A stretch of 62,507 nt of DNA from contig CAYUSS010000005.1 of the NCBI GenBank assembly GCA_964447515.1, forward strand, positions 1 to 62,507, in the 5' to 3' direction. Within the stretch, counting starts at the first letter, position 1; each line of letters opens with the position of its first letter. Shown in pieces: positions 1 to 62,507 of the stretch. The translations under genes and the position numbers were made by a program. This DNA comes from an uncultured Candidatus Saccharibacteria bacterium (lineage in GTDB: Bacteria; Patescibacteriota; Minisyncoccia; Minisyncoccales; GWA2-38-27). The notes beneath the pieces were generated by a model. That model was not told the DNA's origin. It ran no database searches and saw nothing but the letters and a program-made list of their open reading frames with translations.

Positions 1-986
1 TAGCCTTGCGGCCGTACTTCCCAGGCGGGACACTTAACGCGTTAGCTTCGCCACCCAAAGGGTCGACACTTCAGATAGCCAGTGTCCATCGTTTACGGCT
101 AGGAATACGAGGGTATCTAATCCTCTTCTCTCCCCTAGCTTTCGTTCCTCAGCGTCAGGGTCGTTCCAGCTGAATGCCTTCGCTTTTGGTGTTCCAGTCG
201 ATATCAACGGATTTCACCCCTACACCGACCGTTCCATCAGCCTCTAACGCCCTCTACCTCGCCGGTTTTCTCTGCAGTTCTAAGGTTAAGCCCTAGAGAT
301 TTAACAGAGAACCTAATGAGGCGCCTACGAACGCTTTACGCCCAATAAATCCGGATAACACTTGGGGATCACGTTTTACCGAGGCTTCTGGCACGTGATT
401 AGCCTCCCCTTATTCCTGGAGTACCGTCACCATCCTCCGCTCCTTACTTCGTTTGGAGCTATGGATAGCACAGCCCGAAGGCTTGCCGCTCCGAAGCTCT
501 TTGCGAAACAAAGAGCGAAGGACGGTTCTTCCTCCAGAAAAGCTCTTTACACCCCGAAGGGCTTTTTCAAGCACGCGGCGTCGCTCGATCAGGCTTTCGC
601 CCATTGTCGAATATTCTCGACTGCTGCCTCCCGTAGGAGTATGGACCGTTCTCAATTCCATTGTTGGGGAACATGTTCTAGCATCCCCTACCCGTCATAG
701 CCTTGGTAAGCTGTTATCTTACCAACAAGCTGATAGGCCGCGGGCTGATCCTAAAGCGGTTGCCGAAGCTTCCATTTATCCTTTCCAACTTTTGTAAGAA
801 AGGGACTATCGGGAATTAGCCCGCCTTTCGGCGGATTATACCCGTCTTTAGGGTTCATTACCCACGTGTTACTAACCCGTTCGCCACTATCGAGTACTCA
901 GCGAACTGAGTGCTCGACCGTTCGACTTGCATGCCTTATCCACGCCGCTAGCGTTCATCCTGAGCCAAGATCAAACTCTCAAAGTA
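1..986 (-). rRNA. rrs: 16S rRNA, 5' portion (runs off the window start at about E. coli position 907)
   Basis: Reverse complements of universal 16S motifs: AGAGTTTGATC at 969-979, ACTCCTACGGGAGGCAGC near 625-645, GTGCCAG..GGTAA near 376-394, GGATTAGATACCC near 111-124. Confidence 0.98.
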
Positions 987-1122
987 ATACTGACAACCAC
1001 CGATAATAGTTGATTACCACCGATAAAAAAATCAGTGAAAATCTGTTATAAATCAGCGGAAATCAGTTTGTTTTGACTTTTGTCAAAACAGAGTCGGGAC
1101 AACTCTAAAAAACTGACTCAAA

Positions 1123-1135
1123 TTTTCAAAGAACT
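1123..1135 (-). promoter_or_regulatory. rrn boxA antitermination element
   Basis: Minus strand reads AGTTCTTTGAAAA in the rRNA leader, matching the Firmicute-type boxA consensus. Confidence 0.7.
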
Positions 1136-1237
1136 TTCTAAAAAAATAGCCGCGAAGACACCTTCGCGGGCATTTTCGATGTCTTCTAATCTTTAATTCT
1201 TACATATATCTTAATCCGTTACCCATTATCTATCTTT

Positions 1238-1265
1238 ATTCTACTTTTCTAAAAACCTTTGTCAA
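1238..1265 (-). promoter_or_regulatory. sigma70 promoter of the rRNA operon
   Basis: Minus strand TTGACA-16 nt-TAGAAT upstream of boxA and the 16S gene. Confidence 0.7.
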
Positions 1266-1266
1266 G

Positions 1267-1338
1267 AGCCGAGGAGAGGACTTGCACCCCCAACCTATGG
1301 TTTACAAAACCATTGCTCTTCTGTTAAGCTACCTCGGC
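1267..1338 (-). tRNA. tRNA-Thr(UGU), CCA not encoded
   Basis: Cloverleaf on the minus strand: acceptor GCCGAGG/CCTCGGC, anticodon stem ATGGT-tt-TGT-aa-ACCAT, variant T-loop GTGCAAGTC. Confidence 0.9.
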
Positions 1339-1342
1339 AAAA

Positions 1343-1723
1343 TCACTTTTTCTTTTTTACCCACACACCATAACGAGTTTCTCGTTTGGTGTAGGGGTTT
1401 ATTTTTTTCCAGTAGTCAGCTGAAAAATTACTTTTCTTTTTTGCTGATTTCTGCCGCAATTTCATTAGCCAAGTACTGGTCTTATTGTCAGTTTTTAGAC
1501 TCAAAACTCTAATTTTAGAAAGTATTTTTTGTAATAATGTCTCACCGGAAAAAGTTTTAAGAGCTCCATTCTTTTTAATTTTATCTTTCAATCTTCCAAA
1601 AATTCCTGGACCCTTAATTTCTTGGGGCGATAATTCGGTCAAAACTGGAATTTCCCGAACTATAATCACGCCCATACCAATGAGACCGGTTACTAAAATT
1701 ACTATAGCAAATAGTTCTATCAT
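1343..1723 (-). CDS. hypothetical protein with N-terminal TM helix
   Basis: 126 aa ORF whose start overlaps the tsf stop; hydrophobic N-terminus, basic C-terminus. Confidence 0.7.
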   Translation of the reverse strand: MIELFAIVILVTGLIGMGVIIVREIPVLTELSPQEIKGPGIFGRLKDKIKKNGALKTFSGETLLQKILSKIRVLSLKTDNKTSTWLMKLRQKSAKKKSNFSADYWKKINPYTKRETRYGVWVKKKK

Positions 1724-2304
1724 ATTTTGTATCTCACAAACCTTTTTACTATAATATTCTCCCCTATTATACTAATATAACTTTCAATCAAGCCCTTTAT
1801 GGTCTTTGTTTCATCTTTTATCCAAAGTTGCGACATTAAAGAAATTTCTTCTTTATACTTTTTCAATTTTCCTTCCACAATTTCATCAATTATTTTTTGC
1901 GGTTTCCCAGAATTTTTTAATTGTTCGTGATAAATTTTTCTCTCACCGTCTAAAAATCTTTCAGGAATATCTTCTTCTCTCAAAAAAAGAGGATCCATTG
2001 CCGCAATTTGCAAACAAAGTTCATGGGCTAATTTCTGGAATTCTTTTGATTTGGCCACAAAATCACTTTCAGAACAAAGCTTAACCATGGCCCCGATTCT
2101 TTTGTCGGGATGAACATAACTCTCAATTATCCCCTCACCCGCTTCTCTATCTGCTTTCTTGCCAGCCGATTCTTTGCCCCTTTTCCTTAAAATCTCTTTT
2201 GCCTTTTCCAAATCGCCCCTTGCTTGCTTAAGGGCTTTTTTACATTCTGTTATTGAAATCCCTGTCTCTTGGCGGAGTTGTCTAATTTGGTCAATATCAA
2301 CCAT
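1720..2304 (-). CDS. tsf: elongation factor Ts (short form)
   Basis: QLRQETG-ISITECKKAL N-terminal motif, EGII.SY.H, CESDFVA; adjacent to rpsB. Confidence 0.96.
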   Translation of the reverse strand: MVDIDQIRQLRQETGISITECKKALKQARGDLEKAKEILRKRGKESAGKKADREAGEGIIESYVHPDKRIGAMVKLCSESDFVAKSKEFQKLAHELCLQIAAMDPLFLREEDIPERFLDGERKIYHEQLKNSGKPQKIIDEIVEGKLKKYKEEISLMSQLWIKDETKTIKGLIESYISIIGENIIVKRFVRYKI

Positions 2305-2305
2305 A

Positions 2306-3100
2306 TTATTTCTTCGCTTTCAATATTACCTTTTTTACTTTCTCTAAGATATATTTCACAGAGCTAATGGCATCGTCATTTGCTGGAATTGGATAATCGG
2401 CCAAACACGGGTCAACATTAGTATCTGCAATAGCAATAATTTTTATTCCCTTTTTTCTCCCCTCGTTAACTGCTAAGGCATTTTTTCTTATATCTACTAC
2501 AAAAATAGCATTAGGAGTTTTCTCTAATTCTTTTATTCCTCCGAATTTAATTTCCAATTTTTTTAATTCCTGGTCTATGTCGGCTCTTTCTTTTTTAGTA
2601 TATTTTTCTAATTCTCTATCTTTTTTTTTCTTTTCTAATTCTTTAAAGTATTCTATTCTTTTTTTAATGGTTTCAAAATTAGTAAGAGTCCCTCCCAACC
2701 ATCTCTCATTAACATAGGGTAAGTTGCAATCTAGGGCGATATTTTTTACTAAATCTTTAATTTGAACTTTTGTGCCGACTAAAAGTAAAATTTTATTTTC
2801 AGAAATAAGTTTCTGAATAAATTTAAGGGCCTCTTTAAGTTTTTCAACGGTCTTATTAAGGTCAATAATATGAATAGTATCTCTCATTCCATAGATATAG
2901 GGTTTCATTTTAGGATGAGAACGAGAAGCGCGATGCCCAAAATGCAAACCGGCCTGAGCCATCTCCTCAAGATTGAGTTTGAATTCGTCTTTTTCTGTCT
3001 TTTTTATCTCTTTTTTCTCTTGCTTGCCCGCCCTAGCTTTAGGGGAAGAGGGTTCCTCTGTCCCAGTCTGCTCGGCGGCAGTGGTCTTCTTCTTTCCCAT
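2306..3100 (-). CDS. rpsB: 30S ribosomal protein S2 with ~40 aa N-terminal charged extension
   Basis: AGLHFGH, ERWLGGTLTNF, DTNVDP, PANDDA motifs. Start set to MGKKK (3100) instead of the upstream start at 3148. Confidence 0.96.
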   Translation of the reverse strand: MGKKKTTAAEQTGTEEPSSPKARAGKQEKKEIKKTEKDEFKLNLEEMAQAGLHFGHRASRSHPKMKPYIYGMRDTIHIIDLNKTVEKLKEALKFIQKLISENKILLLVGTKVQIKDLVKNIALDCNLPYVNERWLGGTLTNFETIKKRIEYFKELEKKKKDRELEKYTKKERADIDQELKKLEIKFGGIKELEKTPNAIFVVDIRKNALAVNEGRKKGIKIIAIADTNVDPCLADYPIPANDDAISSVKYILEKVKKVILKAKK

Positions 3101-3311
3101 AATATTAGTATCTTCTAATATACCACACCCAAATTTTAAATCAAGCAAAACATCAACGAGGCCTAACCTCGTTGATATTCGTATGGGCGCATTCGCATAC
3201 CCGAGCGTAGCCCATAGGGAAAAGCGAGGTTGCGCTATTCGCGTGCAATAAAAAAAAGGGGGAAAGCTTGGTACTTTCCCCTTGGAGCCGTAGGGCTTGG
3301 AGCCGTAGGGC

Positions 3312-4031
3312 CTAAAATGTGAAGGTTTTCTGAATACGTAGCATCTCCTCCCCGTCTTGGTCCCAGGTGAGCTGAAGATTGAAATCGCCGACGCCGCCGG
3401 GCAGTATACCGATGGGGTCCTTTATGACAATATTGGGACCCACTCGCCATGTCCACTCGTCGTCACCGACGTTTGCCCAAGAAGCATTTCCACCAACACC
3501 TACTTGAAGCCAGTCGTTGATTTTGTAGTTCAGAGATGTAGTGAGGGTAGAAAACTGTTCGGTCCCTTCGCTTTCCAGAGGCAGGTAATACATCGGCAGA
3601 CTGTTAAATCTCCATCTGCCCCAACCGCCTTCAATCCAGAAGCAAGGACCGAAATACTGAGAATCTTCGGCTACCACATAGTATGGCAATGCCCAGAAGT
3701 TGAGACCCAGAACGCTGAATGCCTTATAGCCGACGCAGAAGCCGAGCTCCTGATAGGAGCTGTCTCCGACATCGTAGTAGTAGATATCAGCAGGCACCAG
3801 CTTTCCTTTTGCCAGGAACACTTCTGTGTAACGACCGACAGCTTTCCAGTCCTTGTTCACTTCGGTCCGGAGACAAATCCATGCTGAAAGCGGATTTTCT
3901 TCCGGGCCGGCGGTAATGACCGCGGAGTCGAGGTTCGTTAGTTCATCCTTTGGCTGGTCCTGAGCATTTGTAGTCACGACAAAGAAAAACGTCGCTATTA
4001 CCATCAAGACAAAAACTCTTTCCTTTCTCAT
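3312..4031 (-). CDS. secreted hypothetical protein, beta-barrel-like
   Basis: Signal peptide, aromatic-rich alternating strands, C-terminal Phe (RIQKTFTF); visibly more GC-rich than its neighbours. Confidence 0.7.
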   Translation of the reverse strand: MRKERVFVLMVIATFFFVVTTNAQDQPKDELTNLDSAVITAGPEENPLSAWICLRTEVNKDWKAVGRYTEVFLAKGKLVPADIYYYDVGDSSYQELGFCVGYKAFSVLGLNFWALPYYVVAEDSQYFGPCFWIEGGWGRWRFNSLPMYYLPLESEGTEQFSTLTTSLNYKINDWLQVGVGGNASWANVGDDEWTWRVGPNIVIKDPIGILPGGVGDFNLQLTWDQDGEEMLRIQKTFTF

Positions 4032-4097
4032 CAGATATCTCCTTTCTTTGTTTATGTAGTTGTGAATGTTTGAACTCAGAATGAGTCCACTGTTGAT

Positions 4098-4126
4098 ATT
4101 ATATACCTATACTCCAAATTTGTCAA
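4098..4126 (-). promoter_or_regulatory. consensus sigma70 promoter for 3312-4031
   Basis: Minus strand TTGACA-17 nt-TATAAT. Confidence 0.75.
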
Positions 4127-4204
4127 ACTTTTCGCTCTTATTCTTGACTTTTTAGGAAACCTTTGATAATATAAAATTGCTATCAATTCGTAATTCATAG
4201 AGCT

Positions 4205-4429
4205 ATGAAAAAAGACATACATCCTAAATATTATCCAAAGGCTCGGGTTCAGTGCGCTTGCGGGAACTCCTTTACGGTTGGCTCAGCCAAGGAGTTTATT
4301 GAGATTGAAATTTGTTCAAAATGCCATCCTTTTTATACTGGCAAGAAAAAAATTGTTGATACTCTGGGAAGAGTTGAGAAATTTAGAAAGCGATTAGCCA
4401 AAAAGCAAACAAAGAAAGCCAGGAAGTAA
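4205..4429 (+). CDS. rpmE: 50S ribosomal protein L31 (Zn-binding type)
   Basis: [23 protein letters not shown]. Confidence 0.97.
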
Positions 4430-4456
4430 GCCCGGCAGAAAAAAAAAGAGATAATC

Positions 4457-5197
4457 ATGGAAAATTTTGAACCAAATTCAATAATTATGGAAATTAGAGC
4501 CGGGGCCGGCGGTGAAGAGGCCGGACTTTTTGCTGCTGATTTATTTAGAATGTATTCAAAATACGCTGTTTCTCAGAATTGGAGGCAGAAAATTTTAGAT
4601 TCACATCTAACCGAACTCAGCGGTTTCAAACAAATAATTTTTGAATTAAGGGACGGCGATGTTTTTTTTAAAATGAAATATGAAGGCGGAGTCCATCGGG
4701 TTCAAAGAATTCCCAAAACCGAAAAGTCAGGCAGGGTTCATACCTCAACCGCTACTGTTGCTGTTTTACCTAAACCCCAAAAAACTCAAATTAAAATAAA
4801 TCCCAGCGACTTAAAAATTGATATTTACAAATCTTCAGGACCGGGAGGCCAAAACGTCAATAAAAGAATGACCGCAGTAAGAATTACTCATTTACCAAGC
4901 GGGCTTGTTGTCGCTTCTCAGACCGAAAGAAATCAGCTTCAAAATAAAGAAAACGCTTTGTCAATTTTATCCGCCCGGCTTTTAGAAAAAAAAGGGCAAG
5001 AGGAAGAAACAAAAATTGGGGGCAAAAGAAAAACCCAGATTGGCAAAGCAAAAAGGGCTGAAAAAATTAGAACCTATAATTTTCCCCAAGACAGGGTAAC
5101 CGACCACCGGATTAAAAAAAGCTGGTCAAATATTGAGCAAATTATGGGAGGAAAATTAGATAAAATAATAAGTGTCCTACAAAAAAAGCTTCAATAA
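4457..5197 (+). CDS. prfA: peptide chain release factor 1, lacking N-terminal domain 1
   Basis: EIRAGAGGEEA, P-x-T motif (QRIPKTE), GPGGQ, RTYNFPQDRVTDHRI; only 246 aa. Confidence 0.9.
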   Translation: MENFEPNSIIMEIRAGAGGEEAGLFAADLFRMYSKYAVSQNWRQKILDSHLTELSGFKQIIFELRDGDVFFKMKYEGGVHRVQRIPKTEKSGRVHTSTATVAVLPKPQKTQIKINPSDLKIDIYKSSGPGGQNVNKRMTAVRITHLPSGLVVASQTERNQLQNKENALSILSARLLEKKGQEEETKIGGKRKTQIGKAKRAEKIRTYNFPQDRVTDHRIKKSWSNIEQIMGGKLDKIISVLQKKLQ

Positions 5198-5253
5198 AAC
5201 GGTCGAGAACAGTTCTCGACCGTTTTAATACTACGAGAACCGTTCTCGTAGTA
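5196..5253. repeat. two tandem palindromes with core CGAGAAC-N-GTTCTCG between convergent genes; possible bidirectional terminator
   Basis: AAAACGGTCGAGAAC-A-GTTCTCGACCGTTTT (5196-5226) and TACTACGAGAAC-C-GTTCTCGTAGTA (5229-5253). Confidence 0.85.
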
Positions 5254-5274
5254 TGCTCTCGTAGTATTTTCTAT

Positions 5275-6735
5275 TTAAAATATTAACTCTTCACATTTAA
5301 AAGACATAGTTCCCTGGTCTATAAAAACTTGAATACAGGAAGCTCGAGGATTAATATAGCTTTTAAAATACCAATCATATAGAGATGAATATGAACCATG
5401 GAGATAGGTCACAGTCGCTATCCATTCAGCATTATATGTCTGCTTTGCAGCGCCAGCATCTCTTAAAAATAATCCAGCTGCTAAAAAAGCGTCCAAGGGT
5501 TTCCAGGGATCAGCAAGTTTTCCAATAATAGTTTCTATTCTTTTTTCATAGAAGACCCAAGTAGTTGGCATAAACTGAGCCGGTCCCATTGCTCCTCCAT
5601 ATCCCGCATAATCAGGCGAAGGGCAAGAAACCTTAGTGCTATAAGCATCCCTATTGGGTAATTTTTCACAAATAGCCAAGAAATCATCTACATCCCCCTT
5701 TCTCCCGAGCAATCCCATCGGTTTCATTACCCCTTTAACTTGCTTCCCAGTTATTGCTCTAATGCCATCGCCTGTTTTAGAATCTTTTAAATAACACTCT
5801 CCCACATTCCTGCCTAAAGCAGATTCGCCACTAATAAGACCTATTAAGAAAGCAGGCCTGATGCCAGTCTTAGTCTCTACATACTTAGCAATTTCTATAG
5901 CCTGACCTAAATTAATCTGTTGTTCTTCTGGCAATCCAACCAACTTAAGAATCTTCGCTTCTATTTCAGCTGCTTTTTTTTCAACCTCTTCTTTTTCCCG
6001 AAGCTGTTTCTGAAATTCTTGTTCGGTTAAATTCCAATAATACTGCTGTTCTTCTTTTGTTTTGGCACTTTCGTTTTTTTGAAGGGTCTGAATTTGAACT
6101 GTTTGCTCTAAATCCCCTTTTTCTTGTCCTAAAGCGAGGCTTTGCTGTTCTAAATTTGATTTCAAATCTTTAATATTCTCTAAAAGTTCCCTGTTCTCAT
6201 TATTTAAAATCTCTAAAGCCACTAAATTGTCAAAGAAATCAGAAAGTTCTGGTTCAGATAATAAAATTTCAATAACCGGTTTCTGGTCTTCTTCATAAAT
6301 AGTTCTTAAAATACCGCTTAACTTTTCTTTGGAGCCCTCAATTTTTAAAGAAGTTTTTTCAATAGATGTTCCGGTATCTTCAATTTGAATTCCTAAATCT
6401 TTAATAACTAAATTGCTCTGGTAAATCTGGTAATTTAAGTTTTCTATTTTGTTGCTCAAACTCCAAATTTTATTCTGAAGTGTCTTTTTCTCTTCTCCGG
6501 TCTTGCTGATATCTTTTTCAATCTCGCTAATTTTTTCTTCATAAAGAACTTGGCACTCTTTTAATAAGGATTGATAATTCTCTTTTGAAAGGTTTTGCTG
6601 GCCTTTGTTAATTATTTCTTCACATCTCTCACTTAAATTTTCCTCTCCAAAAACAAAATTGCCAGAAATTGGCAATACAAAAACTAAAATTAAAATAAAT
6701 ACCAAAACGATTTTTGAAATACGAGTCATTGTCAT
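5275..6735 (-). CDS. coiled-coil (PcsB/CwlO-like) + lytic murein transglycosylase domain protein
   Basis: N-terminal TM helix, long heptad coiled coil, then ES..G.NVG and GAMGPAQFMPTTW (SLT/MltB-like). Confidence 0.8.
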   Translation of the reverse strand: MTMTRISKIVLVFILILVFVLPISGNFVFGEENLSERCEEIINKGQQNLSKENYQSLLKECQVLYEEKISEIEKDISKTGEEKKTLQNKIWSLSNKIENLNYQIYQSNLVIKDLGIQIEDTGTSIEKTSLKIEGSKEKLSGILRTIYEEDQKPVIEILLSEPELSDFFDNLVALEILNNENRELLENIKDLKSNLEQQSLALGQEKGDLEQTVQIQTLQKNESAKTKEEQQYYWNLTEQEFQKQLREKEEVEKKAAEIEAKILKLVGLPEEQQINLGQAIEIAKYVETKTGIRPAFLIGLISGESALGRNVGECYLKDSKTGDGIRAITGKQVKGVMKPMGLLGRKGDVDDFLAICEKLPNRDAYSTKVSCPSPDYAGYGGAMGPAQFMPTTWVFYEKRIETIIGKLADPWKPLDAFLAAGLFLRDAGAAKQTYNAEWIATVTYLHGSYSSLYDWYFKSYINPRASCIQVFIDQGTMSFKCEELIF

Positions 6736-7433
6736 TGTTTTTTGGATTTTTCTTTGGGTTCCTTCTCCCCCTTTTCTTTTTCTCTCTCTTCTTCTTTCTT
6801 TTCCTCCTCAACCTTCTCAACCCCTTCTACTTCTTCTCCAACCGGTTTTACTAATTCTTCTTCCACTTTCTCGGGAGGCGTAACAAGGGCTACAATTTCA
6901 TCTGCTTCTTTTCCAATCTTAACATCTTTTGGCAATTCCAAATTCTTTATTAAAATTTCATCCTCAAAAGTTTTTAAACCTTCTACATTTACTTTAATTT
7001 CATGAGGAAGATTTTGAGGCAGGGCCTTAACTGTTAATTCTTGAATTTCCTTTACTAAAGTTCCCCCTAATTCTTTTACTGCCGGAGCCTCTCCTTCAAA
7101 AACCAAAGACACAGTTGCCTCAACTTCTTCGGTGAGTATTGGCTGATAAAAATCTATATGAATCAGCTCTCCGCTTAAAGGGTCTTGTTTTACTCCATGA
7201 ACCAATACTAATGATTTCTTAATTTGTCCTGAGTCCTTTGAAGGAACCTGAAGTGAAATTAATGAACTTTCTCCGGCTTCTTTAAAAACTTTCTTAAATT
7301 CTTTTAAATCAACCCTTAGGGGTTGGCTTTTTATTTTCGGCCCATACAAAACAGCCGGTAAAATACCCTTTTTTCTTAAAAGGTTCACCTTTTTTCCAAG
7401 AACTTCTCTAATTTTAGCTCTAAGGAATAACAT
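6732..7433 (-). CDS. rplY: 50S ribosomal protein L25/Ctc
   Basis: LRKKGILPAVLYGP, HIDFY, C-terminal beta domain and acidic tail. Confidence 0.95.
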   Translation of the reverse strand: MLFLRAKIREVLGKKVNLLRKKGILPAVLYGPKIKSQPLRVDLKEFKKVFKEAGESSLISLQVPSKDSGQIKKSLVLVHGVKQDPLSGELIHIDFYQPILTEEVEATVSLVFEGEAPAVKELGGTLVKEIQELTVKALPQNLPHEIKVNVEGLKTFEDEILIKNLELPKDVKIGKEADEIVALVTPPEKVEEELVKPVGEEVEGVEKVEEEKKEEEREKEKGEKEPKEKSKKQ

Positions 7434-7503
7434 TTCTCATCTAAGCATTTAAGCATATAAACAGTTTGAAATTAAATTTTGTTTAAATGTTTAAATGTTT
7501 AAA

Positions 7504-7938
7504 TTATTTAATAATAAACTCATTAGAATAAAAGCGCTCATCCTCTTCAAACATTTCATTTATACTACATCCAACGCATGCCGGTATAGCAAGTCGGTGG
7601 GATACTGCGTCTATTAAAGGCAAGGTAAGTTCAAATGCTTTAACCTCTCCCGGACTGATACATTTTTCAACTAAATTATCAGTCAAACAGTCGGCATAAG
7701 AATAATCCTTCCATTTTCCTTCTTTTTTCTTTTCCAAATAATAAGGATAACAAGAAGAAAAACAAATGCTCTTTCTTGAATCATTTTCAATTTTTACTTT
7801 TAAAACTTTACTTGCCTCATACTCTGATTTATCAGTAATAACACTTACTTGCCCCTCTGAAGGAAGCAAAAAAGCAATTAAAATTATTATAGCTAAAACA
7901 GCTATACCTGTTCCTATTATTAAAAATTCCCTCTTCAT
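7504..7938 (-). CDS. hypothetical membrane-anchored Ig-like protein
   Basis: TM helix followed by a beta-rich domain (TDKSEY, several Cys). Confidence 0.65.
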   Translation of the reverse strand: MKREFLIIGTGIAVLAIIILIAFLLPSEGQVSVITDKSEYEASKVLKVKIENDSRKSICFSSCYPYYLEKKKEGKWKDYSYADCLTDNLVEKCISPGEVKAFELTLPLIDAVSHRLAIPACVGCSINEMFEEDERFYSNEFIIK

Positions 7939-8010
7939 AAATTAGACATTGGATATTAGATGATAGATAAGGGTTTAGATGTTCGTTGCCCAATATCTAA
8001 AATCTAATAT

Positions 8011-8880
8011 TTAAAATCTATTCTTGCTACCAAATAATTCTAATTTTTCTTCAACCTTTTTTTGAACCGATTTAATGGCTTGAGGAAGATATTTATAAGG
8101 AGTAATTTCTCTGGTTTTCTCCAATTCTTTCTTTAAGGAAAAGGTGTAGGCCTTTCTAATTTCTGTATTAATGTTTATTTTCACAATGCCTAACTTTATT
8201 GCCTTCCTAATATCATTTAGAGGAATACCTGAACCGCCATGTAAGACCAAAAACTTATCACCAACTTTTCTCTTTATTTCTTCTAACCTTTTTAATCGAA
8301 GCCGGGGGTTAAAACCACTGATTTCTATTCCATGAAAATTCCCAATACTAATTGCTAAACTATCTACTTTTGTCTCTTCAATAAATTTCTGAGCATCGTC
8401 AGGCACAGTTAAATCTTTCTCTTTTATCTTAAATGTTTTTTTGTAAATCTTTGACGATTCTGTGCCTATTGCTCCTACTTCACCCTCAACTAAGACGCCT
8501 TTCTTATGGGCATATCTTACTATCTTTTTAGCATATTTAATATTTTTTTCAAGAGATAATTCTGAGCCATCAAAATGAACTGCTGAATATCCATAATCAA
8601 TAGCTTTTTTTATTAATTTTAAATCTTTCCCATGGTCAAGATTTAAAAAAGCAGGAATATGATATCTCACCTTAGAAATCTCAACTAAAGCGATAGTTTC
8701 TTTTATTCCTAAAAAATTGCTCTCCCCTTCTGAGGTCCCTAAAATCACCGGACTTTTCATTTTTTGAGCAGCAGCCAAAATCCCTCTCAATTGTTCAAAG
8801 GTGGAAAAATTAAACTGGCCGATAGCGTAATGCTTTTTTTGAGCGTCTTTAAGAATTTGTTTTAAGGTTAAATTGGCCAT
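8011..8880 (-). CDS. fba: class II fructose-bisphosphate aldolase
   Basis: LNLDHG, VHFDGS, EGEVG, LAISIGNFHG, LVLHGGSG, KININTE. Confidence 0.93.
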   Translation of the reverse strand: MANLTLKQILKDAQKKHYAIGQFNFSTFEQLRGILAAAQKMKSPVILGTSEGESNFLGIKETIALVEISKVRYHIPAFLNLDHGKDLKLIKKAIDYGYSAVHFDGSELSLEKNIKYAKKIVRYAHKKGVLVEGEVGAIGTESSKIYKKTFKIKEKDLTVPDDAQKFIEETKVDSLAISIGNFHGIEISGFNPRLRLKRLEEIKRKVGDKFLVLHGGSGIPLNDIRKAIKLGIVKININTEIRKAYTFSLKKELEKTREITPYKYLPQAIKSVQKKVEEKLELFGSKNRF

Positions 8881-8893
8881 AATTTATCTTTTT

Positions 8894-8920
8894 GTCTGTT
8901 GCTATTTGATACCAACAGAC
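8894..8920. repeat. 27-bp hairpin element (monomer of the unit dimerised at 24884)
   Basis: GTCTGTTGCTATTTGATACCAACAGAC versus GCCTGTTAGTATTTGATACCAACAGGC. Confidence 0.75.
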
Positions 8921-8929
8921 GCTTAATGA

Positions 8930-9910
8930 TTAGATACGGATTTTTTCCACTTTCACTCTCCCCCATTTCTCGCTTTTCTTCAATAATCCGTTTTTTGCTC
9001 CCCATTTTTTAAGACAAAAACTAGCGTTAGCCGCGCCTAATTGAACAGCATATTCTATATCTCCTTTTTTTCTAATAAAACCGCTAACAAAACCTGAAGC
9101 AAAAGAATCTCCTGCTCCGGTTCGGTCAACCATCTTTGATTTTAGAATTCCGGCTCTATAAAGTTCTTTTCCCCATGAAACCACTACTCCGGCCGGTCCT
9201 TTAGTCATTACAACAACACCGGGACAAAGTTCGCTAATTTTTCTAAAGATTTGTTTCTCTTTTTGAAAAGGAATTTTAGTAACTAATGAAGCTTCTTCCT
9301 GATTCAAAATTAAAATATCAACTTTTTTAAAGATTCTTTTTAATTTGCTTTTTGGAAGACAAAGCTGGGAATTTCCGGGATTGGCAACAACTTTTATTCT
9401 ATTCCTTTGGGAAAAATTAACCAAATCCTCAAAGATATTACAGAGTTTTCCAGAAAGTGGCGCCAAATAAAACCATTTTGTTTTTAGCTTTTTCCAAGGA
9501 ATTTCTTTCTTTTCTAAAATTTCTGAAGCCCCCCGATAAGCTAAAATCGTCCTGTCTTTTTGGGGTAAGTTTAAAACAACTGAATGATTAGTTGGTTTTA
9601 ATTTTGTTTTTGAAATAAATTGAGTTCCTACGCCAAAACTTTTTAATTCTTCAATTATTTCTTTTCCAGAAATGTCATCCCCTACTCTTCCGCAATAAGC
9701 TGTCTTAAAGCCTTGTTTTGAAAAACTAATTGCTGTGTTTGTTCCTCCACCTCCCGAAGAAAAATATATATCTTGAATATCAACTTTGGATCCTAAATTA
9801 AAACAAATCCCTTTGCCGGTAACAAATTTTTTATTTCTTATCACTTGGAAATTTCTTGCTCTCAAAAAAATATCCCAAGTTGCCGAACCAAATGTAATAA
9901 TGTCGTACAT
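8930..9910 (-). CDS. PfkB-family carbohydrate kinase
   Basis: GGGGTNTA and DRTGAGDSF PfkB signatures. Confidence 0.92.
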   Translation of the reverse strand: MYDIITFGSATWDIFLRARNFQVIRNKKFVTGKGICFNLGSKVDIQDIYFSSGGGGTNTAISFSKQGFKTAYCGRVGDDISGKEIIEELKSFGVGTQFISKTKLKPTNHSVVLNLPQKDRTILAYRGASEILEKKEIPWKKLKTKWFYLAPLSGKLCNIFEDLVNFSQRNRIKVVANPGNSQLCLPKSKLKRIFKKVDILILNQEEASLVTKIPFQKEKQIFRKISELCPGVVVMTKGPAGVVVSWGKELYRAGILKSKMVDRTGAGDSFASGFVSGFIRKKGDIEYAVQLGAANASFCLKKWGAKNGLLKKSEKWGRVKVEKIRI

Positions 9911-9915
9911 ATTAA

Positions 9916-10281
9916 TTATTTTTTATATTTTTTATCATATCCGCCGAGATAAACATTTGTGTGTTTACCTTTTGTCCTTGCAATTGGAAACCTTTTTTTA
10001 TTTTTTTTAATAACTCCTTGAATTGCTTCATCAATATCAATATCACAACTATTTGCTAATATTGCCAAAAACCAAAATATGTCTCCAATATTATCCTTTA
10101 CCTCTTTCTCATTCTCTAAAAGGACTTTTTTAATTATCTCTGGCTCTTGCTCCCATTTAATTATATTTCTAAATTCACCGATTTCTTCAATTATTCCTAA
10201 TAAAAGGTCTTTGGGATTATGAAATTGGTCCCAGTTTCTCTTTTCGCAAAATTTTTTAATTTCTTTTTGATAAGAATTCAT
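9916..10281 (-). CDS. MazG-like nucleotide pyrophosphohydrolase
   Basis: RNWDQFHNPKDL..GIIEEIGE and D..GD motif. Confidence 0.85.
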   Translation of the reverse strand: MNSYQKEIKKFCEKRNWDQFHNPKDLLLGIIEEIGEFRNIIKWEQEPEIIKKVLLENEKEVKDNIGDIFWFLAILANSCDIDIDEAIQGVIKKNKKRFPIARTKGKHTNVYLGGYDKKYKK

Positions 10282-10300
10282 AATTCAGATTTTAAAACTA

Positions 10301-10385
10301 TTAGAAATTTAACGGTGGTTTTGTCTTTTTCTTCTTTGCTAAAATCATAATTGTTTTAATCACTGTATCAGGATTTAAAGAAATT
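10301..10385 (-). pseudogene. relic 3' end of a ppsA allele
   Basis: Translates ISLNPDTVIKTIMILAKKKK; 10350-10385 matches 11457-11492 of the intact ppsA at 31/36 nt. Confidence 0.75.
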
Positions 10386-10504
10386 AAGAATATCTTATCA
10401 AAATATACCAATGATGCGAATTGTAATTCTACCCGCAAAATTCGCATAAAATTCGTAAATTCGGATTATTTAATTATATCGTAAAACCTAAAATATAAAA
10501 TAAA

Positions 10505-11353
10505 TTATTTTTCAATTATTTTGTGTTTTTCCAGGCCTTCGGCGTAAAGTTTTTGGATTTGAGTCAAGTTCAAGGCTTCTTCATAAATGCGGACTCCGTC
10601 GATGAGGCCGTTGAAATAAGAACCACCTCCAGAATGACTATATCTACCTATGTTCAGAGGATTGGTAGTAGATGACAATACAGAAGCGCTCCCGTCAGTT
10701 CCCTTCACTCCATTTATATACACTTTAATAACATTGCTACCATCCCAAGTTCCTACTACATGATACCACTGCCCAACTGAAAGACCATTAGTAAAATAAG
10801 CAAAAGGAACAACGTTGGGAGTAGTAATAAAAAATTTTAAAGTTCCGCCAATACTATTTCGTAAAATCCACCCTTTATAATTCCCGCCATATTTAGTTGC
10901 TATTTCTTGATATGCACTAACACTCTTTGGTTTCACCCACGCCTCAACCGTAATCGCATCAGTAATATTCAAACTCTCATCATTGCCACAATCAACATAA
11001 TCATTCCCCCCGTCAAAATCAAGAGAATTTCCCAAGGCATTATTAGGAGTATCATCTGTCCATTGAGGGCAAGAACCTGTACCCGCAGTACAGGTTCCAT
11101 TTCCTAAGGTTCCATCATTTCCATTGCTGCTCATATCTTTCGCTGTTGTTCCACTACCTTCGTTAAAATCCCAAATACCTACGGCATAAGCTCCGAGAGC
11201 GTGATGAACTTGGGCAGAAAAGTTAAGGCCTTTAGCAATCCTGGCTTTGTCTTTTGCTCCTTTCAAACTAACTAAAACAATACTTGCTAAAAGTCCGATA
11301 ATAGCGATTACTACAAGAAGCTCTATAAGAGTGAAGGATTTTTGCTTTTTCAT
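10505..11353 (-). CDS. type IV pilin-like protein with LamG/laminin-G domain
   Basis: Class III signal KS|FTLIELLVVIAIIG; LDFDG, ITVEAWVKP, GQWYHVVGTWDG, GLIDGVRIY. Confidence 0.9.
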   Translation of the reverse strand: MKKQKSFTLIELLVVIAIIGLLASIVLVSLKGAKDKARIAKGLNFSAQVHHALGAYAVGIWDFNEGSGTTAKDMSSNGNDGTLGNGTCTAGTGSCPQWTDDTPNNALGNSLDFDGGNDYVDCGNDESLNITDAITVEAWVKPKSVSAYQEIATKYGGNYKGWILRNSIGGTLKFFITTPNVVPFAYFTNGLSVGQWYHVVGTWDGSNVIKVYINGVKGTDGSASVLSSTTNPLNIGRYSHSGGGSYFNGLIDGVRIYEEALNLTQIQKLYAEGLEKHKIIEK

Positions 11354-11428
11354 AGTTTATTAAACACAATCTACTGGACATGCGATGTTAGACATTGCAT
11401 GTTAAAATAAATAAAATAGGGATAGTTC

Positions 11429-13852
11429 CTATTTTCTTTTTTTACCTAAATTTAAGATTGTTTTAATCACTGTGTCAGAGTTCAAAGACATTGTCTCTAT
11501 CCCCTCTTTCATTATGAATTCGGCGAAATCAGGCAAATCGCTCGGTGCCTGACCGCAAATTCCAACATATTTTTTTCGCTTCCGGCACACTTTAATTACT
11601 TTTCTAACCTGCTCTTTTACAGCTTCGTTCCTCTCATTTCCCACATAGGCAATTTGAGCATTATCCCTATCTAAGCCTAAGGTCAACTGGGTTAAATCAT
11701 TAGAGCCAATACTCATACCGTCAAAAATATCTAAAAATTTATCAATTAAAATCACATTAGAGGGAATTTCACACATCACATAAATCTTTAATTTTGTAGA
11801 AGCAGATTTACGCGGATGGCTATGCGGATCTAAGCGGATAAGGTCAAATTTCTTCATCAAATCAATGACCTTCTGAGCTTCCTCTACTGTTCGGCAAAAT
11901 GGAATCATTGTAGCAATATTCTTTAAACCGAAAACATTCCTGGCTCTCTTTATGGCTTGACACTCCATTCTGAAAGCAGGCTGGAAATCTTTATCTAAAT
12001 ACCGGCAGGCTCCTCTAAATCCAAGCATCGGATTGGCTTCTTCTCCTTCAAAAAGTTCTCCCCCGATTAAATTCTTATATTCATTTGTTTTAAAATCAGA
12101 AAATCTAACAATAACTTCTTTAGGATAAAAAGCAGCAGCTATCTGGGCAATTCCTTCGGCTAATTCTTTGATAAAAAATTCTTTTTTATCTTTATGCTCA
12201 ATGGTTATTTCTCTAATTTTCTTTTTTATCTTCCGGTTTTTTAATTTATTGAAATGGTAAAGAGCCAGAGGATGAATTTTGATTTTCTCGGCAATAATAA
12301 ATTCTTCCCTGGCTAAACCTACTCCATCCACAGGCAAAAAAGAGCTTTTAAAGGCAATCTCCGGCGCTCCGATATTGAGCATTATCTTTGCTTTCAATTT
12401 AGGAACCTTTTTAAGGTCGTATTTTTTAATTTGAAAAGGAATTTTGCCTTCAAAAATCCTGCCGCTTAATCCTTGAGTGCAATCAACAGTAACTGTTTGA
12501 CCAGTTTTTAAAACCTTAGTGGATTTTTCAGTACCAACGATACAGGGAATGCCAAGTTCCCTGGAGATAATTGCGCTGTGGCAGGTCTTGCTACCCTCAT
12601 CAGTAATAATGGCTGAAGCCATAGTCATAATTGTCGTCCAGTCAGGGTCTGTCATTTTGGTTACCAGCACCTCGCCTTTTTTGAATTGGCCGATTTTTGA
12701 AACATTGTAAATTATATGAACAGGACCTGTGCCAACTTTATCCCCAATAGCAGTGCCGGTTAAAATCGGTTTTTTCTTAGATTTAATTTCGTATTCTTCA
12801 TAAACTTTACCAATTTTGGGAGCGTGAACTGTTTCCGGCCTTGATTGGACGATAAAAAGTTCTCCTGTCTTTCCGTCTTTTGCCCATTCAATATCCTGAG
12901 GCATCCATTTTTTAAATTTTTCAGAATAATGTTTTTCAATAATTACGGCCCATCTGGCTAAAGTTAAAATATCTTTATCGTCCAAGGAAAACTGAAGCTG
13001 TTTGTTTTCGGAAACTTTAACTTTTTTTATCCCCCCCTTTTTGCTATAAACATATTTTACCGCCTTTCTGCCCAAATCTTTTCTAATAATAGCTTTATAG
13101 TTTTGCTTTAAAGTCGGTTTAAACACATAAAATTCATCCGGGGTAATCCTCCCCTTTACAATCATTTCTCCGATTCCCCAGATTGAGTTGATTAAAACAA
13201 TATTAGAAAAACCTGTTTCGGTGTCTAAGGTGAACATTATTCCTGAAGAAGCTAAATCAGACCTTACCATTTTTATAACTCCAATTGAAAGGCCAAATTT
13301 CAATTGTTTAATTTTCTTATCATATCGATAAGCAATGGCGCGGTCGCTAAAAGTTGAGGCTACGCATTTTTTTATCGCTTCAAATAATTTTCCTTTCCCT
13401 TTTACATTTAAATATGTTTCAAACTGCCCGGCAAAAGAAGCATTAGGCATGTCTTCGCAGACACCGGATGTTCTAACGGCTACATCAAGATTCTCGCCAT
13501 ACTTTTTTTCAAGTTTTTGATAAGCGCCAAAAATTTCTTCTTTTAATTCCTCGGGAAGTTCCCCTTTTAAGATAAGCACCCGGGATTTTCTTCCGGTTTC
13601 TTGAAGGCTTTTTATGCTTTCCGGGTCAAATTTTTTAAAGATTTTTTTTAACTCTTTATCAATTTTATTGGCTTTCAAAAACTTCCAATAGGCATTTGTA
13701 GTTAAAACAAAACCATCAGGAATATTTATTCCTTTTTTGGAGAGTTCTCTACACATCTCTCCTAAAGAAGCATTTTTCCCTCCTGCTAAAGGAACGTCTT
13801 TGTAAGAAATTTCTTTAAGCCATAAAATATTTTTTTGTGATTTCTTTTTCAT
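11429..13852 (-). CDS. ppsA: phosphoenolpyruvate synthase
   Basis: GGKNASLGEM, QDIEWA, phospho-His motif TCHSAIISRELG, EANPMLGFRG, GICGQAPSD. Start set at MKKK (13852). Confidence 0.96.
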   Translation of the reverse strand: MKKKSQKNILWLKEISYKDVPLAGGKNASLGEMCRELSKKGINIPDGFVLTTNAYWKFLKANKIDKELKKIFKKFDPESIKSLQETGRKSRVLILKGELPEELKEEIFGAYQKLEKKYGENLDVAVRTSGVCEDMPNASFAGQFETYLNVKGKGKLFEAIKKCVASTFSDRAIAYRYDKKIKQLKFGLSIGVIKMVRSDLASSGIMFTLDTETGFSNIVLINSIWGIGEMIVKGRITPDEFYVFKPTLKQNYKAIIRKDLGRKAVKYVYSKKGGIKKVKVSENKQLQFSLDDKDILTLARWAVIIEKHYSEKFKKWMPQDIEWAKDGKTGELFIVQSRPETVHAPKIGKVYEEYEIKSKKKPILTGTAIGDKVGTGPVHIIYNVSKIGQFKKGEVLVTKMTDPDWTTIMTMASAIITDEGSKTCHSAIISRELGIPCIVGTEKSTKVLKTGQTVTVDCTQGLSGRIFEGKIPFQIKKYDLKKVPKLKAKIMLNIGAPEIAFKSSFLPVDGVGLAREEFIIAEKIKIHPLALYHFNKLKNRKIKKKIREITIEHKDKKEFFIKELAEGIAQIAAAFYPKEVIVRFSDFKTNEYKNLIGGELFEGEEANPMLGFRGACRYLDKDFQPAFRMECQAIKRARNVFGLKNIATMIPFCRTVEEAQKVIDLMKKFDLIRLDPHSHPRKSASTKLKIYVMCEIPSNVILIDKFLDIFDGMSIGSNDLTQLTLGLDRDNAQIAYVGNERNEAVKEQVRKVIKVCRKRKKYVGICGQAPSDLPDFAEFIMKEGIETMSLNSDTVIKTILNLGKKRK

Positions 13853-13872
13853 AAGATAAATGACTTTATTTT

Positions 13873-14391
13873 CTACTGACATCCCTGGCACATTCCAATA
13901 GTAATGCCACTGTAGTTAAAATAATGACCATCACAAGCTGTCACGCCTGGACTAGTTATATCCGGTTTTTCCAATTTATAAACCAACATATACCATTGCT
14001 GGGAACAACCATAACCCAAGGAGAAATAGCAATAATTATATTTGCCGCTCCCAGCCCAACCAGTTGTATCGTTGATTGGGTCCTTGGGAAGAGTAACTTC
14101 ATTGCTGAATTTGCTTTGGAGGATATTCCAGCTAGCGTCTCCACTATTGCTCCAGCCACCATTTGGAGAACTCGCTCCCCCTGAAGCAGGATATTCTTCG
14201 TTCTCCGCGTAATACACCTCTAATGCCGTCATTATTTGTCTTATTTCTGCTTTTCTTCTCGCATCTCTGGCTTTTTCTCTTGCCCCCTTTAAACCAACCA
14301 AAACAATGGAAGCCAAAAGACCGATAATGGCAATAACTACTAAAAGTTCGATAAGGGTAAACGATTTTTGTTTCTGCCTAAATTTTTGCAC
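13873..14391 (-). CDS. type IV pilin / GspG-like protein
   Basis: KS|FTLIELLVVIAIIG, ARDARRKAE, LPKDP. Confidence 0.9.
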   Translation of the reverse strand: MQKFRQKQKSFTLIELLVVIAIIGLLASIVLVGLKGAREKARDARRKAEIRQIMTALEVYYAENEEYPASGGASSPNGGWSNSGDASWNILQSKFSNEVTLPKDPINDTTGWAGSGKYNYCYFSLGYGCSQQWYMLVYKLEKPDITSPGVTACDGHYFNYSGITIGMCQGCQ

Positions 14392-14465
14392 AATTAACTG
14401 TTAAAATTGAGGATTTAAACATAAGCTTATAATTTTTAAACTAAGCTCATGTTTAAATTGAGGAT

Positions 14466-15503
14466 TTAAACACTAATTTTTAGAGCTTTAATTTTTTTAG
14501 CTATTGCCAATTCCTCATCTGTTTTTATGGTTAAGATTTTAGTATTTTCTAAAATAGTTAAATTCTTACAAATGCTATTTCTAATCTTAGCAGAACCCGA
14601 ACCAATTGCCCCGGTAAATATTAATAAATCGCATCCTTCTAAAATAGCAAAATAAGCCCCGATATATTTTTGAATTTTATAAATAAATATTTCCAAGGCA
14701 AGTTTTGCTTTTTTGTCTCCTGTTTTAGCTTTTTTTAAAACTTCCAGCATCTCTCCTTCCCCGCTAATCCCTTTTATGCCTGATTCAATGTTTAAAAGTC
14801 TGTCGGTTTCTTTCACAGAAAAATTTTTAACAAGTTCTAAAACAATACCAGAATCAATATCGCCACAACGAGTCATCATTACCAACCCTTCCATTGGGGT
14901 AAAGCCCATTGAGGTGTCAATTGCTTTTCCGTTTTTTATAGCAGTAATGCTGGCTCCTCCGCCTAAATGACAGGTAATGATTTTCAATTTTTCAAATGGC
15001 TTTTTTATCTTTTTGGCTGCTGTTTTAGCTACATATTCATGAGAAATTCCATGAAAACCAAACCTTTGAAATCTATATTTCCTTCTTATATTTTCTGGTA
15101 AAGGATAAATATAAGCTTTTTTTGGTAAATTAGAATAAAATTCAGTGTCAAAAACAGCAATCTTGGGAACTCGGGGAAAAATTTTCTTGGCAATCTTTAT
15201 TCCTAAAACATTAAAAGGATTATGCAAAGGAGCTAATTTATTAAATTTTTCTAATTCTTTTAAGATTTTCTTATTTATTTTTATTGGTTTTTTAAATTTC
15301 TCTCCCCCGTGAACAACCCGATGTCCGATTATCCGGATATCTTTTTTATAGTTATCTAACTTATTTAATTCTTTTGTCAAAAAATTTTGATAATCTTTAG
15401 GATTAAAAACTTCTCTTTTCCCCTTTTTTATTAATTTTAAATCCTTCTTCTTAAACAACTTCCACTTTATTGACTGACTTCCGCAATCTAAAACTAAAAT
15501 CAT
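14466..15503 (-). CDS. ackA: acetate kinase (compact form)
   Basis: LDCGSQSIK, GHRVVHGG, LAPLHNP, GFHGISH, HLGGGAS, DTSMGFTP. Confidence 0.95.
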   Translation of the reverse strand: MILVLDCGSQSIKWKLFKKKDLKLIKKGKREVFNPKDYQNFLTKELNKLDNYKKDIRIIGHRVVHGGEKFKKPIKINKKILKELEKFNKLAPLHNPFNVLGIKIAKKIFPRVPKIAVFDTEFYSNLPKKAYIYPLPENIRRKYRFQRFGFHGISHEYVAKTAAKKIKKPFEKLKIITCHLGGGASITAIKNGKAIDTSMGFTPMEGLVMMTRCGDIDSGIVLELVKNFSVKETDRLLNIESGIKGISGEGEMLEVLKKAKTGDKKAKLALEIFIYKIQKYIGAYFAILEGCDLLIFTGAIGSGSAKIRNSICKNLTILENTKILTIKTDEELAIAKKIKALKISV

Positions 15504-16072
15504 AACAAAATTTCTCCTTTACCTTTTTTATTTATTCCGGCGGCGTTTCCTTCGTCAGTATCAAGGTGCATGCAGAGTCTATCGCCCTCACCTATTCTTA
15601 TTACAACATTATGAAATGTTAATCCTCTATCACCGCCGCATTTAACAGAAACCATAATTCTATCTTTGAATCCTAATTTTTCTGCTTCTTGGGGATTGCA
15701 GTGAATATGCCGCCAAGCAATTATTACTCCTTTTCTTAATTCTACTTCTCCCCTTGGGCCTATTAAAACTAACCCCGGGGTTCCTTCTAAATCCCCGGAA
15801 ACCTTAATTGGCGGATTTAATCCTAAATTAATGGCATCGGTTAAAGAAAGTTCTACTTGCGTTTCCTCTCTCGGCGGACCTATAATTCTTACTCCGGAAA
15901 ACCTTTTTCCGTTATAAAAAATATCTAATGTTTCCTGGGCCGCAAACTCAGGCGGTTCAGTAAGATCCTTAAATTTTTTAAGTTGATAATTTTCTCCAAA
16001 AAGAATACCTAAGTTCTTTTGAGAAAGATGAATATGCCTGGCTGAAATCTCAATTGGAATCTTCTTTTCCAT
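15500..16072 (-). CDS. pduL: PduL-type phosphate acyltransferase
   Basis: SARHIHL, RHIH, MHLDTDEGNAA; translationally coupled to ackA. Confidence 0.92.
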   Translation of the reverse strand: MEKKIPIEISARHIHLSQKNLGILFGENYQLKKFKDLTEPPEFAAQETLDIFYNGKRFSGVRIIGPPREETQVELSLTDAINLGLNPPIKVSGDLEGTPGLVLIGPRGEVELRKGVIIAWRHIHCNPQEAEKLGFKDRIMVSVKCGGDRGLTFHNVVIRIGEGDRLCMHLDTDEGNAAGINKKGKGEILL

Positions 16073-16157
16073 AATTAATTTTTGATTAAACTTGTTTTGC
16101 TTATTATACCTCTTTTTAAAAAAAATAAAAAATATTTCTAAACTCTATTGAAAATAA

Positions 16158-17321
16158 TTATTTTAATTCTAAATTTAATATTCTATCTATTTCCTCAGTA
16201 ATTTTTTTTACTACTATACTCCCGCCAAAATAAGTCAAATGTATACCATCTGAAATTCGAGCTAATTTATACCTCCCTCCATTATCAAGTAAATAAGAAG
16301 CATAATTACTTTCAGAATCGGCTAATAAACTCCAAGTTGAAAGGAAATAAACGTCTTGATGACTTTCAGCTTCTCTTTCATAAATCGAATTAAGATTATT
16401 TATTTTGTTGGAATATGGTTTATCTCTCATAATAGGAAGTCCTATCCAAAAAACAATAATATTTTTTTCTAAAAAAATCTCTGACAAATATGATACTCTT
16501 TCACCATATCCTTTATTCCACCCCGATGCTCCATAATTTTTAATAAATTTTCCGTCTGGAATTGATAATGATTGAGGATCATTTGCTCCAAACATAACTA
16601 TAGCTAAGTTCGGCTTGTATAAAGAAATAAGCTTTATAGTTTCTACATTCCAATTAAAATAGTCGGGTCTGGAAAGCCCGCTGGAAACCTTTCCCTCTCT
16701 TATAACCTCTACATTTTTATATGTTAAAAGCTCTCTTTCTAAAATATCCCCTACTCCTCCGCCGGTAGCTATGAAAGAATTTCCTATAATTAAAATCCTT
16801 AAAGGTAATTCGGGTCCTAAAATTAATTTATCGGCAGTAGCCTCTTTTGGAAGATGTTCTTCTTCTTTAGAAACTATTGCTTTTTCTTCAACTTTTTTTT
16901 CCGCTTCGGAGTCTTTTATAGTTTGTGGTTTCTCTACAACTTTAGTTTTCTCTGCTTCTTTTAATTTTTCTACCTTTTGTTCTATCAAACCAGTTATTTC
17001 TCTTTTAAGTATCTCTTCGGGATATTCTATATGAAAAACTAAAGGAGACTCTTTTATCTTAGCCCAAAAAGCATGTTCTTTTTTAAAAAACTTATTTAAA
17101 TCAAAAATTTCTTTTAGTTTTTCTGATTCATAGGCATATAATAAGATTGAAGATTGGAATATATTGCTTCCTTTAACTTCTTCTTGAATTCCCCATCTTA
17201 TAACTCTTTTTGATTCATAAAAAGGGACAATAACAATAATCAACAAAAAAAGTAAAATAACTTTTTTGTAGTTAGAAAGATTAAATTCTTTATCTGGGAA
17301 TTGATAATTAACCTCTTCCAT
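16158..17321 (-). CDS. DUF459/SGNH hydrolase-like O-acetyltransferase partner (PatB/AlgJ-like)
   Basis: GNS block I, SSGLSRPDYFNW, GAND, DGIH; directly downstream of the MBOAT gene. Confidence 0.8.
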   Translation of the reverse strand: MEEVNYQFPDKEFNLSNYKKVILLFLLIIVIVPFYESKRVIRWGIQEEVKGSNIFQSSILLYAYESEKLKEIFDLNKFFKKEHAFWAKIKESPLVFHIEYPEEILKREITGLIEQKVEKLKEAEKTKVVEKPQTIKDSEAEKKVEEKAIVSKEEEHLPKEATADKLILGPELPLRILIIGNSFIATGGGVGDILERELLTYKNVEVIREGKVSSGLSRPDYFNWNVETIKLISLYKPNLAIVMFGANDPQSLSIPDGKFIKNYGASGWNKGYGERVSYLSEIFLEKNIIVFWIGLPIMRDKPYSNKINNLNSIYEREAESHQDVYFLSTWSLLADSESNYASYLLDNGGRYKLARISDGIHLTYFGGSIVVKKITEEIDRILNLELK

Positions 17322-17329
17322 ATTTTGAA

Positions 17330-18790
17330 CTAAAAGTTGAAATAGATAAAAGACGGTACGGTATCGGGGCTAAGTTTAAATATTAATATTAGGGTTGCAA
17401 TTATAAACAAAAGCCAAAAAACTAAAGATAGCTTGTCTTGAATTTTTACCATGGTTTTAATGACTTCTTTTTCAAATAGAAAAAGCAAAAAGCCGATAAT
17501 CATAACAACTAAAATATAAAGCTTAAATGGTTCAATAGTTTTTCCGAAATTAAAAATGGATTTTATAAAAATAAAAATATTTTCTTTACCTTCTATTCGA
17601 AAAAATATCCAACTAAAGGAAACAAAAACAAAAGTGCTAAAACAACACAGTGCTTTTTTGGCAATACTGTTTTTCTTATTCAAATTTTTTCTGGTTAGAA
17701 AACTAATGTTTTCTTTTTTATAATCCTGTCTGTTTAACTTTCTATCTTTATAATAATGGGTTCCAGCTAAAGCTAATCCATGAAGAAATCCCCAAAAAAT
17801 AAAATGCATCTTTGGTCCATGCCAAAAACCAATTAAAGTCATAGCCACAATTAAATTAAAATATTTCCTTTTTCTCCCTTTTCGGTTTCCGCCCAAAGGA
17901 ATATAAACATAATCTCTAATCCAACTTGAAAGAGACATATGCCATCTTCTCCAAAACTCTTTAATATTTGAAGCTAAATAAGGAGTGTTGAAATTAATCG
18001 GCGATTTAAATCCCATTAATCCAGAAAAACCAATAGCTAGATCGCTGTAAGCACTAAAATCAAAATAAATAACTAATGAATAAGCAAAAATTGTTAACAC
18101 TATAACAGGGCTTGCAAAAGATTCTGGAATAGCAAAAACATCAAAGGTTAAATTTAAAACAAGATAACTTGAAATAACCAATTTTTTAAAAAGACCCAAT
18201 AAAATTAAAGTAACATTCTCATTTAAATTTTCTATTTTCCTTGCTCCCCCGTCTTTAAGCTGAGTTAAAAAATCTTTAGCCCGCATTATTGGGCCGGAAA
18301 GAAGTTGTGGGAAAAATGCAACATAAACTAAAAAATTAACAAAAGGTGCGGGTACTATTTTTTTTGAATAAACATCGATATTGTAAGAAATCGTCCTAAA
18401 AATATAAAAAGACAACCCTATTGGCAAAATTATTTCAACAAGAGGAAAAGTAACTAAAATGCCAATTTTTTCTAATAATAATTCCGCCGAGCTTCGAAAA
18501 AAATCATAATATTTAAATAATCCCAATACATAAATATTACCGATAATTGCTAATATCAACATCGGTTTACTTCTGCTAAAAGAGTTTTTATAAATTAAAT
18601 AAGCAGTAAAAAAATTAAAGATAGAAGTTGCGAAAAGGATTACCAAAAAATGGATATCTAAAAATAAATAAAAAATATAACTTGAAAAAAGCAACCATAA
18701 ACGCCAAAAAAGAGGCCAACGTTTTAAAAACCAATTTAAAATTAAAACAAGAGTAAAAAAAATAAAAAAGCCAAAAGTAAAAAAATTCAT
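17330..18790 (-). CDS. MBOAT O-acyltransferase (AlgI/PatA-like)
   Basis: LPIGLSFYIF, FFPQLLSGPI, YFDFSAYSD, FWRRWHMSLSSWIRDYVYIPLGG, GFWHG. Confidence 0.92.
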   Translation of the reverse strand: MNFFTFGFFIFFTLVLILNWFLKRWPLFWRLWLLFSSYIFYLFLDIHFLVILFATSIFNFFTAYLIYKNSFSRSKPMLILAIIGNIYVLGLFKYYDFFRSSAELLLEKIGILVTFPLVEIILPIGLSFYIFRTISYNIDVYSKKIVPAPFVNFLVYVAFFPQLLSGPIMRAKDFLTQLKDGGARKIENLNENVTLILLGLFKKLVISSYLVLNLTFDVFAIPESFASPVIVLTIFAYSLVIYFDFSAYSDLAIGFSGLMGFKSPINFNTPYLASNIKEFWRRWHMSLSSWIRDYVYIPLGGNRKGRKRKYFNLIVAMTLIGFWHGPKMHFIFWGFLHGLALAGTHYYKDRKLNRQDYKKENISFLTRKNLNKKNSIAKKALCCFSTFVFVSFSWIFFRIEGKENIFIFIKSIFNFGKTIEPFKLYILVVMIIGFLLFLFEKEVIKTMVKIQDKLSLVFWLLFIIATLILIFKLSPDTVPSFIYFNF

Positions 18791-18900
18791 AGGATAAATA
18801 ACATTAATTTATTATATCCCCTGCCAAAAAGACTTTCCAAATCTTTCTGGCTCAAATGAATATGCCGAGCTGAAACCTCAATTGGATTTTTTTTATTCAT
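18787..18900 (-). pseudogene. relic 5' end of a pduL allele (37 aa)
   Basis: MNKKNPIEVSARHIHLSQKDLESLFG versus intact MEKKIPIEISARHIHLSQKNLGILFG; its TGA overlaps the MBOAT ATG. Confidence 0.85.
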
Positions 18901-18980
18901 AAAACTTTTGAACCTGTTATATTATTATAGCCTAAAAATTCTGAAGAAAAAGCTGCCCATGGGGATAACCAATATCATTT

Positions 18981-19037
18981 ATCAACGAGGCCCGTCCTCG
19001 TTGATTTTACCTCCGCATACCGGTATGCGGAGGTAAA
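18981..19037. repeat. two adjacent palindromes
   Basis: ATCAACGAGG-5 nt-CCTCGTTGAT (same arms at 3152-3176), then a perfect 32-bp palindrome TTTACCTCCGCATACC|GGTATGCGGAGGTAAA. Confidence 0.85.
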
Positions 19038-19123
19038 CTGAAAGTATACGGGATTATCTCGTATAAATAAAAAAAAATGGCTCAAAAAGATTGAGCCACT
19101 CTTGCCGGGCTTGCTTCAAAGGA

Positions 19124-19366
19124 CTAAGTAGCTTCCATAACTTTCTGTGGTTCATCCTGTTTCATCAAGCCATTGCCTATAAAACAGACCTTAAGTTGGT
19201 TTCCCAATGCCTTATGTCCCTACATGGTAACCGCTGAAGAATCAACTCCACCAGACAGGGTAATAATAACAGAATCTTTTCCAACTATTTTTGATATTTC
19301 CCTTACTTTCCTCTCTATAAACTCTCCAGCATTTAATTCCTACGCTGTTATTTTTTTGTTTTCCAT
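19124..19366 (-). pseudogene. GMP synthase subunit B / PP-loop ATPase N-terminal pseudogene
   Basis: MENKKITA*ELNAGEFIERKVREI...TLSGGVDSSAVTM*GHKALG...GNGLMK; two in-frame TAG stops and truncation after 80 codons. Confidence 0.8.
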
Positions 19367-19388
19367 CTCCTTGCCTCCTTTATTTTCC

Positions 19389-19562
19389 TTACAGATATCT
19401 AATTACTCTTTCTAAATACTCCAGGCTGAATTCTTTCTCCGGGCAAGAATAAACTATCACGCCTTCTCGCAATAAAAGACGAAAAGGCACTCTCCTTTTC
19501 CCAACTCTCTCTTTTTTAAGTTGATATCCTGGAGGCAGTGTAAAGTCATCGCCCTGATTCAT
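19389..19562 (-). CDS. small hypothetical protein (57 aa), missing from the ORF track
   Basis: AAAGGAG RBS, MNQGDDFTLPPGYQLKKERVG...; TTGACA-17-TAATCT upstream at 19605-19633. Confidence 0.5.
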   Translation of the reverse strand: MNQGDDFTLPPGYQLKKERVGKRRVPFRLLLREGVIVYSCPEKEFSLEYLERVIRYL

Positions 19563-19709
19563 TTTTTTCTCCTTTATTAAGTTTTGCTTCGTTGTACTAC
19601 TATCAGATTATCAAACTAGCTTGTAACTGTCAAGAAAAATTAAAAAAAGTGTGCGGGAAAAGGTCCCGCACAAACATATACTACATTCTCCACGGCCGTA
19701 GGAAATGTA

Positions 19710-20717
19710 TTACAATTTTTTTCCGATGAATTCGGCGAATTCGGCTAATCGGCAGGCATAGCCGTATTCATTATCATACCAGCTGACAACCTTAATTAAG
19801 TTGTCTTGAACCATTGTCTGGGGAGCATCAACGATTGTTGAATAGGTATCACCGATAAAATCTGTGGAAACCAGGGGTTCTTCTTCTATTCTCAAAATCC
19901 CTTTAAGTTTCTCAGTTTCAGATGCTTTTTTAAAGGCATTATTCACCTTTTCAACATTAGTAGCTTTTTCCACTTTTACAACTAAATCTAAAATCGAAAC
20001 CGTGGGCGTAGGAACCCGAAGAGCAATCCCATTTAATTTACCCTCTAATTCAGGAATAATTTTTCCGATTGCTTTGGCCGCTCCGGTGGTGGTAGGAACA
20101 ATATTTAAAGCAGCGGCTCTGGCTCTTCTTAAATCTTTATGAGGTAAATCTAAAATTCTCTGATCGGTAGTGTAGCTATGGATAGTGGTCATAAATCCTT
20201 TCTCAATTACAAAATTATCATTTAAAACCTTTACTGTCGGGGCTAAGCAATTAGTAGTGCAAGAGCCCATATCAATAATATCATCTTTCTCTGGCGCAAA
20301 TTTTTCTTCATTTACACCCAAAACAAAACCCGGAATTTCTGGACTTTTTCCCGGAGCTGAAATAATCACTTTTTTAGCTCCAGCTTTAATATGTTTCTTT
20401 GCTCCTTCTAAATCTCTAAAAACTCCTGTGCATTCTAAAACCACATCCACCCCTAAATCTTTCCAAGGCAGCTTTTCCGGGTCCTTCTCTTCAAAAACTC
20501 TAAATTTCTTTCCATTAACCGTAATACTCTCTTGGTCAAATTCCATTTCTTTGTCATATCTTCCATAGACAGAATCATATTTTAAAAGATGGGCCAGAGT
20601 TTTGTTGTCTGTTAAGTCATTGATTGCCACAACCTCCAAATCCGGATGATTTTCTATAATCCTCCGAAATGTTGGCCGACCAATCCGACCGAAGCCATTG
20701 ATAGCAATTTTAACCAT
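19710..20717 (-). CDS. gap: type I glyceraldehyde-3-phosphate dehydrogenase
   Basis: AINGFGRIGR, SCTTNCL, SWYDNEYGY. Start set at MVKIA. Confidence 0.97.
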   Translation of the reverse strand: MVKIAINGFGRIGRPTFRRIIENHPDLEVVAINDLTDNKTLAHLLKYDSVYGRYDKEMEFDQESITVNGKKFRVFEEKDPEKLPWKDLGVDVVLECTGVFRDLEGAKKHIKAGAKKVIISAPGKSPEIPGFVLGVNEEKFAPEKDDIIDMGSCTTNCLAPTVKVLNDNFVIEKGFMTTIHSYTTDQRILDLPHKDLRRARAAALNIVPTTTGAAKAIGKIIPELEGKLNGIALRVPTPTVSILDLVVKVEKATNVEKVNNAFKKASETEKLKGILRIEEEPLVSTDFIGDTYSTIVDAPQTMVQDNLIKVVSWYDNEYGYACRLAEFAEFIGKKL

Positions 20718-20725
20718 AGAAATTG

Positions 20726-20977
20726 TTATTCTTGGATATTTAATAATCCACAAATTTTCTCTTTATCAAAACCAACCACGACTTGACCATCTATATCAAC
20801 AACCGGCACTCCCATCTGGTCCGATTTCTTTACCATCTCATCCAAAGCCGATTTATCTTTTGAAACATCAATATCTTCAAATTCAATATTATACTCTTTT
20901 AAGAATTGTTTCAAGGTAAGGCAATACGGACACATACTTGTACTATATACCCGAACTTTCGGTTGTTTATTATTCAT
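20726..20977 (-). CDS. glutaredoxin-like protein (NrdH/YruB family)
   Basis: CPYC, QMGVPV, VVGFD. Confidence 0.9.
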   Translation of the reverse strand: MNNKQPKVRVYSTSMCPYCLTLKQFLKEYNIEFEDIDVSKDKSALDEMVKKSDQMGVPVVDIDGQVVVGFDKEKICGLLNIQE

Positions 20978-20982
20978 ATTTA

Positions 20983-21744
20983 TTAGCCTTCTACTTGGTT
21001 AATTAAATCTTGCACAGGACCACAAACATCAGTAGGCTCATTGTTTGTTAATTTACAAATTAAAGCAGTAAGATACTGGGATTCTTTTTCCTCACCAGAT
21101 TGTGTTCCAGCCCCAACTCTGTAATATTTACATCCGAAAACTAAAGTTGGTATGCCGCCGGTACTATATTTAGAAAATACCTCTTTATCAGCATCTGAAT
21201 CAACATTATTATGAAAGATTATCTCTCCCTCAAATTTTGTAGCCACTTCTTCCATAACAGGATGCTCCCATTTACAATAGCCGCACCCTTCAGACCCAAA
21301 AAAATAAACAATAGGTTTTCCATTTTCCTTACAAACCTCATCTTCGCTTATTGAGAAATTGCCGATAGTAAGCTCTTGCTCTACTACCTCTTCCGATAAA
21401 TCAATTGCTGCTTCTTTGGGAAATAAAAACTTTCCATCAAGGGTTACATAGGTTTCAATTTCTTGTCCCTCAATAGTAAATTTTATTTTATACATCCTAT
21501 TTTCTTTAAGAATTTCATTCAAAGAAGCAGTGCTTTCTCCTTTTAGAATATTTTGATTAATAAAATTTATTACTTTTTCCCCTATCTCTTGAGGAGATAG
21601 TACTTGGCTTTCAGTTGACGTCTCTTCTGGTATTCCTTCGATTGATATTTCTCCTGGACACTTTGGATAATTTAAATAAATAACTGCTCCGGCAATTAAA
21701 ACACCGGCAATAATAACTGCTATTGGTATTGTGCTTCTTTCCAT
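20983..21744 (-). CDS. membrane-anchored thioredoxin-fold protein
   Basis: N-terminal TM helix, CGYC motif, GGIPT cis-Pro loop. Confidence 0.75.
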   Translation of the reverse strand: MERSTIPIAVIIAGVLIAGAVIYLNYPKCPGEISIEGIPEETSTESQVLSPQEIGEKVINFINQNILKGESTASLNEILKENRMYKIKFTIEGQEIETYVTLDGKFLFPKEAAIDLSEEVVEQELTIGNFSISEDEVCKENGKPIVYFFGSEGCGYCKWEHPVMEEVATKFEGEIIFHNNVDSDADKEVFSKYSTGGIPTLVFGCKYYRVGAGTQSGEEKESQYLTALICKLTNNEPTDVCGPVQDLINQVEG

Positions 21745-21799
21745 AATATTATTTGATATTATATATTATTCGGCTTGTTGTTTAATTCTAATAAAAAAA

Positions 21800-23002
21800 T
21801 TATTTTTTGGCAATAGCTAAAATTTTCGACATAAGGTTTATCTGTTTTATTTTCCCCAGCTTTCCTTTTTTACAGGTTTTTTCAGAAAAATTTGATAATC
21901 CTTTTCTTCTTATTTTCCCCCCATATATCAAAATCGGAATAAAGTCATTTGAATGGTCTTTTATTTCGCAGGGAGTGCAATGGTCGGCGGTAATCACTAA
22001 AAGAGTCTTTTTCAATTCTAAAAGAAATTTTAGTTCTTTGTCAATCTTTTCTATAAACTTTTTCTTTCCCTGAAAATTTCCGTCATGACCAAAAGTATCG
22101 GCAGCTTTAATGTGACAGAAGACAAAATTATATTTTTTTATATTTCTCCGGACGGCTAAAAACTTACCTTTAAGATTAGTGTTGGCAAGACCGGTAGCTC
22201 CTTTAACTTTCTTCAAATCCATTCCTAAAATTCTGGCTATTCCTTTATAAAGTCCTCCTCCGGCGATACAGCAGGATTTTAAATCATATCTTTTTTTAAA
22301 ATCCGGAACTTTTTTAAATATTCCCGCTCCTCTCACTAAAAGATAATTCGCCGGCAAAAGTCCTTGTTTTTTTCTTTTTTTATTTAAAGGATGATTTTCT
22401 AAAATTTGATAGGCTTTTTCTAAAAACTTATTTAAAATTTCTGCCGTAAATTTAGCTTCTGGCGATTTGTCCAAAGGAATAATTTTTCTTGGTTTTACTC
22501 CAATTTCTTCGGGATCGCCATCATTAACTTTCATTGATAAACCTTTTCCTCTTAAAATTAATCCTGCCCGATGGCCGAAAGATTCTTTAATTAAAAATTT
22601 AATCCCGTCAATTTTTATACAGGATAAAGCTTTTATTAAAGGTTTAGTATTGTTAATTCTCCCCGCTCTTCTGTCAATAATTTTGAAATTAGAATCTACT
22701 GTGGCGAAATTTACCCTGAACGCAACATCTTCTTTTTGCATTTTCATACCAATTCCGGCTGCCTCGTATGGTCCTCTGCCCAAAAAATAATTCTGATACC
22801 CAAATAACGCAATATGAGCTCCTTCCGAAGTCGGCGTTTTCTCTTTTGGAAATTGAAAAGGTTTAACTAACCCGCAAATCCCCTGCCCTGCCAGCCAATC
22901 CAAATTCGGCGTTTTTGCCGCACCAAGAGGCGTTTTATTGCCTAATGCTGATACAGGTCTATCGCCTAAACCGTCTATTATAATCAAGATAATCTTTTTC
23001 AT
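21800..23002 (-). CDS. apgM: 2,3-BPG-independent phosphoglycerate mutase (ApgM, archaeal-type)
   Basis: IIDGLGD, KTPNLD, PTSEGAH, D..GHDG, TADHCTP. Confidence 0.92.
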   Translation of the reverse strand: MKKIILIIIDGLGDRPVSALGNKTPLGAAKTPNLDWLAGQGICGLVKPFQFPKEKTPTSEGAHIALFGYQNYFLGRGPYEAAGIGMKMQKEDVAFRVNFATVDSNFKIIDRRAGRINNTKPLIKALSCIKIDGIKFLIKESFGHRAGLILRGKGLSMKVNDGDPEEIGVKPRKIIPLDKSPEAKFTAEILNKFLEKAYQILENHPLNKKRKKQGLLPANYLLVRGAGIFKKVPDFKKRYDLKSCCIAGGGLYKGIARILGMDLKKVKGATGLANTNLKGKFLAVRRNIKKYNFVFCHIKAADTFGHDGNFQGKKKFIEKIDKELKFLLELKKTLLVITADHCTPCEIKDHSNDFIPILIYGGKIRRKGLSNFSEKTCKKGKLGKIKQINLMSKILAIAKK

Positions 23003-23024
23003 CTAAATTATGTTCAAGGGCGGG

Positions 23025-23047
23025 TGTTCAAGGTCGGGTCTTGAACA
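23025..23047. repeat. hairpin element providing the eno stop (family D)
   Basis: TGTTCAAGGTCGGGTCTTGAACA, identical at 26171-26192; encodes FKTRP* on the minus strand. Confidence 0.85.
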
Positions 23048-24296
23048 TTTCTTGTTCTATTCTTAAAAGCCGATTATACTTAGCTACCCTTTCCCCCCTT
23101 GCCGGCGCTCCTGATTTAATAAAATCAGCTCCGATGCCAACTGCTAAATCCGAAATAAAATCATCACAAGTATCTCCTGAACGATGAGAAACTATGATTT
23201 TCCATTTAAAAGATTTAGCTAATTTTGCTGCCTTAAGGGTCTCAGTAATAGTTCCAATTTGATTTGGTTTTAAAATAAGTCCGGAACAGGCTTTTTTATC
23301 TTGGGCTTGTTTTATTCTTTCAATATTAGTAGTTAAAAGGTCATCTCCGACAATAGTTATTTTCTCTCCCAACTTTTTAGTAATTTCCTGAAACCCTTGC
23401 CAATCTTCTTCTGAAAAGGGATCTTCTAAAAAAATAATTGGATAATTTTTTACAAGGTCTTTATAAAAAGCTAAAAGCCCTTGTTTGGTAAAAACTGCTC
23501 CCTCTAATTGGTATTTTTTATCTTTGTAAAATTGAGTCGCTGCGCAGTCCAAACCAATTTTTATTTTATTTTGATAATTGGCTTTTTTAACTGCCTTAAT
23601 TATTAAATCCAGTGCTTGTTTGGTTTGTTTAATTGGAGGAGCAAATCCCCCTTCATCTCCTACATTGGTTGCCTCTCTCCCTAAAAATTTTCTTAAAATA
23701 TCTTTTAAGATATGATATATTTCTTTCCCTGCTTGTAAATTTTCTGAAAAAGATTTTTGTTCAGGAACAATCATAAATTCCTGAAGAGCCAATTTATTTC
23801 CGGCATGAATTCCTCCTTCAATTATGTTAAAACAGGGAATCGGCAAGCTCCACGAGACCCGGCCTCGTAACGAGGCCGGGTCTCGTAACTCAAAAATATA
23901 TTTCCCCAAAGGTATACATTTGGCAACGGCTCCGGCTCGGCAAGTTGCTATTGAAACGGCTAAAATTGCATTAGCTCCCAAATTTGATTTATCTTTTGTT
24001 CCATCTAATTCAATCATTAATTGGTCAATTTCTTTTTGTTTTGTCGGGTCTTTGCCTTTAAGTTTGGGAGCAATAATTTCGTTAACGTTTTTAATTGCTT
24101 TTGAAACCCCTTTTCCGCAATATCTTTTTCCGCCGTCTCTCAACTCCTTTGCCTCATATTTTCCTTTTGAAGCGCCCGAAGGAACCGAAGCCCTAAAAAT
24201 ACCTAAATTGGTTTCTAATTCGGCTTCAACTGTCGGCTCTCCTCTGGAGTCCAAAATCTCCCTGGCTTTTATTGATTTGATTTTAGAACTTTTCAT
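23028..24296 (-). CDS. eno: enolase carrying an internal palindrome-derived insertion and a repeat-derived C-terminus
   Basis: EILDSRG, VPSGAS, VGDEGGFAP, GDDL, SHRSGDT, ERVAKYNRLLRIE. Confidence 0.97.
   Translation of the reverse strand: MKSSKIKSIKAREILDSRGEPTVEAELETNLGIFRASVPSGASKGKYEAKELRDGGKRYCGKGVSKAIKNVNEIIAPKLKGKDPTKQKEIDQLMIELDGTKDKSNLGANAILAVSIATCRAGAVAKCIPLGKYIFELRDPASLRGRVSWSLPIPCFNIIEGGIHAGNKLALQEFMIVPEQKSFSENLQAGKEIYHILKDILRKFLGREATNVGDEGGFAPPIKQTKQALDLIIKAVKKANYQNKIKIGLDCAATQFYKDKKYQLEGAVFTKQGLLAFYKDLVKNYPIIFLEDPFSEEDWQGFQEITKKLGEKITIVGDDLLTTNIERIKQAQDKKACSGLILKPNQIGTITETLKAAKLAKSFKWKIIVSHRSGDTCDDFISDLAVGIGADFIKSGAPARGERVAKYNRLLRIEQEMFKTRP
23852..23886. repeat. 35-bp palindrome in-frame in enolase
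   Basis: ACGAGACCCGGCCTCG-TAA-CGAGGCCGGGTCTCGT; peptide RDPASLRGRVS. Confidence 0.9.
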
Positions 24297-24324
24297 TCCA
24301 AAATAAGATTAAGTTTATTAATTT

Positions 24325-24852
24325 TTATTGTTTTTCAAACCCACCAGCAACCCAATCAAATTCACTCTGCCAATTCCGGCTCGGGCAACTCCAGCCAGGA
24401 CTGTCGGGATGAGGCCTACCACTACTTTCCATGCCACGAACACCTAAAACGAAAAAAGGACCCTTGGCCGAATCGCAACCGGCATTGCCGGCAGGATATC
24501 TATAATAATTATATCCATAACAACCTGTTCCTGAACCGTCTTTTGGATCAGTAGGAGTTCCCCCTGGAAACAACCCTTCTGTTGCTAAAGCACCAATAAA
24601 AGGATCCCCCCCACATGGTCCTTGATCCCAGCCATCGCAACAGCTATCCCCAGAAATATTAGGATACCTTCCATATTTATCGTGATATATCCGAAGAGCT
24701 GTTAGTATTTGATTCATATCATGTAATCTTACAGCATCTCTTGCCCTTTCTCTTGCTCCCTTTAAACTAACCAAAACAATAGAAGCTAAAAGACCTATAA
24801 TGGCAATGACTACTAAAAGTTCGATTAGGGTGAATGATTTATTATGTTTCAT
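24325..24852 (-). CDS. type IV pilin / GspG-like protein
   Basis: KS|FTLIELLVVIAIIG, ARDAVRLHD, PTDP, Cys-rich tail. Confidence 0.9.
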   Translation of the reverse strand: MKHNKSFTLIELLVVIAIIGLLASIVLVSLKGARERARDAVRLHDMNQILTALRIYHDKYGRYPNISGDSCCDGWDQGPCGGDPFIGALATEGLFPGGTPTDPKDGSGTGCYGYNYYRYPAGNAGCDSAKGPFFVLGVRGMESSGRPHPDSPGWSCPSRNWQSEFDWVAGGFEKQ

Positions 24853-24883
24853 CTTTTTTATGTTTTATGTTTCACAACCTTTT

Positions 24884-24941
24884 AAAGCCTGTTAGTATTT
24901 GATACCAACAGGCCTGTTGGTATCAAATACTAACAGGCTTT
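24884..24941. repeat. perfect 58-bp loopless palindrome
   Basis: AAAGCCTGTTAGTATTTGATACCAACAGG|CCTGTTGGTATCAAATACTAACAGGCTTT. Confidence 0.92.
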
Positions 24942-24955
24942 TTACAGGGTAAAAT

Positions 24956-25972
24956 TTATTTTTGTTTTTGAATATATCCATAAGCGGCTAAGGCAGCTTT
25001 GGCTCCTTCACCGCAGGCAGTGATAATTTGCTTGTATTGACCAATATTTACATCGCCTACCGCAAATAGTCCTGGAGTTTTGGTTTGACAGGTTTCAAAC
25101 TCAACTTTTATTTCGTCTTTTTCATTAAATTCAACCAAACCCTTAACAAATGCGGTTGCCGGCTGGCTTCCAATTTCCACAAAAACACCCTCAATAGATA
25201 AGGTTTTTTCTTCTTTAGTTTTCCGAGATTGATAAACCATTGATTCTACAAACTTTTTGCCTTTAATTTCTTTCAGAGCAGCATTTGTTATTATTTCTGC
25301 TTTTTTAGTTTTCTTTATAATTTCCTGGTTTGTTTCATCAGCGCTAACTCGGGGACCATATTCTAAAATATAAATTTTTTTAACATAATTTGACAAAAAT
25401 ATCGCTGATTCAAAACCGGCGTTTCCTCCTCCAATAACTGCCACTGTTTTGTCAGCAAATAACACTCCGTCACATATGCTGCAATAACTCACGCCCTTTC
25501 CGATAAATTCTTCTTCACCAGGAACCTCTAAGGGCCGAGGGTCGGCTCCTGAAGCTACAATTATTGCTTTTGCCTGAAATTCTTTTTTATTTTTAGTAGA
25601 AACTAAAAAATCATTGTTTGTTTTTTTAACCCCGTTAAATAATTTCGCCTTCGGCGAAATTCCCGCTTTACGGGATTTAACAGGGTAAATTTTTTTTACT
25701 TCATCAATTTTAATTTCAACTTGCCCGCCCAAGTTTTTCTCCGAAAAACTTGGGCGGGCAAACTTTTTCAAATGGTTTTCAAATTTTTGAATAAGTTCTT
25801 GGCCTGAAATTTTTTCAAATCCAGGATAATTTTCAATAGCAACAGCTTTTTTTACTACCTGACCGCCAAAACTTTTGGTGATTAAAAGAGTATTTAATTT
25901 TTGTCTGGCAGCATAAATTCCAGCTGTAATTCCGGCCGGACCACCACCAATAATTATAAGGTCATAAATCAT
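24956..25972 (-). CDS. trxB: thioredoxin-disulfide reductase with two in-frame palindrome insertions
   Basis: IIGGGPAG, GKGVSYCSICD, VIGGGNAG, GLFAVGDV. Confidence 0.93.
   Translation of the reverse strand: MIYDLIIIGGGPAGITAGIYAARQKLNTLLITKSFGGQVVKKAVAIENYPGFEKISGQELIQKFENHLKKFARPSFSEKNLGGQVEIKIDEVKKIYPVKSRKAGISPKAKLFNGVKKTNNDFLVSTKNKKEFQAKAIIVASGADPRPLEVPGEEEFIGKGVSYCSICDGVLFADKTVAVIGGGNAGFESAIFLSNYVKKIYILEYGPRVSADETNQEIIKKTKKAEIITNAALKEIKGKKFVESMVYQSRKTKEEKTLSIEGVFVEIGSQPATAFVKGLVEFNEKDEIKVEFETCQTKTPGLFAVGDVNIGQYKQIITACGEGAKAALAAYGYIQKQK
25629..25689. repeat. family C element (TIR ACCCYGTTARAT...ATYTAACRGGGT) in-frame in trxB
   Basis: Outer stem plus two inner hairpins; near-identical to 30722-30775 in ftsZ; both encode GISPKAKLFN. 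Confidence 0.9.
25721..25761. repeat. family A palindrome in-frame in trxB
   Basis: TTGCCCGCCCAAGTTTTTC-TCC-GAAAAACTTGGGCGGGCAA; peptide ARPSFSEKNLGGQ. Confidence 0.92.
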
Positions 25973-26173
25973 AGAAAATAGTTATCGGAAAATAAGAACC
26001 TTTCGTCGCTTCGCTCCTCAAGAACCTTGATTCGCTAAGGAATAATCATATATTCTTGAATTAGAAAATGGTAATAGAAACTAAAAATTGAAAAATAGTA
26101 AATTCACTAATTTCTAATTTCCATTTTACATAACTAATTTCCAATTTTTTACGGGATGTTCAATGTCGGGTGT

Positions 26174-27049
26174 TCAAGGTCGGGTCTTGAACAAAACTTC
26201 AGGGATTGCCTCAATTAAATCTGTTGCCATTAGTGATTCCCCTAATTTTTCAGCTGCCAATCTTCCGGCCGAGCTATTAATAAAAGCGGCGGCTTGGCCT
26301 GCTTCAAACGGACTAATTCCTCTTGACATTAAAGCCCCGGCAATGCCGGCTAAAGTATCCCCTGTGCCGCCAACCGTCAATAAAGGCGAACCAATCTTTG
26401 AAAGAGCGGTTTCTTGACCGTTAGAAATTATATCTATTTTTCCTTTAAGTAAAATTGTGGTTTTAAGGCGCTCAGCTTGCTCTTGAACTATTTTTATTTT
26501 CTCCTCGTCAGAAAATTTGGATATATCTTTTCCTGTCAAAACAAAAAACTCATAACTATGAGGAGTAATCAAAAAAGGTTTTTGAGATATAATTTTTGGA
26601 TTCTTGCTTAAAGCATGAATTCCATCGGCATCAATTACTATAGGCAGAGAAACCTGCGATAGATATTCTAAAATTGTATCCTGGGTTTCCTCTGATCTTC
26701 CCGTTCCCCCACCAATCACTACAGCTGTTTTTCCTCGGGCAACCGCTTTAGCTGACTCTGTCATTGAAATCAAGATACTCAAGTGTTCTTTATTTAAGCG
26801 AATCCCTTCAAGGGGATAGGCTGCTAAATCAGGAGTAAAAGAAGCAATTATATTGGCTGCTCTCTTCGGGGCAATGATTTTAACCATATCTACTCCTGCT
26901 TTAAAAGCGGCCAAAGCTGAAAAAGCCGGCGAACCGCTGTAAAACTCAGAGCCTCCAATAACTAATAAAAGTCCGTAATCGTATTTCTTGACATCAGCCG
27001 GTCTTTTTTTATAAATGTTTTTTAAAATAGATTTGGTAACTTCTAACAT
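26174..27049 (-). CDS. nnrD: NAD(P)H-hydrate dehydratase (YjeF C-terminal)
   Basis: KYDYG.LLVIGGS..YSG, VIDADG, LITPH..EF, GGTGDTLAG. Start set at MLEVTK. Confidence 0.9.
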   Translation of the reverse strand: MLEVTKSILKNIYKKRPADVKKYDYGLLLVIGGSEFYSGSPAFSALAAFKAGVDMVKIIAPKRAANIIASFTPDLAAYPLEGIRLNKEHLSILISMTESAKAVARGKTAVVIGGGTGRSEETQDTILEYLSQVSLPIVIDADGIHALSKNPKIISQKPFLITPHSYEFFVLTGKDISKFSDEEKIKIVQEQAERLKTTILLKGKIDIISNGQETALSKIGSPLLTVGGTGDTLAGIAGALMSRGISPFEAGQAAAFINSSAGRLAAEKLGESLMATDLIEAIPEVLFKTRP

Positions 27050-27209
27050 AAATTGTGAATAAGCGCGAGGCAACAAGTCTCAAAGCAAACTTCGGAGGCC
27101 TGCCGGCATGGTCTGCCGCCGAAGGCGGCAGCGACAGGTCGAGAAATTAGACCCCAAAATCTCGCTGGGATTTTGAGGGTCGGTGATTTGAGACTTCATT
27201 GCCGAGCGA

Positions 27210-28085
27210 TTACAAGGTTTTTAAAAATTTTCTTAATTCCGGACCTATTTGGGGATGTTTTAATGAAAGATAAAGATGAGATTTTAACCATCCAAGCTTA
27301 TTTCCACATTCAAGCCATTTCCCTTCAAACTCATATCCATAAATTACTTTACCCTCTGTCAGCATTTTATCAAAAACCTCAGCAAGAATGAGCTCTCCTT
27401 TTTTATTAAATTTAGCTTTTTTCAAATAATCAAAGACCTCAGGAGTTAAAATATATTTTCCAACAATAGCCAAATCAGAGGGAGCTTGTTCTAAAGAGGG
27501 TTTTTCTACAATTTTTTTAATTTTATAAAAACGGTTAGCAATTTTTTCCACACCAACCACCCCATAGAAAGGAATTCTCTCTTTGGGTAAACGATAAAGA
27601 GCAATAACCGGTTTCTGACAGGTTCTAAAAACTTTTTTTAATTGCAAAAGGCAAGGAGTCTTTGAATCTACAATATCATCTGTGAATAAACAAGCCACCG
27701 GTTCTTCATTCAAAAGTTTTGCTGTCTGTAAAATAGCATGTCCGTCTCCTAAAGATTTTTTTTGGAAAATATAAGAAAAAGAAAGAGCCTTAAAAAAATC
27801 TTCTGATTTTTTAAGTTCTGCCAAAAGGGTTCCTTTTTTTCTTTCTTTTAAGAGCTTCTCCAATTTAAGAGAAGGTTTTAAATAATCTGAAACTATCTTT
27901 TTATTTTCTGGCTTGAGAACAAAAATTATCTCGCTAATACCCGAATTTTTGGCTTCAGCGATAATATATTGCATCATCGGTAAATCTACTAACGGCCAAA
28001 GCTCTTTTGGTACAATTTTTGATAGAGGCAAAAATCTTGTCCCCAATCCGCCAATAGGAATAATGGCTTTTTTAACTTCGTTCAT
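27210..28085 (-). CDS. galU: UTP-glucose-1-phosphate uridylyltransferase-like
   Basis: KAIIPIGGLGTRFLP, PKELWP.VD.P, LGDGHAI, IVEKP, GKYILTP. Confidence 0.8.
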   Translation of the reverse strand: MNEVKKAIIPIGGLGTRFLPLSKIVPKELWPLVDLPMMQYIIAEAKNSGISEIIFVLKPENKKIVSDYLKPSLKLEKLLKERKKGTLLAELKKSEDFFKALSFSYIFQKKSLGDGHAILQTAKLLNEEPVACLFTDDIVDSKTPCLLQLKKVFRTCQKPVIALYRLPKERIPFYGVVGVEKIANRFYKIKKIVEKPSLEQAPSDLAIVGKYILTPEVFDYLKKAKFNKKGELILAEVFDKMLTEGKVIYGYEFEGKWLECGNKLGWLKSHLYLSLKHPQIGPELRKFLKTL

Positions 28086-28253
28086 ATAAATTTTATTAGA
28101 AATTAGAATTTTCTACTAGTGTAGAAATTGCTTTATTAAATTTAGCCTGTTTTTGGCTGTTCATGGTTTTTGTATTTTCTTTTAGTTTTTTTATTTTGTT
28201 TTTACGAATTTCGTTTATGGTGGACATAGATTTTCCTCTACTTCTATTCTAGC

Positions 28254-28958
28254 TTATTTTATTTTTCTTTTTAAATAATCTTGAGCTTCTTTTTCAAAAT
28301 ATTCTTTTATTTTGTTTGGCTTATAAAATTCTTTTTTGAATATCAAGGGTTTAATCTCATTTAACCTTGCTGCTCCTTCTAAAATTTTACTCACCAATAA
28401 AACTGGGTCTATCTCTACTCCGAATTTCTTCTTGACCCATTTTAAAATTGTAAGAAATTTAATTTTCTTTTTTTTAAAAATACAATAAAGATCAAAAACA
28501 TCTTTTGCTTCGGCTCGTTCAAAAATAGTATGGGTCTTATTGGCTAACATGTCTTCAATTGCATCAATTTTAATATTAAACTCTTTAAGCTTTAATGGTC
28601 TTTTAATCTTGGGAAAAGGATAAAACACGAACTCAATTTTCAAAACTTCTCTATTCTTTTTAAACCAAAATTGGTGACGATTAAATTTTTTTTGTTCTTC
28701 AATTTCTTTAATTTTTAAGCTCTTGGCAATTTTTTTAATCTGACTTAAAAGATAATCATCTGCCAGTAAATCTTTTGATAAAAAATCTAAATCCTGGGAC
28801 TTACGATGGGAAAGATATTGATAAGCAAGGGCAGTTCCACCCGACCAAACAAAATAAGAACCGAGTTTACTCTTCCCAATTTCTTTTAGTGCTTCTTTTT
28901 GAAAAGGGGTTAGAACTTTATCCGGCACCTTTTTATTTTTATTAATAATATTAGTCAT
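28254..28958 (-). CDS. AbiEii/AbiGii-family nucleotidyltransferase toxin
   Basis: SGGTALAYQYLSHRKSQDLDF, ANK, R...KDVFDL. Confidence 0.85.
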   Translation of the reverse strand: MTNIINKNKKVPDKVLTPFQKEALKEIGKSKLGSYFVWSGGTALAYQYLSHRKSQDLDFLSKDLLADDYLLSQIKKIAKSLKIKEIEEQKKFNRHQFWFKKNREVLKIEFVFYPFPKIKRPLKLKEFNIKIDAIEDMLANKTHTIFERAEAKDVFDLYCIFKKKKIKFLTILKWVKKKFGVEIDPVLLVSKILEGAARLNEIKPLIFKKEFYKPNKIKEYFEKEAQDYLKRKIK

Positions 28959-28995
28959 AAACTGTTATAACCCGCATACTAAAAAGGTGCGGGGT

Positions 28996-29208
28996 TTAAC
29001 CATATTTCTTCAAAAAATTTCTAAGAATTTGTTTGAGATAAACATTAATTTTTAATCTGGACAAATACTTCTTTAAGGTTTTTTTATCTAAGACCTCCCA
29101 ATCACCATGTTCAACTTTTCTTTGCAAATACCAAAGCAAAACCCTGGGATTAGATAAATCCAGTTTTTTAACATCGTAATCCCAAATGTAATTTTTGGTA
29201 AGTTTCAT
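28996..29208 (-). CDS. small helical protein, putative antitoxin partner
   Basis: YIWDYD..KLDL motif; immediately upstream of the AbiEii gene. Confidence 0.6.
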   Translation of the reverse strand: MKLTKNYIWDYDVKKLDLSNPRVLLWYLQRKVEHGDWEVLDKKTLKKYLSRLKINVYLKQILRNFLKKYG

Positions 29209-29288
29209 ACTTTTATTTTATCATAATTTTAATCAAAATAAAACACCCTGCCCGCGTGAAACGCGGGTAGGGGATGTTTGAAATCTTA

Positions 29289-29936
29289 TTACTCCAAAAA
29301 GCGAAAAGTGGAAAGCATTTGGTTGGTAATTCTTCCTTGTTCTTGGCTGGGGATATAATCTTCTTGTTCAGATAAATCAAGACTATATGCTTCATGGAGC
29401 GACCACCTCTCAATCAAAAAAGTATTTACTCCTTTTTCTTTAACACAATAATAGAAAATTCCTTCTCCTTCAGCTCCGCTATAATATCTATCCCCTTCTA
29501 TATTTCCAAGATTGAAAGCTTCGGGTTCCTCCCCGTATTTCTGAAAGAAAGACTTTAATTCGTCGCACTGACTTGTATCCTTTTTAAAAGTTATTGAGAT
29601 ATCACCAGCTAAACCTAAATCACTTCCATCTTTTTTGCTGTACATATGGAAGTTTTTTAAGGTGTGTGAGAGAGTAACTTTATTAACATCTAATTGAAAA
29701 ATATCACTTGGATACTTCACTTCAAATCCATATTCTTCGTTTCGATAAATCTCCCAATTAGCGGTTTCGTCTTCTTGGGTAATTTCTCCTTCCGGCGGCT
29801 TAGCTTCCTCTTTTGCTAACCACCCATACTGCCAGACTAAAATTCCTCCAGCTAAGAGAAGACAAATGACAATAATCAGAATTCCTACAGGAGTAGAAAT
29901 TCCCTTATTAAGATTAGTTTGATTTTGATTATTCAT
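29289..29936 (-). CDS. secreted PsbP-like hypothetical protein
   Basis: KGISTPVG signal/TM segment, WEIYRNEEYGFEVKYP, C-terminal QMLSTFRF. Confidence 0.7.
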   Translation of the reverse strand: MNNQNQTNLNKGISTPVGILIIVICLLLAGGILVWQYGWLAKEEAKPPEGEITQEDETANWEIYRNEEYGFEVKYPSDIFQLDVNKVTLSHTLKNFHMYSKKDGSDLGLAGDISITFKKDTSQCDELKSFFQKYGEEPEAFNLGNIEGDRYYSGAEGEGIFYYCVKEKGVNTFLIERWSLHEAYSLDLSEQEDYIPSQEQGRITNQMLSTFRFLE

Positions 29937-30056
29937 AATTGATTTTTATTTCACTAATTATGCCGACCTTTTATAGTGTTTGACTTTCCAAGCCAAACAA
30001 GAAATTGCCTAGGCAAGAAAATTACAACTTTTGTTGTAAAAGTTGAATAATTAAAG

Positions 30057-31871
30057 TTAAAAGCTGGATGATTTTTTGCTGGCTTTGAATTTCTCTCTCC
30101 TGAAAATGGCTGGGGTTTGCCAAATTTTTTCCTTTTCTAATATTTCTTTTTCTTCTTCCTCAACTGCTTTTTTTAGCTGAAGACCTGTTCGTCTAACTTT
30201 TTCGTGCCCCAGCTCTTGGTAATCTAATGGTTTCTCTTTTTCTAATTTACCCCCCACCTTTTCTGCAGAAAAGGTGGGGGGGGTTTTTTCTTCCCCTGGC
30301 TTTTTTAGAATCTTGTTAGGAGTTTGCCCTGTTAGGGGCTTGTCCCCCACTTTCTTAAGTAAAGTGGGGGGTTCGCTTACTTTAGATTTTTTCTCTGCCT
30401 TTGCAACCTTTAACCGGGCTTGTTTTTTCTGACCTCTTAGGGATTTTTCCCCTTTGGGTTTTTTCTTTGGTTTTGGTTTTGGTTTTGTTTTCTTTACCCC
30501 TACGCCAGAACGAGGACTGGCTTTGCCAATTTTCCCGCCAGAGTCGGGTTGTCCTTGTTTGGTCTGGGGGCTTTTTTTAGTTTTACCCCCCACCACTTTT
30601 CCTTGAAAAGTGGTGGGGGGTTTATCTTCCACTACTTTCTCCTTTTGTTGAGAAACAGCACGAGCTTTAGGCTTCTTGGTTCCTAAAATTGGAGACTTCA
30701 CAACCTGAGAAGGTTCTACTATGTTAAATAATTTCGCCTTTGGCGAAATTCCCCCTTTAGGGTATCTAACAGGGTGAACCCTGTTAGATACCCGGCCTTT
30801 CGCAGAATGACTGGGTCTCACTTTAGGGGATTTAACAGGGTAAATCAAAAGCCCCTTTAGACCGCATCCTACAGCCAACAAAGTTATCTTAATTTTATCC
30901 TGAAGTTTTTGATTCTGGTTAATACCGAAAATAATTTTAGCTTTCTTGCTTATTGATTGAGAAATTATTTTTGATATTTGAGAAACCTCTGAAAGTTGGA
31001 GCGCTCTGCCACCGGTTATATTGTATAAAACCCTCTTCGCCCCTTTAGTAGTATAAGGATATAAGGGGCTAGAAATCACTTTTTTAACTGCTTCTTCTTT
31101 GTTGGGTGCTTTAACTTCTATGCTATTCAAATAAGCCAACCTGGCCCTACCGGTTAGGATTGTTTTTAGGTCAGCAAAGTCAATATTAATCAAACCAGGC
31201 AAATAAATCATTTCAATTAATCCTTCTAAATTTCCGGCCAATTTTTGGTTAATAGCAGAAAGAGCATTTTTTAAAGGAGCATTTTTATCAACAATTTGGA
31301 AAATTCTTTCATTAGGAATAACCGAATAGGCATTAAGGTGTGATTTTATTTTTCCAAGAGATTCTCTGGCAATTTCCATCTTTTTTTCTCCCTCAAATTT
31401 AAAGGGCAGAGTAAAAATTCCATAACTAAGACAACTTAAATTTTTAGAAATCTTAGCAAAAACCGGAACAGCACCAGAGCCGGTTCCCCCTCCCAAACAG
31501 GCAACAATAATACAAACATCCTGTTCCTCAAAAAGTTTTTTTATTTTTTCCTTTTCATTTTGGGCAGCCATTTCACCTATTTCTACATTCATCCCGGTGC
31601 CTAAACCCTGAGTTAGGTCTTGACCAAATTGAAATCGTTTCACTTTTTTGGCTACTTTTCTAAGAGCCCGGCTATCAGTATTAGCCGCTACAAAATCTGC
31701 TTTCTTCATTCTGGAGGCAATTTCTGAAACAATTGAACTGCCGCCCCCGCCAACGCCGATTAATCTGATTTTGGTCTTGCGAACCTCCTCTTTTGTTCTA
31801 ACCTTCTTGGTTTTAATAGGTCTTAAAACTTTCTTTTTCCTTTTTTTTATCTTTTGTTTTTTAGTAGTCAT
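30057..31871 (-). CDS. ftsZ: cell division protein FtsZ with very long repeat-built linker
   Basis: IGVGGGG, ANTD, GLGTG, CLGGGTGSGA, PFKFEG, GLINIDFADL, C-terminal QTPAIFRR. Start set at MTTKK. Confidence 0.92.
   Translation of the reverse strand: MTTKKQKIKKRKKKVLRPIKTKKVRTKEEVRKTKIRLIGVGGGGSSIVSEIASRMKKADFVAANTDSRALRKVAKKVKRFQFGQDLTQGLGTGMNVEIGEMAAQNEKEKIKKLFEEQDVCIIVACLGGGTGSGAVPVFAKISKNLSCLSYGIFTLPFKFEGEKKMEIARESLGKIKSHLNAYSVIPNERIFQIVDKNAPLKNALSAINQKLAGNLEGLIEMIYLPGLINIDFADLKTILTGRARLAYLNSIEVKAPNKEEAVKKVISSPLYPYTTKGAKRVLYNITGGRALQLSEVSQISKIISQSISKKAKIIFGINQNQKLQDKIKITLLAVGCGLKGLLIYPVKSPKVRPSHSAKGRVSNRVHPVRYPKGGISPKAKLFNIVEPSQVVKSPILGTKKPKARAVSQQKEKVVEDKPPTTFQGKVVGGKTKKSPQTKQGQPDSGGKIGKASPRSGVGVKKTKPKPKPKKKPKGEKSLRGQKKQARLKVAKAEKKSKVSEPPTLLKKVGDKPLTGQTPNKILKKPGEEKTPPTFSAEKVGGKLEKEKPLDYQELGHEKVRRTGLQLKKAVEEEEKEILEKEKIWQTPAIFRREKFKASKKSSSF
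30250..30844. repeat. cluster of at least five palindromic elements in the ftsZ linker
   Basis: Family B at ~30250-30283, 30344-30370 and 30585-30621; family C at 30722-30775 and 30778-30844. Confidence 0.88.
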
Positions 31872-31975
31872 TATTAGACCTCTCCCTGCGCAATACCAGC
31901 TGGGCATTGTGCAGTGGGTCTTTTATTTTAACTTTTTCTAATTATAAAAACAATAGTCGGTAGATTTAAGGTTCA

Positions 31976-33658
31976 CTATTTAATATCTATATCCACTCCC
32001 CTTTTTTTAAGATAATTAATATAATAAGCAGCCCGGTCAAGATTATCTTGTTCAATGTAATAAGCCGCTAAATTATAACAGGCTTTAATATGCTCAGGAT
32101 TGATTTGGAGAGTTTCCTCCCAAGAATTTTTTGCTTTTTCAAATTCCCCTTTTTTATAATAAAGCAAGCCAAGATTAAAATAAGCATCATCATAAAATGG
32201 ATTAATTTCCAGTTCTTTCTTATACTCAATCTCGGCTTCTTCAAACATATTTTTATTCATATAAATTAATCCTAAATTATTATGAACCATTTCTTCTTGA
32301 GAATTAAGTTCAAGAGATTTTTTATATTCAATTTCCGCCTGGTCTAAACGGCTGTCAAGATAATACATTGCCCCTAAATTCCTATGAGCCAAAGGTGAAT
32401 GAGGAGAATTTTCAGCCGCGTTTTTCCAAAAACTTAATCTGCCTTTGAAATTAAAACAGTGATTAATAGTTAAACCTGCCAGCAAGACCAAAACCAAACC
32501 AGAAATTATTAAAACTTTTCTATTTTTGGGTGGCGGGCGGGTGGCGTCCAAATTCTTGAGCCAGTCAATCTCCGAGGCAATAATAAAAAACCCCAGTATT
32601 GGGAGATATAAGCGGTGCTCTATAAAATCTGCAACAAGTTCTATATTAGGCCTAATAAAAGAAGGCAGCAAAAAAACCAAAAACCAAAAAGCGCCAAACA
32701 AAATATAATTTAGGCGCTTTTGTTTCGAAAAAACCAAAAGCAAAAGCAAAAGCGCTAAACTAACCATACCGTATATAAAAGTAGTATCTTCAATAATAGG
32801 CAAAACCGAAAGATTAAATGGCAAAACAACTTTACCAAACATTTGAAGAGCAGCTGGTAAGTTCTGCCAAACTGACTTTACCATTACAGAAAAAGGCATT
32901 GCCAAAGGGTTTACAAAAGCCCAGCTCCGCATTAAAAACCAAAAAGCAATCACTCCTGCCCAGCCCATTCCAAGTTTTAATTTGTCTTGAGAGAAAATTT
33001 TCTCTTTTTTTATAAGTTGAAGATAAGCCAGGCATAGAAAAACCAAAAACAAAGAAATTTCTTTGGTAAAAAAAGCCAGAGTAAAAAACAAAATATGCCA
33101 GAGATAGTTTTTCCAGTTTTTATGGGGCGGAGGGATGGCGTCGTCTAAAAACTTCAAAAAGAAAATAAAAGCAGCAAGCAAAAACAAGGTCATTAAAGAA
33201 TCATTCCTACCGGGAATCCAAGCCACTGCCTGAGTTAAAACTGGATGAACTACAAAAATTAGACCAAAAAATAAAGCTAATTGCTTTTTATACTTCAGTT
33301 TCAGTAAAACAACAAAAACCAAACAGCTTGCCAAAACATGCAAGATTATATTTGTTAAATGATAAATAAAAGGAGAAGTTCCTGCCCACTGGGCATCTAA
33401 GATTAAAGAAATGGTAAAAATCGGCCGATAATAAGCGTCAGCATAGGAAAGAAAAACATCCTCTTTAAATGTATTAAAGATATTAGAAAGCTCTTTAACA
33501 AAATGAAAGTTATTCAAAATCAGCTCATTGTCGTCCAAATAAGTAAAGCCAAAAAACAAGGTTGGAAGATAGACCAAAAAGCCAATTAAAACAATCCAGA
33601 AATAAGGACGTCGTCCTTCTAAAAAAACTCTTTGAAACCAATTATTTTTTTTGTTCAT
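31976..33658 (-). CDS. GT-C fold + TPR protein (TMTC-like O-mannosyltransferase)
   Basis: YLDD, YYRP, HPVLTQAVAWIPGRND, EHRLYLP, C-terminal TPR repeats. Confidence 0.82.
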   Translation of the reverse strand: MNKKNNWFQRVFLEGRRPYFWIVLIGFLVYLPTLFFGFTYLDDNELILNNFHFVKELSNIFNTFKEDVFLSYADAYYRPIFTISLILDAQWAGTSPFIYHLTNIILHVLASCLVFVVLLKLKYKKQLALFFGLIFVVHPVLTQAVAWIPGRNDSLMTLFLLAAFIFFLKFLDDAIPPPHKNWKNYLWHILFFTLAFFTKEISLFLVFLCLAYLQLIKKEKIFSQDKLKLGMGWAGVIAFWFLMRSWAFVNPLAMPFSVMVKSVWQNLPAALQMFGKVVLPFNLSVLPIIEDTTFIYGMVSLALLLLLLVFSKQKRLNYILFGAFWFLVFLLPSFIRPNIELVADFIEHRLYLPILGFFIIASEIDWLKNLDATRPPPKNRKVLIISGLVLVLLAGLTINHCFNFKGRLSFWKNAAENSPHSPLAHRNLGAMYYLDSRLDQAEIEYKKSLELNSQEEMVHNNLGLIYMNKNMFEEAEIEYKKELEINPFYDDAYFNLGLLYYKKGEFEKAKNSWEETLQINPEHIKACYNLAAYYIEQDNLDRAAYYINYLKKRGVDIDIK

Positions 33659-33694
33659 AAGAGCGTCTAATGTAAGCCCGACAGGACTAAATAT

Positions 33695-35149
33695 TCATTT
33701 TTTTGGTTTTATCCATTTTAGAAAATTAAGTGCGGATAAAAACGATTTCAAAGAATTAACCTCTTTAATAGTTTGAAAAAACATTTTCGGCCGGAAATAA
33801 AATTTGAAATAAGCTTTATCTCTGAGTTTTTTAATTTCTTTGGCAGTCAAATTTTCATTTCTCATTACTGATTTAGTTAAATCAAATTGGGAAAAATTGT
33901 TCATCTTAATCCAATTGTTTTCTTTAGCAATTCTGCCTAATTCGGTTTTAGGGTAAGGTACGACGCAGTAAAATTGAGCATAATTGAGAGAACTCTGACA
34001 AGCCCATTCAATGGTTTTTTTAGCTGTTTTTTTTGTTTCGCCGGGCAGACCAAAAATAAAATGGCCCATTGAATTAATACCAGCTTTTTTAACTAAAGCA
34101 ATGGCTTTTTCAATCTGTTCTAAACTAATATTTTTGTGAGTTAAATCAATAATTTTTTGGTTAAATGATTCAATGCCCAAACTAAGCAAATGGCAACCAG
34201 CTTTTTTCATTTTTTCCAGTAATTGTTTATTCAAAGTATCTACCCGCGAAGCAGTCGCCCAAGTTATTTTTAAATTCCTTTTAATAATTTCATCACAAAT
34301 TTTCTCCCCATAAACCGAATCAATACTAAACGATTCTCCCCAAAAAAGAAAATTTTTGATACGATATTTATTAAGGCATTCTTCTATTTCATTAACAATA
34401 GAATCAACTTCTCGCTTGCGGAATTTTTTTCCGTAATAAAGATTGGCTACGCAAAAACTGCAATTATAGGGACAACCCCTGCCAACACTCAAAAGAGTGA
34501 ACTTTTCTCCATTGGTAGGTAAACAATAAGCCCCGTTATTAAGCAGGTCTCTGGCTGGAAAGGGCAGCTGGTTAATATCATTTTTAGATAAATCCTGAGG
34601 AAGATTAATTTTTATTTCCCCATCTCTGCGATAAACCAAACCGTTTATTTTTTCCAAAGGATTATCATTTTCTAAGGCTTGGCTTAAATTTTTAACCACC
34701 CATTCTGGCTCCCCAACAACAGCAAAGTCTGCTTGATTGAATTCTTTTAAAGACCTTTTTTCCAATAAAGTTGGATAAAGACCGATGATTGCTATTTTGG
34801 CTCGCCCTCCCAAATTTTTGGAGAAAATTTGGGAGGGTGAAGGAAAAGAATTTTTAATTAAACTGACTGTCTCCATATCCCCTTTTATTGAAGGAAAAGC
34901 AGTATTTACTATAATCAGTTCTGGTGAAAATTTTTCAGCCAATTCTAATAAATCTTTATTATTAATTTTCTCGGCAATACAATCGATTAAAAGGATATTA
35001 TACCCGTCCTGTCTTAAAAAAGCGGCTGTATAAGCCAAAGACAAAGGCATCCACAAAGCGGCCCAAGATGATTTCGTCTGCATACATCTCCCCTCTCTGA
35101 TATAATCTTTTTTATTGTAAGCCGGAGGATTAATAATTAATATTTTCAT
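33695..35149 (-). CDS. B12-binding radical SAM protein
   Basis: PLSLAY, GEPE, GRGCPYNCSFC, GIES, FIFGLPGET. Confidence 0.9.
   Translation of the reverse strand: MKILIINPPAYNKKDYIREGRCMQTKSSWAALWMPLSLAYTAAFLRQDGYNILLIDCIAEKINNKDLLELAEKFSPELIIVNTAFPSIKGDMETVSLIKNSFPSPSQIFSKNLGGRAKIAIIGLYPTLLEKRSLKEFNQADFAVVGEPEWVVKNLSQALENDNPLEKINGLVYRRDGEIKINLPQDLSKNDINQLPFPARDLLNNGAYCLPTNGEKFTLLSVGRGCPYNCSFCVANLYYGKKFRKREVDSIVNEIEECLNKYRIKNFLFWGESFSIDSVYGEKICDEIIKRNLKITWATASRVDTLNKQLLEKMKKAGCHLLSLGIESFNQKIIDLTHKNISLEQIEKAIALVKKAGINSMGHFIFGLPGETKKTAKKTIEWACQSSLNYAQFYCVVPYPKTELGRIAKENNWIKMNNFSQFDLTKSVMRNENLTAKEIKKLRDKAYFKFYFRPKMFFQTIKEVNSLKSFLSALNFLKWIKPKK
34803..34839. repeat. family A-type palindrome in-frame in the radical SAM gene
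   Basis: CGCCCTCCCAAATTTT-TGGAG-AAAATTTGGGAGGGTG; peptide PSPSQIFSKNLGGR. Confidence 0.85.
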
Positions 35150-35817
35150 TTAAATTTTTTTTTAAATAAATTATAGAAATTATCAAAGCCGTCTCTAATC
35201 AATTTTAATTTTACCTCGCCTTTTCTTTTTTTATAATTTAAATCCACTTCTTTTGCTTTAAGTTTGGTAAAGGCCTCAATTTTTATCTCCTGGCTTAAAG
35301 ACATACCTCTGCTTGTTAGGCTTAATTTCTTTAGGGCTTCTTTTTTTAAAACCCACATTCCGCTTTGAGAATCTTTTAAATCAAGGTGAAACAAAAAATT
35401 AAGAAAAAAAGTTAAAATTTTATTGCCAAATCTGTTAATTATTTTCATCGCTCCTTTTTCCATAAAACCAAAACGGTTGGCAGTTATAAAATCAAGCTCT
35501 TGCTTCTGGAAAATGTCCAGTAAATAAGGAATTTTTTCCATTGGATAGCTGCAATCAGAATCAGCAGTAACAATAATTTTGCCTCCTGCCTTTCTAAAGC
35601 CGATTCTGTACTGAAGCCCATAGCCAGCTAAAGATTGAACAACTTTAGCCCCTTTTTCCCCGGCTATTTTTCTGGTCTTGTCCCTGCTTCCGCCGTCAAC
35701 TACTAAAACCTCTGTTTTATATCCAAGTTCGTTTAGTCTTTTAAAAGGAATACTGTCAATAGTTTCCCCAATAGAATCTTCCTCGTTTAAACTGGGCATT
35801 AAAATAGTTAAATCCAT
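35146..35817 (-). CDS. GT2 glycosyltransferase (polyprenol-phosphate mannose synthase-like)
   Basis: PSLNEE, VDGGSRD, TADSDCSYP, DSQSGM. Confidence 0.88.
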   Translation of the reverse strand: MDLTILMPSLNEEDSIGETIDSIPFKRLNELGYKTEVLVVDGGSRDKTRKIAGEKGAKVVQSLAGYGLQYRIGFRKAGGKIIVTADSDCSYPMEKIPYLLDIFQKQELDFITANRFGFMEKGAMKIINRFGNKILTFFLNFLFHLDLKDSQSGMWVLKKEALKKLSLTSRGMSLSQEIKIEAFTKLKAKEVDLNYKKRKGEVKLKLIRDGFDNFYNLFKKKFK

Positions 35818-35820
35818 AAT

Positions 35821-38800
35821 TTATTGGGCGTAATTACAAATTTCTCTAAAATCACAAAACTTGCACTGCCAGCCAGGATTTGGAGCAAAATCACTCTTTT
35901 CAATTTTTTCAATCTCTAACAATATTTTTTCTTTTTGTTTTTCTTTTTCCTTTTCTTTACCCAAAAAAGAAGTTATCTTCCCTTCTTTTAAATAATAATA
36001 ACCAAGTTTTGTTGGTTTAAGCCCAAAAATCTCTTCAACGGCAATCTGATAAATCAAAAGCTGTTGTTTATCTTCTGAAGATAATTTCTCTTTAAATCTC
36101 CCGGTTTTATAGTCAATAATTCCCACCCCGGTTTTCAATTTATCAATCCTGTCTATTCTGCCCAATAAAATATGTCCTCCCAGCTTTAATTTAAAAGGCA
36201 GTTCCAGAGCAATTTGCTTATTGATTCTTAAAATCTCCGGCGGCTTTTCTTGAAATTTATTGTAAAAATCTTTAAGTATTTTCCTGCCTAATTTATAATA
36301 TCCCTGCTTTTGATTTTGGGATTCATACCATTCATCAATCCATTTTTGCTTATATATCTTAACTAAATCTTCAAAATTAAAACCCTTAACACCCGACGTT
36401 TTCCTCGGCGCCTCTGGCGCCAATTCCTCAACGTCGGGTGTTGAAAGGTCGGGTTTTGTATCAACAAACAAATTGCTCTGGCTAACCCATTTTTGTTCAA
36501 TAACCAATTTCACAAACTGGTATAAGGTATTGTGTATTGTCTTACCAAAAGAGAAAACCGCCTTGCCCCTAATCGGCACTCTAAGAATATGGGCAAATTT
36601 ATATTGTAAAGGGCATTTTTCAAAAGCGGCTAATTGGGAAAATGAAAAATGAGAAGGCAGGATATTCTTAACGCCCTTAATACTCTTAACATCTTCAACA
36701 CCCGACGTTTCCCTTGGCGCCTCTGGCCCGCCTAAATTTTTCTCTGAAAAACTTAGGCGGGCTGGCGTCAATTCCTCAAGGTTGGGTGTTGTAACATCAA
36801 GTTTTTTACCAAAACCCATTTCAATTAAAAATCTTGATGGTTTCTTCTTTCTCAGACCACCGTAATCATCGGCTGAAGTAAAAAATAATTTCTCCTTTGC
36901 TCGAGTCATTGCCACATAACAAAGCCTTCTCTCCTCTTGTAAATGGACATCGCCTTGAGTAATAAGCTCTTTAACTAATTCCCGGGGAATTTCAATCGGT
37001 TCTTTGCGTTCAGTAGTTGGAAATTTTCTGTCTGTTAAATTAACTAAAAATACATATTTGAATTCCAGACCCTTGGCCGAATGAATAGTCATTATTCTGA
37101 CCATATCCGGCCCCTGTTCAGGGTCAAATTCAAGTTTACCCTGCTGTCCTGATTCTATTTCTAAATTTATTTGTTCTATAAAATTTTTAAGGGTTGGGTC
37201 TATTGCCAATTCCTCAAACTCTTTGACTTTTTTATAAAACTGATTGATTAAATCCAAGTCCTGCTTGCCTCCCATCACTTTTTCTTGAAAAGTGGTGGGG
37301 GGTTTACTTTCTTTATCTATCAAATAATTTAAATAACCGGAATCTTTTAAAAAGGCAACCAAAACCTCAGAAACATTTTTCTGGCGCGACAGCTCAGTGT
37401 GTTTCTGAAGTAAACTTAAAAGAAAATTAATTTTATTATGGGTTTTTTGGGAAAGGCCGTAAATTAAAGGAAGCTCCCGGAGGGTCTGGTAAATTGATTT
37501 TGCTTTCCGCCAACTATATTGAGTAATTTTCATTATTTCTTCTGAAGGAATTTCTAAAAATGGCAAATTCAAAATTCTATAAATTGAAGAACCCTCCTCA
37601 TAATTATCTAAAAGTTTAAAATAAGAAATAATATCTAAAATAACCGGCTTGGTATAAAGTCCCCGAGAGGCTAAAAACTGATAAGGAAAACCGGCTCTCT
37701 CTAATGCCCTAATAAATGAGTTGGCTGATTCATTTGTTCTAACTAAAATAGCAAAATCATTAAAATTTGCTTCTTTGTCTTTTTTCAAAATCTCGCTAAT
37801 TTTATTGAGCACTCCCTGGGTCTCCTCCTCTGAATCTTTAAAATGTGAGCACTCAATAAGACCTTTGTCTTTTTTGTCAGCAATCAATTTTTTATTAACT
37901 TTACTAACATATTCAAGCCGATTGGGATTATTGGCTTTGATAAATTTGTAAGATAAATCCAAGATATTTTGAGCAGAACGATAATTTTTAATCAAAGAAA
38001 TTTCTTTCGCCTTGGGAAAATCTTTCCTGAATTGGATAATGTTATTAAAAGAGGCCCCGCGCCATCTATAGATTGCCTGGTCATCGTCAGCCGAGACCGT
38101 AAGATTATTTTTTGGTACGGCTAATATTTTTGCTAATTCATATTGAGCCCAGTTAGTATCCTGAAACTCGTCAATTAAAATATACTTAAATTTTTCTCTG
38201 TACTTTTCCAAAATAAGGGGTCTTTCTTGGAAAAGTTTCAAGCAGTAATTAATTAAGTCGCCAAAATCCAAAAAATTATTTTCCAGAAGCAAATTCTGAT
38301 AAATATGATATGCCTCAGCCACCTCTTTAATTCTTTCTGTTTCCTGATTTTCCGGCAAATCAGTGAGATTAGTTTTTAGCCCTTCGCTATATTTTAAATA
38401 ATCTTCTGGATAAATTCCCTGGTCTTTACAACGGGAAAAATGAGAAATTAAAGCCTGGACAAATTTAGTTGGTCTGCCCAAGGGTTTGTAATAATCAAGC
38501 TTAAATTTATCTAAATTCTGCCTAATCAAAAGCCAAGCGGCAGTTTGGTCTAATAATTTAAAATCAGGAGACAAGCCAATATCCAAAGCATGCTCTTTTA
38601 AAATTCTTTGACAAAAAGAATGAAAAGTAGAAATCCATAAATCCATATAGCCGTAGGGCAAAAGTATATCTACCCGTTCTTCCATTTCTCCGGCCGCTTT
38701 GTCAGTAAAAGTTACTGCTAAAATTTCCTCCGGTTTAGCTTTGTTGCTTTCAATTAAATAAGCAATGCGTTGGGTAATTACTGTTGTTTTGCCGGTGCCG

Positions 38801-38883
38801 GCTCCGGCCACAATTAGAAGCGGTCCCTGTCCATAAGTAACCGCTTGTTTTTGTTCTTTATTTAATTTATTTTGAATATTCAT
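35821..38883 (-). CDS. UvrD/PcrA-family helicase fused to a C-terminal PD-(D/E)xK nuclease
   Basis: AGAGTGKT, IDEFQD, DDDQAIY.WRG, TIHSAKGLEF, EERRLCYVAMTRAK; C-terminal GRIDRID/IIDYKTG and four-Cys motif. Confidence 0.92.
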   Translation of the reverse strand: MNIQNKLNKEQKQAVTYGQGPLLIVAGAGTGKTTVITQRIAYLIESNKAKPEEILAVTFTDKAAGEMEERVDILLPYGYMDLWISTFHSFCQRILKEHALDIGLSPDFKLLDQTAAWLLIRQNLDKFKLDYYKPLGRPTKFVQALISHFSRCKDQGIYPEDYLKYSEGLKTNLTDLPENQETERIKEVAEAYHIYQNLLLENNFLDFGDLINYCLKLFQERPLILEKYREKFKYILIDEFQDTNWAQYELAKILAVPKNNLTVSADDDQAIYRWRGASFNNIIQFRKDFPKAKEISLIKNYRSAQNILDLSYKFIKANNPNRLEYVSKVNKKLIADKKDKGLIECSHFKDSEEETQGVLNKISEILKKDKEANFNDFAILVRTNESANSFIRALERAGFPYQFLASRGLYTKPVILDIISYFKLLDNYEEGSSIYRILNLPFLEIPSEEIMKITQYSWRKAKSIYQTLRELPLIYGLSQKTHNKINFLLSLLQKHTELSRQKNVSEVLVAFLKDSGYLNYLIDKESKPPTTFQEKVMGGKQDLDLINQFYKKVKEFEELAIDPTLKNFIEQINLEIESGQQGKLEFDPEQGPDMVRIMTIHSAKGLEFKYVFLVNLTDRKFPTTERKEPIEIPRELVKELITQGDVHLQEERRLCYVAMTRAKEKLFFTSADDYGGLRKKKPSRFLIEMGFGKKLDVTTPNLEELTPARLSFSEKNLGGPEAPRETSGVEDVKSIKGVKNILPSHFSFSQLAAFEKCPLQYKFAHILRVPIRGKAVFSFGKTIHNTLYQFVKLVIEQKWVSQSNLFVDTKPDLSTPDVEELAPEAPRKTSGVKGFNFEDLVKIYKQKWIDEWYESQNQKQGYYKLGRKILKDFYNKFQEKPPEILRINKQIALELPFKLKLGGHILLGRIDRIDKLKTGVGIIDYKTGRFKEKLSSEDKQQLLIYQIAVEEIFGLKPTKLGYYYLKEGKITSFLGKEKEKEKQKEKILLEIEKIEKSDFAPNPGWQCKFCDFREICNYAQ
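36388..36789. repeat. two family E elements in UvrD; the second carries a nested 39-bp family A insertion
   Basis: AACACCCGACGTT...AACGTCGGGTGTT at ~36388-36442; copy at ~36696-36789 interrupted by CCGCCTAAATTTTTCTCTGAAAAACTTAGGCGGGCTGGC. Confidence 0.88.
37268..37302. repeat. family B palindrome in-frame in UvrD
   Basis: CCTCCCATCACTTTTTCTTGAAAAGTGGTGGGGGG; peptide PPTTFQEKVMGG versus PPTTFQGKVVGG in FtsZ. Confidence 0.88.
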
Positions 38884-38943
38884 TAAGCCATTTTATCAAA
38901 TTTTCCAAACAAATTAAAGGGCTCATTTTTCCTAAAATGAGCC

Positions 38944-39456
38944 CTATTGACAAAAGTGCTTTTGCTTTTTATTACCATTTTTCAGAAATAGAATTTTCTC
39001 TTCAATAAATTCCCTACTTTCTTCTAAACCAATTGGCAATACTGGAATTTCAGGATGTTTCTTTTGATGTCTTTCAACCCATTTCCAGCCAGTGACTGAA
39101 AAACGACAAATTTTATACTGGCTCTCAACGTAAACAAAAATAAAATCCACTCCTTTGACTAAATCAGCATAACTTAATTCCCCTGTTCCTGAATAATCGC
39201 GGATTTTCCCTTTCTCTTTTAAGCTCTGAAGGGCATCAGAAACTTTTTTTTCTCTCAATTTACCAATAGATTGGTTTTTTTCTGACCCCTCTAAGATTTT
39301 CTTTTGAATTTTTGGTTGAACCCTGGCTAAAGTTTCAGCTTTTTCTACTTCTTTAGGAAATATCTCCAGCCAGTCATTTCTCTTCCAGGGTTTCCTTTCT
39401 CTTATCTTCTTTTTATGACTTATTTTTTTTCTCAATCTTTTTGCCAATTTAATCAC
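38944..39456 (-). CDS. hypothetical protein (possible PD-(D/E)xK-like fold)
   Basis: 170 aa ORF; D..KGVDF segment. Confidence 0.55.
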   Translation of the reverse strand: MIKLAKRLRKKISHKKKIRERKPWKRNDWLEIFPKEVEKAETLARVQPKIQKKILEGSEKNQSIGKLREKKVSDALQSLKEKGKIRDYSGTGELSYADLVKGVDFIFVYVESQYKICRFSVTGWKWVERHQKKHPEIPVLPIGLEESREFIEEKILFLKNGNKKQKHFCQ

Positions 39457-39672
39457 CTCTCTTCCTTTTTGTTAATGTGCCAATTTTATTTTACCCCGTT
39501 AGAAATTTAAAATCAATGCAATTCATTTGTAATAAAATAAAAAAACCAAAAAATTTCTAACGGGGTTTGGCTGTCCCTGTTTAACTTACGATGTTAAACA
39601 TTTTAAAAATTGATTGGTTTTAAAAATCAGAGTTGACACCATTTTTTTATTTACCAGAAATTAAAAAAATTT

Positions 39673-39693
39673 GGGGCTCCTGAAAGGAGCCCC
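39673..39693 (-). terminator. intrinsic terminator
   Basis: GGGGCTCC-5 nt-GGAGCCCC followed by a U-rich tract on the minus strand. Confidence 0.7.
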
Positions 39694-39865
39694 TTTAAAT
39701 TGTAGGGATACTGTCATCTCGGAGGTGAACGAGCATGGTAACTATTTACTCCCTGACCTCTCCTAAGAAAGAACTGCTCCCTCAATTTGTGCCTCCTTTC
39801 TGGAGTTTTAAATTGAGGCACAACGCCCTTAGGCACTCTGCCCAAAGGCACAAAGACCTGGATGG

Positions 39866-39893
39866 AGTATAACAAACGCAAAAATCTTGTCAA
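39866..39893 (-). promoter_or_regulatory. sigma70 promoter
   Basis: TTGACA-16-TATACT with extended -10 TG. Confidence 0.65.
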
Positions 39894-40218
39894 CCGTCTT
39901 AGGTGTGAATAACTCTCTTTATTTATGTTTAACTTACGATGTTAAGCATTTTAAAAATTGATTGGTTCATTTTTCTTAAAAATTCGGAAACGTCCCTAAT
40001 TTTTTCTTCTTCTATAAAAATTCAGAGTTGACCCCATTTTTCAACATTTTTCAATAATAGGTGCCAAGGCAAGTACTCTCGAAAATAAAAAACAGCCCGA
40101 AGATGGACTTTTTTGATTATTCTAATATTCTTAAGTTCCAAAATGTTAATGAAAGAAATCAGAAATTTATTATTTATAAAAAAATGCCGCCTCTATTCGC
40201 ACAGAAGCGGCTCTGTTT

Positions 40219-40887
40219 TCAACCCAGTCTTCCTTTAGGAAACACGGGGTTCCAAATCAGAATTTCTCCTTTGCCCCTGCATTCCCAGCAGACTCGGTAT
40301 ATGGGACCATTTTCGTCTTTCCCCCACACGGTCTTTGTTCCCAGACATTTGGGACACCTCATCATGAGAAGCGGATGTCTGAAGACACCAGTTCCGTTAC
40401 ACGCTCTGCAATCCACAACTCTTCTGGTTCTTCGCTGAGTAAACTTACCAGTGCCCCTACAAGCACGACAAGGAAATTCCCTGGAAACACGGCCTAACTC
40501 ATCACATTCTTCACAAACACTCCAACTACGTCCATATTCAATCGTATATCCACGATGCTCGCAAGTAGGGCAATTTTTTCCATTGGTTGTAGGACCTAAT
40601 CCTTGACCGAGTTCAACCAAAGGAATACCATCTACCGTTTTCTTAGAATTACCATTAATCTCCTCCTCTCTAAAAACACCGAGTGCTTTCCCGTGCAGTG
40701 CTAAAAGAAACTCGTATGCGTTCTGCATTTTCTTGAAAGCTTCCTCACTGCCTCCCAAATCGGGGTGTAATTCTCTGCTGGCTTTGCGGTATGCTTTCTT
40801 GAAATCTCCAATACTCAAAGGCAGAGTTAGACCAAAAAACTTTTCAGCAAAACTCGCAGCCTTAACTAAAGAACCATTGGCATGCAT
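40219..40887 (-). CDS. J-domain protein with six CxxC(xGxG)-type Zn repeats
   Basis: KKAYRKASRELHPDLGG; CPTC, CEEC, CRAC x2, CPKC, CWEC. Confidence 0.8.
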   Translation of the reverse strand: MHANGSLVKAASFAEKFFGLTLPLSIGDFKKAYRKASRELHPDLGGSEEAFKKMQNAYEFLLALHGKALGVFREEEINGNSKKTVDGIPLVELGQGLGPTTNGKNCPTCEHRGYTIEYGRSWSVCEECDELGRVSREFPCRACRGTGKFTQRRTRRVVDCRACNGTGVFRHPLLMMRCPKCLGTKTVWGKDENGPIYRVCWECRGKGEILIWNPVFPKGRLG

Positions 40888-40942
40888 TTGGGCATCCTCC
40901 TTTAACGGGTTTTAAAAGGTCTCACAAATTTCCTTTATTATG

Positions 40943-40971
40943 ATTATAACAAATTAGATTATATTTGTCAA
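40943..40971 (-). promoter_or_regulatory. consensus sigma70 promoter for the J-domain gene
   Basis: TTGACA-17-TATAAT on the minus strand. Confidence 0.75.
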
Positions 40972-41234
40972 GCACAAAGCGAATGAAAATAAAAACAGCC
41001 CAGTGATGGGCTTTTGGTACCGAACAATAGCCCCCAGCTCCCCCAACTGAACGCTATCCGAACCTGTCTAAGAAAAATAGAAAAATAGGAAAAATAGGGG
41101 AAAATAGGGGAAAAATAGTGTCAACTCTGATTTTTTTTAAATACTTTACCTAGAATTGATTAACTTTAAAAAATAGAGTCGACTCCATTTCTCCCTCTTT
41201 TAGACCTCATTTTTAGATTTTTTTGTATAAAAAT

Positions 41235-41558
41235 TTATTCTTTTGAGAACCAGCCCGCTCTTTTCAGTGCTTCTATGGCAATCCTATTGCTTGGACCGTC
41301 CCCTCTGGCTACGGAAACACTAACATTTTCCCCAACTGCTTCTGATAATTCAGCGACATCTTTATTGGTAAATCCCGGGCAGAGAAGAATTGAGCAAACA
41401 CCTTGTTTTTCAACAAATTCTTTAGACACTTCAAGGGCTTGTTCTTGGTTTCTAACCAAGGTTACAAAAAGCTTGTATTTAGATGTTTCAATCACACTTC
41501 GATGCTTTTTTGGCTCTGCATCGGGAGTGTGAGCGAGAAAAAGTGCTTTAAATACCAT
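41235..41558 (-). CDS. conserved small protein (DUF6506-like)
   Basis: FLAHTPDA, SILLCPGF, ARGDGPS. Confidence 0.7.
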   Translation of the reverse strand: MVFKALFLAHTPDAEPKKHRSVIETSKYKLFVTLVRNQEQALEVSKEFVEKQGVCSILLCPGFTNKDVAELSEAVGENVSVSVARGDGPSNRIAIEALKRAGWFSKE

Positions 41559-41570
41559 AATTATCACTTC

Positions 41571-42365
41571 CTATCTATTTTCGTTTTCGTCTCCCTCGTT
41601 TTTATTCTCTTTTGGTAATTCTTTGCCAAATCTTTCAAAGGCCCTCAAAATTTCCAAGGGCACGGCAAAAATAATCGTATTTGACTGGTCAGAACTTATA
41701 TCATTGATTGACTGAAGGGTTCTTAAATGAAGGGCTCCCTTGGCTTCCGATAAGGTTCTGGCAGCTTTAGCCATATTGTTAGCGGCAATAACTTCTCCTT
41801 CAGCCCTGATAATTATCGCTCTTTTTTCTCTCTCTGCTTCTGCCTGCTTGCCAATCACTCTTTTCATTTCTTCCGGCAATGTTATATCTTTTAACTCCAC
41901 ATTAATAACTTTAATCCCCCAAGGGTCACTGGCTTTATCAATAATGTCCCTTATGCTTTCTGAAACTCTGTCTCTTTGAGAAAGAAGCCCGTCTAAATCC
42001 ACCTGACCAACGGCGTTTCGCATTGTTGTTTGGGCTAATTGAGAAATGGCATAGTAAAAATCCTCTACCTCCAAAACCGCCTTATCGGCTTCCCGAACTT
42101 TATAATAAATAACGGCATTAACACTAACCGAGATGTTGTCTTTAGTAATTGCCTCTTGATTTGCCACATCCACTGCTTTCACCCTTAAATCTATCTTTCT
42201 GTAAGAATAGAAAATCGGCCAAATCAATCTCCAGCCGGGCTTCATTATACCAATATACTTTCCCAATCTAAACTTAACTCCATTTTGATACTGATTAATT
42301 TGTCTAATAGAAATTAAAACTATAACAATAATCGCTATTAAAATTGTCCAAATTATACTTGGCAT
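41571..42365 (-). CDS. SPFH/band 7 (slipin) protein
   Basis: ITKDNISVSVNAVIYY, AQTTMRNAVG, WGIKV..VELKD, AEAEREKRA. Confidence 0.93.
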   Translation of the reverse strand: MPSIIWTILIAIIVIVLISIRQINQYQNGVKFRLGKYIGIMKPGWRLIWPIFYSYRKIDLRVKAVDVANQEAITKDNISVSVNAVIYYKVREADKAVLEVEDFYYAISQLAQTTMRNAVGQVDLDGLLSQRDRVSESIRDIIDKASDPWGIKVINVELKDITLPEEMKRVIGKQAEAEREKRAIIIRAEGEVIAANNMAKAARTLSEAKGALHLRTLQSINDISSDQSNTIIFAVPLEILRAFERFGKELPKENKNEGDENENR

Positions 42366-42521
42366 ATTTTTTTACCCTGTTAAATACTGTTTTACGGCAA
42401 TTTTGCCAAAGACAAAATTATTTAACAAGGTGAATTATTAATAATAAATCTCTTTTTGCCCTTTCTTAAATTTTACCACAATTAAAAATCCAAGGCAATC
42501 TGCTCGCTGATGAAAAAGGTG

Positions 42522-42583
42522 AAAAAGGTGTCAGGAACCTTTTTCCGTTCACCCTAAAGATAAAAGGTTCCTGACACCTTTTT
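42522..42583. repeat. REP/REPIN-like 22-bp perfect inverted repeat
   Basis: AAAAAGGTGTCAGGAACCTTTT-18 nt-AAAAGGTTCCTGACACCTTTTT. Confidence 0.85.
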
Positions 42584-42605
42584 CCAGTGAAATATAACCT
42601 TCCGC

Positions 42606-43679
42606 CTATTCCGTTTTGTTGATAAAAACCGTTTGAGTAGGATAGGCAAAGATAATTCCCTCCTTTTCAAATTGCTCCTTAATGGCAAGATTTATTTCCT
42701 GCTGGGTGTCCATATACTGGTTATAATCGCTGCTATTTAAATAATAGACTACTTCAAAATTCAAACTGAAATCACCGAAAGCTTTAAAATGAACTCGGTC
42801 TATCTCGGCAAGATCAACTTTATCTATAATATCTTTAATCAAAGCAGGTATTTTTTTAATTTTTTCTGTGGGGGTTTCGTAAAGTACGCCAAAAGTAAAA
42901 ACAATTCTTCTTTTTTCCATTTTTTTGTAGTTGTGCACCCTGGTCTCTGTTAACTCCTTGTTAGAAACCACTAACTCTTCCCCTTGGAGAGTTTGGATTC
43001 GGGTAGATTTGATTCCGATTTTCTTTACCACCCCCATATCATTACTAACTATGATAAAATCTCCCACCTGAAAGGGTTTATCAAGATAAATAGAAAAAGA
43101 AGAAAAAATATCACCTAAGATATTTTGAAGAGCAAAAGCAATGGCAATTCCCCCAATACCTAAACCGGCAACTAAAGTAGAAATATTATAACCCAAGTTT
43201 TGCAAGATGATGATTATAGCCACCAGCCACAAGACAATTTTGGCGATCTTGTTTAAAAGACGAATAACCGAAGGGTCAAATTCTTTCCCTTGCTTTTCTT
43301 CCTCCCGTTTTATAAATCTCTCAAAAACATAATTGATTATCCTTTGAAAACCTTTAACCAGATAATAGACAACAGAAATTAAAAATAGATAGTAAATGGC
43401 TTTCTCTAAAAGTTCTGGTAATTGGATAAACTGGCAACCTAAGTACAAAGCCAAAAGCAAATAAAGCGGCCAGCCAAGGGAATCAATAACATTTATTATC
43501 AAATCATCAAGTTCTGTTCTAGTATGGTCTATTAGAGCTTTCAGTTTCTTGACTATTACATACTTAAAGAACTTCAAAACAATAATAGATAAAACAAAAA
43601 CTCCAAAAACAATTAGGTATTCCCTCACCGAGTTGTTCCAAAAAGTATAGTTTAAAATTTCACCAAAATCTAATGACAT
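42606..43679 (-). CDS. mscS: small-conductance mechanosensitive channel
   Basis: LVAGLGIGGIAIAFALQ, DKPFQVGDFI, IGIKSTRI, FAYPTQT. Confidence 0.92.
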   Translation of the reverse strand: MSLDFGEILNYTFWNNSVREYLIVFGVFVLSIIVLKFFKYVIVKKLKALIDHTRTELDDLIINVIDSLGWPLYLLLALYLGCQFIQLPELLEKAIYYLFLISVVYYLVKGFQRIINYVFERFIKREEEKQGKEFDPSVIRLLNKIAKIVLWLVAIIIILQNLGYNISTLVAGLGIGGIAIAFALQNILGDIFSSFSIYLDKPFQVGDFIIVSNDMGVVKKIGIKSTRIQTLQGEELVVSNKELTETRVHNYKKMEKRRIVFTFGVLYETPTEKIKKIPALIKDIIDKVDLAEIDRVHFKAFGDFSLNFEVVYYLNSSDYNQYMDTQQEINLAIKEQFEKEGIIFAYPTQTVFINKTE

Positions 43680-43859
43680 AATATTTTTATATTATATACT
43701 AATTTGCTTTTGAAGCACAACCCAATCAGGCAAAGTGAGAGATATAAAATCTCCATCTTTGAATTTCCTCTTGAATTTTTCTATGGTCGGTTGCTTCAAC
43801 TTTTAAAAGATTTTCAATTAAAGGACTCACGTTATTAATTTAGAATACCTTGTCTAAAA

Positions 43860-44051
43860 TTGATTGGCTTAATAAATTTATTCTACCAAAAAATCGCTCT
43901 TTTGGCGATTTTTGATGCGGCTCGGTCTCTCGAACCGAGCACTACCCTGCTCGCTTGGCGGGACAGCTTTCGAACATACGAATGGGAGAAAGCTTGCCCC
44001 GTTCCTGATTTGATTATATCACAAGTTAAGCAATTATTGGCACTGGTATAA
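43860..44051 (+). pseudogene. probable C-terminal relic of a serine recombinase (old island border)
   Basis: LLAWRDSFRTYEW...P.PDLIISQVKQLL resembles the C-termini of CPR site-specific recombinases as recalled; not verified by search. Confidence 0.4.
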
Positions 44052-44151
44052 ATTACCCCACCCCGCTACTCACTATTTCTTATGTTTTCTTGACTAAAAA
44101 AACTCTTCAAATTTGTTTGATGAGTATAAAAAGATTGTTTTACCTTTACTG

Positions 44152-44610
44152 CTATAGGTCCTTTTCTGGTCTCAATTGGATCGATTGAGCTGTAATGCTT
44201 CCGTCCTCATTTGCCTTTCCGCTAATTGTAACTGAGTTTCCGACTTCAAGGTCATCTGGAGTTCCGTTTACAAATTTGCCAACTTCAGTATTATTTGAGT
44301 AAAAGATAATTTTTGAACCGCCGTCCCGAAGTTCTATGGTAATGCTTTGGTCATCTTTTGAAATAACCTCTCCAGTGGCAAAACCAGAATCTGTTCGATC
44401 TCCTATTCTTTCGCCAATAAAACCCATACCAGCCACTCCCATTTCTTGAAATCTTTGCTGGCGTTCTTCTGGGGATAAATTACGGAGTTCTTCAAGATCA
44501 CCCCGTGCAAATCCTTGCGAGGTTTTAGTTTGAGCATACTTCATTCCTCCGTAAAACGCTCCCCCACCGATTACAACAAGCACGATAATAATTGGTAATA
44601 ATTTTTTCAT
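44152..44610 (-). CDS. exported hypothetical protein (DUF5666-like OB fold)
   Basis: [11 protein letters not shown] segment, [37 protein letters not shown]. Confidence 0.65.
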
Positions 44611-44665
44611 GTTGATCCTTGTATTATTGAAAACCTTTATTCAATCGCTCGACCAAGCGATTTTT

Positions 44666-45889
44666 TTATTCGTATCTCAACGCCTCTATTGGATTAAGTG
44701 ATGCTGCCCGTCTGGCTGGGTAATAACCAAAGCCAATTCCGATAACAGCTGATACGCCAAATGCCAAAAAAATAGAAAACATTGAGACACTTGTGGTAAT
44801 TCCGCCAAATTTAGCAATTAGCAAAGAAATAACCCAACCAAAGATAACGCCAATCACTCCGCCAATAAAAGTAAGAGTTGTTGCTTCTGAAAGAAACTGC
44901 AAGCTGATATCTTTGTTTTTAGCGCCTATGGCTTTACGAAGTCCAATCTCTCGAGTTCGCTCTGTGACCGTTGTCAACATCATATTCATAATGCCAATAC
45001 CGCCTACTACTAAAGAAATACTAGCAATGGCAGCCAGAAGCACTGTAAAGGTATTAGCGACAGAAGAAGCAGTTTCTACAATATCAGCTTGATTCATTAC
45101 AGAAAAATCAGCCATTAGAGGATCGGAAATGTTATGCCGAGCCAATAAAAGATTAGTTACTTGCTGCTGAACATTCGCCATATAATTTGAATCTTGGGCT
45201 TGCACGCTGATAGTTGAGACATAATCATCGCCAGATAAAAATCTCTGGGCAGTAGTAAGAGGAATAAGAATCATATCATCTTGGCTGCCGAATCCTGTTC
45301 CACCCTTTGCTTTAGTAACCCCAATAACCGTAAAATCAATTCTATTAATCCTTACTTTTTGACCGACGGGATTTACATTTTCTCCAAACAAATCATCGCG
45401 GGTTGTAGGTCCAAGAACTGCTACCTTTGATAAACTTCTTACATGCTGATCAGAAATAAACGAACCTAACTCTATTTCAACATTTCTTACTTGGCTATAG
45501 GAAGCAACCGTGCCGATTACTGAAGTATTGGTGTTTGTTCCTTTGGCTGTGATTTGATACCTATTTGAGATTTCTGGTGCTACCGCTTTTACAAAAGAAA
45601 CTTGTTCATAAATAGCTTCAGCATCTTCTTGAGTAAGCGTTTGAGCTGAGCCTCTGCCAGAGCGCACTTGCGATCCAGCACCCATCTGAAATCCAGGCAT
45701 TACCATTATTAAATTTGAACCAATGCTTTCAATGTTTGCTTGAATTTCTCCCTGAGCGCCCTGTCCAATAGAAATCATAGCCACCACTGAACCAATACCA
45801 ATAATAATACCTAAAATGGTAAGCCCTGATCTGGCTTTGTTCATAGAAATTGCCGAATAAGTTTCTTGGAATAGATCAGATATAATCAT
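44666..45889 (-). CDS. MacB/FtsX-type ABC permease
   Basis: RSGLTILGIIIGIGSVV, VGGIGIMNMML..VTERTREIGLRKAIGA, PIEALRYE. Confidence 0.93.
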   Translation of the reverse strand: MIISDLFQETYSAISMNKARSGLTILGIIIGIGSVVAMISIGQGAQGEIQANIESIGSNLIMVMPGFQMGAGSQVRSGRGSAQTLTQEDAEAIYEQVSFVKAVAPEISNRYQITAKGTNTNTSVIGTVASYSQVRNVEIELGSFISDQHVRSLSKVAVLGPTTRDDLFGENVNPVGQKVRINRIDFTVIGVTKAKGGTGFGSQDDMILIPLTTAQRFLSGDDYVSTISVQAQDSNYMANVQQQVTNLLLARHNISDPLMADFSVMNQADIVETASSVANTFTVLLAAIASISLVVGGIGIMNMMLTTVTERTREIGLRKAIGAKNKDISLQFLSEATTLTFIGGVIGVIFGWVISLLIAKFGGITTSVSMFSIFLAFGVSAVIGIGFGYYPARRAASLNPIEALRYE

Positions 45890-46599
45890 ACTTTTTTATG
45901 ATTAATTAAACGCTGACGCTGGTTTTTATTATCCTCAACTATAGCGCCATCAATAATATGGATAATTCGGTTGGCATGCTCGGCAACATAACGTTCATGG
46001 GTAATAAGCACAATAGTTCGCTTCTGTTCAGAGTTAAGCTTCTGAAATGTTTCCAAAACAATTTTACCTGTTTTTGTATCGAGGTTACCTGTGGGTTCGT
46101 CAGCCAAAATTAAAGAAGGATTATTAACAAGAGCTCGAGCAATAGCAACTCTTTGCGTTTGCCCGCCAGAGAGCTGATTAGAGAGGTGATGAAAATGAGA
46201 TTCTTCAAAGCCTGCATTCAAAAGAGATTCCCTTACCAACTTCTCTCGTTCCTCTCGTCTAATGCCAACATAAACAAGCGGCAAGACAACATTACGAAGC
46301 ACTGTAGTTCGAGGCAATAAATTAAATGATTGGAAAACAAATCCAATTTTATTTTTTCTAATATCTGCTAACTCATCATCAGAAAGCTGCGAAATATCCT
46401 GACTTGCTAAAAAATAATTTCCATAAGTGGGGGTGTCCAAACATCCTAAAATATGCATTAAGGTGGACTTACCAGAACCAGAAGGACCCATAATAGCTAC
46501 AAACTCACCCTCTTTAATGGTAAAAGAAACGCCTTTGAGCGCCTTAGTTTCTACATTACCGCTCTTATAAATTTTAGTTATATTTTGAACTTCAATCAT
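45886..46599 (-). CDS. ABC transporter ATP-binding protein (MacB/LolD-like)
   Basis: [34 protein letters not shown]. Confidence 0.95.
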
Positions 46600-46603
46600 A
46601 TAC

Positions 46604-48622
46604 TTAACGCATCATTCTAAACATTTGTCCCTGCATTTGACTGCTACCACCGAATCCTGAATTTTGTTGCGTTTGGCTTTGATTACTGGAAGAAACCATT
46701 TGAGTAATCACAATATCACCTTCTTTAAGACCATCAATAATTTCTGTCATCGTATCATTAGATAAACCGACTTGAACCTGCTGTGTTCTTAGGTTAGATG
46801 TGGGTATGATAACGCCAGAAATATTTGCTGCAGCTAAGTTAGACTCTATGGTTGTTGTGTCCGCTACTTGCACATACGCTGTATCACCCTGTTGTTTTAT
46901 CGCCGAATTGGACACCATCAGAACGTCTTGTTTAGTATCGGTAATAATTGCGACAGAAAGACTCATCCCTGATTTTAATCGCTCATCCTGCGTATCAAGG
47001 GCAATCTTAACATCGTAGGTTACCACACCTTGAGTTATAGATCCGAGAGAATCAATTTCAATAACTTTACCCGTAAGAGTCAACTCATCTATGGCATCAA
47101 AAGTAAAAGTGGCAAGCTGTCCTAATTCGACTCTCGCGATATCCACTTCGTTAAGAGTTATATTTGCCAAATAGTCTTTGCTGACAATGGTTATAAATGA
47201 AGAACCCCCTGCCCCTCCATTAGATAAAGTTTGTTCTCCTGCTTTTTCTCCTACTTTTTGATTGATTTCCACTACTACTCCATTTATAGGAGAAACAAGA
47301 AGCGCACTAGCGAGTTTGTCCTCCGCCTCCGACAGATCAAGCCGTGCCTTAGCAACTTGAGCCTCAAGAGAAGTCACGCTGTTTTCGTCAGCGCCTCGTT
47401 TAACGTCTTCCAGCTTCTCTTGGGCTTCCAAATACGCAACTTCCGCTTTGCTGACTTCATTTTGGGCTTTGGCAATTTCCAATTCATTAGGTGATTCATT
47501 GTTTACGAGATCGTCATAGAGTTCTTCTGCTTCCTCCCAATCAGCAAGGGCTTCACTTACTCCTATCTCTATGCTTTTTAATTCTGCCTGCGTATAGCCT
47601 TTTTGCTTTTTATCGAGCTCATCTTGAGCCTCAAGATATTTTATTTCAAGTTCATTCCTTTTAATCCTCGCGTCCTCGATATCCTGTTGATCAGAAGGAG
47701 GGTTGGATCGGATATTATTGTATTCGTCAACAGCGTTCTGCCAAGCGGTGTAAGCCGATTCCCTTTGGGCTTGAGCAAGCTGATATTCCGCCTGCTTTAC
47801 TGAATTGTCGGGATCTTCATTTAGCTCAGCCAGTTTCAAAGCTTCGTAAGCCAAGGCTTCCTGATATGCGGCGTATTTCTCGTCCATTTTGTTTTGTGCC
47901 GCTTGAATTTCCGCTTGAGTCGGCGTAGGATCGTTTATTAAGTCAATGTATTCTTGATTGGCTCTGTTGTAAGTAGCCAGAGCTTTATCATAGGCAATTT
48001 GAGCTTTTTTGATCTCAAGTTCACCATAACCGTTTTGCATATCTTCATACTCTTCCTTAAGGTCCAAATAACGTAATTCCAGTTCGTCCATTTTATTTTT
48101 TGCGTCATCGAGTTCTCTCTGCTCTGGTGGATCATTGGCGATGAACTCTTCATAATCCTGCTTGGCTTCTTCCAGATTTAGACGGGCTATTTCTACAGCT
48201 GTTCCCAAAGAGCGCAACTCGGCTGCAGTAGCTTCACTCAGAAGTTCCGCAAGCTGCTCGTCTTTGTCGGCAAGATTTACTTTAGCTAAAGCAACCTGCA
48301 ACTGTAGTTCAGTGCTGTCAACTCGAGATAACCAATCTCCTTTCTCCACTTCCTCGCCTTCTTCCACATAAATGTTGGTTATTCTTCCATTACTGTCAAA
48401 ATCAAGACCGACTTCCTCTGCCAGGCTAATTGTGCCACCACCGCTTATAGAAGTGATAATCGTGCCTCTTTCAACTGCTGCTGTAACATATCGTGTAGCA
48501 CCGTCATCTTTGGTTAATCCTTGATAACCAAAATAGCCACCAACAATAATCAATATCAGGCTTATTCCTATTATTAGTTTTTTCCGAAAAATCTGTTTGA
48601 ATAGCTTAACCAATATACTCAT
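46604..48622 (-). CDS. MacA-like membrane fusion protein with very long helical hairpin
   Basis: VEEGEEVEKGD...lipoyl-like half, LVSPINGVV, beta-barrel and GLSNDTMTEIIDGL; ~330 aa coiled-coil insert. Confidence 0.85.
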   Translation of the reverse strand: MSILVKLFKQIFRKKLIIGISLILIIVGGYFGYQGLTKDDGATRYVTAAVERGTIITSISGGGTISLAEEVGLDFDSNGRITNIYVEEGEEVEKGDWLSRVDSTELQLQVALAKVNLADKDEQLAELLSEATAAELRSLGTAVEIARLNLEEAKQDYEEFIANDPPEQRELDDAKNKMDELELRYLDLKEEYEDMQNGYGELEIKKAQIAYDKALATYNRANQEYIDLINDPTPTQAEIQAAQNKMDEKYAAYQEALAYEALKLAELNEDPDNSVKQAEYQLAQAQRESAYTAWQNAVDEYNNIRSNPPSDQQDIEDARIKRNELEIKYLEAQDELDKKQKGYTQAELKSIEIGVSEALADWEEAEELYDDLVNNESPNELEIAKAQNEVSKAEVAYLEAQEKLEDVKRGADENSVTSLEAQVAKARLDLSEAEDKLASALLVSPINGVVVEINQKVGEKAGEQTLSNGGAGGSSFITIVSKDYLANITLNEVDIARVELGQLATFTFDAIDELTLTGKVIEIDSLGSITQGVVTYDVKIALDTQDERLKSGMSLSVAIITDTKQDVLMVSNSAIKQQGDTAYVQVADTTTIESNLAAANISGVIIPTSNLRTQQVQVGLSNDTMTEIIDGLKEGDIVITQMVSSSNQSQTQQNSGFGGSSQMQGQMFRMMR

Positions 48623-48633
48623 ATTATTAAGGA

Positions 48634-49155
48634 TTAAAGCAATGGAAATTGAGAACCTTTGTAGGGCATAGGTGAACCTTTTAATTCTCCATTAAAAACG
48701 CGTATCAGCTTAGCTTCGATTTGTCCTTCTTCATTTGGTGAGCCAATAATGACCACGCCATTACCAACCCCCAAGCTATCTTTTACGGTCTCCATCCCTC
48801 TTTTGATTACCGTATCTTCGGTGATTATAACTATTTTCTCTACATCGCCACGACCTTTAATGACAAAACCATTATCTTTAAGCTCAATAATTTCGCCAAA
48901 CGCACCATGACCTTCAATAAATTCTCCAGGCATAGGGGGCATTTTTTGCCAATCGCCAAAAAATCCTCCCCGAGGTCCAGCAAAGTTCTTATGATAGCTT
49001 TCTGCCCAGCGATAAGAAAACTTTGCCTTCATTCCGCCAACAACCATACCTGCACCGAATATCAAAACAACAACTGCAAAACCAACCAAAGCAATAACGA
49101 CCCACTTAAGAGTATCGTGGTTTATTTTTTTATTATATTGTTTTTCTTCATTCAT
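48634..49155 (-). CDS. membrane-anchored hypothetical protein (DUF5666-like)
   Basis: TM helix, WAESYHKNF, HGAFGEII, EAKLIRVF. Confidence 0.65.
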   Translation of the reverse strand: MNEEKQYNKKINHDTLKWVVIALVGFAVVVLIFGAGMVVGGMKAKFSYRWAESYHKNFAGPRGGFFGDWQKMPPMPGEFIEGHGAFGEIIELKDNGFVIKGRGDVEKIVIITEDTVIKRGMETVKDSLGVGNGVVIIGSPNEEGQIEAKLIRVFNGELKGSPMPYKGSQFPLL

Positions 49156-49189
49156 ATATTTTTATTAAAATTAGATTAATAATTATTTA

Positions 49190-49609
49190 TTAAACAAAAC
49201 CCTGCATTAAATAGCCAAGTAGTAATCTCTTTCTGTGTAGAAACAATCTAAGTGTAAAAACAGATACAGCCAGACTCAGCAAAAAAACCATTATGCTTCT
49301 AATTGGTAATGACTCAATAATAGCTAAGCTAAAATCTTGCCAGAGAGCAAAAAATGTCCCCAAATCGCTGATTGCGGTGGAGATAAAATAAGAAATCCCT
49401 GAACTTTCTACTTGATTGACAAGCATCGTCCCAGAAAGAGGAGTGGCAACTAAGGAAACTAATAAGAGAGATAAAAAACCAAACAGTAATCTCTTAGTAT
49501 GCCGTAGTTCCTGTTCTCGCTTAATTGCAAGAATTATCCGATCAAAAAGACCCACAGGCGGTTCTTTGGGTTCAAGATTGGTAAAAAGTTTCTCGTAGTC
49601 TTTACGCAT
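49190..49609 (-). CDS. membrane protein, putative anti-sigma factor
   Basis: EPP..LFDRIILAI followed by TM helices; directly downstream of the ECF sigma. Confidence 0.55.
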   Translation of the reverse strand: MRKDYEKLFTNLEPKEPPVGLFDRIILAIKREQELRHTKRLLFGFLSLLLVSLVATPLSGTMLVNQVESSGISYFISTAISDLGTFFALWQDFSLAIIESLPIRSIMVFLLSLAVSVFTLRLFLHRKRLLLGYLMQGFV

Positions 49610-49679
49610 ATCTCTATTTACTAATACGAAAAAAGGATGCATTTTGGTGCATCCTTTTTTGTTGGTCTTTGAAATAAAT

Positions 49680-50240
49680 TTAGGAGTTGGTGAAGAGTTT
49701 TCTAAGTAAAATAAGAGCTCGCCTATGCCTGCTTTTAATAGTATTCAAAGGCTCTCCCAGAACTTCAGCAATTTCTCTAAAAGTAAAATGATCATTATAT
49801 CGAAGGAATAAGACCATGCGGTTTTTTGGAATCAATTGATTCATCACCGCATTAAGTGTTTCCGTGATGCCAATTCGTTCAAGAATCTCGTTAGGAAGGG
49901 GGGCGGGATTCGCAAGAGTCTCTATAAGTATGTTTTCTCCCTCTTCATTCTCGAAATTAGAAAAAGGTATGGCTTTTTTCTTCCTGAGCCAGTCAATGGA
50001 AGTATTTTTGGCAATACTAAAAATCCAGGTTTTGAAGTTTTTGTTTTGGTCAAATTTTTTCAAGTTCCGCCATACCTTCACAAAAACTTCCTGCGTTATA
50101 TCTTCGGCTTCCTGTTCATCGCCAACATAGCGATAAACAAAGCTATAAATCGGCTTGAGATAGCTCTTTATCAAAGCCTCAAATGCTCCCTCATCACCTG
50201 CGAGATAATCAATTATAAGTTGTTTATCTGAACGATTCAT
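49680..50240 (-). CDS. ECF RNA polymerase sigma factor
   Basis: AEDITQEVFVKVW, FKTWIFSIAKN..ID, region 4 TFREIAEVLGEPLNTIKSR. Confidence 0.93.
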   Translation of the reverse strand: MNRSDKQLIIDYLAGDEGAFEALIKSYLKPIYSFVYRYVGDEQEAEDITQEVFVKVWRNLKKFDQNKNFKTWIFSIAKNTSIDWLRKKKAIPFSNFENEEGENILIETLANPAPLPNEILERIGITETLNAVMNQLIPKNRMVLFLRYNDHFTFREIAEVLGEPLNTIKSRHRRALILLRKLFTNS

Positions 50241-50320
50241 ACTTTATGTAAAATAGCAGATATTTATAAAAAAGTCCATTGTATTATCTTATTTTACCCT
50301 ACCCTTTAACTCACTATTTT

Positions 50321-50566
50321 TCAAGTTTTCTTTCTCAAATAATCGGAAAGCATTCCCAATAATTCTGCGGCAAATCCAACCATTATTCCTGATATAGCTC
50401 CTTTTCCTACGATATACCAATTAAATCCAGAAAATAGGGCGATTATAAAACCAATTATTGCTCCAGCAGTTAACCCGCCCCAAAGAGCATTCCGTCCACG
50501 CCTAAAATATACGGCTAATAAAATGATTGAAATAATGCCAAGTATTATCCAAATGTTGTTAGTCAT
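50321..50566 (-). CDS. small membrane protein
   Basis: 81 aa, three hydrophobic segments. Confidence 0.55.
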   Translation of the reverse strand: MTNNIWIILGIISIILLAVYFRRGRNALWGGLTAGAIIGFIIALFSGFNWYIVGKGAISGIMVGFAAELLGMLSDYLRKKT

Positions 50567-50603
50567 AATTATTATTGGTCTCGCCCGACACTTCGGGTAA
50601 GGT

Positions 50604-53072
50604 TCAGCGATTTAAGACTTTATCAATTGATTTATCAAGTTCTTTTAGTTCGTGTTGGTGTTTCGCCTTAAAGGAAGTGGAAACTTGGATGTGCGAAATA
50701 ATGCTTTTTTGTAAATCCGAATGTCTTTTCGGATTTGGTATTTGGACTTCTTTTATCACATTAAACGAAACGGCGTCTCTAATACTACCAGTAGCCAATA
50801 ACTCTAAATAAAGGCGATAGAAATTATTGCGAAGAATAGAAATAATGTATTGTGGTTCAATTTCTTTCTTCTTTCCATTTTTTACTCTCATAACAACATA
50901 GGCGGGACTAACAAGCATCCCATCTAATTCTTTCGGGACGACTCCTATTGAACCAACATTGATACGATAAGGGTTGTATGCAATGTCTCCAGCCCGAACC
51001 ACTTTATATTTCTGATTGATGTCCTCGCCCAATCTTTCCTCATTAAAAAGCACTAAACCCTCGTTAATAACAGATAGTATTGGATAATACTTTGATGGTT
51101 CTTCACGGGGGTCAATCTTATCTTTAACCTCGTCAACAAAATTACCAAGTTTTACTCTTTCAAACTTCCTTCGTTCCAACTCTCGTCTAAACCAGTAATA
51201 TCTGGCATCGAATCTGTCTTCTAACGAGCCCGAATCAACCACAAAAGACAAGTCTTCGCTGACATTCTTCCCGCTTAAAAATTGTTCCCAGCCCAAGAGA
51301 ACCTTATCTAAATCAGTTTTTTCGCCTTCTTTTATTGTCGGCTTACCATTAGGCTCATATCCAATATCTTTCACAACTCCCATAAAGATTTTGTGAGAGC
51401 GTTTAACTCCGCCCTTTTTCTTTTTTAGAAACAACAAACTGGTATTGATTGTAGGAACTCCGCTCGGAGTAAAGGTATGTGCTGGCAACGAAACAACCCC
51501 GACTATCTGGGCGTTTTCTAAAATAAACTCTCGCACATATCCCATTGATGGATTTCCTAAAACTCCGTCTGGTAAAACTATCCCCATTCTTCCCCCTTCT
51601 TTTAAGTAATCTAAACATCTCTCAATAAATAAAACTTCTGTTCTTTGTTGTTTTCTGCCGTTGGTTTTAGAGCCCAGAAAATAATCTGCTAAATAACGAT
51701 GCTCTTTTTCTGACACACTTGCACCAAAGGGCGGATTGGTAAGCAACAAAGTGTATTTACCCAATTTAATATCTCGGCGGGGATTAAACTTTGATACCAC
51801 ATCAAGAGAATCATTATTTTCTATATTGGAATGACCATCCTCGTGGATAATCATATTCATCATTGCTATTCTCGATAGCTGACTATTTACTTCTACCCCA
51901 TAAAGATTATAAAGAGCAAAATCACTCCACTGGCGTTTTGCATTATCTGGTTCAAACTTCGCTTCAATTTCTTTCCTGACTTTATCTAAAATATAAAGAA
52001 GAAAACCACCGCTTCCGCACGCTGGGTCAATAACCACATCGTCAACGACTGGCTTCATAAAATCTACCATAAACCTAACGACTTCTCGTGGGGTAAAATA
52101 CTGACCCATTTCGCCTCTAAATATCTTTTTAAGAAATGTCTCAAAAGCCCTACCCTTAGAATCCAGCTCGGTTCTTGAAAGAGAAATACCCTGTAATTTT
52201 TCTACCACGCTATAAAGCACTTCATCGCTTAACCTCAATGGTGCTTCGAAAACATCGGGGTCTCTTTGTTGAGCTTTTTGGTAAATGCCACGAACCCTAT
52301 CCGCTACCTCTTTTGCTGTTTCGTGAGTTCCGACTTGAAAATTATAATAATCGCCGATAGGCGTAAGCGTTCGTTCGTCTTTATCTTTACAAAACATTAA
52401 CTTGCTCATTTCATCAAAAGCCTCTGCTGGGTTCATCTTGCCGCCCTGCCAGATAATGTCGTGGCACTGCTGAAGACGAGATTGAAGTTCATACAAATTA
52501 GCTGGTTTCAAATCCCATTCAGGGTCGGCTTTTTTGAACTTAAACTTTACAACTTTCCCATAGCGAATAGGAATGTCAGAGATAATGTTTTTATCTCGCT
52601 CCTGCGGGTCAAAACCAGCTACATCAAAGGCAACCTCAATACTTCCCGCTACCATCATCGCATAGGGGGCTCTTAAAGAGTTTGCGTTCCCGAACGCCTG
52701 CTCAATCGCTTGGGAGATTGCTGACTGCGGTATGCCTTCTTTTTTACACTCCACGACAATATAGGGACGCTTTCTGGCATCGTCTTCATAAATTACAATG
52801 TCGGCAGAATCCGATGGGGTGCGTCTTGGCACAACCACTTCTAAATCAATGCGATTTTCTGGATATTTGTATTTATCAATTAGTTTTACATAAAAAGACG
52901 CCCGCACGATTTCTTCGGGGTCTTGAAAATTATAAGACTTGCCTGTTTTGAGGTAAGTTATTCTGCCATCTTTAATAGAAAGCAGTTTGTTCTTTTCGCC
53001 AAGTGCAATGAGATGCTGAAAGGCGTCAAAAGAATCTTTATGATTTTGATTCTCATTCTTATTTTTAGGCAT
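50604..53072 (-). CDS. fused restriction-modification enzyme (HsdR_N nuclease + N6-adenine MTase + single TRD; type IIG/IIB-like)
   Basis: SADIV..VVECKK nuclease motif, GQYFTPR, DPACGSGG, TNPPFG, C-terminal HsdS-like segment. Confidence 0.85.
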   Translation of the reverse strand: MPKNKNENQNHKDSFDAFQHLIALGEKNKLLSIKDGRITYLKTGKSYNFQDPEEIVRASFYVKLIDKYKYPENRIDLEVVVPRRTPSDSADIVIYEDDARKRPYIVVECKKEGIPQSAISQAIEQAFGNANSLRAPYAMMVAGSIEVAFDVAGFDPQERDKNIISDIPIRYGKVVKFKFKKADPEWDLKPANLYELQSRLQQCHDIIWQGGKMNPAEAFDEMSKLMFCKDKDERTLTPIGDYYNFQVGTHETAKEVADRVRGIYQKAQQRDPDVFEAPLRLSDEVLYSVVEKLQGISLSRTELDSKGRAFETFLKKIFRGEMGQYFTPREVVRFMVDFMKPVVDDVVIDPACGSGGFLLYILDKVRKEIEAKFEPDNAKRQWSDFALYNLYGVEVNSQLSRIAMMNMIIHEDGHSNIENNDSLDVVSKFNPRRDIKLGKYTLLLTNPPFGASVSEKEHRYLADYFLGSKTNGRKQQRTEVLFIERCLDYLKEGGRMGIVLPDGVLGNPSMGYVREFILENAQIVGVVSLPAHTFTPSGVPTINTSLLFLKKKKGGVKRSHKIFMGVVKDIGYEPNGKPTIKEGEKTDLDKVLLGWEQFLSGKNVSEDLSFVVDSGSLEDRFDARYYWFRRELERRKFERVKLGNFVDEVKDKIDPREEPSKYYPILSVINEGLVLFNEERLGEDINQKYKVVRAGDIAYNPYRINVGSIGVVPKELDGMLVSPAYVVMRVKNGKKKEIEPQYIISILRNNFYRLYLELLATGSIRDAVSFNVIKEVQIPNPKRHSDLQKSIISHIQVSTSFKAKHQHELKELDKSIDKVLNR

Positions 53073-53326
53073 AGGTGAACGCTATGTTTCGGCTATCTTC
53101 AAAACAAAAAGGGACAGCCAAGCTGTTCACCCACAACGGTTCGTCCCGAAGGAGTCCCCAATTATGGAACTTGACTGCCCCTTCCTACCCACAATTGGGT
53201 AAAGAGACAGTTCTCCTTCGGAAAAAATCCGTTGTAGGTGAACAATTTTATAGTATCTCATTTTTCTAAAAAAATAAAGTGTTTTAACTTGAAAAATAAC
53301 CAAAAATAAGATAAAATAAGTATAAA

Positions 53327-55135
53327 ATGAGTATGAAAAATGAAAATGTGAAATCAAAAATCAAAAAAGAGCAACTGCTTTCAGAACAGACATTTATCAA
53401 TTATTGCGGTTATGACGAAGCCAACATTCACGGGGGAAGGACAAGCAGGTTAGATATTGACCAAAAATTTATTAAAGCGGCTGAAAAAGATGGTTTTATA
53501 AAACCTTTATTGAAATCAAAGGAATCAGTTAAGCAAAAGGACGGGGATGAAAAGTTGGAAATGGTTAATTATTATAGCCCTTTTCAAATTTATCTTGTTT
53601 TGGAATTATCGAAAAATATAATTGATGAGAATGGCTATCTACGAAGTCCTTCTAACCTTGAGTGGCAAAAAGAAAAAAACTTCAGATGGGTTAACTGGGG
53701 CGGGGGTATGTCCCTAACAATAGATAAGAAAAGGAGATGGGAACGCAACCCGAAGTTTGCGTCTGAAAATCTCCCCTTATTCTGTGATTATTTTCATCGT
53801 TTTCTTGCGTTTATACACACTTTTGAATTAAAAACAGACTATATCAGAGAAATTGAAGAACGCAGGCATTTCTCAAAATTGCCATCAGTTTCTTATAACT
53901 TTGAATCTCTTAAGGACGGGGGCTTAAAATTGCTTAAAAATCATAAATTGGACATAAAAACTCTTAATCTACTTAGAAAGGAAGTGGCACAACTTGCGAC
54001 AATGATTGACCCGCTCGAACATTGGTATTACTACATCAAACGACATACTCAATTTAGAAAAGACCTACTTAAGGGCGATGCGGCGTTGGCACAAGAACTC
54101 TATCGAATCTATGATTTAATAACAATAATTGTAGAGACAATGACTGGAGAAAAATCAGAACCGCTATCTGATTTTTTATATCCAGATATCACCCCCTTCT
54201 TAATACAGAAGGTAAATTATCAAAGTGGAGAAGATGTAAAAGCTCTACAATTTGCTATCCAGCAATTCAAAGAATGGAAAAAGAAAAAAGAAAATAAGCG
54301 TTTTGCCACCAAAGAAATAATGAAAAAATTGAATGCAGTTGAGAAAAAAATAAAAGGCTACGAACAACGATATGGCGATAGAAGTTATGCTGGTAGCGTA
54401 AGGACAATAGAAGCTGAAGAAAATATAAAACTTGATGATTTAGATGAAGAAACCAAAAAAGATGTTAAAGACACGCTCAAACAAATGAAAGAACAAAAAA
54501 TGAAGGTTGAGTTAGGACAAGAAATTTCTCAAGCTATAGAACATAGACTCTCTGAATTAAGGCGTGAATTAGATGGCATCTTCTATGATGTTGGCGGAAA
54601 ACTTCGGGACAGAGAAAATGAGTGGTGGCAAAAAGAACGAAATTTCCATAACATCTTCTGGATGGCTAACCGAGAGAAACTTGCAAAACTTCCAAGAGAA
54701 GAACAATTAAAATTATCCAGAAAAGAATCTGATAAAATTGTCAGGAAGGCGAAGGAGTGGGGACGGCGAGGAGAAGAATTTGCTAATTCCGTCTCAAGAT
54801 ATGCTGACCTTGTTTTTTGTAAGGTTTGTAGAAAAAATCCGATTCAACTCCATATTGAAAATAACAACTTGAATATGTGGGAAGTTTCTCGCTCGGTAAT
54901 CTGTGATGAGTGTATACGGACTAAAAAACTTGAGGAAATGGAATCGGGGGAATGGAAGTGTTCGTGCGGTAAAATTTTATACAAGTTTGTGCATAATAAT
55001 ATCATCGCTCTTAGAACACAAAATAAAGTAGATATTAAGCTCGAAATCGCATATGGAAAAAGTCTATTAGAGGCTACTTGCCCTGAATGCGGCAGAAAAA
55101 ACCAACGAAGAATAGACTGGGGATGGATGCCGTAA
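53327..55135 (+). CDS. large hypothetical protein with C-terminal Cys clusters
   Basis: 602 aa; CKVC, CDEC, CSC, CPEC; no family recognised. Confidence 0.7.
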   Translation: MSMKNENVKSKIKKEQLLSEQTFINYCGYDEANIHGGRTSRLDIDQKFIKAAEKDGFIKPLLKSKESVKQKDGDEKLEMVNYYSPFQIYLVLELSKNIIDENGYLRSPSNLEWQKEKNFRWVNWGGGMSLTIDKKRRWERNPKFASENLPLFCDYFHRFLAFIHTFELKTDYIREIEERRHFSKLPSVSYNFESLKDGGLKLLKNHKLDIKTLNLLRKEVAQLATMIDPLEHWYYYIKRHTQFRKDLLKGDAALAQELYRIYDLITIIVETMTGEKSEPLSDFLYPDITPFLIQKVNYQSGEDVKALQFAIQQFKEWKKKKENKRFATKEIMKKLNAVEKKIKGYEQRYGDRSYAGSVRTIEAEENIKLDDLDEETKKDVKDTLKQMKEQKMKVELGQEISQAIEHRLSELRRELDGIFYDVGGKLRDRENEWWQKERNFHNIFWMANREKLAKLPREEQLKLSRKESDKIVRKAKEWGRRGEEFANSVSRYADLVFCKVCRKNPIQLHIENNNLNMWEVSRSVICDECIRTKKLEEMESGEWKCSCGKILYKFVHNNIIALRTQNKVDIKLEIAYGKSLLEATCPECGRKNQRRIDWGWMP

Positions 55136-55167
55136 TCCCTTTGTCGTCTATTGTTATAGAGAGAATG

Positions 55168-55196
55168 TTGACAGCGGAAAATCAGTTTGCTAAAAT
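55168..55196 (+). promoter_or_regulatory. sigma70 promoter
   Basis: TTGACA-17-TAAAAT. Confidence 0.7.
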
Positions 55197-55256
55197 TAAA
55201 TTAGCTAAAATAAATAACCAGTTAGTTAAGGGCTAACCCAAGTAGCGATAAAAAGG

Positions 55257-55309
55257 GCTACTAATGAATATCCAGTAATCATACTGGGTGTCTGTTAGTA
55301 GCTTTTTTT
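55257..55309 (+). terminator. leader terminator upstream of the sigma2-only gene
   Basis: GCTACTAA/TTAGTAGC outer stem, inner stem, T7 tract. Confidence 0.65.
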
Positions 55310-55350
55310 GTTGCTAATCACTCATATGATTACTGAGAATAAGTAATTGT

Positions 55351-55650
55351 ATGAGAATGCGTTTATTTAATTCAAAATACCAAGATGACATTCTTGGAAA
55401 AGCTAAAACATATAATATCCCAAATATGGAATGGCAAGATGTTGCCCAAGAGTTAGATATAGCTCTCTGGCAAAACTTAGGTAAATTTCAGGGTCGCAAT
55501 AACGCCAGCGAGCGGACTTTTGCGATGAAAGTAATGCGGAATAAAATCATTGACTTGGCTAAATCCGCAAACCGAAAGAAAAGATTGATTGACAGCTACC
55601 ATCTTTCGCTCGATGAGCTGATGGAGCGAGAGTTCGCCAGCAGTTATTAA
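55351..55650 (+). CDS. sigma-70 region 2-only protein
   Basis: QDVAQE...LW...KF....ERTFA...MRNKIIDL...NRKKR (SigH/ComX-like region 2); ends before any region 4 HTH. Confidence 0.7.
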   Translation: MRMRLFNSKYQDDILGKAKTYNIPNMEWQDVAQELDIALWQNLGKFQGRNNASERTFAMKVMRNKIIDLAKSANRKKRLIDSYHLSLDELMEREFASSY

Positions 55651-55724
55651 GGATTTGTCGTCTATTGTATTAGAAGGATAAATTAAAAAATTAAAGGTAG
55701 CTAAGGGCTACCCCAGATAGCAAT

Positions 55725-55787
55725 AAAAAGGGCTATCAATACTACTCTGCGATTTTTTCGTGGGGTGTTATTGATAGTCCTTTTTTT
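55725..55787 (+). terminator. second leader terminator upstream of the replication operon
   Basis: AAAAAGGGCTATCAATA/TATTGATAGTCCTTTTT stem plus T tract. Confidence 0.65.
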
Positions 55788-55824
55788 CATTAACGCCCAG
55801 TCGCAGAGACTGGGCGTTTTTATT

Positions 55825-56109
55825 ATGGCTAAAACAAAAACAACCAAACAAGATGGCAGATACTTCCGCATTTCAAGTTTTTATGTGGCGGCTTTCTTAT
55901 TCGCCAAAGGATTGGAGCTGGTGAATGTAGATAAAATCACCGACCCAAAAAGAGCACAGTTTGTTTTTAGAGATTCACCAGAACGAGAAATTTTAGTAAA
56001 AAGCTACAACTTTGCTAAAGAAGACTCGCCAGAAGCGATGATAGATGCCCGTAAGTTTGTAATGGCAATAAAAATGCTAAAAGACAAACTTTATCAAGAT
56101 AAGTTTTAA
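55825..56109 (+). CDS. DUF5659-like small DNA-binding protein
   Basis: SSFYVAAFLFAKG.EL..VD, RAQFVF. Start set at MAKTK. Confidence 0.65.
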   Translation: MAKTKTTKQDGRYFRISSFYVAAFLFAKGLELVNVDKITDPKRAQFVFRDSPEREILVKSYNFAKEDSPEAMIDARKFVMAIKMLKDKLYQDKF

Positions 56110-56111
56110 TT

Positions 56112-56297
56112 ATGGTCAGCCAACAGCTTATTGAAGAACTAAAAATAATCATCAAAGAAGATTATGGAAAAGACTTAGAAATAAAAGAGGTTTCCCAAAT
56201 TGCAAATAATTTAGTGGGCTATTTTAACCTGTTGGCGAAAATTTACCATCAAATGAAAACTCACAATAATGAGGATAACGAAAACACAAACAACTGA
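56112..56297 (+). CDS. small hypothetical protein
   Basis: 61 aa helical ORF coupled to its neighbours. Confidence 0.6.
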   Translation: MVSQQLIEELKIIIKEDYGKDLEIKEVSQIANNLVGYFNLLAKIYHQMKTHNNEDNENTNN

Positions 56298-56910
56298 AGA
56301 ATTTGATTGGGAGTTTTGGAATTGTATTTGGGATTTAGAAAAGGAATGGAAGGCTTCCCTGCCGAGATTTACTGACAAGGAATTGCTGGAGATATTTCCA
56401 GAAGCAAAACAGATTATTCCAGAAAAAATAAAAGAATGGGAACGAAAAAGGGCTGAGTTTTCGGACACCATAAAAAAGAAGCTAACGCTAATCAAATACA
56501 AAATCACAGATGAATTTTCCCAGTGGTTCTGGCGGGAGTGGGTCAAGGTCAATGAGGGTCAGGAGCTTCTAAAAGTTGATGGACATATAGCACGGCTCAA
56601 AAGATTGTTTGCTGTGGCACGGGGGTGGGGGTCAAAAGGCAGAATTACTGAAGAAAAGATACAACAAGCCCTACACACACCAATTGAAAATATCGCTAAT
56701 CAACATCTTAAACTTTACAAAAGTGGCAGAGCATTAGTCGGACCTTGCCCCTTTCATCCTGAAAAACGCCCATCGTTCTTCATTTATCCAGAAACAAATA
56801 GTTGCTGGTGCTACGGGTGCAATCAGGGCGGAGATATTATTAACTTCGTGAGATTGCTTCACGGCTATTCCTTTAAGGAAGCAGTAAACTATCTCATTGG
56901 AGAAAAATGA
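56269..56910 (+). CDS. CHC2 zinc-finger (DnaG N-terminal-like) protein
   Basis: GPCPFHPEKRPSF, WCYGC..GGDII.FV. Confidence 0.88.
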   Translation: MRITKTQTTEEFDWEFWNCIWDLEKEWKASLPRFTDKELLEIFPEAKQIIPEKIKEWERKRAEFSDTIKKKLTLIKYKITDEFSQWFWREWVKVNEGQELLKVDGHIARLKRLFAVARGWGSKGRITEEKIQQALHTPIENIANQHLKLYKSGRALVGPCPFHPEKRPSFFIYPETNSCWCYGCNQGGDIINFVRLLHGYSFKEAVNYLIGEK

Positions 56911-58250
56911 ATATGAGCATAGATAATCACAAAGACCAAATTTTAGAACAAAAAGTCCAAGAAATTGAAAAAACTATCCCAGAAAAAATAGATACATCTC
57001 AATTTAAGTTAATTTCTTCTCAAGAGCTGATTGAAATACTTGGACTAACAATCAAAAAAGATGAGGAGAATAAACTAATAACCTTTTTATGCGAACTCTC
57101 GGCTTACACTGAAGATTCGCAGTTCAACATTAGCTTCAATGCTCCATCCTCAACTGGAAAATCCTATATCCCGACAGAGATTGCTCGATTATTCCCAGAA
57201 GAAGATGTAATTGAGATTGGCTATTGCTCCCCAACTGCTTTCTTCCACGATATTGGGGAGTATCAAAAAGAAAAAAATGGATACATAGTTGACTTGTCCA
57301 GAAAGGTTTTAATCTTTCTTGACCAGCCCCACACCCAGCTTTTGGAACGGCTAAGACCTTTGCTCTCCCACGATAAAAAGGAAATCAGTTTGAAAATTAC
57401 AGACAAGACTCAGAAATACGGGCTCAAAACCAAAAATGTTTTATTAAAAGGTTATCCTGCGGTAATTTTCTGCACAGCTGGTCTAAAAATTGATGAACAG
57501 GAAGCGACACGATTTCTGCTTTTAAGCCCAGAGACAAACCAAGAAAAAATCAGAGAAGCAATCCACGAAAAAATCAAAAAAGAAACTGACGCTGACACCT
57601 ACCAAAAATGGCTGGATAGCAAACCAGAAAGGAAAATCTTAAAAGAGAGAATAAAAGCAATAAACCAAGAAAATATCAGAGAGATAAAAATAGCTTCGCC
57701 AGAGAAAATTGAAGAAAGATTCTTTAAGAAAAACAAAATGCTCAAGCCCAGACACTCAAGAGATATAGGACGGCTTATCTCGCTAATTAAATCATTCGCT
57801 TTGCTTAATTTATGGTTTAGGGAACGGAATGGTTCAGCCATCATAGCGAACGATGAAGACATTGAAGGGGCTTTCAAAATTTGGGACGCCATCTCTGAAA
57901 GCCAAGAACTTAACCTACCGCCCTATATTTACCACCTCTATCACGAAGTTATCTTAACTGCTTGGAATGACAAAAATAAAAACAGGGCTGAAGACTTTGA
58001 AGAAATAACTGGAGAACTGGGCTTAACCCGCCAAGATATAATTCAAAAACATTATCAGGTTTATGGACGATTTATAGCCGACTGGCAATTACGACAGCAA
58101 ATCATTCCAATGCTGGAAACTGCGGGTCTAATAATGCAGGAGCAAGACCCGTCAGATAAGCGAAAAATGTTAATTTACCCTACCGCCTCGTTCACTATCT
58201 CTAAAGGACAAAACAATAGTGAGTTGAAGGGTGGGGTAAATAAAATATGA
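56907..58250 (+). CDS. P-loop NTPase (replication helicase-like) with C-terminal winged helix
   Basis: Walker A-like APSSTGKS, Walker B-like LIFLDQ, EQEATRF. Confidence 0.72.
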   Translation: MNMSIDNHKDQILEQKVQEIEKTIPEKIDTSQFKLISSQELIEILGLTIKKDEENKLITFLCELSAYTEDSQFNISFNAPSSTGKSYIPTEIARLFPEEDVIEIGYCSPTAFFHDIGEYQKEKNGYIVDLSRKVLIFLDQPHTQLLERLRPLLSHDKKEISLKITDKTQKYGLKTKNVLLKGYPAVIFCTAGLKIDEQEATRFLLLSPETNQEKIREAIHEKIKKETDADTYQKWLDSKPERKILKERIKAINQENIREIKIASPEKIEERFFKKNKMLKPRHSRDIGRLISLIKSFALLNLWFRERNGSAIIANDEDIEGAFKIWDAISESQELNLPPYIYHLYHEVILTAWNDKNKNRAEDFEEITGELGLTRQDIIQKHYQVYGRFIADWQLRQQIIPMLETAGLIMQEQDPSDKRKMLIYPTASFTISKGQNNSELKGGVNKI

Positions 58251-58771
58251 CTACAGAAAAACAAGTAAAAGCCAATAGAGAAAATGCCAAAAAGGGCGGA
58301 GTGAAAACGCCCGAAGGTAAAGCTATTGTCCGATATAACGCCCTAAAACACGGATTGCTGAGCAAAGAGGTATTATTGGGCAATGAGGAAGAAAAAGACC
58401 TTGTGGGGCTTTGTAGGCGATTAAAAACCGAATTAAAACCAGCTTCAGAGATTGAGCAAGTTCTGGTTGATAGAATTATAGCCAATTTCTGGAGATTAAG
58501 GCGAGCTATGCGAGTAGAACGAGAAATGATAGAGGATGACTGCAAAGATGAAGATTGGAAAGGAAATATCAAACAAAAAACTCTTGGAGAAGCATTTAGT
58601 TATGATTTTACGAATGCTGACACTTATGGAAAACTTATCCGCTACGAAACCAGTATCGAAAGAGGTATTTATAAGGCTTTGCACGAATTACAAAGAATTC
58701 AATCAGCCCGCAGAGGAGAAAAACCCCCTGCCCCGTTAGCTGTAGATGTGGATATTTCAACTGATAAATAA
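58247..58771 (+). CDS. hypothetical protein, TerS-like N-terminus
   Basis: ANRENAKKGGVKTPEGK...NALKHGL motif, LIRYETSIER. Confidence 0.6.
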   Translation: MTTEKQVKANRENAKKGGVKTPEGKAIVRYNALKHGLLSKEVLLGNEEEKDLVGLCRRLKTELKPASEIEQVLVDRIIANFWRLRRAMRVEREMIEDDCKDEDWKGNIKQKTLGEAFSYDFTNADTYGKLIRYETSIERGIYKALHELQRIQSARRGEKPPAPLAVDVDISTDK

Positions 58772-58920
58772 AATGGGTTTGTTCCGTAAAAGAGTTAGGT
58801 TTTGTTAGGTTTTCAAAAATTACCAAAAAGTGCTTATTTTAAGCTAAAATGAAGTGTCTAAACACTTAAAATATGGTTATAAATGTTTAATGATTTCGGT
58901 AATTTTTTGGAAAAAATTTT

Positions 58921-59517
58921 ATGGGAAGATGGAGTTTTTCAAGTAAACAAGAAGCTGATTATCTTAAAAAGGTAGAAATGTGGTGGCTCAAGAAATACGG
59001 CTATCTTAATGGTTGGAAATCTGGCGGGATTGAATGGAAAAGTGGATTTTCAGACGAGAAAAGTAGTATAGGAATTGAGGTCTGCACAATAGAGAATTAT
59101 ATCCGCTTTTTCTATACTCAAACAGAACAAAACGGCGAGAAAAAGAATTTTGATTATAAGGTGCAACTAACTACCACTCCTTGTAATTACGGCGGGGTAA
59201 GATACTGGTTTATATGCCCGCTTGTAAAGAATGGTCAACCCTGCCATAGACGGGTAGGAGTGCTTTATAAAGCAGGAGATTACTTCGGCTGTCGGCATTG
59301 CTATGACCTGACCTACAGCTCCAAAAATGAGAATCGTAGATATAAAAGCTATCCTTTATTCTTCTGGCTTAAAAGCTGGAAAAAAATTGAGGAATTGGAA
59401 GAAAAGATAAAAAGACCATATTATAGAGGTAAGCCCACACGCACACAAAGAAGATTGGAAAAAATTGAAAACCGAATGATACCTTACCTTGACTTGGTAA
59501 AGAAAGATGGATTATAA
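58921..59517 (+). CDS. conserved mobile-element hypothetical protein with Zn ribbon
   Basis: TTPCNYGGVRYWFICP, CHRRVGVLY, GCRHCYDLTYSS. Confidence 0.7.
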   Translation: MGRWSFSSKQEADYLKKVEMWWLKKYGYLNGWKSGGIEWKSGFSDEKSSIGIEVCTIENYIRFFYTQTEQNGEKKNFDYKVQLTTTPCNYGGVRYWFICPLVKNGQPCHRRVGVLYKAGDYFGCRHCYDLTYSSKNENRRYKSYPLFFWLKSWKKIEELEEKIKRPYYRGKPTRTQRRLEKIENRMIPYLDLVKKDGL

Positions 59518-59648
59518 TGAAAATGTAGCCCAATGTTGCAAATCCACCCGTGAGATTTTTAATGGCTTCCGCCTTTGAAGGGGCGGTCTGCCAGAAGCCA
59601 ACCCTCACGGGAAAGCAACTGGGCTACCAGACCGTCCCTTTGAGTTAT

Positions 59649-61235
59649 ATGAAAAATCTTACAAAAGCAGTAATATACTGCCGTGTGTCATCAAGAGAAC
59701 AGGAAGAAACTGGTTATTCTCTCCCAGCTCAAGAGAAGTTTTTGAGGGATTATGCCCAAAAGAATGGCTTTGGAGTTGCTAAAGTTTTTGCGGTATCAGA
59801 ATCAGCTGGCGGGAAAGTGAGACGAAAAATCTTTAACGAGATGATGGATTACATAAGGAAAAACAAGATTGCGATTGTTATTGTAGAAACCACTGACCGC
59901 TTAACAAGAAACTTCGCCGATGTGCCAATAATTGACGCTTGGGTTCTGGAAAACGAAACTCATCAAATTCATTTAGCCAAAGAAGGATGTATATTGCACA
60001 AAAACTCTAAGTCGCACGAATGGTTTATGTGGCGAGTTAAAGTGGCTACTGCCGAATACTATGTAAGACTGCTTTCTGAGAATGTGAAAAAAGGACAGAA
60101 AGAAAAACTTGCACAAGGATGGCTACCAACTAGACCGCCTCTTGGATATAAAACAATCGGCGAAAAAGGACATAAAACCCATATCATAGATGAGGCGAAA
60201 GCTCCAATGGTTAGAAAAATGTTTGAGTTATATTCCACTGGCAATTACTCGCTTAACGCTTTGGTAAAAGTTATGTATCAAGAAGGATTAAGGAATGAGA
60301 ATAATAGAATTGTTGGCAGAAGCAGAATACACGAGTTGCTTTCTGACCCGTTTTATTACGGCGAGAACCGATGGAAAGGAGAGATTTCCGCTGGACAGCA
60401 AGAAATCCTAATCTCTAAGGAGTTATTTGATAAGGTGCAGGAGAAACTTACCCGAAAAATTAACAGTCCTCAATATAAAAAACATTTGCCAGTGTTTAAG
60501 GCAAAGATTAAATGCGAGGAATGCGGCGGAACTATAACTTGGGAAATTCAACGAGGTCATTGGTATGGACATTGCAATCATTACAAAAATTGCTCCCAGA
60601 AAACTTGGTTAAGACAAGAAAAAGCAGAAGAACAACTATTCCCGCTTTTTGACAAAGTAGCACCTAAAAACGAAAGGATTATAAAGTGGCTGGAAAAGGC
60701 ATTAAAAGAAAGCCATACTGGCGAAATTGATTATAACACCAAACAAAGGGAAGAACTTAACAGAATAATCAAAATGGCTGACGAAAGAATGGAAAAAGCA
60801 TACCGAGATAAATTGGATAGCAAAGCTCCTGCAATTCTTTGCGAAAAAATAATAGCTGATTCTGATAAAGAGAAAAAAGATGCCTTAGAATCTCTAAATA
60901 AATTAGGCGAGACCAGAATAAAGTATTACGAAGCTGGCTACGCTATCCACGAGCTCGCTCTGCACGCCAAAGAGATATACCAAAGCGTAAAAGCCAAGAC
61001 AGAAGACAAAAGACTGCTTTTGAGCCAAGTATTTTCGAACTTAAGCCTAAATGAAGGAAATATAAAGCCAAATTACACTCTGGCGTTCGAATTTCTATCA
61101 AAATGGATGCCTTTAGTGAATAATACTTTCGAACAGCCAAAAATAGGGCAAAATAAACGGAAAACGGACGATTTGGCGTCCGTTTGTCCTGAAATGCTCC
61201 GGCGGCAGGATTCGAACCCCTCTCGGTCGCCCTAG
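59649..61235 (+). CDS. large serine recombinase (resolvase + recombinase + Zn ribbon)
   Basis: AVIYCRVSS, YSLPAQ, DRLTRN, PPLGY, CEECG. Start set at MKNL (59649). Confidence 0.93.
   Translation: MKNLTKAVIYCRVSSREQEETGYSLPAQEKFLRDYAQKNGFGVAKVFAVSESAGGKVRRKIFNEMMDYIRKNKIAIVIVETTDRLTRNFADVPIIDAWVLENETHQIHLAKEGCILHKNSKSHEWFMWRVKVATAEYYVRLLSENVKKGQKEKLAQGWLPTRPPLGYKTIGEKGHKTHIIDEAKAPMVRKMFELYSTGNYSLNALVKVMYQEGLRNENNRIVGRSRIHELLSDPFYYGENRWKGEISAGQQEILISKELFDKVQEKLTRKINSPQYKKHLPVFKAKIKCEECGGTITWEIQRGHWYGHCNHYKNCSQKTWLRQEKAEEQLFPLFDKVAPKNERIIKWLEKALKESHTGEIDYNTKQREELNRIIKMADERMEKAYRDKLDSKAPAILCEKIIADSDKEKKDALESLNKLGETRIKYYEAGYAIHELALHAKEIYQSVKAKTEDKRLLLSQVFSNLSLNEGNIKPNYTLAFEFLSKWMPLVNNTFEQPKIGQNKRKTDDLASVCPEMLRRQDSNPSRSP
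61195..61218 (-). other. tRNA 3'-end fragment, putative att core (tRNA-Gln-like)
   Basis: Minus strand GGTTCGAATCCTGCCGCCGGAGCA = T-loop, 3' T-stem, acceptor strand and G73; no 5' half present. Confidence 0.7.
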
Positions 61236-61356
61236 TGCTATGGGCGGTTCAGTCACTTGAACTAACCACAGCATCACTTCCCTTAGTAGACAATGTTTGT
61301 TTAGTAGAGTCTTCGGTATAGAAAAATCTTTTATAATTCCATATAGCGTTTACTTT

Positions 61357-62507
61357 TCAAAAAATTGAAATTATTCTCCAAGCTAAACCAGCAAATAAAA
61401 GACCATAAACTATTGATGATGCTGTTAAAGCTATTGCTTTTTTAATTCCGAATTCTTTAATAAGCATTCCCAAAGCAATTATGCATGGGATTCCGATTGT
61501 AGAAACTACACCAAATGTATAAATTTGGAGAGAAGTCAGAGTTAAAGATATTTTACTGCCCAAAACTGATAAAAGCATCGCTCCAGTTAAATCTTTTTGC
61601 AAAAATCCAAATGCCAAAGGGATAACAATCACAGCAGGCAATCCTAGCCAAGTAGTGATTGGCGAAAGAGGTTCTACTACAATGTTGGTAAGACCTAATA
61701 TATCCAAAATTCCATAAGCTATTCCTCCAATTACCAATAGAGGCATAACTATATATACAAAATCTTTCATTCTAACCCAGCTTTTAGCAAGAACATTTTT
61801 AACCAAAGGCTTTCTATAAGGGGGTAATTCTAAAAGTAAAGGTTCACTTTTTATATGAATAACTTTTTTTATCCCAAAAGCCCAGATCAAACCAGCAATT
61901 AATAAAGTAGCAAAAACAGAAAAAGCCAGCTTTATGCCTCCATAAAATCCAACTATCCCCATTATTATAGCAATTCTTGAGGAACAAGGTACAAAAGCAA
62001 ATAAAGAAGCAGTATGAAATTGCTCTTTTTTAGATGACAAGACCCTGGTAGCTCTAGTTGCTGGTGCAGTACAACCAAAGCCTAATGCTAAAGGAATAAA
62101 TGATTTTCCGGGTAAACCTAATTTTTTAAGAAATCTTTCTGCATTAACAATAAATCTTGAAAGAAGCCCTATATCCTCTAACAAACCTAAAAGCAAATAA
62201 AACAAGAAAACATAAGGCAGGGCAATGGAAACACCTGCTACAAGTCCGGTTAAACCTTGAACTAATATCATAGCAATAAGAGAGTGTTCCGCTATGCCAA
62301 AAGAAGATAAAAAGCTTTCTGTCAATCCCATAAGAATGCCTTGTATTGAATTGCCAAGATATAACAATGCCCCAAAGATAGCAAGAAGAAATAAAATAGT
62401 AGTAAACGGGCCCCAAGTTTTATGTAAGAGAATTTGGTCAATTTTCTCTTCAAATTTTTTTTCTTTTTCTACAGGAACTATTTGAGTAACTTTTTCTGCT
62501 ATAAATG
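61357..62507 (-). CDS. feoB: FeoB-like ferrous iron transporter, C-terminal part (5' end beyond the window)
   Basis: Frame stays open to the window edge (DQILLHKTWG); LEDIG, GKSFIPLALGFGCTAPA, PCSSR, LLLELPPYR. Confidence 0.85.
   Translation of the reverse strand, partial: FIAEKVTQIVPVEKEKKFEEKIDQILLHKTWGPFTTILFLLAIFGALLYLGNSIQGILMGLTESFLSSFGIAEHSLIAMILVQGLTGLVAGVSIALPYVFLFYLLLGLLEDIGLLSRFIVNAERFLKKLGLPGKSFIPLALGFGCTAPATRATRVLSSKKEQFHTASLFAFVPCSSRIAIIMGIVGFYGGIKLAFSVFATLLIAGLIWAFGIKKVIHIKSEPLLLELPPYRKPLVKNVLAKSWVRMKDFVYIVMPLLVIGGIAYGILDILGLTNIVVEPLSPITTWLGLPAVIVIPLAFGFLQKDLTGAMLLSVLGSKISLTLTSLQIYTFGVVSTIGIPCIIALGMLIKEFGIKKAIALTASSIVYGLLFAGLAWRIISIF

Follow-up and report, generated by a model that had tools for sequence, protein, structure and literature searches.

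Very small palindromic elements inserted in frame as the probable source of a long FtsZ linker in a Candidatus Nealsonbacteria

In Rickettsia, the palindromic repeats called RPE lie in frame in unrelated housekeeping genes, and their translation adds segments that the folds of the host proteins accommodate (PMC10969869). For bacterial MITEs such as QMITE1 and QMITE2 of Coxiella, in-frame insertions or C-terminal extensions of ORFs are on record in occasional cases (PMC5896051). Regarding FtsZ, the C-terminal linkers of the B. subtilis, E. coli and Caulobacter proteins are disordered, variable in length and poorly conserved (PMC9586301; bioRxiv 10.1101/2025.11.25.690400). Our literature search returned no description of palindromic or MITE insertions in CPR proteins, nor of Nealsonbacteria FtsZ. 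Here, we report the analysis of a 62.5-kb window (i.e., the whole stretch of DNA, 62,507 nt) from an uncultured Candidatus Nealsonbacteria (Patescibacteria), in which the disordered FtsZ linker has, with good probability, gained length as at least five very small palindromic mobile elements, from two families designated B and C, inserted into it in frame. The process resembles that of RPE, but takes place in a new lineage and involves much smaller elements. As with RPE, the elements of the window are palindromic and lie in frame in unrelated housekeeping genes of a bacterium with a reduced genome. However, RPE measure ~100-150 bp vs 27-64 bp here. The host belongs to the Patescibacteria and harbours several unrelated families side by side, a 2-bp target duplication at T-NN-A can be demonstrated for family C, and the main sink is the disordered linker of FtsZ. 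The likeness is hence one of working, set apart by size and host, and no kinship in sequence is expected.

The ftsZ gene and its linker are organized as follows:

30057..31907, minus strand: ftsZ coding sequence, encoding a complete FtsZ (longest ORF, 616 aa)
31287..31772, minus strand: Tubulin/FtsZ GTPase domain, aa 46-207 (Pfam PF00091, E = 3e-34)
30867..31100, minus strand: FtsZ_C domain, aa 270-347, last part of the folded core (PF12327, E = 9e-17)
30207..30863, minus strand: variable C-terminal linker, aa 349-567 (22% K, 10.5% P, 10% G; no secondary structure predicted)
30466..30491: hexamer tandem repeat TTTGGT x4.3, encoding KPKPKPK, a small slippage share of the linker
30096..30206, minus strand: clade-conserved C-terminal helix, aa 568-595, and C-terminal peptide WQTPAIFRR, aa 596-604 (from alignment and model)

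Translation probably starts at M13 (position 31871), which aligns with the MTAKKQK of relatives and would give a protein of ~604 aa. The translation of ORF 30057..31907 contains GGGTGSG, INIDFAD and WQTPAIFRR, the latter (W596-R604) being invariant or nearly so among the 12 relatives aligned. The original prediction of a ~605 aa FtsZ keeping its GTPase core and C-terminal peptide thus holds for both motifs and Pfam domains, and the protein combines the features of FtsZ: GTPase and FtsZ_C domains, a C-terminal peptide beyond a variable linker, and syntenic orthology. It had also been proposed that this gene may be a second paralogue. If so, it would be a divergent one, its linker having grown long as constraint relaxed after duplication. 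In line with this proposal, a domain and gene search found ftsA absent from the whole 62.5-kb window. However, the gene order helicase - ftsZ - NTP_transferase - Carb_kinase - trxB - enolase is common to the ftsZ loci of eight relatives, and ftsA adjoins ftsZ in none of them. Since synteny with the relatives' single ftsZ is kept and these also have no ftsA beside it, the paralogue idea is unsupported. In addition, the core is 65-82% identical to the relatives' proteins, with intact GTPase motifs and C-terminal peptide, and a scan of species genomes gave one ftsZ locus per assembly, the latter being a weak point given the specificity of the search patterns. A paralogue is therefore highly improbable, and the gene is most probably an ordinary ftsZ of the single-copy type.

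The linker reaches 247 aa, which makes it the longest among 79 close homologues (median 129 aa), with a GC content of 43% vs 36% in the core and a net charge of +41. In a shallow AlphaFold model (12 sequences, mean pLDDT 43), residues 349-576 have a pLDDT below 50 and no secondary structure, which agrees with the disorder anticipated and hints that the linker may be unstructured. As in the bacteria cited above, a disordered spacer of variable length separates the core from a conserved C-terminal peptide; it differs from them by the visible mutational source of its length variation, its high positive charge and the clade-specific helix preceding the terminal peptide. Five palindromic elements account for about two thirds of the excess in length. 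They supply ~75-78 of the 247 residues (~30% recognizably element-derived), the remainder being K/P-rich low-complexity sequence including the KPKPKPK slippage repeat; the linker thus does contain the five elements, and to call it "assembled from" palindromes was an overstatement. Among 22 ftsZ genes, linker length increases with the number of elements (rho = 0.63, p = 0.002, uncorrected for phylogeny). Element insertion is, however, not the sole route to a long linker, because one relative (L003; L numbers denote the loci compared) reaches 251 aa through tandem repeats, (NPTD)x8, and K-rich low-complexity sequence, without GC-rich palindromes. Such a relative had been named beforehand as evidence against the prediction: it limits the generality of the explanation and leaves the insertion evidence for the window ftsZ standing.

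Perfect hairpins with a stem of at least 9 and a loop of at most 8 were counted in region 30057-30850. Five were found, located at 30250-30281 (16+0+16), 30344-30370 (10+7+10), 30585-30621 (17+3+17), 30730-30750 (9+3+9) and 30760-30793 (16+2+16), whereas 500 dinucleotide shuffles gave 0.054 on average and never more than one. The predicted number of at least five palindromic elements is thereby confirmed, and a chance origin is excluded, as it also is by the folding of the linker RNA (z = -8.5). Mis-joined repeats, also raised at the outset as what could undo the prediction, would make the linker an assembly artefact, and unitigs do break exactly at the palindromes 30252-79 and 30724-51. Nevertheless, in each of four independent salt-marsh runs, the Logan contigs cover the linker in the same way, with the same three pieces, matching overlaps and an ORF open throughout, which makes misassembly unlikely. 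Furthermore, an identical protein is on record from three contigs, every element leaves the ORF open, and the conserved C-terminal helix and peptide are in frame downstream of the elements, so that we give almost no credit to an artefact. Read depth at 30728-30796 is ~10x that of the flanks, and the element is therefore multi-copy.

The palindromes could also have been kept as nucleic-acid structures, either mRNA hairpins that pause ribosomes or stabilize the transcript, or antisense terminators. The linker RNA indeed folds very stably (-251 kcal/mol vs -190 +/- 7 for shuffles, z = -8.5), the hairpins at 30250-81 and 30585-621 are terminator-like and followed by T runs on the plus strand, antisense to ftsZ, and 13 terminator-like sites are counted vs 3.5 expected. 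However, T runs are expected in any K-rich stretch because they are the antisense of lysine codons, and the same elements occur in unrelated genes and in intergenic DNA. Moreover, complementarity is lost in older copies (e.g., 37268-302 and 30718-31), the linkers of relatives are without these elements or have other families elsewhere, and Rfam gave no match across 24000-43000. Selection for structure is thus an unlikely explanation, and the insertion of mobile elements is the one that we retain.

Two of the linker elements belong to family C, of which the window contains five copies in 62.5 kb:

30778..30841: copy C1, 64 bp, with terminal repeats ACCCTGTTAGAT / ATTTAACAGGGT, read as YPVKSPKVRPSHSAKGRVSNRV
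30718..30775: copy C2, 58 bp, whose left repeat has decayed, with an interior hairpin at 30730-30750, read as HPVRYPKGGISPKAKLFNIV
30760..30793: perfect 16+2+16 palindrome, at the contact between the right terminal repeat of C2 and the left one of C1
25629..25686: copy in trxB (24956..25972), a 60-nt in-frame insertion missing in the L037 and L042 orthologues
39493..39566: intergenic copy, 74 bp
42374..42431: intergenic copy, 58 bp

Family C is a non-autonomous MITE, typically of 58-64 bp, with 14-bp terminal inverted repeats, which integrates at T-NN-A with a 2-bp duplication. The terminal inverted repeat ACCCYGTTARAKAT bounds each of the five window copies on either side, as it does the copies of the relatives. 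Elements of the family measure 52-77 bp, with no capacity to encode a transposase. In the linker, C1 and C2 were expected to stand head-to-head and instead have the same orientation, in tandem; their junction is palindromic as foreseen, with 30760-30793 replacing the 30763-30790 first given. C2 (30723-30775) is 91% identical to the trxB copy (25634-25686) over 53 nt. A metagenome scan revealed at least 129 copies of the family. Among the matches listed, T occupies position -3 in 128/134 and A position +3 in 120/134, and the flanking dinucleotides are identical in 72/134 vs 24.8 expected. Among the 129 copies listed, 39 of the 42 located in ORFs of at least 120 aa have a length of 1 mod 3, and hence a length that becomes a multiple of 3 with the 2-bp duplication, whereas the 87 copies found elsewhere are distributed 35/30/22 over the three length classes, without bias (Fisher p = 8e-11). 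Presence and absence between relatives are seen at two genes. In ftsZ, L041 has a 63-nt copy with AA on each side and L042 the empty site T-AA-A; in trxB, the window contains the copy missing in L037 and L042. The comparison of linkers among relatives that the original prediction called for therefore yielded filled and empty sites in ftsZ, in addition to the longest linker of 79.

The hosts of in-frame family C copies are housekeeping enzymes, including RNase J, RtcB, UvrA, PPDK, a CCA-adding/poly(A) polymerase-type enzyme and CinA, and the copies are mostly located at termini, between domains or as loop insertions. Family C resembles QMITE1/QMITE2, Correia, ERIC and BOX in being short, non-autonomous and bounded by terminal inverted repeats with direct-repeat flanks. 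Unlike these bacterial MITEs, it is much shorter, about one third of the listed copies lie in long ORFs, nearly all preserving the frame, and no cognate insertion sequence accompanies it in the 1.45 Mb searched. In this same DNA, distant pairs of family C repeats enclose ordinary genes (MurG, FtsW and others) without a transposase, and the candidate autonomous partners were rejected.

The other three linker elements belong to family B, a lineage-specific GC-ended palindrome of 27-41 bp, and seven copies of this type were found in the window:

30585..30621: perfect 17+3+17 palindrome, read as PPTTFQGKVVGG
30344..30370: 27-nt palindrome with 2 mismatches over its whole length, read as PPTLLKKVGD
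30250..30281: perfect 16+0+16 palindrome, read as PPTFSAEKVGG, missing at the aligned position of L039 and L040
25721..25761: family B-like palindrome in trxB, a 36-nt in-frame insertion missing in the L037 and L042 orthologues, read as ARPSFSEKNLGG
37268..37302: family B copy in a UvrD/PD-(D/E)XK (AddA-like) helicase gene (35821..38883), a 39-nt in-frame insertion missing in L037
36726..36762: family B-like copy in the interdomain region of the helicase, nested within family D element 36697-36791, a CTGGC repeat standing on either side
34805..34837: B-like palindrome in a radical-SAM/B12-binding gene (33695..35149), read as PSPSQIFSKNLGG

All seven are GC-rich, 27-41 nt long and located inside ORFs. 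Sequence identity joins copies from different genes, i.e., 94% between 30589-30624 in the linker and 37271-37306 in the helicase, and 89% between 25723-59 in trxB and 36726-62 in the helicase. For the copies of ftsZ itself, the empty-site comparison is the alignment with L039 and L040 at 30250-81 only, with no high-identity comparator. On a target duplication for family B, the three filled/empty comparisons disagree: CTGGC is repeated at the nested copy, and no clear duplication shows at the helicase or trxB copies. When 1.45 Mb of related DNA was searched by pattern, family B matched only in the window. Another element, the 36-nt PARNASRSEAGG, occupies the ftsZ core in both L037 and L039, and the linker in L040.

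Family B and the enolase and linker hairpins are reminiscent of the REP/REPIN elements, which RAYT (transposases of the Y1 HUH type) mobilize, being GC-rich palindromes of 20-40 nt, sometimes in inverted doublets, and in L044 a Y1_Tnp gene, directly upstream of ftsZ, is flanked by such hairpins. In contrast, REPs are extragenic by definition, whereas the seven family B-type copies are all intragenic; family B has no conserved GTAG-type head, the window has no RAYT, and the L044 hairpins belong to another sequence family than B. A tblastn search with the L044 Y1_Tnp as query gave no match in the window, in which the search for transposases returned none and brought up only a restriction-modification methylase and, at 59550..61235, a large serine recombinase.

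Since similar peptides occur three times in the linker, it might be argued that PPTxFxxKVGG and xPV[KR]...[SF]NxV are selected protein motifs, such as binding sites of the linker, with the DNA palindromy incidental. However, selection on a peptide does not maintain perfect DNA complementarity over 16-17 bp. The same units are found in trxB, the helicase and the radical-SAM enzyme, and family C in non-coding DNA as well. Family C is read in two frames depending on the host, as NPVR..SNGV or TPLE..LTGFT, and family B copies are in differing frames relative to the palindrome centre; a common reading frame for all seven, once considered, was dropped on this ground. The similarity of the family B peptides results from the C-run/T-run/A-run/G-run design of the element. 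Finally, conservation of the peptide without the DNA palindrome was not seen across diverged orthologues. We consider selection for the peptides to be very improbable.

Insertion of mobile elements thus accounts best for the growth of the linker, and the prediction of a neutral sink growing by insertion is upheld as far as growth is concerned, through the in-frame insertions in other genes, the filled and empty sites, the target duplication, the length bias and the longest linker of 79. As for neutrality, we infer it from the high density of elements, which fits tolerance in a disordered region: this density is ~40x that of the rest of the coding sequence, with ~5 of the ~13 in-ORF elements concentrated in 0.74 kb out of the 54 kb that are coding (Poisson p = 1e-6). 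Regarding the mechanism, the elements would be moved in trans by enzymes encoded outside the window and would insert anywhere; purging would then remove the insertions that disrupt the frame, introduce a stop codon or fall in folded parts. Survivors would have a net length divisible by three and a position within a loop, an interdomain segment or a disordered tail, and they would be translated into short peptides predicted to be rich in Pro, Gly, Lys and Ser before decaying by point mutation. Owing to its length, its disorder and its tolerance of sequence change, the FtsZ linker would gather elements. The identity of the transposase and any effect on Z-ring behaviour are matters of inference.

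On a broader scale, we lean slightly towards the view that Patescibacteria (CPR) harbour ultra-short palindromic mobile elements, grouped in families, whose in-frame insertion into essential and housekeeping proteins is routine. This would be an RPE-like process in a second, unrelated lineage with reduced genomes and a substantial source of its protein insertions and long disordered tails, the FtsZ linker being the clearest sink. The proteins concerned by such a reading include FtsZ (core and tails), TrxB, enolase, the AddA-like helicase, UvrA, RNase J, RtcB and PPDK.

These elements provide a concrete and checkable mutational mechanism for the long-noted hypervariability of FtsZ linkers. The window ftsZ also offers a natural experiment: an ultra-small cell tolerates a linker of about twice the median length for the clade and with a net charge of +41. 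Palindromic in-frame insertion, known mainly from Rickettsia, is extended to CPR with much smaller elements and with the length class in ORFs as a signature of selection. Finally, the peptide footprints left by the elements (NPVR...SNGV, TPLE...LTGFT, PPTxFxxKVGG and PARNASRSxAGG), as well as the assembly breaks that they cause, can be recognized as such and masked when annotating, aligning or modelling CPR proteins.

The ftsZ gene under study encodes a protein with a Tubulin/FtsZ GTPase domain (Pfam, aa 46-207) and an FtsZ_C domain (aa 270-347), whose nearest proteins are Patescibacteria FtsZ, up to 82% identical in the core. By a scan of species genomes, it falls within Candidatus Nealsonbacteria.

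30057..31907, minus strand: ftsZ ORF, 616 aa

When aligned with eleven relatives, the folded core stops near aa 348 and is followed by a non-alignable stretch and then by a conserved 45-residue C-terminus, EKVRRTGLQLKKAVEEEEKEILEKEKIWQTPAIFRR. Just ahead of the usual C-terminal peptide, a charged helix of ~30 residues is conserved in the clade (helix plus peptide: aa 568-604, 30096-30206), and the conserved C-terminus is therefore of ~45 residues, not ~15. In composition, the variable linker is 22% Lys, 10.5% Pro and 10% Gly; it carries a net charge of +41, and its GC content is 43%, compared with 36% in the core. A shallow AlphaFold model assigns residues 349-576 pLDDT values < 50 and no secondary structure. 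Gene order around ftsZ is common to the window and eight relatives, with NTP_transferase, Carb_kinase, trxB and enolase downstream and, in the relative L037, an AddA-like helicase upstream. Window-only extras are a PMT/TPR protein and a radical-SAM enzyme upstream, and, downstream, an AbiEii toxin, a 70-aa ORF and a PsbP-like secreted protein (28254-29936), which separate ftsZ from NTP_transferase, its direct neighbor in the relatives. The original prediction took the lack of an adjacent ftsA as a hint of a second FtsZ paralogue, an idea that synteny does not support: ftsA was not found in the window and adjoins ftsZ at none of the eight relatives' loci. Its absence is a lineage trait and provides no evidence for a second copy.

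The palindromes noticed in the linker are real, small corrections apart. Indeed, 30057-30850 contains five perfect hairpins (30250-81, 30344-70, 30585-621, 30730-50 and 30760-93), whereas dinucleotide shuffles of this region yield 0.054 on average and one at most. Over the whole window, 12 hairpins with a stem >=12 are observed versus 0.15 expected, and the linker RNA fold is 8.5 standard deviations more stable than shuffles. The palindrome proposed at the junction of two family C copies does exist, at 30760-30793 instead of 30763-30790, while these copies, thought to be head-to-head, share the same orientation. That the linker is a misassembly of repeats, an explanation envisaged from the outset, is contradicted by four concordant independent runs, whose Logan contigs tile the region identically and are interrupted only at two palindromes. 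K-mer assemblers typically break at palindromes. The window DNA is seen again in many salt-marsh metagenome runs.

Family C, a MITE with ends ACCCYGTTARAKAT and variable interiors, is present in five copies in the window.

30718-75: family C, ftsZ linker
30778-841: family C, ftsZ linker
25629-86: family C, in trxB
39493-566: family C, intergenic
42374-431: family C, intergenic

Comparison with the L037 and L042 orthologues shows the copy in trxB to be a clean in-frame insertion of 60 nt. Between the ftsZ linkers of the nearly identical relatives L041 and L042, a 63-nt copy is present in the former and its site is empty in the latter; the empty site reads T-AA-A and the filled one has AA on both flanks. 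Using both ends as query, a metagenome scan returned at least 129 copies. Among the matches listed, T occupies position -3 in 128/134 and A position +3 in 120/134, and the two flanking bases are identical on both sides in 72/134 versus 24.8 expected; family C therefore integrates at T-NN-A, duplicating 2 bp. Forty-two of the 129 listed copies lie in ORFs >=120 aa, with a length of 1 mod 3 in 39, and the remaining 87 fall into length classes of 35/30/22 (Fisher p = 8e-11, in-ORF versus other listed copies). Hence, family C persists in genes only if its length, with the 2-bp duplication added, is divisible by three. Two open frames are both in use (NPVR...SNGV and TPLE...LTGFT), and the third carries a stop codon. 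Among the listed matches, in-frame copies are hosted by RNase J, RtcB, UvrA, PPDK, CinA, a glycogen debranching enzyme and a CCA-adding/poly(A) polymerase-type enzyme, among others, and they usually sit ahead of, between or in loops of Pfam domains. Family C thus has the structural hallmarks of a MITE, except for an autonomous partner, which was looked for between distant repeat pairs in related DNA and not found.

The three family B palindromes of the ftsZ linker have relatives at four other window sites.

37268-302: family B, UvrD/PD-(D/E)XK helicase, 94% identical to 30589-624
36726-62: family B, UvrD/PD-(D/E)XK helicase
25721-61: family B, trxB
34805-37: family B, radical-SAM gene

L037 lacks copies 37268-302 and 25721-61, which correspond to clean in-frame insertions, the first of 39 nt and the second of 36 nt. 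The 36726-62 copy is nested in a family D element (36697-36791), with CTGGC repeated on both sides, and family D is uninterrupted at 36388-443, also in the helicase. These two helicase copies of family D (36388-36443 and 36697-36791) have ends AACACCCGACGTT and are read as TPDVEELAPEAPRKTSGV. Perfect complementarity suggests that the ftsZ copies of family B are recent; that of helicase copy 37268-302 is starting to decay. Family B was found in the window only, with no copy in 1.45 Mb of related DNA. A single reading frame shared by all its copies is ruled out, as frames differ.

Terminator-like scores on the plus strand suggested that the palindromes act as structural RNA or antisense terminators; however, the T runs are nothing more than antisense lysine codons, and the elements are found in unrelated genes too and degrade as they age. 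Selection of the repeated linker peptides as a protein motif, for its part, cannot explain perfect DNA palindromes or two-frame use. Insertion of palindromic elements is well supported for the window ftsZ. In-frame ORF fusions are likewise known for Rickettsia palindromic elements (PMC10969869) and, less often, Coxiella QMITEs (PMC5896051), although the window elements are several times smaller and from an unrelated phylum. Family B is similar to REP sequences but intragenic. In L044, a Y1_Tnp (IS200/RAYT-like) gene (6261-6965) directly upstream of ftsZ has hairpins ACAGAGAACTGTTCTCTGT and GCGGAGGACTGTCCTCCGC on its flanks, with similar GAGAAC/GTTCTC hairpins at window 5195-5254; as a family B mobiliser, this transposase is a lead, not a link. 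In the literature searched, we found no paper on such palindromic in-frame insertions in CPR bacteria.

Other repeats are present in the window. Enolase and Carb_kinase share, across their 3' ends, a 38-nt hairpin-bearing element (23010-23047 and 26156-26193, 95% identical), so that both proteins finish in ...FKTRP before a stop; this repeat seems to supply the last codons, stop and terminator. An intergenic perfect 58-nt palindrome (24884-24941) is an inverted doublet, with a REPIN-like layout, of a CTGTTGCTATTTGATACCAACAG-like unit found singly at 8894-8920. Within the enolase ORF (23028..24296), a perfect 17+1+17 palindrome, ELRDPASLRGRVSW (23852-23886), lies in a segment differing from the L037 orthologue and is a doublet of hairpin ACGAG-ACCCGGC-CTCGT, whose loop is that of the L041/L042 ftsZ-linker hairpin. 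A 107-nt repeat (14261-14367 and 24734-24840, 89% identical) spans the N-terminal parts of small ORFs 13873..14391 and 24325..24852, probably paralogues. At one window end, a fused type IIG/MmeI-like restriction-modification methylase (50604-53072) and a large serine recombinase (59550-61235) may belong to an integrated element.

Related ftsZ genes carry elements as well. A 36-nt 'PARNASRSEAGG' unit, at the DNA level a GC-rich bulged palindrome that the window ftsZ lacks, is inserted into the FtsZ folded core between APNK and EEAVKKV in L039 and L037 and, from protein sequence, into the core of a further relative (P0036); it is present in the L040 linker and absent from that of L039. The ftsZ genes of L043 and L044 have 'PTADQPKAG' hairpins, and the L041 and L042 linkers a hairpin with an ACCCGGC loop. 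Among 79 close FtsZ homologues with recognisable landmarks, footprints of family C or PARNA are seen in nine, whether in the N-terminal tail, the linker or the core loop.

About 5 of the ~13 in-ORF elements of the window fall in the linker, which makes up 0.74 kb of the 54 kb that are coding (Poisson p ~1e-6). T-NN-A targets are common throughout this AT-rich genome, so the simplest interpretation is that insertions would survive where harm is small, such as in the FtsZ linker, consistent with its disorder and hypervariable length and sequence (PMC9586301). Of the 'neutral sink' originally proposed, growth by insertion is well supported, whereas neutrality is not to be assumed, since charge patterning inside the linker matters (PMC9586301; bioRxiv 10.1101/2025.11.25.690400). 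From core end to C-terminal peptide, the window linker spans 247 residues, the longest among the 79 homologues (median 129 aa; 5-95% range 96-203 aa). The five elements supply ~75-78 residues, which corresponds to ~30% of the linker length and to ~two thirds of its excess over the median, with a small extra contribution from a KPKPKPK slippage repeat. Across 22 ftsZ genes with DNA, linker length increases with the count of GC-rich hairpins plus family C (rho = 0.63, p = 0.002, uncorrected for phylogeny). L003, a 28% GC relative, is an exception: its 770-aa FtsZ (9455-11767) begins with a K-rich N-terminal extension several hundred residues long, has a core ending at aa 508 and carries a linker of 251 aa that lacks GC-rich palindromes and is made of K-rich sequence and eight NPTD repeats, (NPTD)x8; its linker peptide ISNAVPVRIV resembles two abutting decayed family C ends. 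Insertion is therefore not the sole way in which linkers grow, but it is the main visible one in the window gene.

Follow-up and report, generated by a model that had tools for sequence, protein, structure and literature searches.

The uvrD gene of an uncultured Candidatus Saccharibacteria bacterium carries two copies of a palindrome of 57-60 bp, and the second differs from the first by exactly 39 bp. How these 39 bp came to be present in one copy and not in the other is the question that we address here. They could have been inserted as a mobile element, lost from the copy that now lacks them, made in place, or spread as a motif that serves the host. We analyzed the window, a stretch of 62,507 nucleotides that contains uvrD, and compared it with orthologues and with related sequences from other genomes. 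We suggest that the 39 bp probably belong to a family of MITE-like miniature foldback elements that is spread across Patescibacteria and is here called family A.

An empty and a filled palindrome in uvrD

The uvrD product is encoded by a single ORF (Table 1) with the Pfam domains UvrD-helicase, UvrD_C and PD-(D/E)XK. It is 1020 aa long; its orthologues mostly have 960-990 aa. We compared it with 120 Patescibacteria orthologues. One of these, P0002, is 80% identical and lacks both outer palindromes as well as a further family-A hairpin of the gene, which belongs to subfamily A2. Thus, three or more insertions entered uvrD after it split from P0002. At the place of the A2 copy the sites in P0002 and P0003 are empty, and uvrD has 13 codons more than they do. 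Assembly artefact is excluded, since the same inserts are present in two near-identical UvrD strain variants from other contigs. The polymorphism between filled and empty sites that the earlier note proposed to look for was not seen among these near-identical variants: their 90% cluster has three members, and every insert is present in all of them.

Table 1. Positions of the gene, the palindromes and the family-A hairpins in the window
Feature	Positions	Strand	Sequence or remark	Basis
UvrD/PcrA-type helicase fused to PD-(D/E)XK nuclease (uvrD)	35821-38883	minus		ORF, translation, Pfam, orthologues
Outer palindrome copy 1 (empty)	36386-36444		absent from P0002	sequence, repeat search, folding
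Outer palindrome copy 2 with inner hairpin (composite)	36695-36792		99 nt	repeat search, folding
CTGG, left direct repeat (target duplication)	36723-36726			
Inner family-A hairpin, core	36727-36761		35 nt: 16-nt arms, 3-nt loop	
CTGG, right direct repeat (target duplication)	36762-36765			
Second uvrD family-A copy, subfamily A2	37267-37305 (core 37268-37302)		encodes KPPTTFQEKVMGG	
trxB family-A copy	25724-25758		FARPSFSEKNLGGQ	
ftsZ linker, shorter family-A-like hairpin	30250-30281		TPPTFSAEKVGG	
ftsZ linker, degenerate family-A-like hairpin	30344-30370		EPPTLLKKVGD	
ftsZ C-terminal linker copy, A2	30586-30620		exact TTTA/TTTA flanks	
B12-binding radical-SAM gene, family-A-like hairpin	34802-34840		SPSQIFSKNLGGR	

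Outer copy 1 reads TTAACACCCGACGTTTTCCTCGGCGCCTCTGGC followed by GCCAATTCCTCAACGTCGGGTGTT. It ends in 13-nt terminal inverted repeats, AACACCCGACGTT and AACGTCGGGTGTT, its interior is TTCCTC-GGCGCC-TCT-GGCGCC-AATTCCTC, and it is translated as STPDVEELAPEAPRKTSGVK within the second variable linker of UvrD. There are three exact matches to the terminal repeat AACACCCGACGTT. With up to three mismatches there are 17 matches, compared with 7.9 +/- 2.8 in shuffled sequences, none of which reached 17. Outer copy 2 lies in the first linker, with AACATC on both flanks (36688-36693 and 36793-36798). Its halves are 86% and 80% identical to copy 1 (repeat families D20 and D17), and between them are exactly 39 extra bases, translated as ARLSFSEKNLGGP. 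We therefore agree with the earlier note that uvrD has two copies of one element, that the second holds exactly 39 extra bases, and that the window contains both an empty and a filled outer palindrome.

The core of the insert is CCCGCCTAAATTTTTC-TCT-GAAAAACTTAGGCGGG, a GC-clamped palindrome that is translated as (P)ARLSFSEKNLGG(P). CTGG is repeated on its two sides, and the base that follows is C in each case (36766 for the right one). Hence the repeat had been read as CTGGC, and this sequence is indeed found on both sides. The DNA folding z-scores are -8.1 for the inner hairpin, -7.7 for the empty outer palindrome and -9.6 for the composite. Neither the count of terminal repeats nor the folding is what chance would give.

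Family A in the window and in other Patescibacteria

There are seven family-A copies in the window, all in frame: one in trxB, three in ftsZ, one in the radical-SAM gene and two in uvrD. That all seven lie in coding sequence was set aside as evidence because the window is almost entirely coding. The arms are 16 nt long with 0-3 mismatches, and the fold z-scores range from -5.3 to -9.1. Each arm pair combines a GC clamp, CCCGCC or CCCCCC, with an A/T-rich inner stem (..TTTTTC / GAAAAA..) around a 3-nt loop; the GC content of the window is about 35%. Between subfamilies, palindromy is preserved by paired changes. Two of the three frames are free of stops on either strand, and the peptides are of the types xRxSFSxKNLGG and KPPTTFQxKVxGG (trxB, uvrD, ftsZ, radical SAM, LigA, S1 and others). 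A single reading frame common to all copies was rejected: the frame begins at core position 3 in A1 but at position 1 in A2, and the likeness between A1 and A2 peptides is due to runs of T/A only. Rfam had no matching family at the window hairpins.

We scanned one genome per species, 185,579 species in all, with a pattern that specifies 24 bases. This gave 15 further copies in 14 contigs, all of them Patescibacteria. Including the seven in the window, the copies within ORFs number seven of seven here and at least nine of 15 elsewhere. The protein hosts elsewhere are LigA, ribosomal protein S1, ComEC, O-antigen ligase, a GT4 glycosyltransferase, PrsW, POR and a pilin leader. Further copies lie between genes, and one is part of RNase P RNA. 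The insert in the pilin leader (L008) duplicates GFT..GFT, with TTTA(C) on either side, and empty orthologous sites were found in L001 and L002. The FtsZ linker and LigA loops are too divergent to give exact insert boundaries, the former relative to the L022 FtsZ and the latter relative to solved LigA structures. Contig L014 has two copies in different genes, 2.4 kb apart, that are identical at 35 of 35 positions. The L014 hairpin in RNase P RNA, which is the Rfam match at that place, is helix P12 of that RNA. In bacteria, the consensus of this stem is likewise CCCGCC/GGCGGG. Rfam gave no match at the conserved intergenic copy common to L007 and L013, and the pattern had no matches in the IMG/VR viral contigs. 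Family A is about 85-90% conserved across lineages as far apart as Saccharibacteria and Parcubacteria-group bacteria. Neutral selfish DNA is not usually so well conserved, and this hints at constraint or gene conversion.

Length of the element and its putative target duplication

Four of 20 independent copies have an exact 4-nt direct repeat around the 35-nt core. Cross-paired flanks give such a repeat at 2.6%, so that four in 20 has a binomial P of 0.0017. One more copy matches at three of the four flank positions, and the remainder have no repeat. The repeated bases vary by site (CTGG, TTTA, TTTG), and CTTG and others also occur as flanks. A core of 35 bp with a 4-nt duplication (35+4=39) fits all four clean cases and appears to fit better than the 34-bp element with a 5-nt duplication that the earlier note offered, which matches at only four of five positions in L010 and in the ftsZ copy. 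Its other proposal, 37 bp with 2 nt, is contained in 35+4 and does not account for the two additional bases that match. Boundaries are consistent in other copies, given the 13-codon insert relative to empty orthologues and the 4-nt repeat. The earlier note also saw a clue to mechanism here. That clue is weaker than claimed, because 16 of the 20 copies have no exact 4-nt repeat.

We found no DDE or HUH (Y1) transposase among the approximately 55 ORFs of the window or in the fetched loci. Nor was there, in about 200 kb of loci, a solitary arm pair flanking an ORF, as a parent IS would have.

The trxB site and the question of a host motif

The trxB copy is an old, patchily distributed insertion, and 22 of 120 orthologues have an insert at its site. 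It had been described as adding 13 residues; relative to empty orthologues the net gain is 12, since 39 nt came in and one AAA codon was lost. All filled orthologues have an identical junction, yet two unrelated palindromes occupy the site, which simple random transposition does not predict. To see whether the inserts are surface loops, TrxB was modeled with AlphaFold2. In this model, which is of low quality (mean pLDDT 58.9), both inserts lie in segments of low confidence that have no secondary structure, but other segments are of this kind too.

The different palindromes at one trxB junction are among the observations that would be explained if the hairpin were a selected host motif, a DNA or RNA hairpin for protein binding or processing, for example, and perhaps related to P12, that spread or was homogenized through recombination and gene conversion among short palindromes and was not transposed. 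The strong sequence conservation between distant lineages, the identity of the L014 hairpin with helix P12 together with the similar consensus stem, the paired changes between subfamilies and the lack of an exact flanking repeat in most copies point the same way. However, the hairpins occupy unrelated positions (protein loops, C-termini, a signal peptide and intergenic DNA) with no common context, they are absent from close orthologues, and exact flanking duplications are enriched. We thus regard a host motif as unlikely and favor a mobile element.

The composite at a second locus

In a metagenome scan with the left half of the outer palindrome, one further copy only was returned, and the outer repeat was rejected as a large family on this count, although the scan did not return the contig of the window. 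The further copy is again a composite. It lies in an unrelated intergenic spacer (contig L021, 6567-6666) and is 92% identical over 100 nt to the composite in uvrD. The junction is identical, the direct repeat is CTAG(C) there, and the inner hairpin matches that of uvrD at 33 of 34 positions. Since the L021 composite has the same junction, either the nesting is older than the uvrD copy or there is a hot spot, and it was not an event within uvrD. In line with the earlier note, the 39 bp behave as an inserted member of a repeated palindrome family that was once mobile and made a short target duplication, but the claim of an insertion "caught in the act" goes too far.

The same 33 of 34 positions, and the approximately 85-90% identity to copies in other lineages, bear on whether the 39 bp were made in place by hairpin-templated synthesis, template switching or slippage, an alternative that the earlier note itself raised. 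It is not credible that the same 35-mer was generated locally on independent occasions, and the inner hairpin of uvrD shares no sequence with its flanks. Two observations are in its favor elsewhere. At the position of outer copy 1, P0003 already encodes TKPD..TPDI, so that one terminal repeat may have pre-existed and the other arm may be an inverted copy of it. In trxB, the left flank AAAAAGTTTG resembles the inner arm of the hairpin. For the 39 bp, we consider a local origin highly improbable.

The direction of the change is a separate matter. Hairpins flanked by short repeats are commonly lost by replication slippage, and the composite of 96-99 bp could have been the original form, from which copy 1 lost the hairpin by slippage between the CTGG(C) repeats. 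The composite is found at two unrelated loci, outer copy 2 and L021, and the uninterrupted form once only. The three outer copies differ in their arms by 4-5 positions per pair, counted by eye. This pattern is star-like, with copy 1 not a clear outgroup, and is as compatible with insertion as with deletion. What speaks against loss is that more than 20 other sites have the family-A hairpin by itself, as a 39-bp addition relative to empty orthologues there. In addition, the outer repeat without the hairpin has an intact symmetric center, GGCGCC-TCT-GGCGCC, which the hairpin breaks, and the flanking repeats are site-specific (CTGG, TTTA, TTTG), as target duplications should be. Loss from copy 1 is therefore unlikely, and we prefer insertion of the hairpin into an outer repeat.

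Comparison with known elements

The closest analogues of family A are the GC clusters of yeast mitochondria and the Rickettsia palindromic elements. Yeast GC clusters are short GC-rich palindromes scattered through a compact genome that is very rich in AT; var1 is polymorphic in size because of insertions that keep its frame, the short terminal repeats AG and TAG have been interpreted as target duplications, and clusters merge or nest into new clusters, while the mobilizing enzyme is unknown (PMC8811140). Family A resembles them, by analogy only, as a GC-rich palindrome in AT-rich DNA that has direct repeats, is in frame and is nested. The yeast clusters differ in being organellar, unrelated in sequence and mostly intergenic, with repeats of 2-3 nt instead of 4 and without a fixed length that would secure the frame. 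Homology to them is excluded by host and sequence.

Rickettsia palindromic elements are selfish palindromes of a bacterium with a reduced genome. They have repeatedly been found in frame within housekeeping genes that are not related to one another, and each encodes a conserved peptide (PMC10969869). Family A likewise has palindromes in frame in unrelated protein genes and encodes a conserved peptide. The Rickettsia elements are about 100-150 bp long, alphaproteobacterial and unrelated in sequence, and a consistent target duplication is not part of their definition, whereas family A is 35 bp long and all its matches are in Patescibacteria.

MITEs are usually 50-500 bp long, with an internal segment and a recognizable parent IS. 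Those of bacteria (Correia/NEMIS, ERIC, RUP, QMITE and others) are non-autonomous and multi-copy, with terminal inverted repeats, short target duplications and occasional in-frame intragenic copies (PMC10969869). Family A shares with MITEs the terminal inverted repeats, the dispersed non-homologous sites and the empty sites in relatives. Unlike MITEs, its core is 35 bp and the two 16-bp arms with the 3-nt loop are the whole element, and no parent IS or cognate transposase for it is present in the window or the fetched loci.

REP/REPIN sequences, which RAYT (IS200/IS605-like Y1) transposases mobilize, are GC-rich imperfect palindromes of 20-40 nt in many copies (PMC3733652). Family A is similar as a set of short GC-rich palindromes with many copies. 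REPs are extragenic with a GTAG or CGTC head, whereas family A is largely intragenic and its flanks have no such head; CGTC is present only in the arm of the outer repeat. Single-strand transposition of the RAYT type is not known to produce a target duplication. Some family-A copies, in contrast, show the 4-nt duplication. The 62.5 kb of this genome covered here have no RAYT gene or other Y1 transposase. Elements of the IS1397/ISKpn1 type are full-length members of the IS3 family that insert into palindromic units with a 3-4-bp duplication. They are similar in that a mobile element lands inside another palindromic repeat, but they encode their own transposase. A full-text search of the literature found no description of such elements in Patescibacteria, which is weak evidence of absence.

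Implications

A near-perfect palindrome of 35 bp with a 4-bp target duplication always adds 39 bp, or 13 codons. Since element and duplication make a multiple of three, and two of three frames are stop-free, a copy can persist as a translated 13-residue loop. Essential proteins would tolerate it where a linker is variable or a loop lies at the surface, and copies survive in intergenic DNA as well. As to the history of the locus, we propose that one family-A copy inserted into the GGCGCC-TCT-GGCGCC center of a palindromic repeat of another kind, 57-60 bp long. The composite may then have been copied as a unit into the first uvrD linker and the L021 spacer, and the second uvrD linker retains the uninterrupted outer repeat. 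We infer that the element is inserted at a staggered cut of 4 nt that is then filled in. A trans-acting, transposase-like enzyme would do this, recognizing the 16-bp arms as a pair of terminal inverted repeats set directly against each other.

More tentatively, at somewhat less than even confidence, family A may represent a class of prokaryotic mobile elements that extends through the phylum, has not been described before and is the smallest known: 35-bp in-frame hairpins that nest and would be moved by an enzyme. If so, every insertion would be in frame, so that essential genes and even RNase P RNA could be colonized in genomes that are nearly all coding. Nesting into other mini-palindromes would build composite elements, and the hairpins may derive from helix P12 of RNase P RNA or convert it.

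If the mobile-element reading is confirmed, family A would be a bacterial counterpart to the yeast mitochondrial GC clusters, the mobilization of which has been unexplained for decades, and the enzyme that moves a 35-bp hairpin would become a sharp mechanistic question. The inserts would be strain-level markers, and annotators and structure predictors should beware of non-homologous 13-residue inserts. The genomes of CPR/Patescibacteria are tiny and almost fully coding, which raises the question of where selfish DNA could find a place. The answer suggested here is that elements that are short, and at 35+4=39 bp always a multiple of three, remain in essential proteins as additional loops. If confirmed, this would account for some of the length variation and GC-rich insertions of CPR proteins that now lack an explanation.

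Palindromes in uvrD and family A

The UvrD/nuclease protein of the window is 30-60 residues too long, because most of its best 120 homologues have 960-990 aa. The named proteins among these 120 are from Patescibacteria throughout (Nealsonbacteria, Minisyncoccales, Paceibacterota). An earlier note on this DNA had described two copies of an outer palindrome in the gene, and both are present as quoted, the halves of copy 2 being 86% and 80% identical to copy 1. Its insert of exactly 39 bp with CTGGC on either side was also confirmed, since C follows each CTGG; both outer copies are translated in frame, the insert as ARLSFSEKNLGGP. Folded as single-stranded DNA, the inner hairpin gives -15.1 kcal/mol (z -8.1), the empty outer copy -21.2 kcal/mol (z -7.7) and the composite -31.6 kcal/mol (z -9.6). 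The outer terminal repeat is commoner than in shuffles.

Scanning the window for hairpins turned up six more examples of the inner-hairpin design, making seven copies of family A. The arm combines a C-rich clamp with an A/T-rich inner stem that ends in TTTT(T)C; a loop of 3-5 nt and the mirror-image arm follow. Subfamily A1 (CCCGCC-yAAr-TTTTTC...) encodes xRxSFSxKNLGG in the window and subfamily A2 (CCCCCC-ACCAC-TTTTC...) encodes KPPTTFQxKVxGG; all seven copies are within ORFs and without stop codons. Frame 1 of the A1 core usually contains TAA, and the remaining two frames are open on either strand. Other genomes use both open frames, with xRxxFSxKNLGG far commoner than PPKFFxEKxxR.

Coordinates of the features, in the window unless another contig is named
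Feature	Position	Details
UvrD/nuclease ORF	35821-38883	minus strand; 1020 aa; UvrD-helicase, UvrD_C and PD-(D/E)XK nuclease domains
Outer copy 1 (empty)	36386-36444	57-59-nt palindrome; 13-nt terminal inverted repeats AACACCCGACGTT / AACGTCGGGTGTT; centre GGCGCC-TCT-GGCGCC
Outer copy 2 (composite)	36695-36792	both copy-1 halves with exactly 39 more bases between
Inner hairpin core, uvrD	36727-36761	35-nt palindrome; CTGG abutting each side
Family A, trxB	25724-25758	
Family A, ftsZ	30250-30281, 30344-30370, 30586-30620	
Family A, radical-SAM gene	34802-34840	
Family A (A2), uvrD	37268-37302	
Family A, L014	224-258	helix P12 of RNase P RNA (40-452)
Family A, L014	2656-2690	glycosyltransferase gene
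Double hairpin	25630-25690; 30722-30778; 42371-42434	second copy with partial 30816-30845
TTCAAG-ACCCGAC-CTTGAA hairpins	23010-23047, 26156-26193; L017 9-27; L021 6524-6548	
Contents of 53000-61300		602-aa unknown protein, DUF5659, primase zinc ribbon, large serine recombinase (59550-61235)

Distribution of family A

A conserved 35-bp palindrome is dispersed in Patescibacteria, adding 39 bp where its boundaries are measurable. We scanned one genome per species from 185,579 bacterial and archaeal species with the pattern CCCGCCNNNNTTTTTCNNNGAAAAANNNNGGCGGG (24 specified bases), which returned 15 copies on 14 contigs. Thirteen of these contigs carry a Patescibacteria-lineage name (Wolfebacteria, Saccharibacteria, Nealsonbacteria, Yanofskybacteria, Nomurabacteria and unnamed members including a single-cell genome), and one, L005, is titled only "bacterium". 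The free positions of the pattern are conserved as well, mostly as TAAR / YTTA. A set of 2.9 million viral contigs yielded no copy. The host genes are unrelated: NAD-dependent DNA ligase, ribosomal protein S1, ComEC, O-antigen ligase (two copies), GT4 glycosyltransferase, PrsW protease, a POR subunit and a pilin leader peptide. The remaining copies are in intergenic DNA, apart from one in RNase P RNA. That copy, on a Saccharibacteria contig (L014), is 35/35 identical to a copy 2.4 kb away in a glycosyltransferase gene, and the Rfam consensus P12 stem is likewise CCCGCC/GGCGGG. Separately, contigs L013 (4100-4650) and L007 (6830-7380), labelled Nomurabacteria and Saccharibacteria, share about 75-80% DNA identity over >400 nt around a common intergenic copy, which points to either a mislabelled contig or a transfer.

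Empty sites and target duplication

The uvrD A2 site is uninterrupted in the orthologues P0002 (80% identical, L001) and P0003 (L002), where GAA AAT runs directly into AAA CAG; the window gene is 13 codons longer at this point. A separate A2-like block of 13 codons, flanked by TTTACT and TTCACT (L002 12090-12128), is present in UvrD of the P0003-P0011 clade. In a Nealsonbacteria pilin gene (L008) the insert is in the leader, with GFT..GFT duplicated and TTTA(C) on each side of the core.

We compared the 4 nt on either side of the 35-nt core in 20 independent copies. The earlier note looked to such flanks for a target duplication, and this holds for part of the family: the repeat is exact in four copies (CTGG in uvrD, TTTA in ftsZ, TTTA in L008, TTTG in L010) and absent as an exact repeat in 16, one further copy matching at 3/4 positions. 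Cross-paired flanks of different copies match exactly at a rate of 2.6%, giving a binomial P of 0.0017. Thus, a significant minority of copies has an exact 4-nt flanking repeat. Four nucleotides also fit these clean cases better than the two readings offered before, 34 + 5 and 37 + 2. A 5-nt duplication is true for only two of the four, the seeming fifth base being the first C of the clamp, and 37 + 2 is contained in 35 + 4 and treats another two matching bases as chance. The insert is therefore best described as 35 + 4 = 39. TTTA or TTTG adjoining the clamp recurs among the copies and may represent a target preference.

The trxB site and other palindromes

An insert follows HLRK in 22 of the 120 closest TrxB proteins, the rest continuing directly with QKVDIE. 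The filled state is scattered on a neighbour-joining tree, and the site is empty in P0124, the nearest relative of the window. The 13 residues previously ascribed to the trxB copy are only approximately right: 39 nt are inserted in the filled alleles, but one AAA codon is gone and the net gain is 12 codons. The junction holds two unrelated palindromes by lineage, A-type in the window and P0129 and C-type in P0145 and P0217. The C-type stem (ACCCTGTTAAAT...ATTTAACGGGG) is the outer stem of a double-hairpin element elsewhere in the window, of which a single-hairpin relative occupies trxB site 1 in P0145 and P0217. The junction looks like a hot spot, or like element replacement via shared tips (TTTACCC...GGG). 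In trxB of P0128 (L023), a hairpin CCCGCCCTTTTAAAAAAGGGCGGG is nested within the A-type hairpin at site 1, and a second loop of the protein has a 22-residue insert starting GKPPTTFQE (A2-like).

The double hairpin (58-60 bp, outer stem ACCCTGTTAAAT/ATTTAACGGGGT around two small hairpins) is a second mini-element family. Its trxB copy is exactly 20 extra codons (YPVKSRKAGISPKAKLFNGV) relative to six orthologues; the ftsZ linker contains a second, and a third, in inverted orientation, is directly upstream of an SPFH gene (41571-42365).

Further palindromes were observed. The enolase gene has an in-frame perfect 17-bp-stem palindrome at 23852-23886 (ACGAGACCCGGCCTCGT-A-ACGAGGCCGGGTCTCGT, peptide LRDPASLRGRVSW), with akin ACGAGG...CCTCGT hairpins at 3149-3179 and 18981-19005. 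A 58-bp perfect palindrome (24884-24941; 29-nt arms, no spacer) separates a pilin-like gene from trxB. The related genome L020 has another family (CCGAGCACATAA...TTATGTGCTCGG; 1827-1854, 5266-5293), one copy within the enolase gene and the other flanked by GTAAA on both sides.

History of the nested repeat

Neither outer copy occurs in P0002, the nearest UvrD orthologue; both are therefore lineage-specific and were added in variable linkers. Scanning metagenomes for the left half of the outer repeat yielded a single additional copy, which is on contig Ga0315545_1000113 (L021, 35% G+C), in a 170-bp spacer between two convergent genes; this contig and the window have nothing in common except repeats. 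The L021 copy is also composite, its inner hairpin 33/34 identical, at the same position and bracketed by CTGGC and CTAGC. Therefore the nesting did not happen in uvrD, and the proposal that it was "caught in the act" there is not supported. Either a single nesting event was followed by copying of the whole composite, or the outer repeat has a strong hot spot at its centre. The three outer copies differ at 4-5 positions per pair, counted by eye, which does not polarise the change. Two points favour insertion rather than deletion: the hairpin is present on its own at many sites, and the outer repeat, when uninterrupted, is symmetric about an intact centre. The reading as a once-mobile palindrome inserted within another, with target duplication, is supported in kind, its mechanism being inferred.

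Copy 2 is bracketed by AACATC (36688-93, 36793-98), a span of 99 + 6 = 105 nt or 35 codons, and this single case suggests that the composite was inserted with a 6-nt duplication. In copy 1, one terminal repeat may predate the remainder, because the orthologue P0003 already encodes TKPD..TPDI at that spot. Within the outer terminal repeat is a small hairpin, TCAAC-ACCCGAC-GTTGA, of the same motif as TTCAAG-ACCCGAC-CTTGAA. In the window, the latter hairpins overlap stop codons/3' ends of the genes for enolase and NAD(P)HX-dehydratase. A sister species has them at conserved positions, and they may be terminator-like or REP-like.

Genomic setting

The window has about 35% G+C, nearly all genes on the minus strand, one tRNA and a partial bacterial 16S rRNA gene. 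In the 16S fragment (1-986), model positions 1-896 are spread over 986 nt, and the extra 90 nt or so may be an insertion. At 53000-61300 coding shifts to the other strand and the sign of the GC skew reverses; this region is probably an integrated element. An AbiEii-family nucleotidyltransferase toxin (28254-28958) and an 822-aa N6-adenine methylase with an HSDR_N domain (50604-53072; a restriction-modification enzyme of the Eco57I/MmeI kind) were also seen.

Discussion

We suggest that family A would transpose by a staggered 4-nt cut and repair, performed by an enzyme acting in trans. The 62.5-kb window encodes no DDE or Y1/HUH transposase; its sole recombinase is the large serine recombinase of the apparent integrated element at 53-61 kb. 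A second possible reading is gene conversion, or else selection acting on a structured motif; it would accommodate how strongly the sequence is conserved between distant lineages, as well as helix P12 of RNase P RNA and the hot spot in trxB.

Of the features that define MITEs, family A falls outside the size range, and no parent IS was found for it in the window or the loci compared. Nor does it share either defining trait of REP/RAYT systems, an extragenic position and a GTAG/CGTC head. Rickettsia palindromic elements likewise occupy housekeeping genes in frame, at several times the length (PMC10969869). By analogy, the closest functional counterpart is found in the GC clusters of yeast mitochondria, palindromes rich in GC within AT-rich DNA, some of them inserted in frame in var1; their 2-3-nt terminal repeats are taken as target duplications, the clusters merge and the mobilising activity is unknown (PMC8811140). 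A search of full-text literature returned no description of such elements in Patescibacteria. We read family A as in-frame palindromic selfish DNA, a kind already known, set apart by how extremely small it is, by a length that of itself preserves the frame and by its confinement to Patescibacteria (13/14 contigs so named).

Follow-up and report, generated by a model that had tools for sequence, protein, structure and literature searches.

Phage satellites of the PICI and PLE types combine an integrase with a primase or helicase and defence cargo, and PLE is reported to employ a large serine recombinase as well (LSR; PMC6002521). For serine integrases, a 5-bp offset of a distal motif is the known signature that separates attP from attB (PMC3783163). 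We analyzed a window of 62,507 bp, an entire contig bearing a bacterial 16S fragment, and found a region of about 17.2 kb (approximately 43948-61199) that we take, with a probability of roughly 0.75, to be a site-specific integrative element of a family centered on CPR/Patescibacteria. We read this region as most likely a plasmid-like, self-replicating cargo element that integrates, much as the tycheposons do. Its closest relatives are found mostly in Patescibacteria MAGs, and the family, from tiny CPR bacteria, is very large and apparently undescribed.

The plus-strand right half of the element is a conserved module of DUF5659 protein, 61-aa protein, primase part, AAA+ protein, 174-aa protein, 198-aa protein and recombinase, while the minus-strand left half carries the cargo, a restriction-modification (RM) fusion and an ECF-sigma/ABC-efflux operon (Table 1). 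The initial annotation had placed a candidate phage satellite or integrative element at 50604-61235. Its gene order and ORFs were borne out by ORF and domain calls, and the integrative nature of the region is well supported by an intact LSR, attL and attR with the 5-bp offset, the occurrence of a near-identical relative (L002-L007) in at least three different flanks, empty homologous sites in other contigs and cargo that varies among relatives. The extent had to be revised: the left ends of the window element and of the relatives L001 and L002 are mutually alignable, and this homologous, comparatively defined end lies at 43948-43980 rather than at 50604, so the element spans about 17.2 kb and takes in 44152-50566.

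Table 1. Features of the integrative element and its flanks, in window coordinates
Feature	Position	Strand	Remarks
Hairpin and T-run	43893-43920		just left of host-side B arm
Host-side B arm (X)	43917-43951		hairpin GCTCGGT-CTCTCGA-ACCGAGC, then CACTACCC; outside element
Left core TGCTC (attL crossover region)	43948-43952		identical 5 nt at 61195-61199
P' arm of attL, CGCTTGGCGGGACAGCTTTCGAACAT	43952-43980	+	aligned with L001 and with the left end of L002 as set by comparison
Conserved motif copy 1, TACCCCACCCCGCTACTCACTATT	44054-44077	+	~100 nt inside left end; same position in L001, L002
Cargo operon A	44152-50240	-	between left arm and motif copy 2; ORF calls, and precomputed Pfam on same-strain contig L010
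DUF5666 protein	44152-44610	-	cargo operon A
MacB/FtsX permease	44666-45889	-	cargo operon A
ABC ATPase	45886-46599	-	cargo operon A
YknX/HlyD-like adaptor	46604-48622	-	cargo operon A
173-aa protein	48634-49155	-	cargo operon A
150-aa membrane protein	49190-49642	-	cargo operon A; anti-sigma position
ECF-type sigma factor	49680-50240	-	cargo operon A
Conserved motif copy 2	50295-50318	+	3' of cargo operon B
Cargo operon B	50321-53072	-	81-aa membrane protein and RM fusion
81-aa membrane protein	50321-50566	-	cargo operon B
822-aa RM fusion	50604-53072	-	PD-(D/E)xK-type HSDR_N_2 nuclease, N6-adenine methyltransferase (N6_Mtase), specificity-like C-terminus
602-aa protein	53327-55135	+	C-terminal CxxC clusters; variable 'big protein' slot upstream of replication module
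Promoter-like site	55168-55196		TTGACA-17-TAAAAT
Putative regulatory region	55220-55785	+	repeats, hairpin, sigma-like gene
46-nt direct repeat	55220-55265, 55695-55740		83% identical; upstream of sigma-like and DUF5659 genes
99-aa protein	55351-55650	+	sigma-70 region 2 only; Sigma70_r2 E 8e-11
Hairpin	55725-55785		in regulatory region
DUF5659 protein	55825-56109	+	Pfam DUF5659 E 5e-13; probable start
61-aa protein	56112-56297	+	pairs with DUF5659 gene, ahead of primase/helicase gene
213-aa protein	56269-56910	+	N-terminal domain of no known kind and DnaG-type CHC2 zinc-binding domain; Zn_ribbon_DnaG E 5e-21
447-aa AAA+ ATPase	56907-58250	+	C-terminal winged helix; putative replicative helicase or initiator
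Inverted pair of conserved motif	58174-58202, 58212-58240	+, -	within last 25 codons of AAA+ gene
174-aa helical protein	58247-58771	+	invariant N-terminal motif GGVKT.EGK....NALKHGL
198-aa Cys-rich protein	58921-59517	+	zinc-ribbon-like; immediately upstream of recombinase
Large serine recombinase	59649-61235	+	528 aa from probable ATG start; Resolvase, Recombinase, Zn_ribbon_recom
P arm of attR and right core TGCTC (61195-61199)	61162-61199	-	terminator scan
B' arm, last 22 nt of tRNA-Asn	61197-61218	-	T-loop to discriminator; not a complete tRNA gene
Rest of conserved ~80-nt att-like module	61219-61310		outside element; Y 61219-61246, X' up to 61278, then TCCCTTAGTAGACAATGTTTG from 61279

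The 5-nt core is the sole sequence common to both junctions; its equivalents, likewise found at both junctions, are TTGCTC in L001 and GCTCCG in L002. The P' arm imitates, in degenerate form, the reverse complement of the tRNA 3' end, except that GAAC lies 5 bp farther from the core. An offset of exactly 5 bp recurred in 8/8 elements, whose targets are tRNAs for Asn, Gln, Ser, Asp, His and Trp (partly counted by hand); by the rule of PMC3783163, serine integrases distinguish attP from attB by this outward shift. On the host side, the bottom strand of the B arm carries TTCGA 14-18 nt from the core, a mirror image of the TTCGA that the T-loop has at 13-17. This mirror-image TTCGA hairpin, contributed by the host flank, forms the other half-site of attB. 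A B-arm-like sequence directly abuts a tRNA-Asn 3' fragment in five other metagenome contigs (L106, L107, L098, L095 and L103), these being unoccupied-site homologues, and the joined left and right flanks of the window align to uninterrupted sequence in the first three of these.

The right end carries GGTTCGAATCCTGCCGCCGGAG on the minus strand, which runs from the T-loop of tRNA-Asn through the 3' side of its T-stem to the 3' strand of its acceptor and is unique in the window against an expectation of 0 by chance. Neither ARAGORN nor Rfam found a tRNA gene at the right end, even at E<=10, and the similarity to L001 halts exactly at 61218, L001 itself holding an intact tRNA-Asn at 14306-14378. 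The recombinase frame crosses attR, its last 12 codons and stop being made of the tRNA fragment and adjoining DNA; the initial claim that the last codons of the recombinase are a tRNA 3' end thus held insofar as the ORF ends inside tRNA-derived sequence, but that sequence is a 22-nt fragment and not a gene. Among 80 related loci, 55 contained an LSR, and in 36 of these 55 a tRNA on the minus strand lay where the ORF stops; in 35 of the 36, the LSR gene extended 12-180 nt into the 3' end of that tRNA. The targeted tRNAs were specific for ten amino acids, and in five of the cases without a tRNA, a group I intron interrupts the tRNA. An intrinsic-terminator hairpin on the minus strand (61185-61162) ends 12 nt past the tRNA fragment, and an equivalent element-borne hairpin comes after the intact tRNA in L001 and L002; the element brings its own terminator for the tRNA.

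The relatives L002-L007 are identical over 729-14262, a 13.5-kb copy found in at least three contexts, and the acceptor stem of their tRNA changes together with the host 5' strand, so that the crossover falls at the very 3' end of the tRNA. The two cargo compartments of L002 travel as a single unit, 99-100% identical in at least three contexts. The insertion site of the window element is polymorphic among related strains: contig L110 is 91.5% identical to 61195-62507 and lacks the element on the left side, and the read depth is ~9x across the element versus 26-72x on the right flank.

The cargo varies between relatives and consists mostly of RM systems and nucleases. In the window, the RM fusion was matched by Pfam, NCBIfam and PADLOC, although it scored 297 bits as MAD2-like where the cutoff is 720, and its gene is 79% identical to that of L001 at the DNA level; its domain content agrees with the earlier description as RM cargo. 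The 602-aa protein had no match in Pfam, PHROGs, NCBIfam, PADLOC or PDB, while every relative has a protein of 392-729 aa in the corresponding slot, with relatedness confined to the C-terminal parts. The DUF5659 gene probably starts at 55825, as it is called as 94 aa in the contig L011 of the same strain, and most of the 80 related loci have the DUF5659/61-aa pair in the corresponding position. Contig L010, also of the same strain, supplied the precomputed Pfam matches for cargo operon A.

The 213-aa protein matches TIGR01391 at positions 3-87 only, as well as phage primase PHROGs, and domain searches found no Toprim in it, which bears out the earlier assignment of a CHC2 zinc finger without Toprim. 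It stands in place of the Toprim domain that is fused to the AAA+ protein in most relatives. The Toprim-less variant is kept at 85-96% identity across many contigs and is therefore not a one-off decay product; self-priming by this subfamily, which is missing the Toprim catalytic domain, is putative. The 447-aa protein has the Walker A motif APSSTGKS and an invariant LDQPH at the expected Walker B place, and its helicase activity is uncertain because this place reads DQ, not DE, in all members. The Foldseek comparison proposed in the initial annotation, using an AlphaFold model with pLDDT of 75, refined the P-loop ATPase to an AAA+ protein with a winged helix: MCM was the best PDB match (E 5e-6, TM 0.37-0.42), followed by RuvB, ORC/Cdc6 and poxvirus D5. 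The protein occurs in at least 159 species genomes, chiefly of CPR. Its homologues number over 2,700, with identities of 73-96%; many are Toprim-fused and tagged PF27228 MTBMA_p00010_2nd, with the N-terminal part of fused relatives matching the T7 gp4/DnaG primase domain (E 8e-8). Distant homologues are CHC2/Toprim proteins on plasmids.

Nearly all related loci have the inverted motif pair in this position, and the tail of the AAA+ protein encoded over it is predicted to be disordered (pLDDT <50 for residues 428-447); the pair is a candidate origin or initiator-binding site. The degenerate motif pattern had 3 exact matches in the window versus 0 expected and is found family-wide; copy 2 is 97% identical to L001 3095-3125 amid otherwise unalignable DNA.

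The recombinase matches the integrase family phrog_95 (E 1e-68) and has an N-terminal YCRVSSREQ motif; homology to the start region of L002 indicates that it probably begins at ATG 59649 rather than GTG 59550. Upstream of it, the 198-aa protein has 1,427 homologues, none with a Pfam domain, and invariant Cys at positions 88, 99, 108, 124 and 127. Its gene is present in 32/43 LSR-type relatives versus 2/9 without an LSR, and the protein is a candidate recombination directionality factor.

Domain and family searches matched no structural or transfer genes in the element or in eight delimited relatives, nor any packaging or conjugation genes in the element, in agreement with the capsid, tail, relaxase and T4SS genes reported as missing at the outset. 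An integrative mobilizable element moving by conjugation, or a genomic or defence island fixed in place, is a distinctly improbable account. Against conjugative mobilization, no relaxase, coupling protein or T4SS family was found in the element or the eight relatives. The cargo does recall defence islands, the window copy is without Toprim and its target tRNA is only a fragment, and the excision product was not seen: neither a circular junction nor the exact empty site of the window copy was recovered from eight metagenome runs (assembled contigs, in which rare forms are lost), and the sole joint seen, which links 43977 with 61195 and comes from runs X9 and X12, differs from the expected conservative product. 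Immobility is nevertheless at odds with the intact recombinase, att arms and core, the polymorphic site and the wide conservation of the Toprim-less variant.

The initial annotation had favored a phage satellite, which would excise on infection by a CPR phage, replicate with its own primase/helicase, use the 174-aa protein as small terminase (TerS) for packaging into helper capsids and carry the RM system as defence. The layout of integrase, primase/helicase and defence cargo without structural or transfer genes is PICI/PLE-like, and the element otherwise has no way to exit the cell. The proposed TerS motif is indeed present in the 174-aa protein, and not one of its 1,569 homologues carries a Pfam domain. 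However, Pfam and PHROGs terminase families gave no match at E<=10 among 44 family members, and the proposed fold check (model pLDDT 79) returned no PDB match; the top matches to BFVD viral models, repeatedly 'terminase small subunit' or COG3747 entries, were all sub-threshold (best E 0.018 with TM about 0.3; all E above 0.01; TM 0.25-0.4; rmsd 8-13 Å), so the protein is not demonstrably a TerS. Its gene occurs in only 19/43 LSR-type relatives, a search of 50,697 phage genomes gave no homologue of either the 174-aa or the AAA+ protein, IMG/VR contained no AAA+ homologue and none of the attP junction strings, no circular form was seen, and the Sid/Psu/Delta, Ppi, Cpm and capsid families were unmatched. 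Satellite status is unsupported, and we consider it unlikely.

Three outcomes had been named in advance as speaking against a satellite; two were found, and opposite to the third, homologues never sat within full prophages. For this reason we also reject, as scarcely credible, a decayed prophage stripped of structural genes. The phrog_95 and phage primase matches would suit such an origin, but dozens of genomes from different phyla share one compact layout of 10-17 kb with no capsid, portal, terminase or tail gene, the 13.5-kb copy is identical in at least three contexts, relatives are absent from the phage and IMG/VR collections, and decay is not expected to yield one conserved short architecture.

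As a plasmid-like integrative cargo element, the 17.2-kb region would be excised by the recombinase together with a directionality factor, a role that the 198-aa or the 174-aa protein may fill. The circle might then replicate as a small plasmid, starting where the winged helix would bind the conserved inverted motif at the AAA+ gene's 3' end, and could re-integrate at any matching tRNA end. Against this reading stand the circular junction and exact empty site not seen in the eight runs, the unexpected joint, the missing Toprim domain and the DQ at the Walker B place.

On the right-hand side, the target is a tRNA fragment set within an att-like array, and the 61218/61219 junction was present in 18 contigs of the metagenome scan. 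From 61279 onward, the sequence is the left arm of a second element or of a remnant; a FeoB-like ORF (61357-62367) with Pfam Gate/FeoB_C matches would be the first gene of this element on the minus strand.

ORF calls and family scans agreed with the genes and the gene order that the initial annotation, made by a model from the sequence alone, had given for 50604-61235. The table lists them together with a second cargo block to their left and with features of related loci (handles beginning with L). The large serine recombinase (LSR) at the right end carries the motif YCRVSSREQ at its N-terminus, an intact catalytic serine motif, and its domains scored 1.3e-21 (PF00239), 1.4e-13 (PF07508) and 1e-68 (phrog_95), with PF13408 under its cutoff at 0.0046. 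The top NCBIfam match of the restriction-modification (RM) fusion was MAD2, whose cutoff of 720 it missed with 297 bits. PDB and profile searches gave nothing usable for the 602-aa, 198-aa and 174-aa proteins, the sole PDB match of the 198-aa profile being 1wy6_A (E 0.0066). Exact-protein look-ups returned no record of the 447-aa protein or the recombinase, and that of the flanking sigma factor matched same-strain contigs bearing the element and no others.

Positions of genes in the window element and of cassette genes and introns in related loci
Feature	Sequence	Position	Remark
Second cargo block	window	44152-50240	ECF sigma factor, membrane protein (anti-sigma position), YknX/HlyD-like adaptor, ABC ATPase, MacB/FtsX permease, DUF5666 protein
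822-aa RM fusion	window	50604-53072	minus strand; HSDR_N_2 nuclease domain, N6-adenine methyltransferase, specificity-like C-terminus
602-aa protein	window	53327-55135	matches no family
99-aa protein	window	55351-55650	sigma-70 region 2 alone
DUF5659 protein	window	55825-56109	
61-aa protein	window	56112-56297	
213-aa protein	window	56269-56910	DnaG-type CHC2 zinc finger, without Toprim
447-aa AAA+ protein	window	56907-58250	matches no sequence family
174-aa protein	window	58247-58771	matches no family
198-aa protein	window	58921-59517	matches no family
Large serine recombinase	window	59550/59649-61235	Resolvase, Recombinase, zinc ribbon
Desulfoferrodoxin gene of cassette	L110	8594-8971	
Rubrerythrin-like gene of cassette	L110	8980-9261	
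Group I intron	L006	14280-14617	Rfam Intron_gpI (51-98 bits for the five introns, all on the minus strand)
Group I intron	L044	13676-13917	Rfam Intron_gpI
Group I intron	L059	13623-13885	Rfam Intron_gpI
Group I intron	L083	13677-13856	Rfam Intron_gpI
Group I intron	L024	14542-14843	Rfam Intron_gpI

The recombinase ORF had been described as ending in the 3' end of a tRNA. There is tRNA-like DNA at that place, limited to the last 22 nt and not amounting to a gene: the minus strand of 61197-61218, GGTTCGAATCCTGCCGCCGGAG, occurs just once in the window (chance expectation 0), and neither ARAGORN nor Rfam reported a tRNA at 61197-61218, even at E<=10. The possibilities of an unusual but complete tRNA, of a tmRNA and of a tRNA with an intron at 61197-61290 were rejected, as the stretch has no Rfam or ARAGORN match, folds no better than its shuffles (z-score -0.1) and leaves the 5' T-stem strand unpaired. 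A group I intron as the cause of an absent tRNA holds for other loci, not for the window site.

The meaning of the fragment was clearer in the relatives. More than 2,700 homologues of the 447-aa protein were found at 73-96% identity, and the contexts of the three that we compared showed the architecture of the window. In the close relative L001, whose protein is 93% identical, the recombinase gene enters an intact tRNA-Asn(GTT), and in a further locus, L009, it enters a tRNA-Lys by 28 nt. The loci L002-L007 carry a 13.5-kb element whose copies, at 99-100% identity, sit in three or more different flanks, which allows its borders to be read off directly: on the right it stops at the extreme 3' end of tRNA-Asn, and GCTCCG is common to both junctions. 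L002 and L007 differ by a single substitution in the 3' acceptor strand of the tRNA, and in each the pairing with the host 5' strand is kept; this identifies the tRNA as host DNA and places the crossover at its last few bases. Of 80 loci from species-representative genomes, 55 had a recombinase, and in 36 of these 55 LSR loci a minus-strand tRNA was found at the ORF stop, overlapping the ORF by 12-180 nt in all but one case (35/36). The targeted tRNAs were those for Gln, His, Trp, Asn, Asp, Ser, Lys, Glu, Gly and Arg. Five apparent exceptions with no tRNA were tRNAs missed by ARAGORN because a group I intron interrupts their anticodon loop.

The left border, first placed at 50604, moved outward. 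An alignment of 43948-44080 to L001 1626-1771 and to L002 726-849, the defined left end of that element, puts the true left end at ~43948. The first bases of the aligned stretch, TGCTCGCTTGGCGGGACAGCTTTCGAAC, are a degenerate version of the reverse complement of the tRNA end seen at the right junction (TGCTCCGGCGGCAGGATTCGAACC). When the left flank of the window (to 43952) is joined to its right flank (from 61200), the product is found uninterrupted in the contigs L106, L107 and L098, and the match in L106 extends through the upstream terminator too; a fourth contig, L110, is 91.5% identical to 61195-62507 and has other DNA left of the site. These unoccupied sites are homologous ones and do not come from the identical strain. 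By homology and the related empty sites, the element spans about 43948-61199, with 17,247 bp between the core copies. One element in different flanks (L002-L007) and unoccupied sites (L106, L107 and L098, with the related strain L110) were thus both observed. Depth was ~9x over 43000-61200 versus 26-72x to the right. Other candidates for the ends were set aside. Long direct repeats as for tyrosine integrases were not found, the ends having just TGCTC in common; the CTCCG/GCTCC cores near 50293 were dropped as a left end, the true one lying 6 kb further left; and the 29-nt motif at 50293 was rejected as P' arm, as it bears no relation to the right arm and also recurs downstream of each cargo block and at the end of the AAA+ gene.

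To compare the arms, we counted distances from the common core to GAAC(C) of the T-loop and to GAAC of the left arm, using local alignment and hand counts; an ungapped tRNA-mimic search missed known mimics and was replaced by local alignment. For the target Asn (window, L001 and L002), the GAAC positions are 16 (tRNA arm) and 21 (left arm), and the corresponding pairs are 15 and 20 for Gln (L016), 14 and 19 for Ser (L028), 13 and 18 for Asp (L054), 15 and 20 for His (L074), and 10 and 15 for Trp (L092). The offset of the left arm is +5 in 8/8 delimited elements, across six target amino acids. In serine integrases, the motif bound by the zinc-ribbon domain lies at 16-24 in attP half-sites and 5 bp nearer the centre in attB (PMC3783163), and the +5 offset in the eight elements is this established attP/attB rule. 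The left arms are composite: their first 4-10 nt past the core copy the specific tRNA, and further out they share GGAC.A.GTTAGAAC. On the host side, the arm (43917-43951) forms a hairpin with TTCGA at 14-18 on the bottom strand, compared with 13-17 for the TTCGA of the T-loop; with the pentamer mirrored in the two arms, attB is a quasi-palindrome. The element shows the marks of an LSR integrative element, namely the recombinase domains with their catalytic motif and the 5-bp attP/attB shift around the short core TGCTC. In its right arm, a minus-strand terminator (61185-61162) takes the place of the tRNA's own. By sequence reading, the recombinase tail after ...PEML consists of 12 residues in the integrated form and would consist of 33 different residues in the predicted circle, because the stop codon lies beyond the crossover.

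Excision is predicted to create the circle junction ...CCTGAAATGCTCGCTTGGCGG... and the empty site ...CACTACCCTGCTCCGGCGGCAGG.... The search for a circular junction that the initial annotation had proposed gave no circle with attP and no restored attB or exact empty site in eight runs consisting of assembled contigs, a kind of data in which rare forms go unseen, and the predicted attP junctions were absent from IMG/VR. Two metagenome runs, X9 and X12, each contained one contig in which 43977 is joined to 61195, with zero bases in common at the joint and depths of 5.6 and 4.5, approximately the depth of the element. Conservative excision would not give this joint, which may represent a scar left by a deletion or an array unit in its own right.

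The replication module centers on the 447-aa AAA+ protein. In the Foldseek comparison suggested for 56907-58250, made with an AlphaFold model of pLDDT 75, the best match was MCM (E 5e-6, probability 1.0, TM just 0.37-0.42), followed by RuvB, ORC/Cdc6 and poxvirus D5. No match to MCM was found at the sequence level, and the C-terminal winged helix gave a weak HTH_27/MarR signal. At the expected Walker B (hhhhDE; residues 135-142), 39/39 aligned members have LDQPH, with glutamine for glutamate, and helicase activity of the protein is left uncertain because of this invariant sequence. In most relatives, the AAA+ protein forms the C-terminal two-thirds of a protein of ~725 aa, the N-terminus of which resembles the T7 gp4/DnaG primase domain (profile E 8e-8) and contains Toprim Pfams. 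The window subfamily instead has a separate zinc-finger protein without Toprim, a variant kept in many contigs; as a DnaG/T7 gp4 primase, the window copy thus falls short with its zinc-binding domain alone, and the family qualifies through the fused relatives. The Pfam label PF27228 MTBMA_p00010_2nd points to a Methanothermobacter plasmid protein, and the relatives in the plasmid database were distant CHC2/Toprim proteins of 23-27% identity and no others.

Among known replication proteins, P4 alpha, T7 gp4 and the archaeal MCM-like proteins of plasmids and integrated elements similarly combine, within a single polypeptide or two adjacent ones, a DnaG-type zinc finger or Toprim with a hexameric-type NTPase and a winged helix; the family also has putative repeated binding sites both beside the gene and further away, comparable to ori and crr of P4. 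Unlike P4 alpha and T7 gp4, however, the NTPase of the family is neither of DnaB/RecA type nor clearly SF3, its best fold matches being MCM, ORC and RuvB. It lacks the MCM N-terminal domain and has DQ at the expected Walker B, and the window variant has lost Toprim.

A conserved motif of 24-29 nt, TACCCYACCC....ACTCACTATT, occurs at 44054, 50295 and, inverted, at 58215, with a weaker direct copy at 58174; three exact pattern matches were found in the window, versus 0 expected, and L001 and L002 have the same set of copies. The inverted pair lies within the last 25 codons of the AAA+ gene, in a predicted disordered tail, and is conserved family-wide. We infer that it could serve as an origin or initiator site, the plus-strand copies in the cargo half then being possible further binding sites.

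The AAA+ protein is 62-91% identical among relatives while the GC content of its gene tracks that of the host, from 0.31 to 0.54; in these sequence comparisons, the pattern indicates strong constraint and not recent spread alone. At least 159 species-level genomes encode the replication protein, which makes up more than 2,700 protein clusters (90% identity). The gene is found in Planctomycetota too, in elements that combine a tyrosine integrase with an AlpA-like HTH gene beside tRNA-Thr, and its presence next to a tyrosine integrase in other loci shows the module to be common to integrase types and phyla. An AAA+/Toprim gene ~70-80% identical and accompanied by a tyrosine integrase was seen in L008/L019 (a Planctomycetota single-cell genome), L052, L053 and L067; L008 has an HTH_17 (AlpA-like) gene and an adjoining tRNA-Thr, with a PglX-like methylase and SNF2/PLD proteins as cargo.

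Upstream of the module, the 99-aa sigma-like protein lacks region 4 and is 81-82% conserved in the related loci L024 and L025. With region 2 only, it cannot be a complete sigma factor and may be a decoy or a regulator that binds RNA polymerase. A 46-nt direct repeat (55220-55265 and 55695-55740, 83% identical) is located upstream of both the sigma-like and the DUF5659 gene. A hairpin with 28-nt arms (55725-55785) directly precedes the DUF5659 start; these repeats and the hairpin are probably operator or promoter elements of the module. Residues 16-79 of the 213-aa protein (56314-56505) resemble residues 440-500 of the 602-aa protein (54644-54826; 31% over 64 aa, E 5e-4), and the N-terminal region of the one and the C-terminal region of the other may represent a common domain.

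The region had been proposed to be a phage satellite, with the 174-aa protein as its small terminase subunit (TerS). An integrase with its own replication module (pri-rep), expected of satellites, is present, and PLE satellites reportedly use a large serine recombinase. Like PLE and PICI, the element is a small integrated island that encodes an integrase and a replication initiator or primase-helicase of its own, carries anti-phage cargo and lacks a full virion gene set. Unlike them, it has no recognizable packaging-redirection or capsid genes, known helper, homologues in phage collections or marker families, and beyond the large serine recombinase nothing else detectable is in common with PLE.

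The 174-aa protein gave no sequence-level support for the TerS assignment and weak hints of the fold. Its family (1,569 homologues) has no Pfam domain, and the model (pLDDT 79) is a helical bundle with a long coiled coil. Foldseek found nothing in the PDB (best E 0.76), and the profile found no PDB relative. Against the BFVD viral models, many of the top matches were named terminase small subunit or COG3747, at E 0.018-1, TM 0.25-0.41 and rmsd 7-15 A, and none reached E 0.001. None of 44 family members matched a terminase family in Pfam or PHROGs at E<=10, and NCBIfam gave none for the window protein. Among 43 LSR-type relatives, the 174-aa gene was present in 19 and the 198-aa gene in 32, as against 2 of 9 loci without LSR that carry either; from this co-occurrence, the two proteins may serve the recombinase, e.g., as directionality factors.

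The wider searches gave the same picture. A tblastn search of 50,697 phage genomes (INPHARED) with the 174-aa and AAA+ proteins found nothing, and IMG/VR contained no relative of the AAA+ protein. We found no Pfam or PHROG match to TerS, Ppi, Cpm, the capsid set or Sid/Psu/Delta, and no capsid, portal, terminase or tail genes, in the element or, among the top 25 families per scan, in its eight delimited relatives; the cargo and unknown proteins of these relatives matched RM enzymes, nucleases, a subtilase, hydrolases and TPR proteins. Pfam families of relaxases, coupling proteins and T4SS were likewise absent from the element and the eight relatives (top 25 of 31 families for the latter). Without capsid, tail, relaxase and T4SS families, the element is neither a prophage remnant nor an ICE/IME. 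As it also bears no positive mark of a satellite, neither a packaging or capsid-redirection family nor relatives in phage collections or IMG/VR, the satellite label should not be applied. In two relatives, the C-terminal ~90 residues of a ResIII-type cargo protein (L016 1459-4044 and L002 1976-4528) resemble phrog_218, annotated as head closure (E 6.5e-8); this stretch is the end domain of a restriction helicase-like protein and not a virion gene.

The tRNA-Asn fragment at the right end belongs to a conserved module of ~80 nt (window 61197-61278), composed of the fragment, CCTCTCGGTCGCCCTA... and a hairpin ending ...CAC.AGC.TGCT. The 61218/61219 junction was present in 18 metagenome contigs (L095-L112), among which the module occurs in tandem, L103 having three copies and L097 two together with a real tRNA-Asn. 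The module is usually followed by the left arm of an element of the same family. In the window, such a left arm, that of a second element or a remnant, starts at 61279 (TCCCTTAGTAGACAATGTTTG), its distal motif being degenerate, and is followed by a minus-strand FeoB-like gene. L110 has, at 8511-9420, two modules around a 0.85-kb cassette with no integrase between them, which gives it an integron-like look. The modules read as side-by-side accretion at one tRNA locus, at which the window element would occupy the outer, attB-like site. More broadly, the elements and tandem modules could form a serine-integrase gene-accretion system at tRNA 3' ends, in which each insertion leaves a site for the next and the integrases make up a natural series with targets readable from the tRNA mimic in attP; we consider this possible, with a probability of roughly 0.3. 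If true, the system would give CPR an equivalent of tycheposon islands or integrons and would be a main route by which defence, efflux and stress genes enter reduced CPR genomes and move across phyla.

The closest concept to the window element is the tycheposon of Prochlorococcus. Tycheposons target tRNA 3' ends, combine an integrase and a primase/helicase with variable cargo, leave partial tRNAs and stack at one tRNA; their host is streamlined and without classical transfer systems, and a subset is suspected to be satellite-like (bioRxiv 10.1101/2020.12.28.424599). The window family has the same tRNA-3'-end target, the same union of integrase, replication and cargo, and the accretion with partial tRNAs. 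However, 910 of 937 tycheposons use tyrosine recombinases with long identity blocks and 27 bear an LSR (bioRxiv 10.1101/2020.12.28.424599), whereas the window family has an LSR with a 4-6 nt core, attP/attB half-site logic and a recombinase ORF that crosses att. Its combination of Toprim (or zinc finger) with an MCM-like AAA+ domain is not listed for tycheposons, and its hosts are CPR and other phyla. The window integrase, a serine recombinase, does not belong to the tRNA-associated tyrosine recombinase clade of tycheposons: the element works like a tycheposon and stands outside that integrase lineage.

The window family follows the recombination chemistry of phage serine integrases (A118/LI, Bxb1, phiC31), with which it shares the Resolvase, Recombinase and zinc-ribbon order, the short core, quasi-palindromic att sites and a distal motif 5 bp closer to the centre in attB (PMC3783163), and a separate directionality factor would be expected for excision. 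In contrast to these integrases, it targets tRNA 3' ends with at least 10 specificities, keeps the tRNA intact and supplies a new terminator, uses a tRNA mimic as the P' arm of attP, has its integrase stop past the crossover and is not carried by a phage.

CPR bacteria are for the most part uncultured, their genomes are tiny and few mobile elements have been described in them, and targets at tRNA 3' ends are usually tied to tyrosine integrases. The literature searched, of incomplete coverage such that absence is not proof, held no description of the element family, of DUF5659 or of LSR-tRNA elements in CPR. The element is ordinary in concept; what is notable is the serine integrase at tRNA ends, the readable tRNA mimic in attP and the ORF crossing att, along with the Toprim plus MCM-like replication protein and the very wide distribution. 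Elements of the family carry restriction, nuclease, efflux and stress genes and provide a way into the study of horizontal transfer and anti-phage defence in CPR. The attB is predictable from the element itself, the left arm being a tRNA end with a 5-bp insertion, and this gives testable new attP/attB pairs for at least 10 tRNA specificities, of practical interest for integrase-based genome engineering.

A few observations concern other sequences. The locus L006 has a match to the Rfam LOOT RNA on the minus strand of 6701-6832 (71 bits, gathering 46), which in this L002-type element lies between the methyltransferase gene and a 75-aa gene; the window showed no equivalent. A GC peak in the window at 3312-4031 (0.50 versus ~0.35), with no Rfam match at E<=0.01, is a 239-aa ORF for a secreted-looking protein and not an RNA gene. 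The window, a whole contig of 62,507 bp, begins within a bacterial 16S rRNA gene on the minus strand (1-986, model positions 1-896), and a tRNA-Thr(TGT) lies ~280 nt upstream of it on the same strand (1266-1338).
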